DNA of 64,000 nucleotides from Takakia lepidozioides (GCA_030704615.1 CM060731.1:57660001-57724000); one strand, 5' to 3'. Counted from the stretch's first letter, positions 1 to 64,000 are shown. A program made the numbers and translations. Notes: generated by a model from the letters alone, not told the origin.

Positions 1-449
1 GTGGCGTTCCCTCGCGCCTTCCCTCGCCCGCGCGCCTGCTCGCTACTCTGCGAATTGGAAACAATGGTGCGGGTCCTCAGCACCATCTGCGAGGGTCTCT
101 GCGAGGGTCTCTCAAGCTGAAAGTCGGGGTTGTCCTCACCAATAGCCTCCATGGTTGCTGAAAAAACCGGGTGCACCTCTCCAAAAGCGTTGCGACGTAC
201 TGCTGCAATCCACAGAGGGGCAGAAGGCGTGGGCGGGCTGAGCGATGAAGCGAAGGAGCAGGTGCGGGAGCGAAGAGGCGGTTTGGTGGAAGACGAGAAA
301 GTGGCGGCTTGGTGGAAGTCGCTTCGCGGCGACGCTTCTGGAAGACGTTTCGAAGATGTGCCAGTACCATCGCAAGCCCCAACGGGTGCCTGAATGACAC
401 GTGCGTTGCCTGAAAGGTCGTAGTCATCACCTGAAAATGCACAATTTCC

Positions 450-930
450 AGCAAGCCTGCACAGACTTCCCGGCACTTCAATCCCCAACGCGTGACCACA
501 CGACACGTGCAGTGCCGCAAAACGTGACACGTAGCGCCTGAAGTGGAATTTTGCGGCAAGTCTGTGCAGACTTGCCGGTGATGCCTGCCTGATAATGATG
601 TTTCTGGGAAGTCTGCCCAGACTTCCCGGATTACGTCTGCCTGAAAACGGGTAATTGCCGGGAAGTCTGTGACGACTTCCCGGCTGGTCTATCCCCAAAT
701 CTAAGGGTAGCCTGGACGCCTGACATTGCATGCGAGGACTGCCCGTCGGTTTTCCGGGAAGTCGGCACAGACTTTCCGGTGACATTGCTGTTAGTCCGCC
801 CAAAGTAGGACTTTCGCGGCCGCCGGGGGTGCAATTCCGGTAAGTCGGCACCGACTTGGACGTTATTTTGATGCCTGCCCCTAAAAACTGAGTCCCGGAA
901 GGCTATTTTTACATCCGGGGGATGCTGTCG
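450..930. repeat. Array of short direct and inverted motifs (GACTTCCCGG/CCGGGAAGTC), probably DNA-transposon subterminal repeats
   Basis: The motif recurs many times in both orientations. Confidence 0.5.
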
Positions 931-1123
931 GCCAGGTGTCGGCCTCTCCCCCCGAGACAACTTCATCTGACCGGCCCCGGATGGAAATTCGGCGCCGTTT
1001 TTCCATCTAGGGGATATTCTCTGGCAGGCACGTGGGGCCGTCATCCTCCGATTTGACGCCATGTCGAATTAAATTCTGCCCCTCATTCCTGGGTATGGTT
1101 ATATTAAATGTTGCTCTTTTTCT

Positions 1124-3047
1124 TTGCCACTTGCCCGACCTTCTCTCGTGACCCACGCGTTTCAAACCGAGACAACAACAACACTTCCTCGCTCCGAGCT
1201 CCTCTCACTTCAGCTTCCCCACACTCCCCCCTCCCTGTGCACCCTGCCTGCTTCTTGGCAACCCATGAAAGACAAGGAGAGATCTTGTGGGTTCCATTTT
1301 CTGCAGAGCTTGTCGCAGTACACAACCAGGCTCGTAGCGCCAGATTTCAGAGAGGAGCACCGTTCCATGTGTCTTGTGTGGAAGCGTGCTCCCACCTTGG
1401 ATGATGCAGAGACACAGTTTGCATGTATACGGGCTTGGTGGACAACGTCAGGTGCTGTTAAAAAATCAGACGAGGGAGCAATGGTCAGTTGGCTAGCATG
1501 GTGGCATTATGGTTTCCTCCAGTTTGGCGACTATATGCAGGAGGTGAGTTGGACGAATTCGCGTCCCGTTGAATATCATCCTACTCATTATTTGTAACTT
1601 GCTTGTAACCTCAACATGTGCATATGCAGGAAATGTGTCTCGACTCCGACACTGACATGCCGACAACAAACATGGCCGAATTAGTACATTCTTCCTGGCG
1701 TGCCTTCTCTGCGGCGCATCTGGTGGACATCCTCACTGCCACAACGGAGGACATTGTGAGGTCAATTATGCAGCAATGCAGGTACAACGAGTTCTTGAAA
1801 GGGAAACAGTGGGGCTTGGGGCCGGACAGGCAGGAAATGCTGATGCGGACTGCCTCCAGATTGAAGAATCCTCGGAAGTGGGCGGCAGCCTTGCGAGAGG
1901 GCCTTCGGGACACGCCATTACTTCGAAGAGGCCAACACTTGGAAGGAGATGTTCACACCCGTCCAGTGAGACGAAGACTTGATGAGGCACCTGGCGGAGA
2001 AGAGGATTCATGGCGAACTAACAAGAATATTCGCACGCTCCCTCGTGGTCCCGTGATGTTGCCCGAGGAGGTCTCGTCGAGCACTGCAAGTCCTGCACGT
2101 TCAAGATCGGCATCTCCTTTGAGCACAGGGCACGTGCCCGAGGAACATATCAAGCCATCTGTAGTAACGTAGTACAATATACCCATTGTGGAGACAAGAG
2201 TGTCGGAGTCACAGTGGAGAATTGCAAGGACATTGCCGGCATTTCGAGGGAAGTGCTGCGCCATCCGGGTGGATACGAGAGCACGCTGTGGTGAGATGAT
2301 TCGGAGGAACCCACACGGTGCTTACCTGCACCTTGTTTCAGCGGCAGATTTTTGACTCCCACATTTGCTCACGCCACAACGCAAACGTTTTGGTTCTGTA
2401 GGCACGACGTAATGACCTGTGTATTTGGCAAGCCCAAGTACGGAATTCAGGGAATGTCGGAGCCTCCGGGGTCTGGCCTGTTGCACCGGGTTGCAACCTC
2501 TCTCAGAATGAGGCGGATGCTCTTTCTGCAGTAGGATTTCGAATGGTGCAACGCACAGACGTCCCGGCCGACGCATTTCCAGTTCCCCAGACCCAACCAT
2601 TGCAGACTGCTTGGTCCAGTAGAGACGGATTGGACAATTCTGCACATCCCACAATGCGATTCGGAAGAGTGAAGAGACGACACCCTCCCAACAAGTTGAA
2701 TGAGACTCGGATTGCCAATGCTCTTGGGATGGTTTGCACTATTCAAAGCTCTGTGTACGTACCCCCACACCGGCCTTGGGCGTGTTTATCGGATGGCAAC
2801 GGCCGGCTTAGCTATACGCGACGACGTATACACAACTATGATTGGAGTGGAGCCGACTTGCAATTGTACGGATTTCTTGTTGATAGAAGCAAAGAAGGGT
2901 TCAAAGTATTATCCGTGCAAACATCTGTATTACATTTACCTGAAGAGGTTGAGGATGAACTTGACTATTGATGACTTTATTCATGCACTAGCGTTGAGCA
3001 TGAACGAGCTGCACAAACTCCTCCGCCGGGATTCCAGAAATCATTGA
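1124..3047 (+). mobile_element. Degenerate Mutator-like (MULE) transposase with C-terminal SWIM zinc finger
   Basis: Interrupted reading frames. MULE-type motif 'PTTNMAELVHSSW' (about 1660-1700) and SWIM motif 'TCNCTDF...YPCKHLYY' in ORF 2700-3047. Probable intron after 'YMQE|GTGAG' at about 1543. Confidence 0.6.
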
Positions 3048-3489
3048 TGGGGCAAAGGGAATCCACCATATGGATATTTACTGCCCAAAGGATACTCGGA
3101 GACTCGAAGTGCAAGGGTAAGACTATCTAACTTATAACTCAGGTTTGGGGCTTCATGCTTGGAGCACCTTTTATTTTTTCCTGATAGTGGAGATGAAGGA
3201 GGCTGGATGGAGATGATGTGATTGAAGATTGTGGGGAGGAGGGTACCATTTGGAATGTTGGTGCTGGAGATATGGTAATTAAACACGGAGCTAGCAGCTG
3301 TTTGAGGTATATGGTGATGATGTTCATTGGGGTGTAACTGCTGCAACTTGCCCCTGATGTCTAGTACATGTCTTTGGTATTTTGATGCATTAGACTTTGT
3401 TTTGTAGTGTAATGAAATGCCCAAAACTCCTGGAATGAGACAGGCAATATTCCAGAAAACTGAGTTCCAACAGTAGCAGTTGTGGGGCC

Positions 3490-3815
3490 ATTTCTGGAAA
3501 AATGGCGCCGAATTTCCCTATTTTGGGCCGAAAACTGGCTAAGTCCCAACATGCACGGGAACGATGTCTGGAAAAATGGTGCCGAATTTCCAGATACATG
3601 GCCCAGAACTGCCCAACATCTGTGCAATCCCCGACACCATGTACCGGAATTCGGCACCACATTTCCAAATTTTGGGCTTACACACCTGCCATGTTGGGAC
3701 ATATAGCGCGAATTTCGGCACCATCTTTCGCCGGAGACACCTATGACCGCGAAATACGTCGCAGATTTCTCCAGTTGCGGAACCTATTACCGCGAAATTC
3801 GGCGCCATTTTTGTA
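3490..3815. repeat. Subterminal-type repeat array (AAATTCGGCGCCATTT / AATGGCGCCGAATTT)
   Basis: About 5 copies in both orientations. A related copy at about 985 lies on the other side of the MULE ORF. Confidence 0.55.
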
Positions 3816-3910
3816 GATGTTGCTCGGAATTCGCATGAGCGGAAGACGAAATATCATGAGCGCGGCTCTCAAAACTACAATTTCTACTTCAAACAATGAA
3901 TATTATATTG

Positions 3911-3944
<34 letters not shown>

Positions 3945-4069
3945 CTGACACATTCCATTAAAATAATATTTTTAATGTTTTTTATTTCCTGAATTTGTAT
4001 TTCTGCTCATGAAAACCGATTGTCTTGCTACTCCGCTCATGCCGTTCATGCTCATGAAATAGCTAACCT

Positions 4070-5549
4070 CCTGTCATTGTCAATTGCTAGGAGCAAGGCA
4101 AGGATGTGTGCATGATTTGTGCAGAGGCAGAGATAGCTGAAAGAGCAGGGATAGAGAGTGTGTCCAGATTCATCCAGGAGAGCCAGATTTCAAGCACAAG
4201 ATTACTTATGATTCCCTGTCATTTGTGTTATTCAAAGCACTTACAAGGCATAGTGGGGAAGACATCATCCATTTCAACATCAGTTTCTTGTTGTTTGTGG
4301 GTGTGACCACTACTAATGGACAGACATTACTGACTACAGGATGGGAGGATATGGAAGAAGAGACTGGCAGCAAGTGCCAGACAGAGGGTTGAATTTATCA
4401 GTACCATGCGAGATAATGATCATACCCTGTTCTATAACAATGTTCCTCATCGTCAATGTCGTGGCCCTTCCGGCGAGACATTTTTGCTTCCAACGCACAG
4501 TGCTCCTGGACATGTATTGCACAAATCTTTGGAATATATAAGATGTATCATGTTGTTGTTAATGGTGTAGGGTTTTGGTTATGAATATTTGTGTATGAGA
4601 AATATACGATACGATGCTAGGGATATAGTGCAATCGATGTCATTTTACTACCCAAATGACAAGTCAGGAGCAACAATGCACTGAGGCATAGGCAGTTTTG
4701 CTTTAACAAGGATAGGTTGAAGTTAGGACAGATGTGTTGCTAAGTATAATAGCTGACTTTCAAGAAATCGATGAACTGAGATTGATTGAATAGATAAGTG
4801 CGGGTTTTGATTGTTATGGTTGTGTTAGGAGTGTGCTTAGGCCCTTCAGCTTTTAGCACTGTGTTTATTGCCCTTTAAACATCTGTTCTGTACATGCAGG
4901 TTGAGAGTGGGGAGGATTTGTTGACACACGGTAGTACCCACAGTTGTGGAGTAGAGGCACAAACGGCCCTCAAACATTGTCAGAGGCCAAGAGATAACGC
5001 GACAGAGAGACATGTGCAGGGCTATCCACAGCTTGTGGAGTACCAGCCTGGAAACATGTAAGAGATTTATTGTGGTTTATTCCCTGACACAAGGTCAAGG
5101 ACAATGTGGTGAGCGCATCTTCTTCAACCTTTTGGCAGTCTGTTTTGCCCTCTCATCATTAGGGTTGGGGTATTTGCTGGAAGAACTTCACGCTGTCAGT
5201 GTGAGCTGAAGGACTGTGAGACAGGGTTAGCTGAAAGACTAGGGATAGAGGTCCAGATTCATCCAAGAGGACCGGGTTTCAGATGTAAGATTACTTCTGA
5301 TTCCCTGTGGATCAATAGCTACAAGAAATCTGCGTGGGTAGATGGTCAATTGGAAACATAAGTGGCAGCAGCACAATTGATAGAACAAAGCACTGCTAAT
5401 GAAGGCACCTTCAACACATTTCAGCCAGTTTTCCCCTGTTATCAGAGTCGTACCTAAATTTTCGTGTTGAATTCTGCAAGTTAGCTGGTTGAGTGAACCT
5501 TTGATTGTTTGGAGTGACTGACATGATACGACCAACATGTGACAACAGG
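4070..5549 (+). pseudogene. Scrambled fragments of the PDF-motif exon/intron cassette of the PPR gene
   Basis: 4070-4218 and 5086-5549 align by eye to 17770-17910, 15226-15300 and 17155-17580, including a PDF-like exon and 'QGQGQCG|GTGAG'. Confidence 0.75.
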
Positions 5550-5699
5550 GAAGCCACGTAGTTTTTTTCATTATTATAAAATGCATTATGCCACGTGGCA
5601 CAATGCGGTGCGACGCGGCGTTTGACATATGTTTTTTTTTAAATTAAAAAATTTAATTTAATTTAATTTAATTTTTTTAAATCAATTGCGCCTCGCCAC

Positions 5700-5911
5700 G
5701 TGGCGCGGCAGCGGCGGCTGCAATATGGTATATATGACTGCAGTAAGAGATATCACTTGGTTCATATGACTGTAGTCATCCGGACCGTACCATCTTGTAC
5801 TCATTGTATTGACTTGGTTTGCACGACTTACAGTCATAGAAGTCATATGTACCGTTTGGTGACTGCAGAATAGTCATATATACAGTCATAAATACACGAT
5901 CTGTTGTAGTG
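5700..5911. mobile_element. Right terminus of a CACTA element
   Basis: Ends GATCTGTTGTAGTG (reverse complement CACTACAACAGATC), with ATATGACT/AGTCATAT subterminal repeats. Left TIR not found. Confidence 0.55.
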
Positions 5912-6457
5912 AATTGAATAGAATTACTTTGTGGTTTAAAAATTTGTACACAGTTACCACAATCTGCAAGACCATCTATTAAACTATTTTGATGAAACAG
6001 ATTGACATGATTCAGTGACAAAGCTTCTTGTCTTTGAACTTGCTAATACCCTTTAGTCGTTTGGTTTGATTTACTATTTCGATTTTGCTATTATCCAATA
6101 TCGTTTGCACCGCTTAGGGACTCCAGGCAGTATTTAAAGTAGTGGGGATCCACGGGTGATGGTAGGGGCCGTGGCCGATAAAGTGTCCAGTTGTCAGGGA
6201 GATTATGAAGGTTACAAGTTCTCGCGGTGGATGGCTCAGATCTATTGAAGATCTGCATGAATGGCTCATATCCTAGGATCAAATAAAAGAAATGAATTTC
6301 GAAAGAAAAAGATGACATGGCGTATTATCCCACGGGGCATTACGCATAAGACCCCCCCGCCCACGAGATTGTACCCCGTAATTCCCCTGTCAGCTGTTGA
6401 CGTGATATTCTGTCATATAAGGTCCTTGCAAATACAAAGGGAAAAATCCCGTAGGGT

Positions 6458-6585
6458 TTTACGTACTAGTGAATGCGCCCCCTAGGGCGCATTATGGCAC
6501 CTAGTTCGTCCCTAGGTCTTGGCCTTGCCCTAGTGACTCATTAGGTGCCATAATGCGCCGTAGGGGGCGCGTTCCCTGGCGTAAA
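6458..6585. repeat. Imperfect palindrome (hairpin) with arms of about 57 bp
   Basis: The left arm ...GCGCCCCCTAGGGCGCATTATGGCACCTA... matches the reverse complement of the right arm ...TAGGTGCCATAATGCGCCGTAGGGGGCGC... Confidence 0.85.
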
Positions 6586-7059
6586 CGAATTTTGGGGGAA
6601 AATTATGTGAGGCCCTGATTGGCTGCAGGGCATAAAAGTCAAACGGCCGATTAGGAGAGTCAAACTGCCGATTAGGAATGCAGAATGCACCATCACCGTG
6701 GAGCAACAATCTTCTGCTTCCTAATTTGCCTCAAAAACGGCATAATCTGCCCCCAAATTTTTTTACAAGCTTAGCTTGGGTTGTTCAGCCCTTGGGGGCC
6801 CTCTTCGGAAGGGTATCGATATTGCTTCACTGACGTGTGTGCATCATGAACTCCAAATAAAGCTTTGCGCAGGGCCACTGTCCCCTGCTTAATTTTTTTT
6901 AAAGTGCATTTGTTTTTTTGTCTTGCGTTTGCCAAAAGGCCCGCCCGACCGTACTATATATATATATATATATATATATGACGCTTGCCGAAGCTAACTT
7001 AAATACAAGCCTCTTCCCCATGTGGGTACTGGCCTCTTTCGGGGGTAGGTTCTATGGTA

Positions 7060-8140
7060 ACAAGTGACCAGTTACTATGCGGCAAACTGGCCACTTTCAA
7101 TCTTTCTTTTGTTGAGGATAATGGCTATTTAGTGAAGTGATGGCCGTGAAGTGTAATGTTTGTAATAGTGGGGTGATATATTTCTGAGGCAGTTTAAGTA
7201 AATTTCTTTTAGGATTAGACTATTGTGACAGTGACCTCCCCCTCTAGCACGACGATGATGATTGTCAGATGGGCAATGTTCCATCCATATTGGGAGGGCT
7301 AGAACTAGGGGTTTGTATTTTTCACGTTTGAACATAATGGATTGACAGAAGACAAATTCAATGATATGAATAGTGAGGGAGGGAAGTGGACCTGTTGGTG
7401 CTACCGACAAGATGGGGAGTTATTGGACAAGAAGAAAATCTGGACATAATCTTACCAGACATAGGTATGGGTGGTTAACGCATGTACACGGTAGCAACCA
7501 TGAGGATATTTGAGTGGTCCGGTGGCCTACCTTGAGATGTGTCTGCATTAACGAGGTTGTACCATCTAGATTTAGGGTGTGTGAGAAGAAGTTTATGGAA
7601 TTGCCAAACTCCTTGATTATGCCGAGTAATGTGAAGTCCATGGATAATAGGATGTGTATAGTGGAGAAGAAGATGCGGCCATGTGTGGACTAAAGTTTGT
7701 CTCTTAGTTAGTTAAGATGGAAGGCACATTTGTAGAAATGGTCGCCACCTTGTAGAGTCTCTAGCTCCAGATGCAAGAACTTCGTACCTGTACTGCCCAA
7801 CTACAAGCTTATCAGTCTCAAGATCTTGGCAATGCTCTCAACAATCTGCAACAACAAATTTCAGAGTTGAAGGAGTCGAACAATGGATTTTCAACCATAC
7901 GAGTCTCTACTGCGACATCTCCTACTACGGTTCATCCACATCTTCAAGAAATTATAAGAGAACCAAAGGTCAGCATGCCCGAGAAATTTGATGGGACGAG
8001 ATCAAGATTTCGCGGTTTTGTTCAACAAGTACGATTGTTCCTACGACTATATCCACAACGCTACCCCGATGAAGGTATTCAAGTGGGATTCGTGGCACCC
8101 TTCTATCAGGCACTGCCCTATCTTGGTTTGCACCGTTGTT
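7060..8140. mobile_element. Conventional Ty3/Gypsy debris: gag fragment (+, 7771-8140) and integrase/PPT-LTR fragment (-, about 7060-7690)
   Basis: 'EPKVSMPEKFDGTRSRFRGFVQQ...YP' is a typical gag segment. The minus strand has 'SMDF' and a PPT GAGGGGGAGG followed by TGTCAC at about 7230. Confidence 0.6.
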
Positions 8141-8419
8141 AGAGAAATTCACATTTACTATACGATTTTGAGATTACCCATGTATTATCCGTATCGAAAT
8201 CGGAGCATTTGCTTAATTTGGGCATCAGTGATTACTGGAGCCTTCCAAAAGCTACGTAGCACGACGCATCGCGACGCGGAAATATGTATCTATATGTGGC
8301 CATATGTACGTAATTACCATGTACGCAGATACATACATGAGAGAGAGATGACTCCGGCATGGGCAAGTGGCTAATGTTCCTTTAGGGGGTGGGCCCTAGA
8401 TACATATATGATTATAATA

Positions 8420-8601
8420 TTAGTCTTGGTGGCATATATGACTGGATTTCTGCCAAGATGACATGGTATTAGTGACTTCAAAGTCATGTGGGCCCAAGGT
8501 GGGGGACTTTCTCTGCGTAAAACAAAACAAAGGTTACTTGAGAGATATGACTGAAATCGCAGTCAAAACAGGAGTGATAAAAGACAAGATCTGTTGTAAT
8601 G
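8420..8601. mobile_element. Second CACTA-like right terminus
   Basis: Ends GATCTGTTGTAATG, one mismatch from the 5911 terminus, with the same ATATGACT repeats. Confidence 0.45.
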
Positions 8602-8852
8602 TTTCTCATCAATACTGTCACTCTAACCCTGGCCAGCGTCGTACCTCAACAATTTGATCGTTTTCTCCATACGCCTGTGAGATTCTGCTGCTGGTCTTCA
8701 CCATCAAAAGACAACAACCCCCAGCCATCCCTCACTATTCCCCTGGCCACCTGGCTCCATTCCAAAGAGAGGGGTCATGGTGCTTGAATGCTAGTGGATT
8801 TGTGAAAATCCAAGTAATCTATGAAGCACTGAATCAAGGAAACTGATGAGAG

Positions 8853-9277
8853 GCTGACACGCGCTTTGTATTGCATGATCTGGGGGAGGAGCAAAATGAA
8901 TTCTCTCTTTGCTACCACAATGAGAAGCTGGCCATTGGTTTTGGGCTGATCAGCACGGCCCCTATGACCCCTCTCCATCTCATCAAGAATCTTCGGGTGT
9001 GTGGTGACTGCCACGCCTCCACCAAGTTCATCTCAAAGATTGTTGGCCGAGCAATTGTTGTACGGGATGCAAACCGCTTTCACCACTTTGAAGATGGGGT
9101 TTGTTCTTGTGGGGATTACTGGTGAAACGATGTTTTTCTGGAAAGGTGCGAGTTCGTGCATCATCCACTGATCTGTGTAGCTACGCAGGTCACCCACCAT
9201 TTCCTGAGAATATTGACAATGATGTACTGTTGATGGCATTTCCTGTGACATACCCTTGGGAATAATAGCGGGGTCTA
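8853..9277 (+). pseudogene. 5'-truncated copy of the DYW domain plus 3' flank
   Basis: Near-identical to 20815-21237: HNEKLA...CGDCH...CSCGDYW, stop at 9125. No upstream PPR motifs. Confidence 0.9.
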
Positions 9278-10089
9278 CCCAGCATAGGCGGTAAGTCAGC
9301 CCATAATTGCATTTGACTGGAGCAGGTAATGAGTGAAGGATGGATTTTGACTGACTCTGGTGATAGTGGAAGGAAATCAGAGCGCGTCCTAATTCTGGTG
9401 TAGGTGGTGGAGCTTCACAAAAGTGTGAAGATGGAAGTGCGTACGATTCGCAATGAGCTTGATTAGAGGGGCAGCCCTGTGCTCAACATTTTAAATATGG
9501 ACATGAATGTTGTCGAAAGCTAGCCTTAACCCACCATGCAAGGGACTACGTCCTCTGTGCATTGCCAAGGGGGGGGGTGTGAAGCTTTCAGCTCCAACAG
9601 CCCAGCCCTGTATTGCACTGCATGACGCAAGGGAACAGGGCGGCCTTGCGGCATGCGCGTGCACGAGAAGGCGGGAAGACGCTGCACTAGGCGCACGTGG
9701 GTCACAACATCTGACACAGCCACATCCTCGAAATTAGCATCTGTACATGACATGGAGAAGGCAATTTTGGATTTATTTGGAGGCAGGGTAATCAGTGAGA
9801 GCGACATTCTGTCTTGCAGTTTTTCCCGAGGCAGAAACTCGGCATAAGTTGCAACAAGCTCTTCCCAAATGAAATCATAGGAATCTGCCCCACATCAAAT
9901 GATCTTTCATGAGTCATCTAACAATGGATAAGTTCAACCCATTTTCACAGTTCCTTCGTATGTAGGTGTAAACTGGACTACAATGTTTCCTTGATTTAGC
10001 GTTACCAGGCGTGAGATGGAGAAACAAGTAATCAAAGTGCCATGGAGCACAGAGAGATGATGCACTGTAAAATCTGCTGGCAATATCCT

Positions 10090-13000
10090 TGTCATGGTTT
10101 TAGTCATGCTTAACTAGAATTACCTACTTCTGGTTAACTAGGACATTTTGGATATTTGTATTTGTTTTTTGTGTGTTGGGACTTCATTTGGTCTCATATG
10201 CCAAGTGAGGTGTCAAGCCTCACTTGGGACATGGGAAGGGGTTTTCCCCTTTGAGTGTTGAGGAGGGCTCCTTTTCTTGTAGTTGAGCCTTCATAAGCCT
10301 CTCTCACCTCCATAGCTCTAGGTATTGAGAAGGAGTGTGTTGAGGGTTTTGTAGAGTGGATTCATTAAGCAAAGGTGCCTTTGGCTTGACTTAGTTTATG
10401 TGATAGAGTGGATTTCACTTGGAAGGACTAGGGCTTGTTTTTAGTGTGATTGCTTCATGCTTAGAGAGCTTTCATTGTCTTCCACTTCTCTCATTTCTCA
10501 CTGCAAGAAGATCACCTTATGCTTGTGAGTGCGGAGTGTAAAGATTAGTTTTGCACTTATATGTTAAAGAGGTTGAGAGCTAGGAGAATTTAGCTCTTGT
10601 ATCACAAGGCTTACAAGGGGTTGCAAGGAAGGGTGCTCGGGTGTTGCATGCACCAAGGAGTTGGAGAGCTTGAGAAGAAAGCTCTTGAGTCACAAGATTT
10701 TGCAAGGATTGCAAGGATGAAGTCTTGTGTGTGTGCAAGCATGGATTCTAGGGTTTGAGAATCCTTTGTATGCATTATGGAGTCAATAGTGTGTGCCATG
10801 GCTTGTGGAGAGTGACTAAAGGCTTGTTAGTGTTTATTTCACTATCAAGCTAGGGTTAAGCAAGTTCAAAGTGTAGATGTTGTGGAAGAGAAGCCAATGA
10901 GCTACATATGCTTGGGCTTGAAGACAACAATGGCAAACACTAAGAAGCTCAAGAGGTTTTGAAAGGGAGCATGTGAAGAAATCTTCCAATCATGGTGGTG
11001 TGGAGCCAAGCTTAGGGCGCCATTGGAAGGGCTTGGAGAACATATGGTGGGAAATCCTTGAAGGGAGATCATCACTCAATCTATGCATAGCTTCACCCTC
11101 ACTATGTAATGTGACAAGAGGGGGAGGCAATACTTGGCTATTCATGCTCTTGGTAGTGTGAGCTTTGTGGTGGATAGTTGACCAAGCAAGTTGTGCATGT
11201 GTGGAGCATGCTCTCTTGAGTTTGTAAGTTCAAGTTTGAGAAGGAGAGCTCTTGAACTAGCAAGAGGTGAAGGCCTTGAGATCCATTTGTGTGTGAAGTG
11301 GAAATGTGTTGATTCATGTTACAATGAAGGAGAGCAACACATAGGCCAAGAGGTCATGGAACATGCATTCAATGACCAAGGGGAGCACATGGATGATGGA
11401 TTAGTGCAAGATCCCAAAGGAGGCATATGACGTGAGAGTGGGATCCAAGGTGGATTGCTTGGGAGCATATTGTAAGTGACAAGCATTACTCCTACACATT
11501 GAGATAATTTGTATTGATTTGGAGCAATTGACAAGTGATAAGAAGACAAATGCATGATTGCTCGGCAATGGAGATATGATAGTTTGCAATAAAATCCCAA
11601 GGACTAGAAGGGGGATTGATTTGGTGGCCAATGATTGCAAGTTGAGTTGGACCACTCTTGGTTGCACATTGGGGTGGAAGAGAGCAAGAAGATGCCTCTT
11701 ATGACCACCTAGAGACCATATTTTTGCTTGAGTAGAAGCATAGAAGTCAAGGACTTGCATTCTAGCTCTTCATTACAAACCCTAGTAGTGTATGCTCAGA
11801 CTATACCTCTGTTAGTTTACCAAACAAGAGCTTGTCCATTTTACTATACCTCTACTGAGGTATCACCATATGTGAACCCTAATTAGCTCAGACTATACCT
11901 CTGTTAGTATACCAAACATGAGCTTGTCTCTTTTACTATACCCCTGTTGAGGTATCACCATATGTGAACCCTAATCAGCTCAGACTATATCTCTGTTAGT
12001 ATATCAAATAGAACCCTCATTCTCATACTATACCTCTGTAAAGGTATCATCAATATAAGGGACCCTAACAACCTCAGACTATACCTCTGTTAAGGTATCA
12101 ACATTGAAAGAACTTAGTGAAATTTAAGGGCATTTGGAGGATTGTTTGGAAGATATTTGAGGGCCATTGGAGTATCATTTGGAGGACTATTGGGAGTCTT
12201 TGGAGGACTCTTTGGGGTCCTTGGAGGACTATTTGGAGTTCTTTGGAGGACTATTTGGGGTCCTCGAGGGCCAAGTTTTGGCAGGCTCTTTGGGCCTTGG
12301 TGTATTGTTTTGGAGTCCCATTGTGCAAGGATTGGGAGCCTTAGTGAGATTGTTTGAGAGACAACAAGAGAGTGTGAAGATAGGGTAGTGGGATGAGAAC
12401 ATGCTGGGATTAGGAGTTGCTTTAGTCTCTCTTCCTTGTAGTCTTTCACCCTCTCTGTAGGCCAAAACCTTTCAGTAGGTGGAGGCAAGAGTCAGTCCAG
12501 GTTTGGGCTGGGGTATCATTGCAGGAGCGACACTGTGGAGTATTTTTGGTGTGGGGGAGTTGCTATCTTGATTTTCTTGTGTTTGGATCCCCTCCACACC
12601 TGCATGCTTGACTGTGCGCCATGTTAGTTTTGTGGTAGGAGGTTGGTCCGGATTTGATCGTTGGCCAATCCTAGAGCGTGCTGTCGGTGATGACCAGTCA
12701 GACCATCATTGTTTCTCTTATGGTGAGGCTGGGTTGATGGGTTGGGCCACTTGTAGGAGAGTTGCATCCCGCACCCTTCTCCTCAGCTCCTTGTCCAAGA
12801 TCCCATACCAGAACTGGACTGCTTGAGCTTCTGTAACCCCTTGGGTTACGTTTATGAAGCGCCTTATGCGAGTGTAAGCCTCCCTAAACTCTCAGTAGAT
12901 CTTTGTTGGAATTCTTGCAAGCTCCGCATGTCCTTATCCCTTGGTAGTTTCTCTTCAACTCCTCGAAGGACTCCACAACTGGGTTAAAGGCAGGCACGGG

Positions 13001-13530
13001 TGCTGGTGCTGCAGCAGGAGCTTGAGTGGATTTCCCAGCTCCTGTACCCCTTGTCCCACTACTAGTGCTTGCAGTTGGGGATGTTGGTATAGCTGCTGTC
13101 ACCGCTGCCATTGTGCCTCTAGTCCTGGAGACATAGTTAGGTGACCAATACTCTCGCCACTCCTCAATCTCCACCGCATGTCCCCGCCTAAATTCATGGT
13201 AATCATCCATGGGCGGCCCCTCAAGGTGCTGGAATAGCCCCTTCCACGCCATAAAGGGCGTAAACAGTCGTGGATTGTGCATTTGCTGCAAATCATACCA
13301 ACTGTCAAACTTATGTATGAAGTCATCAAGCTCGATGGTGCCCACAGCTCCAGAGTACCTACGTGGCCCCTTGGTATCTCCATACATCTTCTCCATCGTG
13401 TCCTACAACAATGACATGGGAATGACTTGCACCTTCGGCGAGAATCATCCTGACTCCGAGTCTGAACTTTCCTCAGAAGACATTGAAGGTGAAGGTGGCC
13501 TAAACCGTACACCTCATCTTGTGTACCCAC
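10090..13530 (+). mobile_element. Truncated, rearranged copy of the split-repeat Gypsy family 1 (repeat A, leader, inverted gag fragment)
   Basis: Starts TGTCATGG like 29128. Repeat A spans about 10090-10500 and the leader is homologous to 29500-31780. Gag-homologous sequence at about 12770-13530 is on the minus strand. Confidence 0.85.
11790..12275. repeat. Tandem repeats in the retroelement leader (about 90-bp CTCAGACTATACCTCTGTTA units; 21-bp TTGGAGGACTATTTGGGGTCC units)
   Basis: Directly visible. The 21-bp array recurs at 31005-31230. Confidence 0.8.
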
Positions 13531-14507
13531 ATCACTTTCTAATACTCTATCGAGTACTATACTGGGAGAATCAAGGTTACAAGCAATATTGGCTGGTTCA
13601 TCATAAAAAACTACACACTATCGAAAGTGGAAATGTACTTACCAAACAAAGCAAAAGGGCCTACTGAGAATTGACCTGCCAAGGGTTAACGGTTAACACC
13701 TCTCTCCCCCATTCCTGCGAGGCTTGGACGACAAAAACACGCTTGTAGTCGCTTCGGAATAGTGATTACTAGCCACGGAGGCCGCTTGTGATTCGTGCTT
13801 ACGACCCAATAATGGAATATGGACCCTTACCCTTACTATGGATTATAGCATATGAACATAAATAATATACCATATCGATTGCCACTGTCCGGCGCCTGGG
13901 AGAGTATATATACGAGCAAGCACCTCCCGACTTACTGGGGGGATTCCGGGGAAAGCAGTCCGTCCTCAGTAATATCTGTGGGCCTTGTCGCGCACAGGGC
14001 CCCCACCGTATATTTAAGTTGGATAACACCCCATCCCCCCCACCTTGCGAGGTGGACTAACGAATTCAAGCGACAGGAAGGACTCGAGGTAATTCATCTT
14101 CTCTCTTCTGGAAAGAGGGGTGGGGCATGATCATCATCTGTCTTTTCTCCCTTCATGCTCCTCTTCCATTCAGGCCGGGCACTGGTCTATAGAGTGTTTA
14201 AAACCTACTTCACAATGGTGGGACAGTACCCTTGACAAGGTGAGCTTTCTTCATGTGCGATGAGAAAGGGAGTTTGACTGAGCTCTGGTATGATCGTATT
14301 GTGTGGAGTGAAGTCAGAATCTCGCTTTGCTCTGCAAAACTGCTTTCACTGTGAGACCGTGGCTGTTCAGTTGCTCCCTTGTCACTTTCACAGATCACTC
14401 CAAAATTTCCAGACTACAGACATAAGTTGGTTTAGCATATGTGTAAGTTTGGACATGTTCGAATGTTCCTCAATGTGTAGAGTCCAGTGAAGCCCAAAGT
14501 GGCTTGC

Positions 14508-14673
14508 ATGAATGTTGTTGAAAGCTCACTAGCCCTCCTCAATAAGGGAACTTGTCAAAACGTTGATGCTGTGAGAATTTTGGGGCAGAAAGGTCTACTG
14601 TGGAGCATGGAGCAGAGCTGGCACGAGTTTTTTTAGAGATCCTTCTCAGTGGTGTGACGAATGCAATTGCAAG
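14508..14673 (+). pseudogene. Candidate upstream exon of the PDF-PPR gene (first half of degenerate PDF motif 1)
   Basis: MNVVES...EQSWHEFF(+1 T)RDPSQWCDECNCK followed by the donor AAG|GTGTGG. A T7 run creates a frameshift and stop. Confidence 0.5.
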
Positions 14674-14835
14674 GTGTGGCTTTCTTAATGTACGATGTGA
14701 AGAAGTTTGTCCATCCTGCAAATGTGGACTCTTTCTGTTAGTTAGTTTGAATCTATGGCTGCTCAGCTGCACCTTCCCTCAACCATGACATTAGAAAACT
14801 CGAGGGTGACTTTGTTCATGGGTACCATGATACAG

Positions 14836-15102
14836 GTTTTTTATGTTTCCTTGACAGACTCAAATGGGAAGGAGGCACTGGTTGACGAGGGTGTTATGGT
14901 CTCTTGGGATCCAATTTGGCGGGAGGTAGGTGAGGCTTTTGAGACAAATCTTATGAAGAGAGCGTCCAGACAGGTTTTCTCGGGCAAGATGTTCCATGTC
15001 TTGGATGGTGACCATCGGTTGCTGGCATGGATGAATTGCATTTCCAGGTTGCATTCACTAGAGAGAGACTGGCACTATGCTGTTGCCTCCATGGTGCTCG
15101 AC
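14836..15102 (+). other. ParB/Srx-like domain fragment inserted in an intron
   Basis: 'GKMFHVLDGDHRLLAW' carries the DGxHR signature of the ParB/sulfiredoxin fold. Confidence 0.4.
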
Positions 15103-15116
15103 GGTTCCCCTCACAG

Positions 15117-15250
15117 ACCAATCCGAGATCACCTGCCTACAGACAGAAGCAGCACACACAAGAGGTGGTTCTGGATTGATGATCGGTTGAATCATCCATG
15201 GGTAGAAGAAAAGCTAGCTGCTTTCATGACACAAGGTCAAGGACAATGTG
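15117..15250 (+). CDS. Exon with second half of degenerate PDF motif 1 (one frameshift)
   Basis: Acceptor TCACAG| then TNPRSPAYRQK(+1)STHKRWFWIDDRLNHPWVEEKL...QGQC, ending at a phase-1 donor G|GTGAGG. Confidence 0.5.
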
Positions 15251-15409
15251 GTGAGGGCACCTTCTTCTTCAACATGTTTCAGCCTGTTTTTCCCTCTTGT
15301 CAGAGTGGTCCCTGATATTTCATGTTGAATTATTCTGCAAGTAAGCTGGTTGTGTGGATCTATGATGGTTTGGAGTGATTTTCACGTGTTACTGCCAATG
15401 TGGCTGCAG

Positions 15410-15504
15410 GAAAGTATCTCAAAACAGCTAACAGATACGAGGAGAAGCTGTGGAATGAACACTTTTCCAACCCCAGTCAATGGTGGGGCAATCGAGGCAA
15501 AAAG
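15410..15504 (+). CDS. 95-bp exon, first half of PDF motif 2
   Basis: CTGCAG| (G)KYLKTANRYEEKLWNEHFSNPSQWWGNRGKK |GTGAAT, phase 1 to 0. Confidence 0.7.
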
Positions 15505-15532
15505 GTGAATGCCTGTTAGATTACAGAGAGAA

Positions 15533-17031
15533 TGTACTCTAAGACGTTGTTTGCCGTAGCCTTGTGGCCATTGACCCCGCGCCCAGTTTGAACGGAACAC
15601 AAAGGGACAGAACCTACCTTTGTCAGGGGCTGACATCGGTAGTAAGACTTACCTTGAAATAAATAATTGATCCAGGTTTTCCAGATATCCTGTAGAAATC
15701 CCTTCACACAAGCATCAATCTGCTGTGTGTGGTTTGCCCAATAATTAGGCCCCAAACGGGCCTGGGCTTTGGTCTCAGCCTCGAGATTTTCAAAGTTGGT
15801 AAACAGAGGTACAGGCACAATTCCCTTGATAGATTTGAGGAGAGCGTCTCTCTGGTGAGAGCAGGTTGCCCACACAACGGGCAATTGCACTCTCCTTTCC
15901 TTTCTGCTTCTGTTTTCTGTTCAAAGGTAGGCTTCCCGCCCTGAGTTTAAATTTCAATCTAGTGCCGAGAGTGGGTAGACCCTTGAGGTCATCCATGATG
16001 TCCTCCCCCATATCACAGACTGGAAACAAGTTCAGGGAAGTTTTCTGCCTAACTTCATTTTCATCAGACAATTTCCTGGCAACAGACATGGCTTTGGACA
16101 CTACAGCCTCTAAGTCAGATTATCCAGCAGGGTCAAGACTTGCGGATTAAGATTCAGATCCTTGAGAATCTCTTCTACTCTCTTCTGCCAGGACTGACCC
16201 CACCATCTGACCTTGAATTCATCTCGTCAGGAGCTTAAGGAAGGGATGCCAAACTCACCCCGAACATTGGCTGTTTTGGAGCATGCTGACATGCACTCCT
16301 TAAGCACCCCCACTTGAATCGATTCTAGAGACTTAGCCTGGTTGGAGTTACCAACCCATATTGCAGATGCGTACTCCAAGGCAGGTCTAATAATGCGACA
16401 AAGCATGGTTCTCTTGACCTCAGAATTGATCCCTCTGCAGTGGAAAAGTCTAGTGAGACCCAGCGCTTTGCACTTGCCAGTTTGAACAACTTTCTGAATA
16501 TGTGCATCCCAATTACAGTTGGAGGAAAACTCAACGCTCAGGTATGTATAGGAAGGGAGGACCGGAATCTCTTGGCTACCCCACTGCCACCTGAGATCAC
16601 TTCCTCCCTCTCCTCGGTCGTTGAATGCCACCACTGCACATTAACTGGCATTAGCCTCTATCCCCCAAAGGTCAAAGTATCTCTTCGCGCAGTCAATCAA
16701 CTCCTGGAGGTTGGGAGGAGTCTCCCCTATGCCTGCGAAGTCATCCAAACAGAAGGGCTGGTATGGTGGCATCAGCCACCCTTAACCCAAATCCCTCACT
16801 CTCCACATCCTCGAGGTGTTGATTGATGAAAACATTGAAGAGCACAGGGGAGAGGGTACATCCTTGAGCTATACCTTGGTCTATGTCGAAGAAGTTGGAC
16901 TTCTGTCCATTAACAGTGACACAACTTTTGGTGTGAGCATACAAGTTATGGACAACTCTCCACATCTTTCCCTTGATCCCACATGACCAGAGTCGGAGCC
17001 ATAGACCGTCTCCCCACACTGTCATAAGCCT
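15533..17031 (-). mobile_element. 5'-truncated LINE (RT C-terminal part) inserted in an intron
   Basis: Non-LTR RT motifs 'GIAQGCTLSPVLFNVFI', 'YTYLSV' and 'IRPALEYASAIW'. 12-bp TSD TTACAGAGAGAA at 15521-15532 and 17032-17043. Confidence 0.9.
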
Positions 17032-17284
17032 TTACAGAGAGAAGCAGACAACAAGATGCAATGCCAAGCTTTGCTGGAAATTGTCAGCCTCTCTCCCCGG
17101 CACATTTTCTAGGTCTTGGGGAGCAATTCAGCTTAGGAATTAGTGTGTGATGAGCAGGGTTGGGGTGTTTGCTAGAAAAGATTTAGGCTGTCATTGTCAG
17201 CTGCTAGCAGCAAGGGGCCTCATCTATGCATATTGGTGCCGAGGCATGGATAGCTGAAGGAGCCGGGATGGAGTGTGGGTCCAG

Positions 17285-17429
17285 ATTCACCTAAGCAGAC
17301 CGGATTTCAAGCACAAAATTACCTATGATCCCCTGTGGATCTATAGCTACAAGAAACTTGCATGGATAGATGGTCAACTGGTGGCGGCAGTGGCAGACCA
17401 ACTGATAAAACCAGGCGCCGCTAATGAAG
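17285..17429 (+). CDS. Exon with second half of PDF motif 2
   Basis: GTCCAG| IHLSRPDFKHKITYDPLWIYSYKKLAWIDGQL... The donor is uncertain: candidate phase-1 GC donors at 17415 or 17430. Confidence 0.6.
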
Positions 17430-17576
17430 GCACCTTCTTCAACACATTTCAGCCTGTTTTGACCTCTTATCAGAGTCGTCCCTAATAGTTCGTGTTGAAT
17501 TCTGCAAGTTAGCTCGTTGGGTGGATCTACGGAGGTTTGGAGTGATGTTGACATGTTACTGCCAATGTGGCAACAG

Positions 17577-17671
17577 GAAAGTATCCAAAAACAGATAACA
17601 GAGATGAGGAGAAGCTTTGGAATGAATATATTTCCGACACCAATCAATGGTGGGACAATCGAGGCAAAAAG
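17577..17671 (+). CDS. 95-bp exon, first half of PDF motif 3
   Basis: CAACAG| (G)KYPKTDNRDEEKLWNEYISDTNQWWDNRGKK |GTGAAT. It splices in frame to 17867. Confidence 0.8.
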
Positions 17672-17866
17672 GTGAATGCCTGTTAAATTGCAGAGAGAAG
17701 CTGACGCGTATTCAGAGTAGGAACTAGTGTGATAGGTAGAGTTGGGGTGTTTGCCAGAAGAAATGTAGGCTGCCATTGTCAGCTGCTAGCAGCAAGGTGA
17801 GGATATATGCATGATTTGTGCAGAGGCAGGGATAGCTGAAGGAGCAGGGATAGAGTGTGGGTCCAG

Positions 17867-20800
17867 ATTTGTGCAAGAGGGCCGGATTTCAAGCACAGGA
17901 TTACCCTGTGGATCGATAGCTACAAGAAACCTGCATGGGTAGGTGGTCAACTGGAAGCAGCAGCGGCGGCGGCACAGTTCATAAAATCTGCCAACTCAAC
18001 CATGACCACAGCTTCCGAAAGAGGACCAAGAGAAGGAGTCCACTATGGCAGTTCTGGCACTTCTGGGCATGTGAGGATGCTCTGTGAGGCAGGGCGACTG
18101 AAAGAGGCTCTGCAGACTTTAAACCAAGGTGGCATTTCAGCAGATTCAGATACTTATGTCTGTCTCTTGCATAAGTGCATCAAGATGAAAGGCCTGGAAG
18201 CTGGAAAGCAGGTGCATGCTCACATTATCCAAAGTGGATTCAAGCCAAACATTTTTCTACACAACACCCTTGTCAACATGTATGTGAAGTGCCGAAGCAT
18301 TGTGGATGCTCACCGAGTGTTCATCAGAATGCCTCAACGAACTTTGATCACGTGGAATATAATGCTGGCAGGATTTACCAAGCATGGGTGTGGTAGGAAT
18401 GCTTTGGAGACATATGAACAAATGATTCGGGAAGGGGTGAAGCCCGACCGCATCACGTTTGTTTCTATTTGCAATGCGTGTGCGAGCCTGGCAGCCCTGG
18501 AAAAGGGCAAAGAGGTCCATGGTGACATCATCAAAGCTGGAATTGTACCAGATGTCATTCTCAACAATACCCTTGTGGACATGTATTCCAAATGTGGGTG
18601 CTTCGAGGACGCAAAGGGAGTTTTCAACAATATGGCTAATCGAGATGTGGTGTCATGGAATGCAATGATCGCAGGATATGCACAGCAGGGGCATGGGATG
18701 GAGGCTTTGGAGACCTACGAGCAAATGGTGCAGGAAGGGGTGAAGCCCGACCACATCACATTTGTTTGCGTTTGCAATGCGTGTGCGAGCCTGGCAGCCC
18801 TGGAAAAGGGCAAAGAGGTCCATGGTGACATCATCAAAGCTGGAATTGTACCAGATGTCATTCTGGACAATACCCTGGTGGACATGTATGCCAAATGCGG
18901 GTGCATCGAGGATGCAAAGGGGGTGTTCGACAATATGGCTGAACGAAATGTGGTGTCTTGGAGCGCCATGATCGCAGGATATGCACAGCAGGGGTGCGCG
19001 ATGGAGGCTTTGGAGACCTATGAGCAAATGGTGCGGGAAGGGGTGAAGCCCAACCACATCACGTTTGTTTCTGTTTGCAATGCGTGTGCGAGCCTGGCAG
19101 CCCTGGAAAAGGGCAAAGAGGTCCATGGTGACATTGTCAAAGCTGGAATTGTGCCAGATGTGATTCTGAACACTACCCTGGTGGACATGTATGCCAAATG
19201 TGGCTGCATCGAGGATGCAAAGGGAGTGTTTGACAATATGGCTGAACGAAATGTGGTGTCGTGGAGCGCCATGATCGCGGGATATGCACAGCAGGGGTAC
19301 GGGAAGGAGGCTTTGGAGACCTATGAGCAAATGGTGCGGGAAGGGGTGAAGCCGGACCACATCACATTTGTTTGTGTTTGCAATGCGTGTGCAAGCCTGG
19401 CAGACTTGGAAAAGGGCAAAGAGGTGCGTGGTGACATTGTTGAAGCTGGAATTGTACCAGATGTCATTCTCAACAATACCCTTGTAGACATGTATGCCAA
19501 ATGTGGGTGCATCAAGGACGCAAAGGGAGTGTTTGACAATATGGCTGAACGCAATGTGGTATCGTGGAGCACATTGATCGCAGGATATGCACAGCAGGGG
19601 CGCGGGATGGAGGCTTTGGAGACCTATGAGCAAATGGTGCGGGAAGGGGTGAAGCCCGACCACATCACGTTTGTTTGCGTTTGCAATGCGTGTGCGAGCC
19701 TGGCAGCTCTGGAAAAGGGCAAAGAGGTCCATGGTGACATCATCAAAGCTGGAATTGTATCAAATGTCATTCTGAACAATACCCTTGTGGACATGTATGT
19801 CAAATGTGGGTGCATCGGGGATGCAAGGGGAGTGTTCGACGATATGGCTAAACGAGATGTGGTGTCGTGGAGCACGATGATCGCAGGATATGCACAACAG
19901 CAGCGCGGGATAGAGGCTTTGGAGACCTATGAGCAAATGATGCGGGACGGGGTGAAGCCCGACCACATCACGTTTGTTTGCATTTGCAATGCATGTGCAA
20001 GCCTGGCAGCCCTGGAAAAGGGCAAAGAGGTCCATGGTGATATCGTCAAAGCTGGAATTGTACCAGATGTCATTTTAAACAGTACCCTTGTGGACATGTA
20101 TGCTAAATGTGGGTGCATCGAAGTTGCAAAGGGAGTGTTTGACAATATGGCTGAACGCAATGTGGTGTCGTGGAGCGCGATGATCGCAGGATATGCCCAG
20201 CATGGTTGTCATAGGGAGGCTCTGCAACTGTTTGAAGGAATGCAAAAGGAAGGCTTGAAGCCGGACAGTATCGCCTTTACATGTGTTCTCTCTGCATGCA
20301 GCCACACTGGCCTTCTGGATGAAGGAAGACGCTACTTTGATTCCCTGAGTCAAGATCATGGTGTCACTCTGACAGGAAAGCACCTGGGCTGCATGGTGGA
20401 CCTTCTTGGACGTGCTGGGCAATTGGATGAGGCAGAGGACCTCATCAATAAAATGTTAATCAAACCAGATGTTGTGGTGTGGAAGGCTTTGCTTGGTGCC
20501 TGCAGAATCCACGGCAATGTGGAGATGGCTGAACGCGCAGCAACAGCTATTCTCAAGTGGGATGACCAGGATGCCGCAACTTATGTGTTGCTATCAAACA
20601 TCTATGCCGCAGCTGGCATGTGGGACGACAGTGCAAAGATGAGGAAAGTGATGAAGGTCAGAGGGGTTAGAAAGGAGGCAGGTCACTGCTGCATTGAGGT
20701 TGGCAACAGGGTGCACACCTTTGTTGTAGATGACAATTTGCATCCCGAAATTAAGGAAATCCATGCTGAGCTGGGAAGATTGTCTGGGCAGATGAAGGAG

Positions 20801-21085
20801 GCAGGGTATATGCCTGACACGGGCTTTGTATTGCATGATCTGGGGGAGGAGCAAAAGGAATTCTCTCTTTGCCACCACAGTGAGAAGCTGGCCATTGGTT
20901 TTGGGCTGATCAGCACGGCCCCTAGGACCCCTCTCCGTCTCATCAAGAATCTTCGGGTGTGTGGTGACTGCCACACTTCCACCAAGTTCATCTCAAAGAT
21001 TGTTGGCCGAGCAATTGTTGTACGGGATGCTAACCGCTTTCACCACTTTGAAGATGGGGTTTGTTCTTGTGGGGATTACTGGTGA
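17867..21085 (+). CDS. PLS-class pentatricopeptide repeat protein with E1-E2-DYW deaminase domain (terminal exon; begins with second half of PDF motif 3)
   Basis: Open frame of about 1070 codons: L-S, six P-L-S triplets of 101 aa, P2-L2-S2, E1/E2, then DYW with HSEKLA, CGDCH and CSCGDYW. Acceptor GTCCAG| at 17866. Confidence 0.97.
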   Translation: MCARGPDFKHRITLWIDSYKKPAWVGGQLEAAAAAAQFIKSANSTMTTASERGPREGVHYGSSGTSGHVRMLCEAGRLKEALQTLNQGGISADSDTYVCLLHKCIKMKGLEAGKQVHAHIIQSGFKPNIFLHNTLVNMYVKCRSIVDAHRVFIRMPQRTLITWNIMLAGFTKHGCGRNALETYEQMIREGVKPDRITFVSICNACASLAALEKGKEVHGDIIKAGIVPDVILNNTLVDMYSKCGCFEDAKGVFNNMANRDVVSWNAMIAGYAQQGHGMEALETYEQMVQEGVKPDHITFVCVCNACASLAALEKGKEVHGDIIKAGIVPDVILDNTLVDMYAKCGCIEDAKGVFDNMAERNVVSWSAMIAGYAQQGCAMEALETYEQMVREGVKPNHITFVSVCNACASLAALEKGKEVHGDIVKAGIVPDVILNTTLVDMYAKCGCIEDAKGVFDNMAERNVVSWSAMIAGYAQQGYGKEALETYEQMVREGVKPDHITFVCVCNACASLADLEKGKEVRGDIVEAGIVPDVILNNTLVDMYAKCGCIKDAKGVFDNMAERNVVSWSTLIAGYAQQGRGMEALETYEQMVREGVKPDHITFVCVCNACASLAALEKGKEVHGDIIKAGIVSNVILNNTLVDMYVKCGCIGDARGVFDDMAKRDVVSWSTMIAGYAQQQRGIEALETYEQMMRDGVKPDHITFVCICNACASLAALEKGKEVHGDIVKAGIVPDVILNSTLVDMYAKCGCIEVAKGVFDNMAERNVVSWSAMIAGYAQHGCHREALQLFEGMQKEGLKPDSIAFTCVLSACSHTGLLDEGRRYFDSLSQDHGVTLTGKHLGCMVDLLGRAGQLDEAEDLINKMLIKPDVVVWKALLGACRIHGNVEMAERAATAILKWDDQDAATYVLLSNIYAAAGMWDDSAKMRKVMKVRGVRKEAGHCCIEVGNRVHTFVVDDNLHPEIKEIHAELGRLSGQMKEAGYMPDTGFVLHDLGEEQKEFSLCHHSEKLAIGFGLISTAPRTPLRLIKNLRVCGDCHTSTKFISKIVGRAIVVRDANRFHHFEDGVCSCGDYW
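18340..20200 (+). repeat. 303-bp near-identical tandem coding repeats (P-L-S triplets)
   Basis: The period of 303 bp is visible in the DNA and in the repeating antisense ORFs. Confidence 0.95.
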
Positions 21086-22515
21086 AACGATGTTTTTCTT
21101 GAAAGGTGCAAGTTTCATGCTTCATCCATTGATCTGTATAGCTACGCAGGTCATCCACCATTTCCTGAGAATATTGACGATGATGTACTGTTGATGGCAT
21201 TTCCTGTGGCATATCCACGGGAATAATAGTGGGGTCTAAGTGCAATAAGTCGTCAATTGCCACAAGGGGTGATGGGAGTGGGTGGGTAGCATACCATGCG
21301 CAGCAGGGGTGTGGAAGTCGGTTTGTGTGGGGAGCCTTCTATTGGTGCAGCTGTGTGTGGGTCGGAGGGCCAGTGGACAGCAGAGTGGGGAAGGTTGGGG
21401 AATTTGCCGGTCTGCTGTGCCTGCCACCTTCATTCAGCCCAGTGCCATGACCGTCTCGGGCAGAGGATGTGGGTTGCGGAGGGGTTGAACATGAGTCTCC
21501 ATTGTTGCACCTTCAGGCTCGCTCTCCTCTGGGGTGTCCGCACTCTAGGAACTCCCCTAGAAATCCACCACCGTTCCAACCCTTGTACCTCACTCTCTTG
21601 AAGGATGAGCCACATTTCAGTGGTTCAAAGAAGAGGCTTGCAGTGAGCTTCATTGCATCAGCTGAGATGTATGGTCTTCTGTGTCACCCTCTGTCATTCT
21701 TTTGTATCAGATTTCTTTCAGTATTTCCTCTGTTCATTTCCATGTGAGTAACAATCTTCTGGTCACCACTTCTGAATTCTCTACTTCAATGTGAGAAATA
21801 AAAAGTCTGGGCTGCGAATCAGAAATTGTCTCAATTTTTACCTTCTATCTTACTCTCCTTGTCCCATAAGCTCTTGGAACTTTATGCTCTTTTGTGTCAC
21901 ACCCCCCGTCTTTCTTTTGCATCAGATTTCCTTAAATATTTCCTCTGTTCATTTCCAATAGATGCCTTTTGGTCACCACTTCTGAACTCTCTACTTCAAT
22001 GTGGGAAACATTGTCTTTGTCCATATATAGAGATTCACACCCATTGACTTTCAGAAGGAAAGTCTGGGCAAGGAACCAGAAAGCCTCACCAGCTTTTGCC
22101 ACAACTAAGCCCTAAACCCCTAGGTTACTCTTGGCTGAAATTTGCAGCAGGAATCAGTGGTAAGCCCCTTTTGGACCACATTTGCAAGTAGCAATGCTGG
22201 CGTGTGGCGGGGGTGGGGGCAGCCTTCTCCCCTATCACAGCTGAGATGGAGCCAGTCGCACTTGGAAGGAAGAATGAGTATCTCTATGATGCTCGAGTAG
22301 TGTGTACTGTTACTGGTATGCTCCACCGGCAAGTTTTGTTGGCTGTTGAAAATCCCATGGAGAGCAATGCTTGAATGAGGTGAGATTCCCTTGTTTTCTG
22401 GTATGGGTTAGAAAAGTTGGGGTGAGAACCAGCAACTCTGATTTACTTCTGGATGTTGATCTGCAAGTAAGAAACGCAGGACATTAAATGCAAGAGCACA
22501 TGTGTGGAAATTTAG

Positions 22516-23271
22516 TGCAATGTAGGTACAATGAGTTCTTGAAAGGGAAACAGTGGGGCTTGGGGCCGGATAGGCAGGAAATGCTGATGCGGACTGCCTC
22601 CAGATCGAAGAATACTCGCAAGTGGGCGGCAGCCTTGCGAGAGGGCCTTCGGGACACGCCATTACTTCGAAGAGTCCAACACTTGGAAGGAGAAGTTCAC
22701 ACCCATCCAGTGAGACGAAGACTTGATGAGGCACTTGGCGGAGAGGAGGATTCATGGCGAGCTGACAAGAATATTCGCACGTTCCCTCGTGGTCCCGTGA
22801 TGTTGCCCGAGGAGGTCTCGTCGAGCACCGCAAGTCCTGCACGTTCAAGATCGTCATCTCCTTTGAGCACAGGGCACGTGCCCGAGGAACATAACGAGCC
22901 ATCTGTAGTAACGCAGTACAACATACCCATTGTGGAGACAAGAGTGTCGGAGTCACAGTGGAGAATTGCAAGAACATTGCCGGCATTCGAGGGAAGTGCT
23001 GCGCCATCCAGGTGGATATGAGAGCATGCTGTGGTGAGATGATTCGGAGGAACCCACACGGTGCTGTACCTGCACCTTATTTCAGTGGCAGATTTTTGAC
23101 TCCCACATTTGCTCACGCCACAACACAGACGTTTTGGTTCTGTAGGCACGACATAATGACCTGCGTATTTGGCAAGCCCAAGTACAGGATTCAGGGAATG
23201 CCGGAGCTTCCGGGCGTCTGGCCTGTTGCACCGGGTTGCAACCTTTCTCAGAATGAGGCGGATGCTCTTTC
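22516..23271 (+). mobile_element. Internal fragment of the same MULE-like element as about 1772-2525
   Basis: High nucleotide similarity to 1772-2525 (QCRYNEFLKGKQWGLGPDRQE...). Confidence 0.85.
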
Positions 23272-24891
23272 CTGGTTGATGTTCTGGTTGGGGTTGGTTT
23301 TGGACAAGGTCTCTCACACTCTGGAAACCCTTCACATTACAAATGTTAGCCATTTCAAGTCCATATGTTTAATGTCATGGTCAGGTGGAAGTGCAAGCTG
23401 ATTCTAGACCCAAAAATAGTGGCAAGTTTGTGGGAGAGGGGGTCAATCCTTTTGATGATGAACTGGAGTCAGCCATTCTGGAAGATGCAGATTTTTTTGA
23501 ACCGGCTGTGCAAGGAGCTGAAGAGGGGGCTGCAGTTGAAGACCTGCTAGAAGATGACGACTTCCAGGACCACTCTTTTGGTGTGGGCAACTGGAAAGAA
23601 GACACAGAAGGGGAAGAAGTAGGAGTGGGACTGTACACTACAGAGGGAGACTTAAAAGGATGGTGCAATGTTGAAGGTTGAGTGGAGTACATGTGGCAAG
23701 AGTCAGATGCAATCGACGAGGGGTTGGGAGGGAGGCTTCAATGGATTCTCAGGAGGGAGTATTGAGAAAGAGGGACCAGATGAACACTGGTTCAAGCAGA
23801 GTGCTACCACCAATGGAACCACGACAGCCATACAAGATGCTGGCGGGGGAATTGCCACATGGAGAGGGGTAGGTAGCAGCAAGTTCGCTGTGGTTGGTCC
23901 AGCTGGTGAAGCTTCTTTGGAGAAAGGGGATGTTGGTGATTGGAATGATGTCGTGGAGGGGGATGACATGGCGATGGAACTGGGTCTTGCGTTTTTCGAG
24001 GCTGGGTTTAATGTATTCTGGCTCATTTGAGTCTGCCATCATTGTATGAAAGTCAGAAGACTTTTAAGAGTATTATAGTGATGAATGAGGTTAGATGGAA
24101 CTAGAAGAACTTATTGTGCTTATGGGGATTCCGTGAGACCCTAATGATGACCAGTCACAGTGTGGGCTGGTTTGCTGGCAGATTTGTCTTTACAGACTCA
24201 GGAAGCCCATTCGCACCCACTTTTGATGAGGTACACATGGATGTGGCAGTTTTACTTAGACACAGGTTGCAGTTCCTCCACAGTGGCTTGCCTTTCTTAA
24301 GGTACCTTTGGGTGCAATTAGATATAAATGGCTTGCACATACCTGATTCTGCTGAGCGCGGTGAGTGGATTGGGCTACACATGCCGTGGGCTGGTGTTAG
24401 CAATCTGATTGCACTTGATGCAAGGAATGGTCGTATGTACTTCTTGTCCAATTGATCACATGGGATTTGAGTGCAGACTTTTCTCACTGTTCGGGCCTTC
24501 TGCATAGAACTGCAGACCAGATCAGTGACCATTTACGGCCCATCAACGAGCCTCTCCCCAAGTGTGGGCAATCTGGAAGCAGTCCTTGCAAACGGCTTTT
24601 TATGATAGGTCCCGATGTATGAAGTAACAAAACTGGACAGACGGTTGCAACGTTGCCAGTACGAGGTTCTCTTGACGAGTTGTAATGTTGTAATGTACAA
24701 TTCTTGAAACCCAGCTGAAAGAACAGCACAAGTTCCTAGTTCTCTTAGCATGACGCCTAAGTTCAGTGGGACCTGAAATCATTGCTTTTAACATGACACT
24801 TTGAGAAGTGTAATGAATTCTACTAATGACTTCTACCAATGTGGAATGCTTTGTTGGAAACCAATGTAATCCTCAACTACATTAGACCGCA

Positions 24892-26550
24892 TCAGAAACA
24901 GAGGGGACACCTGATCAAACCATTTTCGTTGCAATCTGGGCACCGTGCCACCTTGTTCGTGCATGTTAGGACCTTGCAGCTTCCACTGCACTCTGGACAT
25001 GGAACGAATCGGACTCCTCCACAACCATCACACTGTCTCCGAGTTGTCTCAGTGGGCATACCTTTGACCAGTTCGGCCAGCCTCCCTTCCTCATGCAGCT
25101 GGAGGACCTCCTCTATCCCTCCAATGTGGCATCCTTTGATAAAGACTCTTGGAACTGAAACTTGTTTCCCGAGGAGATCTTTCAGCTCCTGACGGAACTC
25201 AGCATGCATTGCTAGGTCCCTTTCATCGACTCGCACACTAAAGCCCTGCAGAATCATTCTCAAACTAGAGCAATTTTCAAATGTTTTCCTGATTCCACGC
25301 AAGCTAGTAGTATAGAGGACGACTCTCTCCTCTGCACCCGGAGGGCATTTCTTCTCAAACTTTTCCAGAGGCTCCGGACGTTCTATTGGCTTTCTGTCTT
25401 CCGTATTTAAAGGAGAAATCTTCGAGGAGGAAATTTTCCTGATACCCCCACCTCCCAATGAAGCCTCAAATTCAGTCCTTGACAATCCTGTTTCTCCGAC
25501 ACTCCTACCCAAGTCTGTATCGTGATGCCCTCCAAAGAAGGCCCATCCAATTGGACTGTCATCATCCGTGGTGCTTGCTGAAGACGAAGCACTGCCCTCC
25601 CCATCACAGCCCCTACCATTGTACCATCCATCATCCGACGAAGTGCGCTCTATCGAACTCGCAAAGGCCGCAACAATGTCGGGATCAAATAAGTTGTCTG
25701 CGTTGCTGTCTTCTCTTAGCTGACCTGGTGACTTTGGGATGAAGCTGTTCCTGGGAACTGCACGGCGGTTTGATTCTCGGGTGAGATCGGATTCGACTGA
25801 AGGTTCAATACTAGGAAGGACTCGATGTTCTCGATGACCTGCAGCATTAGAAGCTGTGCGGACACCATCCTTTGCATTCGCTGAAGGAGTTGGTGCCGGA
25901 TTTATCTCCAGATGGCTTAGAATGCTCGTATCGAACCCGGTCAGTGCATCAATCGATGAGAGGGAGCGAGTTCTTTCCAGACTTCTCACCCTCACTGTTG
26001 CAAGGGTAGTCTTCTCCACATTATGCACTTCATTCACTGTACTCGCGTCCCGCGGCTGCAAAAAGAAGGGAGAAATGCGAGGAGTCACATCATCAAGTCC
26101 CTCCATAAGCTCCCATGTGTTGATGACTTCTGGTTCCTCGTACTGATAAATGTTAGTGGTGTCTCTCAAAGGTTTCCTCTCCCCTTCTAATTTCTTTTTG
26201 ACCAAGCTGAACTTTTCGTCAGGGGGACTCTGGATCTCCATCTCGGACCATGGATTCTCAAAACCCTCTTCCCTCGATGGCGGCATCGAGTCCCACTTTT
26301 TCATCTTCTTGTACATGGGTCCATCCCCACGAGCGCCTGCAATGACAGCAGCAAGACCTCGATCCATATTCTCTGACTCGACCAGCTTCATGATGCCATA
26401 GGTGCTGGATGTCAGCGCTACCACATGGAAGTCGTATTGCATGTATGACTTCTTATGAGTGCGTGCCATGGACAAGCTTCTAGAGATTAGCCCTCCTCTC
26501 TCCCTATCTGAACCCAAAGTTGCCACGGACTTTGAAGACTTGCAGCCCAT
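24892..26550 (-). CDS. Glutaredoxin-domain protein with C-terminal Cys-rich domain (plant GRX-like family)
   Basis: Intact 552-aa ORF with an MGC N-terminus, 'HVVALTSSTYG', 'INTWELMEGL', 'VVLYTTSLRGIRKTFENC', 'VPRVFIKG.HIGG' and four CxxC motifs ending 'CNENGLIRCPLC'. Confidence 0.95.
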   Translation of the reverse strand: MGCKSSKSVATLGSDRERGGLISRSLSMARTHKKSYMQYDFHVVALTSSTYGIMKLVESENMDRGLAAVIAGARGDGPMYKKMKKWDSMPPSREEGFENPWSEMEIQSPPDEKFSLVKKKLEGERKPLRDTTNIYQYEEPEVINTWELMEGLDDVTPRISPFFLQPRDASTVNEVHNVEKTTLATVRVRSLERTRSLSSIDALTGFDTSILSHLEINPAPTPSANAKDGVRTASNAAGHREHRVLPSIEPSVESDLTRESNRRAVPRNSFIPKSPGQLREDSNADNLFDPDIVAAFASSIERTSSDDGWYNGRGCDGEGSASSSASTTDDDSPIGWAFFGGHHDTDLGRSVGETGLSRTEFEASLGGGGIRKISSSKISPLNTEDRKPIERPEPLEKFEKKCPPGAEERVVLYTTSLRGIRKTFENCSSLRMILQGFSVRVDERDLAMHAEFRQELKDLLGKQVSVPRVFIKGCHIGGIEEVLQLHEEGRLAELVKGMPTETTRRQCDGCGGVRFVPCPECSGSCKVLTCTNKVARCPDCNENGLIRCPLCF

Positions 26551-28323
26551 TTTGGAGTTCCGAATTCAAACCGGTTATCCTAAAGGTTTGCACGACATTT
26601 GTGGATCCACTCTTAAAATCTGGTACTAGACTCGCTCTGCCTTGGAAAAGGCAGAATGCAATCCTACCAAGCTCAATTGAATGCTGGCGTATCGCTTCTT
26701 CTGCCAGAGGTCCGCCAGACATATGTGAGGAACGGTACGTCAGCAAGGTTCGCAATGAACTGCGAGAACGAGCACACAAAGCATAATTCAGAGCGCATTC
26801 TCCAGATATCCTTCCCCCAATATCCCTTTCACTTGTAACGAAATGAAAAACCAGAACAAAACTAGCAATTTCAAATTCCCCCGAGCTCTTTCTCAAGTTG
26901 TCCTTGCCTGTGCGAAGAAATTGGGAGTCTCCCCCGTCAGCCACACTCAGCGCAACCCCGGCTCTTCCCCTCCAGCCCGATAGCTATGGCGGCGTCCTGG
27001 AAGGCGGCAGACGAGACGGAGAGACTGCTGATCCCCCGCAGCCGTCAAGCAGCGCGCTGGGCCCACTGCAGTGCGCGCCGCTGCCCGTTTCTTCAAAATT
27101 TCCCAACATCCAAGGAATGTTTCCAAATATTTATTTATTTCCAGCCTGCCCCCTTTCCAGCATTTTCTCGTTTGTAGTTTAGTGGGATCGCGGGTAGGTA
27201 CGGATGTGTATGCGACACAAATAGCAAAAACGAGGCAGTGATGAAGGCAGGAATAGTTTGGCAGACATTCAAATTTATAGCCATAGTTAGCAACAGGATG
27301 CAGGCAGCAGTAAATGCTCAAGGAACCCAGTCTGTACATACGGTTATGCAAGTCTTCGCATATCTATTAAGCACTGGATTTGGGTTTTCTTTTCTTTCTT
27401 TCTTTTTTTTTAACCTTTTTTTATAAAGTTAACAGGGGGATTGTAGCCCTGATAAATTTGATTGAAAGGTAAGAAAAAAATAACCTTACAAAGAGCCATA
27501 AGGCAGATTAATGAGGCACCACTCCGAACCAGGAACCTGCAAGGGAGGGGGGAGGAGAGAGGGAAACAAAGTAACTTAGAGTCACCTCAAAGATCCAAGC
27601 ACTGACCTGAAAGCCAGAAGGGAGGCTCCAGCAATCTCATTAAAAGCTACCAGAGAGCCAGCGTTCAGCAAGTCCATCTGAACTATACTAAACCTAAGCA
27701 ATCAAAGGCCAATCAAATAGCCTTTTCTTTTACTTTTACTTTTTTTCTTAAGAAAAAGAGAAGAGGGACTGAGGCCTTAAAACTTTTTTTCTTTTTTTCT
27801 TTTTTGGATTAACAGGGGATGCCTTTTGAGTTTTATTCAGAATTATTGAGGGGAAAAAAATTAAAACCCCGATTACGCCATAAGGCACACACACCGTTTT
27901 CAGTGAAAGGAGAACCTATCCTCTCATGCGGAGAGACTGATCAAGAATCCATAGCGAACTGCTAGACTAATTTCAAGGTTCTAATAAGCTGGAACGAATC
28001 TTAAGGGCCGATGTTGAAAGAAGAGACCAAGGCCTAATTGAGTGCCGGGTTCCTATCTAAGAGCGCAAGTGTGGAAAAAGCATGTGGGGACTTACAGTAA
28101 CCAAAGCGAAACACGAAACTTTATATAGAAGGACATGAAGTCCAGAAAATACAGAGGAAAAAATAACCTCTAAACCAAGTGCCATGGAGGCTGATCTAGG
28201 AAGGCCAACTTTTTTGTATAATGGTTTTTTAACAGATTGATTCTGGTGGCATTTGGCCTTGCAGCCCACACCGTAATGCCATGTGGAAAGGTTGTAGCAC
28301 CGAATGGATCCAAAACACACCTA

Positions 28324-28836
28324 CCGTAGTGGGATAGCCGGTTATTCACTTGCCTGCCTAATAATTATTTTTGGGGCCATTTGGCAGTTAGGCACCTTTG
28401 AGAAAAAAATTTAAATTAGGCATCTTGGATGTATAATTTTTTCAAATTATGAAATTAAGAATAATAGTCACCAAGTGAAAACATAAAATATAAAAATACA
28501 GCCGCTGCCATGGATGAAAATTGAAAACTGAGTCCATGGATGACGTTTTAAATGAAAACTCAGCCGCTGCCATGGATGCAAATTGAAAACTTAGCCCATG
28601 GATGACGTTTTAAAGGAATATCATTCTAAATGGATGTCATTTTTAGATTTGTTTTCCATAGTTTTCTAATTGAAATTCAAGTTTTTATACCATAGGCACT
28701 TTTAGAGAAATTTTTGAAAATTGGGCACTCTTTGAAGATATATTTTTTAAATTAGGCACTCTTGTCAAAATATTTTATTTTGATTAGGCACTTTTTTTTC
28801 GAATTAATTTCTGCCTAACCGGCTATCCCACTACAG
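28324..28836. mobile_element. Tc1/mariner-type MITE
   Basis: 21-bp TIR C(C/T)GTAGTGGGATAGCCGGTTA, flanked by TA on both sides. Confidence 0.85.
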
Positions 28837-31800
28837 TAATAGGTATATCCGTCCAAGTCGCATCCGTCGCATAGGAATCACTGACTACTTCCCAAAATCA
28901 AACTTCTAGAGGCTTTAAAGTATTCTTAGTAGACGACAATCATGATCACAGTTCAATATGTTGAGTAGAGAAGGGCCATGTCACGTATAATATTTAATAA
29001 ATTAATTTTTAAGTATGAGGTATTGAGTTATTCTCATCAATATATGAAGTAAGGTACTTTGTTTGTTTGTTTTGTTTTGTTTTTAGCGTTGAGATCTCCG
29101 CAAACCGCGGACCCAGCCCTTCTCTTTTGTCATGGTTTTTATCATGGTTAACTAGAATTACCTACTTCTAGTTAACTAGGATATTTTGGATATTCATATT
29201 TGTATTTTGTGTGTTGGGACTTCATTTGGTCTCACATGCCAAGTGAGGTGTCAAACCTCACTTGGGACATGGGGATGGGTTTTCCCCTTGTGAGCGTTGA
29301 GGATGGCTCATCTTCTGGTAGTTGAGCCTCCATGAGCCTCTCCCACCTCCATAGCTCTAGGTATTGAGTGGGAGTGTGGTGAGGGCTTTGTAGGGTGGAT
29401 TCCTTTAGCAAAGGTGCCCTTGGCTTGACTTAGTTTATGTGATTGAGTGGATTCATGAGTGGAGTGTTTCCCTTGTGCTCACTTTCATTTTCACTACCAG
29501 AAGATGACCTTATGCCTGTGAGTGCGGAGTGTAAGGGTTAGTTTAGCACTTGTGTGTTGAAGAGCTTGGGAAGATAGCTCTTGTGTTGCAAGGTGTTACA
29601 TATATTGCAAAGGAAAATCCTTGTGGTGTTAGGGCTTTGAGAGATATTGCTTTGCCCTAAGGAGGTGGAGAGCTCAAAGATGGAGCTCTTGTAGATCACA
29701 AGCCTTTGCAAGGAAAGGTACTTGTGGTGTTACACCAAGGTGTTGGAGAGCTCAAGAATGAGCTTGTTGCCACAAGATTTGCAAGGATTGCAAGAGAGAA
29801 GTCTTGTGTGTGTAGAAGCACGGATTCTAGGGTTTGAGAATCTTTTCAATGCATTATGGAGTCAATGATGTGTGCCATGGCTTGTGGAGAGCAACTAAAT
29901 GATTGTTAGTACTCATTTCACTATCAATCTAGGGTTAAGCAAGCTCAAGTATGGATGTTGTGGAAGAGAAGCCAAGAAGCTACATAAGCTTGGGCTTGAA
30001 GACAACAAGGGCAAGCACTTGGAGAGCATTAGGAAGCTCAAGAGGTTTGAAGGGAAGCATATAAGTGAAAATTCTATCCATGATGATGTGAAACCAAGCC
30101 TAGAGCATTGAAGAGCTTAGAGCACATGTGGGAGATCATTGGAGGTGGCCTTCATGAAGAAAAGAGATTGTGGCTCAAGGCATGCATAACAACTTCAACC
30201 ATAGACTAGCATGTGACAAGACAAGGAAGGGGAAGGTGAAGCTCATGTATTCATTCCCTTTTGGCTTAAGTTTTGTGGTGGATGGTTGATCAAGCAAGTG
30301 ATGCTTATGTGGAGCATGCTTCCCAAGTGTGGCTTCCAGCTTGAGGAGAGCTAGAAGGTGAAGGGAGCAAGTTGATTCCCTTGTGTATGAAGTGATGCAT
30401 GTGTGGAGCATGCTTTGGGCTTGAGCAAGCTTGAGAGGAGTGACTCTTGAGCTAGCAAGTGAAGGGAGCTTGAAAGACCAAGGCTTGAGAGGAGACAAGG
30501 CTTGGTGGCTTGCCAAAGGAGGTACAAGCTTGATTTTGAGTTCCAATGAGAAATTGAGCTTGTTGTATGGCCAATGCATTGCTGGTTGAGTTAGAGACAA
30601 ACTTGAGTAGCTTAAGGTGAAGAAGATCAAGGGAATTTGCCTTGGTACCCCATAGAATTCATGGATGCTTGAGGGGATTAAGCATAGAGCCCCAAGGAGC
30701 ACAAACCCTAGCTTGGTAAGGCTAAACCTCAAGGAAATAGAGGGGCAAGTGGCTAAAGCCTAGGGGAAAATGGCTAAACCCAGGGGGAAATGGCTAAACC
30801 CGAGGGAAATGAACTACTCTATGAGGGGGAAATGGCTATTCCTAAGGAGAATACAAGGGAAATACAAGGGGAATACGTATAGGCCCAGGAGAATATTGGG
30901 GGAATACTATGGCATATTCTTAGGAATACTCCTAGGGAACTTATTGGGAACCCATTGGGAACTTGGGAACGCATTGAGAACATGGTGACATAGGAAGAGT
31001 CCTCGGAGGACTGTTTGGAGGACCATTGGGAGTCCTTGGAAGACTGTTTAGGGTCCTTGGGGGACCAGTTGGAGTCCTTGGAGGACTGTTTGGGGTCCTT
31101 GGAGGACCATTTGGAGGACCATTTGGAGTTCTTTGGAGGACTATTTGGGGTCCTTGGAGGCCAATATTTGGCGAGCTTGAGAAGTCTTTGGCGACTTGTG
31201 TGAGGGACTATTTGGGGTCCTCGAGGGCTAAGTTTTGGCAGGCTCTTGGGGCCTTGGTGTACTGTTTTGGAGTCCCATTGTGCAAGGATTGGGAGCCTTA
31301 GTGAGATTGTTTGAGAGACATATTCTTGAGGGCTTCTGGAGAGTTATTTGAGAGACCCTTGAAAGGTAGTCTTGTCTATTGTTCAAGCAAGAGAGTGTGG
31401 AGATAGGGTAGTGGGATGAGGGCATGCTGGGATTAGGAATTGCTTTAGTCTCTCTTACTTGTAGTCTTTCACCCTCTCTGTAGGCCAAAACCTTTCCGTA
31501 GGTGGAGGCAAGAGTCAGTCCGGGTTTGGGCTGGGGTGTCATTGTAGGAGCGACACTGTGGAGTGTTTTTGGTGTGGGGGAGTTGCTGTTTTGTTTTTCT
31601 TGTGTTTGGATCCCCTCCACACCTGCATGCTTGACTGTGCGCCATGTTAGCTTTGTGTGGGCGTTTGTTTTCATAGGAGGTTGGTCCGGATTTGATCACC
31701 GGCCAATCCTAGAGCGTGCTGTCGGTGGTGAGGCTGGGGTGATGACCAGTCAGACCATAATTGTTTATCTTCTAGTGAGGTTGGGTTGATGACCAGCAGA

Positions 31801-31958
31801 CTATATGAGTACTTGCAGTGGATGCAGGCGCAGGTTTATGTTACGAACCTAGTAGTTTAAGCCATAAGCCGCAACTGGTTCTCTACCCGGTTACCTTGTG
31901 GAAAGGGGGATTAGAGACAGGTTTACAACAGGTGTGGTTGTGAGTTTTCATCACGGAG

Positions 31959-33850
31959 GTGCCACTAGTTGCTGAGGAGAGTACCGGTACGAGCACCAGC
32001 AATACTAGTTGGTATACAAGACGAGGTGTGCGGTTTAGGCCACCTTCACCTTCAGTGTCTTCTGAGGAAGGTTCAGACTCAGAGTCAGGAGGATTCTCGC
32101 CGAGGGTGCAAGCCATTTCCGTGCCATTATTGTGGGATACAATGGAGGAAATGTAGGGAGCTACTAAGGGGCCACAACGGTACTCTGGAGCTGTGGGTAC
32201 CATCGAGCTTGATGATTTCATACAGGAGTTTGATAGTTGGTGTGATTTGCAGCAGATGCGTAATCCACAACTGTTTACGCCTTTTATGGCGTGAAAGGGG
32301 CTGTTTCAGCACCTTGAGGGGCCGCCTATGATGACTACCATGAGTTTAGGCGGGGACATGAGGTGGAGATTGAGAAATGACAGGTGTATTGGTCACCTGA
32401 CTATGTCTCCATCACTAGAGGCATAAGGGCAGTGGTGACACCGGCAGCTACACCGGCAGCTTCTGCAAGCAGCAGTGGGACGTCAAGTGGAACAGGAGCT
32501 GGGAAGTCCACCCAAGCTCCTGCTGCAGCACCAACACCCGTGCCTGCCTTTAACCCAGTTGTGGAGTTCTTCGAGGAGTTGAGGAGAAACTACCAAGAGA
32601 TAAGGACAGAGAAGTTGCGGAGCTTGCAAGAGTTCCAACGAAGGTCTACTGAGAGTTTGAGGGAGGCTTACACTTGCATAAGGCGCTTGATTAACGTAAC
32701 CCAAGGGGTTACATAAGCTTAGGCAGTCCAATTCCGGTATGGGATATTGGACAAGGAGCTGAGGAGAAGGGTGCGGGTCTCCTACAAGTGGCCCAACCTA
32801 CCTTAGCAAACGTGTTTTTGCTGGTAGAGCGGATAGAGCTCAATATGGTGGAGGAGCGAGTGGTCATGGTGGGGTTTGGTAAGGAGACACAACGAAGTGG
32901 GGCTCCTAGCCAACAACAACCACTACCCCAACGTGCTCAAGGCAACAAAGGGGCTCAGGCGAAGCCTAGGGAAGGGCCGAGAGGATCTCAATTGCAGAGG
33001 TCACTTCCTTCATTCTTAGGCCAACAACAGTCGGGTGTGACATGTTGGGATTGTGGAGGACCCCATGTTAAGAGAGATTGCCCGGAGAGAGTCAAAGGGC
33101 CGGCACAGGCACAGCCTACACAACTACAATGTGGGCATTGTGGCAAGTATGGGCATGAAGTGGCCCATTGTTATGACTTGCATCCTGAGCTACGGCCAGG
33201 CCAGTTCCAAGGGAACAATGGTGGCCGAGGACGAGGCAATGTAGTCCAGAGAGGTAGATGAGGCAGAGGTCGTGGTGGAGGTCGTAACCAAAACCAAGGA
33301 GCACAGGGTCACGGTCAAGGTCATGACCAAGGCATGGTAGATAGGCTTGCCCAGCTAGAACAACGTCTTGCTACCATGGCCACTACTCATGTTGCGCCAG
33401 CTCCAAGGCCTGAGGTTCAAGCCCCACTTGCACAACCTCCTATGCCTAGGGAAGACCAGATTGGTATGGGCTTCATGTGTGGAGCCGATGTATCGGCACT
33501 ATCTACGGGGATAACGGATAAGGTGCAATGCATGAATGCCCTGGATTCAAGGGTGAAGACAACCACAGCTGCGCCGTGGCAAGCGGTAGCTGCAAGGTTG
33601 CAGAAGTTGCCAGCTAGGCCAGCCATTGAGCGCAGTATGGTGACTCCTGGGGTAGTCCTGGTGGACAATCAGGATGGTGTGTTTCAGTTGGGTGGCCTAG
33701 CTGGGAGGAGGTATAGGCCACTGCAAGTCTTGTTGGACTCGGGAGCACAGCCATTGATGTTGGGGAAAGCAGCAATTGCAGGCTTGGGCCTTACAGAGGC
33801 GGATTTGGAGCCTTACCCTTTCCAAATTCAAACATCTTTGGGCGGTTCAT
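31959..33850 (+). pseudogene. gag (two zinc knuckles) and aspartic protease of family-1 element
   Basis: CWDCGGPHVKRDC, CGHCGKYGHEVAHC and 'VLLDSGAQP'. Several stops and frameshifts. Confidence 0.88.
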
Positions 33851-34440
33851 AGAAGACACGAGGGATTACACGCCATGAGCTCTTCATTCGATTGCAGCCA
33901 GATCATCCTACAGATGGCTCTGTCATGAGAGCTAAAGCCATTGTTACGGACGCGATGTCTTATGATGTGGGGGCTGTGTTATACCTGATGGGCTTTACTT
34001 TGGACTTTTGGGAGGAAACAACATCCTACAGGCCGGAATGGCAGTCAGGGGATGGTCGACGTGCACTGCTCCCAGTGCGGTTTATTGGGAATGTAGCGGT
34101 GGATCATAGGAACATGATGCCCACATTGGCTGCATTCTCAGGGGTGGTGGCTTGGGGTGATGAGCTCTTGGAGGGCAATAGCCATGCAGATGATAGGCCA
34201 CCACTTGATGAGGACAAACAATTGGCATACAAAGCTGATTTGCTTCCTCATGTGCCTATTCATATTCTACTGTGGGGTACAGTTAGGAATTTGCATCGAG
34301 TAGCAAGCGAGTGTGTGCACCAAGCATGGCAGGAGGCCTATCCATTAGTGAGTGAGGGGAGTTCAGTGACATCACCTGGACCTCCTCAGTTAGCTCATTT
34401 GGACACAGTGCCCATTACCTGGCAACCACCTGACTCAGGG

Positions 34441-35305
34441 ATTTGTTTGCTAGACATGTTTGGAGGTATGAGCACTGGTCTTGCAGGAGTGTTGCAAGCA
34501 GGGATTAAAGTACGCAAGTACTTGTATGTGGAGAAGGATGAGATAGCTTGGCGTATTAATATGCGTCACATCGCCTTGCTCACACACCGGTATCCTGAGT
34601 TGTTGCATTTCTCAGCAATTCAAGGGTATCAAAAGGCCTTGCCAGCAGACATTATCTTGCTGGGGGCGGATGATTTGGACCGGCATAGTGCCATTGACTT
34701 GGTGATAGCTGGATGGCCTTGCCAATGACATTCTCTCGTAGGTCATGGGAATGGCTTGCATGATGCACGATCGCATTTGTTTTGGGAGATGTTGCGAGTG
34801 TTGCGGGACTTGCAGGTGAGGCAAGTGCAACCTCTAGGCTATATCTTGGAGAATGTTCCTCTTATGGGGGATTCTCGGGCCAGGGTAATGGCCAGTGTGC
34901 ATCAGGTGCGGTCTTGGATTGGATTGGCGGTGCTATTGGATGCAGCAGCAATGGGATCACGCGCGCATCGATCTTGATTGTGGTGGACCAATCTTGCACC
35001 ACCAGAGCTACTCAAGAGAGCATATGATTCCATTCAACGGCCACCCAATCTCACGGTTGAGGGCATTTTGGACCAAAGGAGGCAACCACAGAGGGTGCAA
35101 CATGATGACCGTCCACCTCTAGCAGTGGTCAATCGAGTGGGGCAGCCACGTACAGCTTTGCCTACGCTCATGAGCTTTCCCTCGTCTCATGCTTTTCGAG
35201 ACAATGGTCATGGGTTGATTTGGGACAGTGTGCTACAGCAATTGGTGGAGACCAATGCGGATGAGCGCGAGCGGGTGGGGTTTGCCACGGGCACTACATC
35301 TGTGC
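34441..35305 (+). pseudogene. Retrotransposon-encoded DNMT3-like C5 cytosine methyltransferase domain
   Basis: Motif I LLDMFGGMSTG, II YVEKD, IV LVIAGWPCQ, VI ILENV, VIII SRAHRS*LWWTNL, IX ERERVGF. In-frame stops are present. Confidence 0.88.
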
Positions 35306-35399
35306 CAGCTCAACATGAGAAGGATTGCTTGTACCAATGGCGGTTCCTACAACGAGCCAAGAGGTTCAAGTGGGAGGGGACTCACCTACTCCAAGTATG

Positions 35400-35593
35400 G
35401 GAGGATAGATCCCAACCTTGCAGTGGTATTTGCAGGATTGCATTGCATGCTATGTGGGCATGTTGGTAGTGCTGCCACCATGTTAGTGTGTGACAAATGC
35501 TCAAGGGGGTGGCACATGGGATGCTTGACACCGCCACTTGAGGACGTTCCTAGTGGAGAATGGTTGTGTCCACGATGCCTTAGACATAGGTAG
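35400..35593 (+). pseudogene. PHD finger (C-terminal extension of integrase)
   Basis: CMLC...VCDKCSRGWHMGCLTPPLEDVPSGEWLCPRC (C4HC3). Confidence 0.92.
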
Positions 35594-36389
35594 TGGGCAT
35601 GACAATGGTGGAGTTGCCAAGTGATCCAAGGTCTAGCTGGTAGGAGTTCAATGCCATAGATACTCAACTGAAGATCATGGATTGCATGAAGGCGACTAAC
35701 GATGGGGCTACGTTTGCACCCGGCCTCTTGATCTATCGACTTTAGGTGTTGGGACTTGTGCAATTGAAGACCAAACGATGATTTTATTGAGATGGATACT
35801 TGTCAGCTATCCGGTGTTAGAGGGACCTAAGCACCAGCTAGGGGGGCGATTGTGGCATAGCTTTCTAGGATTGTGTGCTTAGAGTGTATGGTGGACAGCG
35901 ATGTATGTTGTGGCACGATGCTTAGGTGCACGACAGCTGTCATGGTTTTGGTCATGGTTAACTAGAATTACCTACTTCTAGTTAACTAGGATATTTTGGA
36001 TATTCATATTTGTATTTTGTGTGTTGGGACTTCATTTGGTCTCACATGCCAAGTGAGGTGTCAAACCTCACTTGGGACATGGGGATGGGTTTTCCCCTTG
36101 TGAGCGTTGAGGAGGGTTCATCTTCTGGTAGTTGAGCCTCCATGAGCCTCTCCCACCTCCATAGCTCTAGGTATTGAGTGGGAGTGTGGTGAGGGCATTG
36201 TAGGGTGGATTTCTTTAGCAAAGGTGCCCTTGGCTTGACTTAGTTTATGTGATTGAGTGGATTCATGAGTGGAGTGTTTTCCTTGTGTTCACTTTCATTT
36301 TCATTGTGGCATAGCTTTCTAGGATTGTGTGCTTAGAATGTATGGTGGACAGCGATGTATGTTGTGGCACGATGCTTATGTGCACGACA

Positions 36390-37680
36390 CCTTGGTACCT
36401 TTGGAAAACTCTCGATGACCTCCCGCAATGTGGGAGTTGCGTCCGGCGGACGCTTGCGTCCAGTTTGCCCCGGCCATTAGGATGAGGAGGGGTACACACC
36501 GGCTTGGTCTCATGATTTTTGGACCTGTTGTGTGGGAGATATCGAATTTCAAGTACATTAGGTCGCTGGAAATTCGCAAAAAATAGCAAAGTGGGCTTTC
36601 CTGCAACAATGATTGGCCCTTCATTTGTCTTTTGTGCCCGTGGACATAAATATAAATTGGGCTTTTTGGAAATACTGGCGTTTCACAATATTGTTTGTAG
36701 CGTCCTTGAGATCTCCCAAATTGCGGGCCCAAATGTACTACAATGCTTGGTGCCATTGGAAAGCCCTCCATGAGGACAGGTGCACCGACTCGGTTTCACA
36801 AAAGTTGGACCTATGGGCCGAGAATTATAGAAATATGAACAAGTTTTGGTGGTTGCTGAAAATTCAACTAAATTACAAAATTAAGTGTTGGAATGACATT
36901 GGAGGTCACACTTGGGCCTCTACATTGGAGATGCACTTCGATACATAGGAGATTGCACTTGGGCTTAGATGGGCCTTAATATAGTAGACGCACTTGGATA
37001 CATATGAAATTGCACTTGGTTTTAGATTCCAATTCTTCACACATGGGCCAATGACAGAGGATACCTAGTCAATATATGAAGCAAGGTAGTTTGTTTGTTT
37101 GTTTTGTTTTATTTGTTTGTTTTGTAGCGTTGAGATGCCCCAAACCGCTGGTGCTTGGTACCGTTGGAAAGCCCTCAACGAAGAGGGATACACATGCTTG
37201 GTCTCATGATTTTCAGAAATGCAGTGTGGGAGATATGGAATTTCAAGTACTTTTGGTCGTCGGAAATTCGTGAAAAATAGCAAAGTGGCCTTTCTTAGAA
37301 CAATGATTGGATAAATTACTGCTCAATAAATTCATGGAAAAAAAAAAATCTGATCTTTTCAATATATGAAGCAAGGTTGTTTGTTTGTTTTTTGTTTTGT
37401 CTTGTAGCATTGAGATCTCCCAAACCGCAGGCCCAACCATGCTGCTTGGTACCGTTGGAAAGCCCTCGATGAGAAGGGGTGGAGTGACTTGGTCTCATGA
37501 TTTGTGAACATGCGGTGTGGGAGATAATGATGGAATTTCAAGTACTTTTGATCATCGGAAATTCGTAAAAAAAAGCAAAGTGGGCTTTCCTACAACAATG
37601 ATTGGCCCGAGACTTATGGAATTATAAACATTTTTTCAACTAAATTACAAAATCAAGTGTTGGAAGGACAGTGGAGGTTG
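36390..37680. repeat. Dispersed non-coding repeat in several tandem degenerate units (also 29050-29127 and 60130-60730)
   Basis: Recurring GAGATCTCCCAAACCGC...TTGGTACCGTTGGAAAGCCCTC...GTGGGAGATATGGAATTTCAAGTAC with (GTTT)n tracts. Confidence 0.75.
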
Positions 37681-38490
37681 CACTTGGGCTTAGATAGAGG
37701 CCACGATTTTGGCAAAGAGAAACAAACAAGACAGTATCAAATAGTTTCCACTGCCATCAGAACCCATGCCCAGGAAGGGCATCAGAAATTAGAGGTTGAA
37801 GAAGCTCTGGGGCAGACTCCTGCGAGTGGGCGAAGCAGATCCCTGTTCAATGGCAGCACCAACAGACCCTCCTCTTCCGCTTCCCCATAATTTGATAAGA
37901 CGGACATCAATTGGAAACACGTTAAGACCTCCACAAAGACTAGGCTATCTTACCTCAGATAGACTCGTCTCTTCACCTCCTCTATCCTCTGTTTCTAAGC
38001 GTTGGTCTCTTGATCCAGTATGATTATGTCGGAGATGTTTAAGTCTCCAGGCTCTTAGTCTACTGCCATTTAATGGCTTGGTCTTGTTTATCTTAAACCT
38101 TGAATTAATTCCTGGTTGGATTCTTTCTTTAAGAAAATCGTTCCTGCAATTTTCAGGATTAGTCCTATAGCTTAGCTCTGCTAATCATTATTGTTCACCG
38201 GAATATCCGTCACAGTCCGCCGTGTGTGTAGGCCTTATGGCGGCCTTAGGCCAGCTGGGGTTTTAATTTTTTTCCCCATAATAATTCGAATAAAACTAAA
38301 TCCAGGGCTTTGTCCCCTATTCTCTAAAAAATTAAAAAATTAAAAAAAAAATTGATTAGCATGATAATTTTTGGAAGTTCGAGAGTTTTTGCCAAATTTT
38401 CACTTATTTACCTAGGCATGTTCATTTCTAATTATTTGCTGCCGAATCAGCCTACCGACTACGGTATTGTCTCTATTGCTACAAATCAAA

Positions 38491-38717
38491 ATGGCAGACA
38501 AGCAAACATTGATCCGCTCATCTTTTCCTAAAATAGGCCGGGAATAGTATGAGCTTGCTCAAGCTCAAACACTAGAGGAGATCTCACGCTAAGTTGTTGC
38601 TAGCAGGTTCGTGACTGTACAAAGTCAGAAGAGGCATGTAGGACGTCCCAGAAAGATCTTGGAAGCAGCTTTGTTTGAACAACCACTTCGGAAAACAGTC
38701 AAACAAGAAGACAATGG
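38491..38717 (+). pseudogene. 5' part of a pogo-like DDE transposase, split by the retroelement
   Basis: AT-hook 'GRPRK'. The frame joins 57564 onward (…KQEDNG|QHEKKKKQRGSYTNWF…) once one ATGG is removed. Confidence 0.75.
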
Positions 38718-39490
38718 TGTCGTGCGCATACGTATCGCTACACAACTACATCGTTGTCCAAGCCACATCACACATATATGCACAATAAAGTACAAAAGCT
38801 AAAAGGACACACACTCTCAACACAAGAAATATGAAATCCATCGCTATCACTCTTTAAAATAGAAGTCGAGCCAGGGGCACCCCAAGCTATGGGGACTCCA
38901 CCCCACAACAACCTACACTCCCATCATAAGCACACTCAGATCTAAACGCATGAAGGAGCTCGGTCGCGCAGGCTCAACTCGAGAGAGATGAACTGCGCGA
39001 CTGCCGCTCTCGTGAAGATAAGACGGTTCAGGTGTCAAACTAAACTTGACACCTGACTTAACACTTGACCTAAATCCAAGTATTAAGTACAAATAACTAG
39101 CTTTATTCTAGTCGTTTTCACACTGTGCTTATTTAACTTGACAGCTGTCGTGCGCATACGTATCGCTACACAACTACATCGCTGTCCAAACCACACCACA
39201 CATATATGCACAATAAAGTAGTCTGCCACAATCGCCCCCCTAGCTGGTGGATAGGTCCCTCTAACTCCAGATAGCTACAAGATGTATTAGCCACAGCCGT
39301 ACTAAGTCCTCTATCACTGTCCCTATCGTACTCAAACTCTATCGACCAAGAGGCCGGGTACAAGAGTAGCCCCATCGTTAGTCGCCGTCTTGCAATCTGT
39401 GAACTTGAACCAGGATCTCGTGTGTTCAAGGTCTCCTAGTAGCTGGACCTTGCGTTTCTTGTTAGCCTTCCATGGTTGTATCCACTCCCA

Positions 39491-40900
39491 CTATCCAATG
39501 CAATGTGGACATAACCAATCCCCATCTGGAACCATCTCAAGAGGTGGAGTCAAGCATCCCATATGCCAACCTCTAGAGCATCGATCACACACCAGAATGG
39601 TGGCTGCCCCTTTAGCAGACCCACACAACATGCACCTCAAACCTGCAGATACCACTGCCAGGTTTGGGTCAATCCTGCCATCGACATTCGGAAGGTGACA
39701 TGGCGCACAATTACGCACATGGTCCTTCCAAGTTATGCCATCCCGACCCTCCAAGACCAAGACGCCTGAGGGCAAGACCTCTCGAACCCTCAAAATAACA
39801 CGTCATGCAGTCACATCTAGGGTCGTAGGAGCAGTCTGCTGCAGATAGACATAGTCACCAGGGTTGAATCTCCGAACCCCATGACGATAGCCCCCACCAC
39901 GTATGGTAGCATACCTCAACGTATCACGGTGTTGTGCAATGGCATGGTTCTCGAAAGCCATGGGTTCTGACTCTCTTGAACAACTCTGCACGCTGCTCAC
40001 ATGCACGTGCCCACAAGTCCGGATCGTCAAGGTTAAGAACTATAGCAGCTTCTCTGCGAATGGATGTAGGCAAATCCGGCTCTCGGCCAAAGAGAAGAAA
40101 GTATGGTGAGAAGGAGGCAAGTGACGCTTGCTTGCTGAACCTGTAGCCCATGGCTAACCAGGGTAACTGAAGGTCCCAATCTCCTAGGTGTCCCTTCTGC
40201 AAGCCATACTTGCGCAAACCCCTCTTTACTGTCTGAACAACTCTCTCTGCCAAGCCATCGGCCTCAGGATGATCCCGAGAAGTGGTGCGGTGGTCTATCA
40301 AGGCCTTGTCACACAAAGCCTGAAACTCCCCCAATAACTCTCTCCCTTGGTCCGTGAGTACCTCAGCTGGAGTACCGAATCGGCTAAGCACACAATCCAA
40401 GAATGCATACGCAGCTCCCTCACTAGCCTTATCAGGCAATGGAACCAATTCAATCCACTTGGAGAAGTGCTCCACCATCACCAACACGTACTTGTTGTGG
40501 CGCATGGTCAGTGGCAACGGCCCTGCAAAGTCAAGACTCCACCTGTAGTCCAATCCCATGATCGGAAGAGGGTGCAATTGTGGAGTAGGGGCGTTGAATG
40601 AAGCACGCACCCTATCACACACCATGCACCTAGCCACAAATTGTTGCACCTCTGTGTGCATACCACGCCACCAATACTGCCTCTGCAGTAGACTATGAGT
40701 GCGTCGCACCCCAAAATGCCCCAACTCCTCATGGGCATGCCGCACTAACCGTGCCCGCTGTGTTGGGTGAGGCACAATCCTCACTCGACCATCCTCCACA
40801 CTCGGACCAGGTGTGTCCCCTCCCACTTGAACCTCTTGGCTCGTTGTAGGATCCGATCCCTCTCCTTAGCAGTCACAGTGGCTGCAGTGTCTCCAGTGCG
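39491..40900 (-). pseudogene. DDE integrase with HHCC zinc finger and C-terminal PHD finger
   Basis: HAHEELGH...CMVC, WSLDF, LTDQG, AERVVQTVK, SPYFLLFG. PHD: CMLC...CDRC...HMGC...WLCPHC. Frameshifts are present. Confidence 0.95.
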
Positions 40901-41014
40901 GAGGTAGTCCAACACAACTGAATCCTCATGTATATCTTTGGCGCCACATTGCTCATTGCTGGCCTCAGGGTCCTCAGACACTTGATCTACAGTCATCCCT
41001 GTTGCAGGTCCAAC

Positions 41015-42520
41015 CTAGCCTTCCGCTGCCAAGATACACAGAAATGCAGATGCATGCCATCCGGGCACCATCTCCTCGTCCGTCTCACCATGCCACCGAG
41101 CTCCAGTGTCATCCTGCTGGCTCGTGCATGGATTGCGACTCAACCCATCTGCATTGCGATTGACCAAACCTGGTCGATGCACCACCTGAAAGTCATACTC
41201 TTGAAGGATGAGTGCCCACCGTGCAAGCTTCCCCGTAAGCTTGTTTGACTCCATCAACCACTTGAGTGGTTGGTGATCCGTGACAAGGGTGAAGAGATTG
41301 TCGTATAGATAGCACCTAAAGTGTGCCACGGCCCACACTGCAGCTAAGCATTCTCCCTCATATGAACTATACTTAGACTCAGCAGCATTGTTCGAGCGGC
41401 TAGCGTAAGCCACTACGAACTCTCTTCCCTCATCATCCACCTGTGTGGGCACCGCTCCAAGCCCCAGCATGCTCCAATCTGTATGCAGCTGAAAAGGACG
41501 CCCCCTAATAGGTCGTCTCAAGATGGGCGTTGAGGTCAACCTCGCCTTGAGCTCTTGAAAAGCTTGTTCTTGCTCATCTTCCCACTGCCACTCCTGGTCC
41601 ACCTTGGTCAGCTTGGTTAGAGCCTTTGCAATGGCACTAAATCCCTTAACAAACCGTCTGTAATAGTTTGCTAACCCCATGAAAGCTCGAACTCGGCTCA
41701 CATCCGTGGGGCGTGGAACCTATGCAATGGACTCTACCTTAGTCTGTTGTACCCCCAATCCTCCAGGATATATCATGTGACCTAGATACTCAATCTGGTT
41801 GTGGAAAAACTTGCACTTTCCCGAATGTAACTTCAATCCGTTCGTCCTCAAGCGCTCAAATACCCCCTGAAGGTGTCTCTTATGCTCCTCCACCGTAGCA
41901 CTAAAGATGATGATGTCATCTATGTAGCACCGAGCAAACTCCACCCCTGCTAGAATCCTGTCCATGACCCTTTGAAACTCAGCAGGAGCGTTTTTAAGCC
42001 CAAATGGTAAGAACCGCCACTGGTATAGGCAATCCTTCCCGTGCTCATTGATCCCCCAGAATGTCGTCTTTTGCTTATCCGCCTCCTTGATCGGCAACTG
42101 GTGATATCCGGATCGTAAATCCAACGTGTTAAAGACCTTAGAATGCCCAATGGCATCAAAGATCTCCTATGGTGTCGGCATGGCATACCTATTGAACTTG
42201 GTCTGACGATTTACAGGCCGGTAATCACCGCACATACGTCTCTCCGTCCAATTGCCATAGACATCCTTCTTGGCTGGCATCACTGTGGCTGAAGCATACT
42301 CTCCACCAGATAGCTCCACCAAACCTGGCTCCCAAAGATCCTGAGTTCTCATCTGAATCAAGGACCTCTCCATGTCACTGTATCTATAGGGTCTCCGAAA
42401 GATTGGCGTGTCAGTAGCCAATTCAATGCGAATCTCTTGACCCTTCAGTGCTCCCAAGTTCTTCAAACTAAAGGCAAAGCAATTCCTGTAAGCCCTCAGG
42501 AACCGCCGCATATGTCGTCT
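41015..42520 (-). pseudogene. Ty3/Gypsy reverse transcriptase and RNase H
   Basis: RMCGDYRPVN, DLRSGYHQ, PFGLKNAP, YIDDIII, YLGH. RNase H: LHTDWS, GECLAAVW, TDHQPL, NADGLSR. Confidence 0.96.
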
Positions 42521-42939
42521 CTCTCCTCCGGTGACAATGGGTCCAATGTCAGGCTCCCAATTGTCCTCCGTAACTGCAACCTTAAGTCCAGTGGGCATAG
42601 AGGTAGAGGACGCGTCCCGTGGTTGCTATGCTACAACCTCTTGAGCAGTACTACCTTCCTGCTCAGTCAATGACAAGGCCTCATCCTGCCCCATCATCTC
42701 ATCATTGAGAACCTCCTCAACCCGAGAAGAATCCCCAACCTCATCCATCACAGCTGTCTTGGCTGCCAACTCCCTCTGGACCTCGAGCACCTCCCACGTG
42801 TGTCATGGATGTCTACACCCCGTGGTCCTCACCGGCTTGCCCCCACTCGCTGCCTGTACCGTCTCGGTAGGCAGAGAGACCGTCAAGGGAAGTGCACTCC
42901 GCACTTTACGTTGCTCAGCCGTAGCCAAGCTGATAATCC

Positions 42940-43305
42940 AGGTCAAGCAATTGAGATCCATTGCTTGCCCCAACACCTGACGACATGATGCCTCAGAAAG
43001 AGAAGGCACCGCCGTGGTCCCAGTGGAAAACCCCATAACCCGCTCTCGCTTGTCGGCATTAGGCTCCACTAACTGTTGCAACTGAGCATCCCACAGGAGG
43101 CCAGGTCCACCATCCCGAAAAGCATGGGATTCTGGGAAGCTGAGCAGTGTAGGTAATGCTGCTCGTGGTTGACCCACCCTGTTGACCACTACCAAAGGCG
43201 AACGGTCATCATGTCTCACACGTTGAGATTGCCTCCCTGTGTTCAAAATGTTGTCCACTATGAGGTGTGTTGGCCGCTCCACCCCATCAAATGCACGCTT
43301 GAGCA
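42940..43305 (-). pseudogene. C-terminal half of DNMT domain (TRD and motifs IX-X)
   Basis: 'EPNADKRERVMGF' and 'RQVLGQAMDLNCL'. It continues in frame from 49642 after the CACTA is removed. Confidence 0.85.
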
Positions 43306-44004
43306 CACTAGAAGCATTCGTGTCTTTTCCGAATCGACTGCATGTCCAAAACCACTGAGGGAATAACTTTGAGATGTTTGTTACTACTGCACAGTCGTAA
43401 CGGATAAATTCACATTTCTAATGGCGGATAGAAGTTGCATCAATGACTCCACAGTCGGCACAATATTCGTGGCGATTTAATTCAATTACGTAATTTTTTT
43501 TTAAAAAAAAACAACAATTACAAGTTGTTTTAAGCACTAGAGAACGACTCTTAACAACTAGGCATTCATTGCACACCCTATTCAAAAATGGAATTTTTAT
43601 AAGTGCTCCACATGGCTCATGACGTGGAATATTTTAATGTATTTTAGGGCTTGTGTGGCTCATAGATATTGTTCTAATCGTCGGATGTAAAATGATCTAA
43701 GGGTGGAAGAGTAACTTTGTCCTTTGCCTGAATTTGTCTAAGTGTTGGGAGAGGGATGGAGGCTTGAGAGAGAGACGAACAAGTGATGCGAGAAGGACGA
43801 AGACCAAATCGAGGCCCATGTCCTGTTGTTGCAAGCGTTTATGGCGTCAAGGGCGCATTATGTGCAAATGTGGGCTCTTGGCTCCCCTTTGTACCATGAT
43901 TTGGTATTCTTCCTGATGATCACAAGGTTCTTGGGGGAATCAGCTTGGTCTTAGCAACCCATATTTTAATCTCTGCCCGCTCAGCTGCACCGTGGTGGTT
44001 CTTA

Positions 44005-44883
44005 CGAACCAATTCCACATTACCTGACTAGAGATACAAGCAGCACGCACAAGAGGTCTTCTTGGGTTCATGGTCAGTCTAATCCGCAATGGGTCATGAA
44101 ACAAGGTAGAGGACAATGTGGTGAGGGCACCTTCTTCTTCGAGCTATTTCAGCCTGTTTTGCCAAGATGTAGTGTCGTGGAGTGCGATGCTTGCAGGGTA
44201 TGCACAGCAGGGACGTGGGATGGAGGCTTTGGAGACCTATGAAGTTGCGAAGGGAGAGTTTGATAACATGGCTGAACAAGATGTTGTCTCAAGGAACACA
44301 CTGAATCTCGCAAGATATGGCCAGCATGTGTGCGGGATGAGGGCATTGGAGACATATGAGCAAATGTTGAGAAGAGGTGCAACCTGACCGGGTCACGTTC
44401 ATTTGTGTTTGCAATGCATGTGCAAACCTACATGTATGCCAAACGTGGGAGCATTCCCTTGTGGACAAGGAGTGTTAAACAATATGGGTGAGCGAAATGT
44501 GGTGTGGTGGAACGTGATGATCGCAGGACATGCACAACATGGGCGGGGATTGCGGGTTTTGGAGACCTATGAGCAAATGATGTGGGTCTAGGGGGTGAAG
44601 CCCGAGCACATTACCTTTGTTTGTGTTTGTAGTGCATGTGCGAGCCTGTTGGAGAAGGGCAAAGAGGTCCATGGTTGCATCGTCAAAGCTAGAATTGTGG
44701 TAGATGTCATTCTGAACATGAATACCCTTCTAGATAGGGAGTGTTCAACAATATGGCTGAGCGAAATGTGGTGTCGTGGAAAGTGATTATCGCAGGACAT
44801 GCACATCAGGGGCGGGGATTGCAGGTTTTGGAGACCTATGAGCAGTTGATGTGGGAGGGGGTGAAGTCCGACCACATTACGTT
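44005..44883 (+). pseudogene. Degenerate PDF exon and PLS PPR fragments inside the CACTA
   Basis: Homologous to 15117-15290 and to the 303-bp PPR repeats (VVSWSAMLAGYAQQG, HITFVCVCSACAS). It resumes at 47561-47710 after an insertion. Confidence 0.9.
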
Positions 44884-47560
44884 CAGAGAGTTCAAATGCC
44901 TCTCCACCATGACCTTGCTTAGCTAACCATGCCTTGCTGATGTTGTTGTCTTGCACTTGAGCTGTTTTTGGACACTGGCTGGAACATCCACAAGGCGGCT
45001 CTGCTCGAGAGAGAAATCAGCTTGAATGCAGGGGCAGATTTTGAGATCACAATCGCCACTCAGAACGTTGTTCTTTGCACCGGCATGGCATGTCAGCATG
45101 CATATCAGCCCAAACTCATTACTCCGTGAGCCTTCCACTGCCGGAGTGTGCCCATTCAAGCCAGATCTTCGAAACGCAGGGATAGAACGGGGTTTTGAAA
45201 CCAGCATTGCCTAATTGGATACCCAATTCAGCTCCGCATCTTGGTCCATTAATCTGATGCACATTGTGAAGTTTTCTGCCCGTTCACCGCAAGTTGAAGA
45301 AGGAGTATTCTTAAAACACGGGTACTCATAATCTGAAAATGGCTCCAGCTTATGTTGCTTGAGTGCGAATATGAGTGTGGTTGGCTTGGCAGCTTTACAT
45401 CTGGTCCATCCCACTCGATATGATGAGCAGGTCCAACTTGACTTCTCTCACACAAAAGACGCTGCCAAGATGGGGTTTGCTGCCCTAGATGACTTCCCGT
45501 CATTGTTCTGGGCTGCAACATACAATTAATCTGGCCCATGGCGAGGGGCCTTGCCTTCCACCAATCATCTGTAAGTCCTGTGAAACTATTTTTGTGGCAG
45601 TTTGTAAGCAGTGGGCAGCGATGGTGGGCTATTGTAGGATTTGATGAACTCAATGCCGTGTACTGACAGCAACCCCTCATCTCTTATGCAAGCATTCAAC
45701 AAGCCAAGTTGACTGCAGAGCATATTCAGCCCCCCACGTTTCTAGTTGCCTAATGTTCTTCATCTCCTGGGCAGAGCATTTTCCAGGGTCTCCATCTGTG
45801 ATGACACACTATCTTCTCATGTAGTTCAGCTTCTGGTCTTGCTCTTGTTTGCACCACCCCAATGAAGGGCAGTTCCCACCTGCTTGATTCTCTCTATATG
45901 GTTGTCTTGGGTCTTGGCAGGGTTTCCCACAACTGCCTTTCCTTTTCAGACTGCCAGTCATCAGCCTCGTTCTCCAATGCTTCACTTTCTTCCCAAGTGA
46001 AGTGCTCTCCTCTTTTATGCTTCAACGTCCCTGCAGGTGTCTTTTCCTTCATCTCCCGTGGTGCTTTCGAATGAATGAGCACTGATTTACATCTGTTGGC
46101 AACACTTACGGTGTCCCTTTCCTTGCATGCCACTACAGGCCCGCATTGACTTTCTTGGCAGGGAAGTCTCCTCCTTCTCCCTCATTTTCTGGCTCTGTTG
46201 GTGCCCCACTCACCTTGCTATCAGGGCTGCACTTATTTTGTGGTGTTGCGCCAGCCAAGGGCGATCTTTCACTGGTCCGATTGTTGGCAATAGCTGATTG
46301 GAGTCTTCTTGGCAGAGTCTCCCACGAGCTCCCATCAATTTCAGGCATCAGGTTTTCTACCCTGCCCTTCCACTTTTCATAAGCGAGGTGCCTGTCTTCC
46401 TCCCTTTCACTCTTCAGCCTCTCAGGCAGATTTTTCTTCATGCGATTGCTGCTCCCATACTTCCAGTCCTTGTTTAGTTTTCTCCAGCCGTCACCCTCAG
46501 ATTTGACAAGGTATTGCTGCCCTTCCTTGTGTCTTTCCTCACTCCCAACTGCTGGTTTTATCCCAGATTCACCTCTCATCCTTGCCTGGGGTTTTGCTTG
46601 CCAAACAGCCCTTGTGTGGGAAACTTCAATGAAAGGCAACATCTCATTCTCAGCTCCTGTCTTTGTACCTCTTTGCAGCAGTCCAGCCTCGGGTGCCTCA
46701 CTTTCTGATTGCTGGGTTGCATTCTTCGCCGCCAACCTTTGACAAGAAAGTGTGCTCCATCTTCCTCATCTCCTACTGGTTCCCTTGATGCTTCACCTCG
46801 TATGTCTTCCTCCTCATGTTTTAGCAGCAGCTCCATGCTTGAATTGCTACTTTTCCTCGTAGTTGATCTTGTGCTTTCATTTTTCTCCGTAGCCTAATCA
46901 ACATTTTTGTCTTGGCAGCTCCCTTGCCATGAGTGCCTTGTCTCACTGCATCTCCCTTGGCTGCCCACCATCCGTGGAGTCTTTCTTGCACTATTCTGAC
47001 CCTCGTTGGCATGCACTTTGCTGCGATGCCCCACATGTATTTGCTGCTCCCTTTAATCATCAACATAGTGCTCCAGAGCCAGTTCCTCATTGTTGACCAG
47101 TTGACCTTCTCAGCCCTTGGACCCCATTTTCCCTTCTCCCATGTTGCCTCGTCTTTCTGCTTCATCATTTGCTTTACTTGCACGATGTTGCTTCTTCCCT
47201 ACAGCTCATCATGTGTTGTGGCTCTTTCCCATGTTGCACTCACTCCCATCATACGTTGTGCAGTTGATAAGACTGAGATGAGTTGATGCAGGATAGGGGG
47301 AGGGTTTGCTGGTGTATGTTGTCCGATAGGCCCCATGCACAGAGTCAAAGCTGGAAGCCTTGCAAGGACCCAAGTGAGAGAAGTCTGGTGGGGGTAGCAT
47401 CTTGGGGGATGGCAGTTAGGGCAATGTGTGTCTAGGGCAATATATGTCATAGCAGCGGGTGATGTGCTGCCAATTTTGAGGATAGAGACAGCCTGTAAGC
47501 TGTAGATTTGTATAAGTGGTTTCTTCTGACACATATTGCTCCTAGTTTGCCACAACCAGT
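44884..47560 (-). mobile_element. Unidentified 2.7-kb insertion splitting a PPR motif
   Basis: CACATTACGTT|...|TGTTTGCGTT rejoins to HITFVCV. Decayed charged, low-complexity minus-strand ORFs; family not recognised. Confidence 0.5.
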
Positions 47561-47719
47561 TGTTTGCGTTTGTAGTGCATGTGCGAGCCTGCTGGGGAAG
47601 GGCAAAGAGGTCCATGGTTGCATCGTCAAAGCTGGAATTGTGGCAGATGTCATTATGAACAATACCCTTGTGGACAGGGAGTGTTCAACAATATGGCTGA
47701 GCGAAGGATAGAGTGTAAT

Positions 47720-48805
47720 GACTGCTAATGAAGGCACCTTCTTCAATTTCACCTTGTTTTCCCCTCTTATCAGAATTGCCCCTAATTATTCATGTCTGAA
47801 TTCTGCAAGTTAGCTGGTTGAGTGAAGCTTTGATAGTTTGGAGTGACTTTGACATGATTCTGCCAATGTGACAACAGGAAAGTATCAGAAACAAGTAACA
47901 CAGACGAGGAGAAGTTGTGGAATGAATATTTTACTGACCCCAATCAATGGTGGGACAATCGAGGCAAGAAGGTGAATGTTTGTTGGATTATAGAGAATAG
48001 CAGATGCAATTGAGCATAGGAACTAGTGTGATAAGTTGAGTTGGGTGCTTCCTAGAACAAGTCTAGGCTGTCATCGTCAACTGCTAGCAACAAGGCAAGG
48101 TTGTATGCATGATTCGTGCGAGGCATGGATAGTTGAAGGAGCAAGGATAGAGTGTGGGTGCAGATTCACCCAAGAGGGCCAGACTTCAAGCTCCAGATTA
48201 ACTATGAAGCTACAAGAAACCTGCATGGGTAGATGGTCAACTGGCAGCAACGTCACAATTGATAAATCAGACATTGTTAATGAAGGCATCTTCTTCAGCA
48301 CATTTCACCCTGTTTTTCCCTCTTATTAGAATCGGTCCAAAATTTCCATGTTGAATTATGCAAGTTAACTGGTTGAGTGAATCTAGTTTGGAGTGACTTT
48401 GACATGATACTGCTATGTGACAACGGGAAAGTATCAAAAAACAAGTAACAGACATGAGGAGAAGCTGTGGAATGAATACTTTTCTGCCCCCAGTCAATGA
48501 TGGGACAACCGAGGCAAAAAGGTGAATGCCTGCTACATTTCAGAGAGTAGCAGACGCAATTGAGCATAGGAACTAGTGTGATAAGCTGAGTTGGGTGTTT
48601 CCTAGAACAAATGTAGGTTGTCATTGTCAGCTATTAGCAGCAAGGCAAGGATGAATGCATGATTTGTGCAGGGGCATGGATAGCTGAAGGAGCAGGGATA
48701 GAGTGTGGTCCAGATTCATCCTAGAGGGCCAAATTTCAAGCAAAAGATTTACCTATGATTCCCTGTGGATCAATAACTACAAGAAACCTCCATGGGTAGA
48801 TGGTC
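47720..48805 (+). pseudogene. Two tandem degenerate PDF exon/intron cassettes inside the CACTA
   Basis: Copies of 17420-17950, including 'EEKLWNEYFTDPNQWWDNRGKK|GTGAAT'. Confidence 0.9.
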
Positions 48806-49641
48806 TATTCCGTGGAACTCACTGAAGTCTTGCATTTTGAGGATCAGAACTGCTTGACTTGCACGAGGCCTTGACCCTTAGGCAATCCCCAGAGCAGCAG
48901 TAGCTTTGGGCTGCTTTTTTACTTTGTGTTTTTCGTTTGTCCCATAAGCTCTTTGAGCTTTCCGCAGATGTAATAAAGTACCATTTTGTTTCATTTCATT
49001 CATTTTCATTTCATTTTGTTTCATGGCATATCTTTCATCGTTTGTGCATTTCTAATGCATGATTAGTTCTCTTGTATGGCATTACTAGTCGACAAACTAC
49101 AAACACCTAAACTCCAAAGCATGAATCACTATGAATGATTGTTCAAGTAATTTCGAGCACTTCATGTAAAGTAGTAAAGCAGTGGTTGCGCCAACTTCCG
49201 CAATCGCAATTGCCACTGGGCATGTAGCACTGCAAGTTATGTGGTCTACTACCACGTGGCGCCCGGGCCCGTGGCCACGTGGCAGCAGTGGTGCTCGTCG
49301 TGGCGCCGCCATGTCGGCATCCACATCGTCGTCCACGTCCGCGTCCATGTGTCACCGCGCTTTAGTGAGTCGGTCCACTCATCCGGAGGGAAAAGTCAAA
49401 GTCAGCCCAAAAGTTCAGACACACGGGCGGCCCGCCTGGTTACGCCACGTGGTTCTTCAGCATTAATCGCATTAATCGCTGAGCAGTTGTTCGCGCGTCT
49501 GCGTCCTTTACCACTCCAATCATTGGATGTCCAACCCAACTACCATGTCTGTTGTAACTTCCAGTCGATCCCAATTTTTTGACTTTTACGACTCAAAATG
49601 AGTCGTTACCCCAGTGGTAAATGACACGAATGCTTCTAGTG

Positions 49642-50215
49642 GCAGTGCGGGTGGCATCAAGTTAGTCCACCATAGCCATGGACGATGAGCCCGTGATCCC
49701 ACTGCAGCTGCATCCAGCAACACTGCTGACCCAAGCCACGACCGGACTTGATGCACACTGGCCATCACCCTGGCCCGAGAATCACCCATCAGTGGCACAT
49801 TCTCCAAGATGTATGCTGGAGATACAGCTTGATGAAGCTGCAAGTGGCGCAAAACCCGCACCATCTCCCAAAACAGACCCGTCCTCGAGTCTCACAATCC
49901 ATTGCCATGTCTGGATGATGAATGCCCTTGGTAGGGCCAACCTGCCACTACCAGATCAATGGAGCCAACCTGCTCCAAATCCGGCGCCCCCAGCAACGAA
50001 ATGTCTGCTGGCAAGGCTTGTTGGTATCCACGAACTGCAGACACTGGCAACAAAGCAGGGTACTGCTGTACCAACTGAGCAACATGGCGCAGTGAGATGC
50101 GTCGTGCAGTCTCATCCCTCTCCACATACACGTAACGCCTTACCCGCACACCTGCCTGTAGCACAACAGCCAATCCGGTGCTGATCCCGCCAAACAAGTC
50201 CAGAAGGCAAATGCC
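49642..50215 (-). pseudogene. N-terminal half of DNMT3-like methyltransferase domain
   Basis: LLDLFGGISTG, YVERD, ADI, LVVAGWPYQG (catalytic C replaced by Y), ILENV, SRAHRPWLWWTNL. Confidence 0.9.
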
Positions 50216-53200
50216 TTCATCCGGATACTGCCACACAATAGGTGTGGTATCCAATGGTGACAACTGAGGTGGTCCTGGTGCAATACCCGCACTCTCCTCC
50301 TCTCCTGACGGTACAAAAGCCTCTACCCAGGCTTGTTGCACCCGTCGATCAGCAACCTGCTTCAAATCCTTGCTCGTACCCCACAATGGAGTGTGAGCAA
50401 CCATGGCAGGCAACTCCGCCATACCATGCATGTCATCATGCTCTGCTGGAGGTGGCACATCTTCTGCATGGGCATTGCCTTCCAGCAACTCTCCAAGCCA
50501 ACTAACTGCAGCTGTAAAGGCGGCTAGTGTTGGCATCTTGCCCCGTTGGGCAGCCGCAATACCCCCAATGAATGTCACAGGGAGCTGTGCACGATGACCA
50601 TCCCCTGACTGCCATCCAGGCCTGTAGAATGCTGACTCCTCCCAAAAGTCCAGGGTGAAGCCCATGGGGTATAACACTGCCCCACCAACGAGGACATCGT
50701 AAGAGACCGCGTCTGTCACAATGGCCTTGGCTCGCATTACTGAGCCATCGATAGGATGATCCGGCTGCAGTCTAATGGCCAACTGATGTCGTGTCATGCC
50801 CCGAGCCTGCTCTGATCCTCCCAGAGATGTCTGTATCTGGAAAGGACAAGGCTCCATATCCGCCTCCATGAGGCCCAAACCTGCAATAGCAGCTCTGCCC
50901 AACATCAGTGGCTGAGCTCCCGAGTCCAACAAGACCCACAGTGGCCGGTACTTCTTGCCTGCCGGTCCACTCAAAGAGAAAATGTCATTCTGGTTGTCTA
51001 ACAAGACAACTCCAGGTATCACCATGGCGCGCTCAAAGGCTGGCCTAGCTGACAGCTCCGTCAACCTGGCAGTTGCAGCTTGCCAGGGCGCAGCCGTGGC
51101 AGTCTTGACCCTCAAATCCGAGGATCCCTCTGCCACTATACCTTCCACTAACTCCGCAGAAGATGAAGTGACATCCCCACTCTCACAGAGTGTTGCTGCT
51201 AGTCTGAACACTGCAGCTGGTCTTACCCCCGGCGTCGCAATCATGGTTGCCGAGAACAGTGGGGCTTGACACATAGAGGTGGCTGCCCCCAATAACAGAC
51301 CGGCTGCACTACCTTTGGTAGCAGGTGTCAGTGCTGCACGTGTAGCTCTCCCCAATGGCATAGTAACCTCCGCTTCGGTAACAGTCGGGCGAGAACTAGG
51401 TGCCATGGATGGCGTCGACACTGTCTCCGCCAATGTAAATGACTGAGGAAGCCTCGCCTGACGGCTTGCCTCCCCACGCTATGGATCCAATTCCACCTGT
51501 GCACCTCGTGGCTCAGGAACTCGTGATGCTCCTCGAGTCACGGCTGCAGCAGACTCCACCTGCTCTAGTGGTAGTGCTGCTCCGCACATGAATCCCATGC
51601 CTCCCATATCTTCTCCCTCAGGAGCAGGAGGTGGACCATCCCGCCAGGGAGCCGGTACCGCCTGAGCTGTAGCCATGGCAGCGAGCCTCTGCTCTAGCTG
51701 CTGAAGCCGGTTGGCCATGCCTTGGTCAACACCCTGACCTCCGCGTCCTTGGCCATGTTGAGCTTGCCTTTGGCCTACACCTCGTGCCCGACCACCTCGT
51801 CCTCTCTGGGCTGGTCCACCTCGCCCCCGGCCACCATTGTTCCCTTGGAACTGGCCTGGGCGCAACTCAGGATGCAAGTCATAACACTGGGCATCTCCAT
51901 GCCCATACTTGCCACAATGCCCACATTGCAACTGTGCAGGCTGTATTTGTGCCGGCCTTTTGCCACTCTCTGGGCAATCTCTCTTGACATGAGGTCCTCC
52001 ACATGTCCAACATATCACCCCTGGTTGCTGTTGGCCTGCAAAAGATGCCACGGGCCTCTGCACCTGAGGTCCCATGTAAGCTCCATGGAACTTGGGTTAG
52101 GAAACCTTGCCCCCCTGACCACGCTGTTGGGCAGTCCCTTGTGCCTGTGGGCTGGCAGCTGCGCCTCGTGCAGGCATGTCCTTGCCAAATCCAATGGTAA
52201 CAACTCGCTCCTCCACCATGTTGAGCTCAATCCGCTCAGCCAACAGAAACACATCTGCTAATGTGGGTTGGGCTGCTTGTAACAGGGTTGCATCTCGCAC
52301 CCTTCTCTTGAGCTCCTTGTCCAAAATTCCATACCAAAACTGGATTGCCTGAGCTTCAGTAACCCCTTGGGTCACACTTATCAAGCGCCTCATACGAGTG
52401 TACGCCTCTCGCAGGCTCTCACTGGATTTGCGCTGGAAGTCCTGCAAACTTCGTAGCTTCTCTGTCCGTACACCTTGGTAGTTCCTCCGCAATTCCTGGA
52501 AGAACTCCACCACCGGGTTGAATCCAGGCATATGTGTTGTAGTCGTGGCAGAAGGAGTAATAGCACCTTTTGAACTAGTACCACCTGCAGAAGTACCAGC
52601 ACTACTTGTTCCACTACTAGTGCTGGCAGTGGGAGATATTGGTGCTGATGCAGCTACTGGTCGTGTTTTTCCTCGAGTAATGGAGACATAGTCAGGTGAC
52701 CAATACATCCTCCACTCCTCAATTTCTGCTTCATGTCCTCGCCTGAACTCGTGGTAATTGTCCATAGGCGGGCCTTCCAAATGCTGGAACAATCCCTTCC
52801 ACGCCATGAATGGGGTGAACAGCTGTGGATTGCGCATCTGCTGCAAATCACACCAACTGTCGAACTTCTGGATAAAGTCATCCAGCTCGATTGTGCCCAC
52901 AGCTCCAGAGTACCTACGAGGCCCCTTGGTAGCTCCATACATCTCCTCCATGTCGTCCCACAACAATGGCGAAGAAAACTGCACACTTATTGATGAAACC
53001 TCCGGGTCTGTGTCTGACTCTACAGTAGTTGAGGGTGGCGGTGAAGGTGGTCTGAACCGAATACCTCGTCTTGTGAACCCACTCTCACTGTTACTGCCTG
53101 TAGCCGTACTCCCCTCAAAACCCTTGGGTAACTCCGTGATGACACTCACAATGTGCACCTCCTCCACGTGACAAGGCTCTAGTACTAATCTAATAGTGAC

Positions 53201-53269
53201 ACGGGTGGGCACCTGTTGCAGTCTAAGGGTCATATCCCAATGGCTCAGGGCACCTGCACCTGCATCCAC
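50216..53269 (-). pseudogene. gag (two zinc knuckles) and protease of family-2 element
   Basis: ORFs 52097-53269, 51479-52075 and 49892-51433. CWTCGGPHVKRDC, CGHCGKYGHGDAQC, VLLDSGAQP. Confidence 0.9.
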
Positions 53270-54839
53270 CGCAAGAACTCCTATGGTTGGCTGGTCATCA
53301 ACCCAGCCTCACCATAGAAGAAACACTGGTGGTCTTGCTGGTCATCACTCCAGCCTCACCACCGACAGCATACTCTAGGATTGACCGGTGATAAAATCCG
53401 GCCTAATCCCTATGAAAGCAAGTGCCCACACAAAACCAACATGGCGCACAGTCAAACATGCAGGTGTTGGGGGGGATCCAAACACAAGAAATCAAAACAT
53501 CAACACCCCCACACCAAAATCCAGCTGCAATGCTGATCCTGCAGAAATAGCCCAGCCCAAAACCCCGGACTGACTGGCATCCACCAAGAGAGGCTTTGGC
53601 AACTACAAGTACAAGGTAATGAAACTAGTACAAAGATGGAGGGGAAGAATAGAAGCCTGACCAAGCAAGATCTAATCCTGATCTATGCTATCAACTGCCA
53701 GACTTCTCTCAAAGTGCCTCGCTCTGCATGATGGTAAGGTGTAGGAGGTATATCTATGTCCAGAAACTTGCCACTAACCTTGTCCCAAGCTACAGTAGCT
53801 CGCTCTAACCAACCCTCCTCCTCTTTCTGCCAAGTAGAGACAAAGCAATACTCCCCTATCTCCCGCTCACTAAACACTAAAGAAAACAAAGGTAGGGTCT
53901 GATAGTCTCTCAACTCAAAAGCTTTGAGACGGTTGCGGGTGTCCTCATTGCGAATGATTGCATCTCCTTCAAACAGAACAAACTTGTCCTCGCTAATGAA
54001 CCCCCGCTCGTGGTTGCTTTGTGCAGAGCGTGTCCGGTTGCAACGCTGTCTGATTGCACAAACTTGTGTAGCTCCTGTTCCTCTACTCCAGTACACCACG
54101 GCCTTGTGGCTGAACACCTTGGTCCCCGGGGCTGTCTTTGGCTATGTTCCAAGCCTAGCTTTCACCCACTTTGGTATTTCATCTACAGCTGCACAACTGC
54201 TAGCTCCAACAGAGTTCTGACTGTCCAAAGCAATATTGAGGCCCTCAACGCCAACTACAGCAGTTTGTTGTCCACTGCTAATGCCTGACTCCTAGTATGC
54301 AATCAACTCGTCCAACGTTTCTCCACTCAAATCAGTCTGAGTTCCTTGGGAAACATAAATCCTGTCCCCTTGTGTGCACAGGCTAAGAGAAGAGACCTGC
54401 CCTTCAATTACGTCCTCATTTCCCCCAACCATACAAGGAGTACATCCACAAATTTGTCTCTCATATAGACCAGCACAGGTTCTAGAAACAGAATTGTGGA
54501 TCTTTCATGGCACACTCACACTCTAAAAATTCCATAGATTTTTAGCAGAGAGTCCTAAAAACAAAAACCAGGTCTAGATTGGTAGATTTCCCCTTTCTGC
54601 AGCTATCCCCTCAAAAACTGAGTCAAACAGAGCCCATTTGACAAAGATATGACCAATTTGGCTCTAAATCATTCAAATTAGATCAAAGGCCCATTTTTTA
54701 TTTTTTTTAAGGTTTTCAAATTTAAAAATTTAAAGTTGCACCCAAAATATCTGGTAACTGGTTCCCGGTTCCCTAAGTTCTATATGGTTTCCTAGGTTCC
54801 CTGGCCACGTGCGTGCTGTTCCCCTCCGTTTCATTTGAG

Positions 54840-54930
54840 TTCAACAGCGTTGTGAGATCCGAAACTTCAAGTAGAGTGAGGCTGGAAATTTCATCAACTA
54901 GCCTGTGAATCTTCTCCGATGGCGGGGGCA
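54840..54930 (-). pseudogene. Fragment of organellar ribosomal protein L7/L12 N-terminal domain
   Basis: 'PPSEKIHRLVDEISSLTLLEVSDLTTLL' resembles the L12 dimerisation segment. Confidence 0.65.
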
Positions 54931-55309
54931 TCTGAGCTCTGGCGATGGCGGATCTGCTCCTGCGCTCTTGCTCCTCTTCCTCGAACTGGGCCTGCACGCT
55001 GCGGCTGAGGATGGAGCCTGCAACAGTGAGCGGCAGCAGGACGAGGCAAGAACTGACTCATAGCAGGGAGCTCCCCTGCTCTGCAATGGGCCCCGTCTTC
55101 TTTGCCTCCTGTGGCTGTAACATTTTTTTCCCCCATCTGCCCCACAAATTCACTGCTGTTCCTTTACTTCTGACCTTTTATCACTCCAGTGGGACAGAGT
55201 ACAAACACAGCACCAGTGCCATATTCTGTTTAGGGAGAGGCCTACAGTAGCAGTCCTGAACTCAAAACTCCACTTTATTTCCCACCTTGCCAGCCCTTGC
55301 AGGAACATC

Positions 55310-55970
55310 CAATCAACTGTCGTTCAATCTCTGATGATGTGGTGTACTCATTTGCCAACATATCCATATGGCCTGAATTAAGCTGAAAAAGAAGCTTTTC
55401 ATCATCAGTTTGTGCAAAGATAGACTGCAGGGTGAGCACAGTAACAGGAATTCCAGTCGATGAATCCCTTTCCTCGTTCATGTGTACCTTATAACCAAAT
55501 AAAAGATAGCAGGCCTCCCTGAAAATTGAGATCTTGTCTGCAAGACTTGCCGGTACCGAGCTTAACGCTTCTCAAGTGATGTCACCCGCTGAGTGAGCTC
55601 GGCAACTTCCATGGCCTGAACGTTGCCACTCCCCTTGGCAGACCCCAAGTCTCTTGCACTCCCATCGCCCAGGCTATTGCGGCCTCGCTCCAGTGTATCG
55701 AGCTTCTCACGCAGTGCTTCCACTTCAGCTTGCAATGCTTCCTGTCGGTCTTCTCTGTGGGCCTCTGCTTCAGGATTGTTGATCAAATGCAGCACCTTGG
55801 TTGTTGACCGGTCATATTCACCGTGTCCTAGCTTGGACTCCAAGACTGCAACCTCCTGCCTGACGCATTGCTGCTTCTTGCAATGGCCTCTTCCAAATGA
55901 ATTGCATTATATTGAGCCTCTGTGAGAACCACTTGCAATTCCTTGATGCGCTTATCCTTGGCCTTCTCCG
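55310..55970 (-). pseudogene. MAD1: Intronless fragment of spindle checkpoint protein MAD1 C-terminus
   Basis: LESKLGHGEY..TTKVLH, then RYRQV(F)ADKISIFREACYLLFGYK and GIPVTVLTLQSIFAQTDDEKL. Contains a stop and frameshifts. Confidence 0.85.
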
Positions 55971-56016
55971 GCATAGCCAGTGAGGAAGATGTCGCGAGGA
56001 GATGGGCTGTTTGAAC

Positions 56017-56675
56017 CAGTGTTGGGCGGTTCTTGCCTTTGTGAAGGAACCTTCGGTTCCGGTTCCACAAATTTTTGAAGAGACGGTTCCGGATCCGGAT
56101 CCGGTTATTTTTTATTAAGGCGGTTCCGGTCCGGTTCAGGTTCCGACTTTTTAACATGGGGGCGGTTCCGGTTACCGGTTAGTTGCTGGAAAAAAAACAC
56201 CGGTTCCCGGTTAGGTTCCGGTTCTTTTTTAAAAATATATTAAATTCTTTTAATTTTTTATTCTTCTGGAAAATTAGATGAACTGATCTGATTGGTCATA
56301 CTGAGAATTTTCAACTAAAACCAGGGAATTTATTAGTAAAACAGAAGTAAATAAACTTATATGTTTTTTGTGATTGTCTTTAATGGTATATATAACTAGT
56401 TATATACGCATGGTCTCCATTAAAAACGTAGGGCACTTAGGGCTACAGCCCAGGGGTGGACCGGAACCGCTTTGGAGCTGGAACCGCCGGTTCCCACACA
56501 TGTGGTCGTAGCTGGAACCGCCGGTTCCGGTTCCCACACAATCCCCAATGAGCAGTTCCGGTTCCGGTTCCGGTTCTGGTTCTGCACAGGCGGGTCCGGT
56601 TCCGGTCCGGTTCCACATAACCGGAACCGGAACCGGCGGTTACCCGGGGCCCAGGCGGGTAACCGCCCAACACTG
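56017..56675. mobile_element. Non-autonomous hAT element (MITE)
   Basis: 15-bp TIR CAGTGTTGGGCGGTT, 8-bp TSD GTTTGAAC (56009-56016, 56676-56683) and dense GGTTCC/GGAACC repeats. Confidence 0.95.
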
Positions 56676-57563
56676 GTTTGAACTCTCCAGGGTTTTGTGA
56701 GGGCGCGAATCGGGCCTACAACATACAGATGTGACTTTTAACTCCCAAAATGTATGGGCCTGAGCAGCTCTCCAGCTATCCATTTCACTCCAGGCACTTT
56801 GTATTCATCCTAGGGACGTTGTGGTAGTGCAGATATCAGCGTTCACAGCTTGCCAGCACTGCTCCATGCTGCACGGTAGAGCTTCTCTATAAGCTTACTG
56901 GGGAAACAATCATCCAGCTTCAAGGATCACACATAGGTGCCAACTAGCATTTGTTGCTGCATTTTTAAGTCTCTCCTTGTGTGCTCCAAAGCCTCTGGTG
57001 ACTTGGTAGCTTCAGCGACTGCAATAACAGTGGCGGCTCCGGCATCGTCATCCTCCAGGCGTTTCAGGGCACGCTGAATCTTGTGGTCACATTCAATGAT
57101 ATGCTTCTCAAACTAAGCACTACTTACACACAGGTAATCTTGCAAGTGCTAACCCTCAACTCCTACCTTGCACTCACAGGTAAGATATCATCTCTCTCGA
57201 GTGATAAACAAAAGCTAAAAGGACACACACTCTCAACACAAGAAATATGAAATCCATCGCTATCACTCTTTAAAATAGAAGTCGAGCCAGGGGCACCCCA
57301 AGCTATGGGGACTCCACCCCACAACAACCTACACTCCCATCATAAGCACACTCAGATCTAAACGCATGAAGGAGCTCGGTCGCGCAGGCTCAACTCGAGA
57401 GAGATGAGCTGCGCGACTGCCGCTCTCGTGAAGATAAGACGGTTCAGGTGTCAAACTAAACTTGACACCTGACTTAACACTTGACCTAAATCCAAGTATT
57501 AAGTACAAATAACTAGCTTTATTCTAGTTGTTTTCACACTGTGCTTATTTAACTTGACAATGG

Positions 57564-59050
57564 ACAACATGAGAAGAAGAAAAAACAACGAGGTTCTTAT
57601 ACTAATTGGTTTGATCCTGAACTTTGGCCTCCCATAGCTGCTGCAATGAAACAACATCGTTCAGTAAGTGGGGCCTTGCATTATCTCAGAGCATATCACA
57701 AGAAGCCAGGGCAGACAAGTAGTCCTTATGATAAGCTTACTTGTGGGTCCTTGTATGAATGTTTCACAACTACATGAGATCTAAAGCCCAAGTTCCAGTT
57801 TGCTATTGATAGAGGTACTGCATCAGTAAAAAAAAAGACCCATTTTCAAGCCTTAGAGAAGCACCCAGATCTGATAGATGAGTTTACTACTTTACTCAAA
57901 AGAATGAGAATAGCAGGACAAGCATTATCTGCTCATATTGTGCATCCCATCATTCATGGCTTTTTAGAGGTTCGAGCTTCAGATCTACTTGTGGACAATG
58001 GAACAAAGGGTGGCTTCAAAGTTACACTGAGGTGGACAAGGCTATTCCTTAGATCCTACTTGAACTGGACCTATCGACGTAGTACTTCTAGTGCAGACAA
58101 ACTACCAAAGGACTGACAACAGCAATGAACAAAAATGACACAGCGAGTGGTCTACTTGGTAAAGACATACAACATCCCAACATCTCTTGTAGTGAATTCC
58201 GACCAGACATGAATCCATCTAGTACCAACAGGTGGTGAGCGCACTTGGGAAACTAAATGAGCTAGACGGGTTCATGTACTTGGCTAAGATGACAAAATGC
58301 AGATTACAGTAATTGTATCATCATTTGCCAATGAGATTTTGTTACCACTACAACTCATCTTTCAAAGAACCACTGACCGGACTTTACCACCCTGACGGAG
58401 TAAACAATGTGTAGCAGTAGGTTTTCATCTCACGTACACCTGCAACCATTGATCATCACTAGAGACATGCATTCAATTTGTAGATCGTGTCTTTCTACCT
58501 TACAGACAAGAACAACTTAAGATCTTGGGTCTACCAAACACTCAAAAGCTACTGTGGCTCATAGATTGCTGGTCTGTCCACAGAAGTGAGGAGTTCTTAT
58601 ATCTAATGGAGTCAAAATACCCACAAATCTTGCTAATTTTCATCCCTGCAAACTGTACTGCTAAGCTTTAACCTGTAGATGTGATTCTACAGAAGCCATT
58701 CAAAACTGCTTTCAGGGCGCAGTATAACAACCGGTCAAGTTTAAACATCAAAAATCAGGTTTTGGCTAAAGTTACTCCTATGACATTAGATCTAAAGATG
58801 TCAACTTTGAAACCTGAAATGTGCTCTTGGTTGTTTCAGTCATGGTCACTAGTGAGAACTAAACAAGATATGATTGAAAGAGGTTGGGGAAAGACAGCTG
58901 ACATTTTGAGAGCATTTGACATGGCCTTCCAAGTCGCTGCCATAGAGGCAAATGCAACTTCATCTTTATTTATTACAGATCAGAATGATCAACAAGTGGA
59001 ACAAAATGAAGATTGCAACAAAGATGACGATCCAGAGAAGTCAGTAGGCG
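57564..59050 (+). pseudogene. pogo-like (DDE_1-type) transposase remnant
   Basis: 'LVVNSDQT', 'LPLQLIF', 'LIDCWSVH' and 'IPANCTAKL*PVDVILQKPFK'. Many stops. Confidence 0.85.
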
Positions 59051-62000
59051 ATGCAAAGTTGTCTTTAATCTGGAGGGTCACCTTCCCTTTCACCTTCTCC
59101 AGTAACATCTGCCATTCGCATGATGAACCTGGGGCAATTAGTTAGAATGAGATCTCAAACTCGCAAGTGATGGGTTTAGCTACTTACATGATAGGTCAGG
59201 TTGAATCCATGAAGTGAGAGCAACTTAGACATAGACATTGAACTTTAAAGATGGCGTGCTTGGCACCATGGCTTACCTACAAGCCTAGTAGAGGCTTGAC
59301 ATAGTTTGCTCATCTTGATTCATTTTGTATCTCGTTCAATGACTAGATGCTAATCCTAATCTTGCTAAGGCTGATTATATACGAGATATAGATCTACATA
59401 TTACCAATAAATCATATTGTCGTTCTGTGTTGCAAAGAAGTTTGAAGGATGCTCTCAACTATTCACCGCTGCAGGTACCACAACAAATCTGAAGTCTAAA
59501 AAGTCACGGTGACCTTTTGTATCTTGTTGAATTGACCAAAACCAAACGAAACAAAGCACTGCTTGGTATTGTATTTGTGTCCAACTGCCTATTGTATTTT
59601 GAGATTTCAGCGGTTTCATTCATTTTTTTGATATACTTTCGGCATGGGTAACGCGAAATTATTTCTGGCTTCGACATTGAGGTCATTACTTTGATGAATA
59701 TTCAGATATACAAAATTTGAAGTAATAAACGCCGGACATCGAAGGACCCTACGGTACCTGACACGGGCAATATTCATATTCCCCCATATGAGATGGAAAA
59801 AAACAAATATTGATATCCTATTGCTATACATCCACAAATTTACGTTACTGATACCCCTCCTATACCTTATCCGGGCCCTTATCCCAATACCAGGACCATA
59901 CTCAGTCTTGGGAAACGTGGGCCCTTGTGATACTAGAACTAGTTTGGTATCATATTTTGGTGATACCAGTCCAACATTGGTATATACAAAAGTATTAAAA
60001 TAAACCTCTAACTCTTTCATCAAATTCCAATCTCTGAATTACATTACATTGTTGCCCATTTTGTTCATTCATGTAGCACACATTCTTTGTAACTAAACAA
60101 ACATCGACCAACTTCATTTTAGTATATCGATTTAAATTTTTCACACATGGGCCTCAACATATGAGATGCAATTGCATACACAGCGGATTGCACAATTCTT
60201 CACACATGGGTCTCAACATAGGCGACACATATGGATACATAGGGGATTCTCGATGAGGAGGGGTGCACTGACTTGGTCTCATAACGTTTGGACCTGCGGT
60301 GTGGGAGATATGGAATTTCAAGTACTTTTGGTCGCTGGAAATTCGTGAAAAGTAGCAACTTGGGCCTTGACATAGGAGGTTACATTTTATTTCAAGTGTT
60401 TTTTTTCAATTCTTCACACATGGGCCAATGGCACATGCTACCCTAGAGGTCGCACTTGGGCCTCGACATAGGAGATTGCACTTTATTTCAAGTGTTTTTT
60501 TCAATTTTTCACACATGAGCCTCGACATAGGAGACGAACTTGGATACATAGGAGATTTAGATGACACTTGGGCAGGGCTTGGGCCAACGGCACAAGCTAC
60601 CTTAGTCATAGTTGAAGAAACTCTACATTTTTCGGACCAATACTTATCATACGTAAGTATAATTGTCGATTATATTTGTTTTGTTTGGTTTTGTTTGGTT
60701 TTTTTTGTGGTTGCTTTTCGAGACTGAAAGACATATTTCTCGTCATAGTGGAAGAAGAAAATCTATATGTTTTGGACCAATACTTTTCACAAATCAGTAA
60801 GAATTTTTTTTGTTGGCCCTGCCCTCAGGCAAAGACTACGCAATTGGTTTCTACCGAGTGCTATAGGACCAGCTTTTCACGGGACCAATGTTTTTGTTGG
60901 ATGATTGTCATCCATTGTCACATATCTGGTTTTTAATGCTACTGGAAGTTATGGCGGAAGCACGGGCGGTTGATAGAATTTACAGTGAAGAAGATTGTGA
61001 AGATAGTGGAGGTGACAAAGACACGGCCATGGTTGTTTGGCAGGTCTGTGATCACTGATTGCAGTGCCAATGTGAATGCCATAGCTGGACCTCTAAGCCA
61101 TGCACTAAATTTAATCCACATACACATTAGAAGAATCAAGCTGTCACCCTGGTACACAATGCTATGAAGGATCTGGACCTCCACAATAGCTTCCCGTGTA
61201 AAAGACTATGTTGATGGTCTAGTAAGTCATCACTGAAGATTCGAAATGCTCTTATTTCACCCCAGATTTCGATTGCCCAAAGGTATCCATTTACACAGGA
61301 GCCAAATGGACTGCCCTTTTGAGTGCATTGTTCTTATCTTTTCAAGTCAGATGGCAATCACCGCTATACCAGAGAGCATGCTGGTGATTGAAGGGGATGT
61401 GTCTGGAGTCTGGACTCTTCTTGGACGCAGTTGAGAAGTATTGCACATGGATACACATTAGCCAACCTGCCTAAAAATAACTTGTTAGGGATGCAATGAG
61501 GATAAAGAAATATTGACCAATATAAGTTGGAAGTAATTCCCAGAGATATTTAGCTCAATGTAAGACAGAATACAACCTGATTTCCTTAATTTCAACGATG
61601 CAAGAGATATGATGATTAGAAAAAAGTTGGCCTTTCCTTCAGCAGGATACGAAGAAGTACAAAGAGCTTAAAATAAGCGGCAGTCTCTAAAAGAACGTCC
61701 AAAACAAGAAGAAACCAAAAAGATTTAGAAGCAGCAGAACTTGGAAGCTACTTCTTTCTCAAAAAGATGCAGAGAGGAAAGGGAGATTGTCAATGCCCAA
61801 CGTGAGGGTGGGTTGAAGACAATATCTCAGAACAAAGCTCCATTTCTATCGAGAAACATTCTTGGTTCTCCAAGATGATAGAATCTTGCGACCCAATTAC
61901 CTTTCGGCACCTTTATCTGGACCTTCCCTCCTGAGGGCATTGGGGTGGTTCAAGGTGGGCTCCCACAATCTATGTGCAATCTACGGATAGAAGACTGGTA

Positions 62001-64000
62001 GATGGGAAAACCTGCAACGGGAGGACCGCCTATGTCCAGCTTGCACATGGCACAACTGGGAAATTGAAACTGAAGAACACTTTTTCTATTGCCCTCTATA
62101 GAGATTCCACTGTCTATTCCGCGGCACTCAATCTCTCACTGAAGTTTTGCATATGAGGATCAGATTCAATGCTTGGCAGCTTACCTGCACGAGGCCTTCA
62201 CCCTTACACAATCCCTCCAGCACTACTTTTATTTTTGGCTCTGATTTTGTTTCCTCTCTCGAACATAAAGCACCATTTCATTTCGCTTCTCATGTTTTTT
62301 TCCATTTTGTCCCATAAGCTTTATGAGCTTTCCGCGGATGTTATAAAGTACCATATCGTTTCTACTTCTATTATTATTTCTTCTTTATAAAGTATGATTT
62401 CATTTCTATGTACTACTTCTTTCTCTACTCTAAAACCCAGCGACTAGATCCAGAGGATTATATATAGAGGGACATTCTCTAAAGGAACAGCAAGTAAGTA
62501 AAACTCTTTTTTCTCTGCCTCTCAAAGTGGAACGTACAGCTCATTTCAAATACTGGTTTTTGAAAGACAGCCTGTTTGAGACTAATAGAGTGCATGTCAC
62601 CTGAAGTTCCCTCTGTCGTCAACAGATGTCACTAGCAATCCACCGATAACCCCTGCAATGTCGTGGCTTCCAAATGTCACGATTTTCTCATGGAATGACA
62701 TCCATCTTTTTCTCTGATGTGTGATCATTACGCTTCTGGCAATATCATATCCTATGACAACGGGATTTGCATCATAAAACACACACAAGAAAAACTGAAT
62801 CTTAGAAAACAGTGTTGCAGCGATCTCTAACCAAAGGACAGTTATTTCGATATTGGAGGAGGAAACTGCACCAAGGAGGAGGGCAGCCCCAGCCTCATGG
62901 ACGATCATGATTTTTTTTCTCGCAATACATGCCCTATGACAAAGGTGCAACCCAACGTGATGATTTGGAGCAGTATAGAGAAACTGGCTACATCTTGCTC
63001 CACACTTGAAGCCTCCGGTGCATCCGAAAGCGGTCCATACGAAAGAGGTGCATTCGAAACTCCATTTTTCCCCGACTTTGTCTCCTCTTTCTCTCCTACT
63101 GCTGCATTTCACAGTCATTTAACCGCAGCAAAGCCTTACACCCATAATGGCAACCAGCCCCTGCACCCCAAGCTGGATCCATGACCAACAAACAAACAAG
63201 AAGCAAATTGCAGCAATTGGGGGTGCCCCTCCCTTGTTGCTTTGGGTTAGAGGGCAACCACCTTTCATTTGTCCCAAGATTTGGACACGTCTCAAGTCCC
63301 AACGTACTTACCTGTCATCTTGTCCCTAGAGGTAACCCTTCTTAACAATGGGTACAGGCCCACTAGAATAGTGGGTCCCCCGTCCACATCGACTATGACC
63401 ATTCATGTATCGGAACAATCTTCTTCTCCAGTGGATTGGAATTGTGGGCTGCTGTTTTGAAGTGATGCTTGTGGAGCATTGGGTTTTCTACATGAGGTGG
63501 TGGCTAGAGCTATCACTGCCCAGAAGCTGCACACGGTGGTTTTCACAGAGAATCCCAAGATCTCTAGATTGCAAACTTAACCGCTCGAAGAAGGTCCTTG
63601 GGTTTGGGAGTAAGAAACCCCCATGGGCGGTAGCAGAGGTGGTCACCATCCCACATGGTCGATGGGTATCAGAATTTGGATCCAATTCTCTCGTACAAAT
63701 ACGAGCTACATGGAAATCTCAAGACGGGAGTCGACATTCTGGGGGGATGGCAGATTTTGGTCGAGGGCAGAAGCTGGTGAAACAGAGGCTTTGGAGGACC
63801 GTGAGTATCATCCACAATGGGCGATTATGAGCTCCTTGCCTATCTTCTGCAAAGTTTGTACTTTCCGGTATAATAGTATATGTGATTTGTGTCCATGAGG
63901 CAGAGAAAGAGCTCAGGGCAACTTGCAGCAATGTTATCCAAAGCTACAGTAGTAGTCTTCAATAAGGACTGAGAAATTCTCGCACGTAGGTCAAGCAATC

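Follow-up and report, generated by a model that had tools for sequence, protein, structure and literature searches.

Three copies of a Dnmt3-containing gypsy element

A 64,000 bp stretch of Takakia lepidozioides DNA (CM060731.1:57660001-57724000), the whole of which is referred to here as the window, contains three copies of a retrotransposon with an unusual terminal organization, raising the questions of what primes reverse transcription in these elements and how a split repeat arrangement is restored upon insertion. Comparison of the window with itself shows two elements with the layout A1-internal-B1-A2-B2, E1 (29128-36389, + strand) and E2 (57559-38718, - strand), and a truncated third copy, E3, that is a 5′ part only. 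All three are Ty3/gypsy retrotransposons related to KnitGypsy-Dnmt3 (gag-PR-Dnmt3-like, RT-RH-DDE integrase-PHD). The coding regions of E2 are interrupted by stops and correspond to gag, protease (PR), a Dnmt3-like methyltransferase (DNMT), reverse transcriptase (RT), RNase H (RH), a DDE integrase and a PHD finger. In E1, RT, RNase H and integrase are mostly gone, and the element is non-autonomous. The coding features are:

29508-35839, + strand: E1 internal region, with a 5′ leader, gag-PR-DNMT remnants, RT/RH/integrase mostly deleted, and a PHD finger at ~35444-35580
49589-52950, - strand: E2 gag (with CCHC zinc knuckles), protease and the first part of the Dnmt3-like methyltransferase, broken by stops
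39494-43300, - strand: rest of the E2 DNMT, RT, RNase H, D,D(34)E integrase and PHD finger, with stops and frameshifts and an in-frame TAG at 42626-42628
39927-40790, - strand: E2 integrase with D,D(34)E spacing (34 in the clade, 35 in outgroups)

The Gypsy order PR-RT-RH-integrase is present in E2 and its relatives, and the best solved match of the integrase is Ty3. The methyltransferase within the polyprotein is a Dnmt3-like C5 enzyme: a segment of E2 is 68% identical to the DNMT region of protein P0001, which carries PF00145, and the DNMT of an intact relative (L007) has DNMT3A, DNMT3B and DNMT3C as its best solved matches. The broken E2 DNMT pieces alone gave no Pfam match. The closest named proteins come from Calypogeia, Riccia and Marchantia (74-83% in RNase H), and there are further relatives in Sphagnum, Klebsormidium and Closterium. 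In a FastTree tree, the E2 RT-RH region clusters with four proteins of K. nitens at a split support of 0.96; the models of these proteins have no DNMT match and are not tied to the published KnitGypsy-Dnmt3 copies.

Relatives were fetched using an RT-RH alignment, and we used the best 80 of at least 539 confirmed metagenome loci together with six genome loci; most represent two families from a few short-read assemblies. Viral contigs scanned for related elements yielded no loci. Two of the relatives (L081 and L082) are eukaryotic retrotransposon contigs inside a genome (G001) labelled as a cyanobacterium, probably as a result of bin contamination. In the relatives L007 and L081, both intact, the coding sequence is divided into two in-frame ORFs, gag-PR-DNMT followed by RT-RH-INT-PHD. 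No tyrosine recombinase was found in nine frames of L007 and L081 or in the E2 segments scanned, and there is no chromodomain match after the integrase, where a PHD finger is located instead. The second Asp and the Glu of the integrase are separated by 34 residues in 48 of the 49 motif-matched proteins (of 138), with a spacing of 35 among the 49 only in an arthropod protein (P0039); the spacing is also 35 in the ordinary element L084, and the one-residue gap is visible when the integrase is aligned to Ty3.

The stop between the two ORFs reads TAG-CAR-YYA (e.g. window 42620-42628, - strand; L007 5083-5091; L081 3489-3497; L006 9680; L058 2724), which we take to be a leaky readthrough context as in plant viruses. 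If it is leaky, the DNMT would be produced at Gag-like levels and Pol via readthrough. In most second-family loci no such motif was found. The TAG at 51479-51481 was considered as a gag-pol readthrough stop and rejected, as the Marchantia proteins have Gln at that position; the conserved stop is the one after the DNMT. In four proteins (P0018, P0019, P0020 and P0135) the DNMT lies between RNase H and integrase rather than before RT, and the domain has thus moved within the clade.

The DNA of the window is from a plant and includes a PPR-DYW gene, of the PLS class with E and DYW domains and seven 303-nt repeats (17840-21085, + strand), the 3′ end of which is duplicated at 8854-9277; there is also a host gene with a glutaredoxin domain (24892-26565, - strand). 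An insertion of ~6.3 kb (~43310-49655) splits the E2 DNMT and contains PPR-like fragments (~43750-44900) that resemble the PPR-DYW gene, as well as other repeats. Part of the E3 gag region (12740-13530) is inverted relative to the E3 5′ part.

Primer-binding sites complementary to the elements' own repeats

An earlier note on this DNA had reported that the sequence immediately after repeat A has no TGG start and is complementary to a site within A in all three copies, and both observations are confirmed for E1, E2 and E3. The segments concerned are:

29308-29322, + strand: E1 self-primer segment, with transcription predicted to start at 29308-29310
29493-29507, + strand: E1 primer-binding site (PBS), complementary to 29308-29322
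57393-57407, - strand: E2 self-primer segment, pairing with 57188-57202
57188-57202, - strand: E2 PBS, pairing with 57393-57407
10272-10283, + strand: E3 self-primer core, pairing with 10500-10511
10500-10511, + strand: E3 PBS, pairing with 10272-10283

The pairing is Watson-Crick at 15 of 15 positions in E1 and again 15/15 in E2 (57407-57393 with 57202-57188), with a sequence unlike that of E1. A perfect 15-mer complement inside A has a chance expectation of ~4e-7, or 3e-6 when six start offsets are allowed. When A was shuffled in 2-nt blocks, the duplex score of E1 and that of E2 were each matched in 0/200 trials. The claim for E3 stands in part: there are 12 bp with two G-U pairs at the homologous position, but 14/200 shuffles match the score, so that E3 alone is not beyond chance and counts by position only. 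The first paired bases, A29493 and A57202, are best read as part of the PBS, which corrects the boundary of A to 29492 in E1 and 57203 in E2.

Two further features of this region are recorded here. A splice-donor-like GTGAGT lies ~12 nt past the PBS in E1-E3 (~29519-29524; 57171-57176, - strand; 10527-10532), before a leader of 2-4 kb. In both E1 (29307 and 36117) and E2 (57408 and 38992), A1 has C and A2 has T immediately before the primer; the E2 A repeats differ at only 2/352 positions, and with n=2 the C/T difference may be chance.

The complementarity had also been described as co-varying, and the comparison across copies bears this out. In a six-row alignment (E1, E2, E3, L081, L007 and L003, with the structure taken from E1) nine of the 15 pairs change on both sides and 96% of cells pair; the L003 row of this alignment (A3) begins within its primer and contributes only six of 15 pairs. 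None of 500 column shuffles, which ignore relatedness, reached the observed covariation, and slid registers pair at 36-49%. At position 29317, contigs in four runs all have T where E1 has G; the E1 G is present in both LTR copies with C in its PBS, and E3 has T with A in its PBS, so this is one more compensated pair. L007 and L081 have a further primer/PBS pair, with the two differing by a clean two-base compensatory swap. The large second family has an unrelated primer/PBS pair (AGTTTTTCTAGAATT / AATTCTAGAAAAACT), and in 18 of 18 rows its best LTR-PBS duplex falls at the homologous position. Of the 22 rows from the window and the relatives together, 17 have ≤10/200 shuffles reaching the duplex score; those whose duplex did not beat shuffles are E3, L003, L053, L055 and L064. 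When leaders were folded from the primer start, the primer/PBS duplex was present in all five predicted folds (z -3.2 to -5.4).

Start of transcription

The earlier note placed the start of transcription at about 29308 in E1 and about 57407 in E2. Support comes from the second family, in which a TATA box begins 31-34 nt before the first primer base in 17/17 loci, and from L007 and L081, where the primer start has a CA dinucleotide with a TATA-like hexamer 29 nt ahead of it; none of E1, E2 and E3, however, has a canonical TATA at -30. A start at the primer 5′ end or within a few bases of it is therefore supported by analogy with the relatives, and the corresponding positions in the window would be 29308-29310 and 57405-57407. 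In E2, L007 and L081 the primer lies within a hairpin whose start is upstream of it, and because of this and the lack of a canonical TATA in E1-E3 the RNA of these elements might start earlier; in E1 the start could be at 29308-29310 or slightly upstream. The hairpin was considered as a universal feature and rejected, with z values of -3.5 to -4.3 in E2, L007 and L081, -1.1 in E1, and no hairpin in L058 and L080. A bacterial promoter scan gave no match and is not applicable here.

The pairing could be structural, acting in leader folding, packaging or translation control, with priming provided by a host tRNA, a tRNA fragment or another RNA. There is a TGG near the end of A1 in two of 18 relatives, and ARAGORN found no tRNA genes within the window or 33 loci. 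However, PBS sequences vary from family to family but follow the LTR of their own element, the PBS starts where the LTR ends, its partner starts at TATA distance, and both TGG cases are single A-to-G changes in a PBS that still pairs with the LTR. We regard a purely structural role as quite improbable, and Tf1-like self-priming in these elements is well supported by the sequence comparisons. We found no description of self-priming or of an integration route for this clade in the literature covered, which lies outside subscription papers and Repbase.

Split repeats and their joints

The repeats, attachment ends and joints of the three copies are:

29124-29127, + strand: E1 left 4-bp target duplication, CTTT; the right copy is CCTT (36390-36393), with one C/T difference
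29128-29492, + strand: E1 repeat A1, putatively downstream U3 + R + U5; left attachment end TGTCA
35840-35848, + strand: E1 polypurine tract (PPT), directly before B1
35849-35935, + strand: E1 repeat B1, putatively upstream U3; ends CGACA
35932-35941, unstranded: E1 internal attachment palindrome GACA-GC-TGTC, at the B1/A2 joint
35938-36302, + strand: E1 repeat A2, 97.8% identical to A1; primer copy at 36118-36132
36303-36389, + strand: E1 repeat B2, 97.7% identical to B1; exact join to A2; right attachment end CGACA
57203-57559, - strand: E2 repeat A1; left target duplication CCAT at 57560-57563
39233-39241, - strand: E2 PPT
39146-39232, - strand: E2 repeat B1
39140-39149, unstranded: E2 internal attachment palindrome GACA-GC-TGTC
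38793-39143, - strand: E2 repeat A2, 99.4% identical to A1; last 5-6 nt missing
38718-38792, - strand: E2 repeat B2, first 12 nt missing; right target duplication CCAT at 38714-38717
10090-10499, + strand: E3 repeat A1, in a truncated, partly inverted copy with remnants to ~13530; no B found

A PBS directly follows A1 and a PPT directly precedes B1, both in the window and in relatives. Standard reverse transcription would yield B-A-internal-B-A from these positions, and the true LTR is thus B+A. The earlier note read A as part of U3 + R + U5, and the position of the PPT supports A as downstream U3 + R + U5, with B as the upstream part of U3. That note also proposed that self-priming explains the split structure, and it does account for why the 5′ copy can be without B; it does not explain how B2 ends up after A2. 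With any primer, ordinary LTR reverse transcription would end in B-A-internal-B-A, so a further step is needed.

The integrated ends are TGTCA at the start and CGACA at the finish, and are not the predicted cDNA ends. At 15 insertion sites with both ends the target duplication is an exact 4-mer in 11, has one C/T change in three, and matches at 2/4 positions in one. No B was found upstream of A1 in any of 20 independent 5′ ends (17 locus sites and the three window copies). Both E1 and E2 carry B2, as do L082 and another 22 independent insertions. Duplicates of one insertion were removed (L018/L024, of L019; L042, of L041; L056, of L063; L065, of L035; L033, of L026; and L043, of L036). The pattern is not imposed by the method, because two ordinary gypsy elements from the same search, L083 and L084, come out with full LTRs, TGG sites and flanking duplications. 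L084 (8723-11086) is an ordinary-LTR gypsy with integrase upstream of RT, an order that is Gmr1-like (PMC8557442).

The two joints behave differently. The B1/A2 joint consists of the right end, 2 nt, and the left end, forming the palindrome GACA-GC-TGTC, which occurs exactly twice in the window, once in each of E1 and E2. The spacer is 2 nt in all 24 independent insertions (GC in 14, GT in five, AC in four and TA in one; this count is without L010, where B1 is missing), and GT and AC represent single C-to-T changes on either strand. At the A2/B2 joint the U5 end and the PPT end meet exactly in 14 of 24 insertions and there are indels in the other ten (this count is without L035, which has unrelated sequence after A2; L082 is omitted from both). 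Six of the indels alter 1-2 nt within a short A/T run and four are larger deletions, E2 included. The difference in indels between the A2/B2 and B1/A2 joints is significant (Fisher p=0.0006), and elsewhere the paired repeats have 14 gaps in 5357 aligned bases. The A2/B2 indels are nearly all different, and the two copies with an added A (L031 and L055) are not sisters in a tree that is nearly star-like and poorly resolved. Within each of seven elements, the A and B pairs have diverged by similar amounts (e.g. 2.2% and 2.3% in E1, 7.7% and 7.8% in L003).

One explanation for B2 is that it arose by duplication after insertion or is an assembly artefact. The relatives are short-read contigs and one-B copies (A-internal-B) are common, with 16 loci listed; L036 and L043 share both flanks and have different forms at one site (A-internal-B and A-internal-B-A-B). 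Against this, B2 recurs in the many independent insertions noted above, the target duplication lies outside B2, and the layout has been published for K. nitens (PMC5890265, as far as its available text goes), such that this explanation is barely credible. The A-internal-B copies were also considered as proof of one-LTR-circle integration and rejected as such: with L036 and L043 at one site, B-by-B deletion or assembly collapse suffices.

Origin of the permuted layout

The repeats could also derive from a route like that of PAT and Ngaro, in which the RNA runs through B2, the A2/B2 joint is inherited, and a full-length circle closed using the B1/A2 joint as template is then opened by integrase. 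Such a circle route is the model from the tyrosine-recombinase literature. It has the attraction that PAT, Ngaro and VIPER share the A1-B1-A2-B2 layout (in the accounts available), that it requires no special rule for B never preceding A1, and that 14/24 A2/B2 joints are exact. However, the PBS after A1 and PPT before B1 give B-A-internal-B-A, skipping B2, and the A2/B2 joint corresponds to the two predicted cDNA ends. Moreover, its ten indels are nearly all different, the two copies with an added A are not sisters, no tyrosine recombinase was found, and target duplications are present. We consider this PAT/Ngaro-like route unlikely.

We think it likely, from the sequence features, that the RNA of these Dnmt3-containing Ty3/gypsy elements self-primes and that the A-internal-B-A-B form results from joined cDNA ends and an integrase cut at the internal palindrome. 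In the first step, the first 12-15 nt of the RNA would act as primer on the site just after A1, with which pairing and covariation are observed, and RNase H would release the 3′ end by cutting after the primer, as it does in Tf1. In the second, standard LTR reverse transcription from the PBS and PPT positions would give a linear B-A-internal-B-A product. In the third, integrase would cut after CA on both strands in the palindrome of the upstream LTR; the TGTCA and CGACA ends, the 4-bp target duplications and the internal CA-GC-TG palindrome are the observed basis for this. Cutting after CA on both strands would give ordinary processed retroviral ends. In the fourth, the natural cDNA ends would be joined, moving B to the right end; the observed basis is the A2/B2 joint, exact in 14 of 24 insertions and with indels in ten. 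Either the host could join the ends, ahead of strand transfer or following it, or RT could do so by a template jump.

This model of joined cDNA ends and palindrome cleavage requires a bias to the upstream LTR, because a free two-LTR circle has two palindromes and A-B-A-internal-B is never seen. As a guess, the upstream LTR may be double-stranded long before the downstream one and be bound first. If self-priming and an LTR of B+A both hold and the substrate is instead a free closed two-LTR circle with either palindrome cut at random, the A-internal-B-A-B form would be an exact permutation of the circle, and retroviral integrases can cleave palindromic LTR-LTR junctions (the available text of PMC1180852 and PMC4372172, for foamy virus and HIV-1). 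Half of the insertions would then be expected to be A-B-A-internal-B, so the 0/20 5′ ends with B upstream disfavour random cutting, and it seems to us a very doubtful alternative.

Comparison with known systems

KnitGypsy-Dnmt3 of Klebsormidium nitens (de Mendoza et al. 2018, PMC5890265) is described, in the available text, as having Gypsy domains, a Dnmt3-like methyltransferase in the polyprotein, and a DIRS-like A-coding-B-A-B arrangement. The window elements share all three, and the family and its repeat layout are thus already known from that report. Unlike that description, in the elements here the DNMT ends ORF1 and an in-frame TAG separates it from RT, and the family extends to liverworts and Sphagnum. 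On priming, target duplications, attachment sites and how the repeats arise the same text says nothing, and the supplementary figures may hold more.

The Tf1 PBS is complementary to its own 5′ RNA rather than a tRNA, and self-priming is established there (PMC4600332, in the portion available); among plant elements it is predicted for 12%, in Tcn1 and TAR (PMC6317226, likewise). Tf1/sushi, Tj1, Tcn1 and TAR thus resemble the window elements in having a PBS complementary to their own 5′ LTR and no tRNA-type TGG, but they have two complete LTRs flanked by the target duplication, where the window clade has split repeats. Tcn1 has a chromodomain, in contrast to the PHD finger, DNMT and D,D(34)E integrase of the window clade.

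As far as the sources available describe them, split direct repeats are otherwise a feature of tyrosine-recombinase elements, and PAT, TOC, Ngaro and VIPER share the A1-B1-A2-B2 arrangement with the window elements. Those encode a tyrosine recombinase, whereas the window clade has a DDE integrase, PBS, PPT, TG...CA ends and 4-bp target duplications. The clade is like Tf1 in its probable mode of priming, without the Tcn1 features tested, and PAT/Ngaro-like in layout without being a member of that group.

A parallel to the proposed route is in foamy virus and HIV-1, for which the accounts available describe integrase cleavage of a palindromic end-to-end junction, giving processed ends. In those viruses the palindrome is created by the meeting of the cDNA ends, and the provirus is colinear. 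In the window clade the LTR itself encodes the palindrome, the attachment sites are not the natural ends, and all insertions are permuted. The circle junctions of the IS3 family are a similar case.

Implications

Two-LTR circles are mostly regarded as dead ends, with few reported exceptions (PMC1180852 and PMC4372172, in the text available). Every insertion of this clade appears to depend on end-joining and on cleavage of an internal palindrome, and the clade offers a natural test system. We found no published mechanism in the literature covered, the element family and its layout being already in print. The proposed route offers a mechanism for the Gypsy-with-DIRS-repeats layout of K. nitens and suggests how split direct repeats can arise from an ordinary LTR, and the clade adds a probably self-primed plant lineage outside Tcn1 and TAR. 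Those LTR finders that rely on a target duplication flanking an LTR pair would misdefine or miss these elements, and the elements are very abundant in Takakia lepidozioides. Marchantia carries relatives, and experimental tests are therefore practical. Extended to the whole green-lineage clade, the sequences make it reasonably probable that the cDNA ends are no longer used for integration and that a permuted, end-joined genome is always integrated, through a ready-made att-att palindrome in the LTR, with self-priming in place of a tRNA and with a D,D(34)E integrase, shorter by one residue, that suits this geometry. If true, this would be a lineage of LTR retrotransposons in which joining of the cDNA ends is obligatory, not a dead end.
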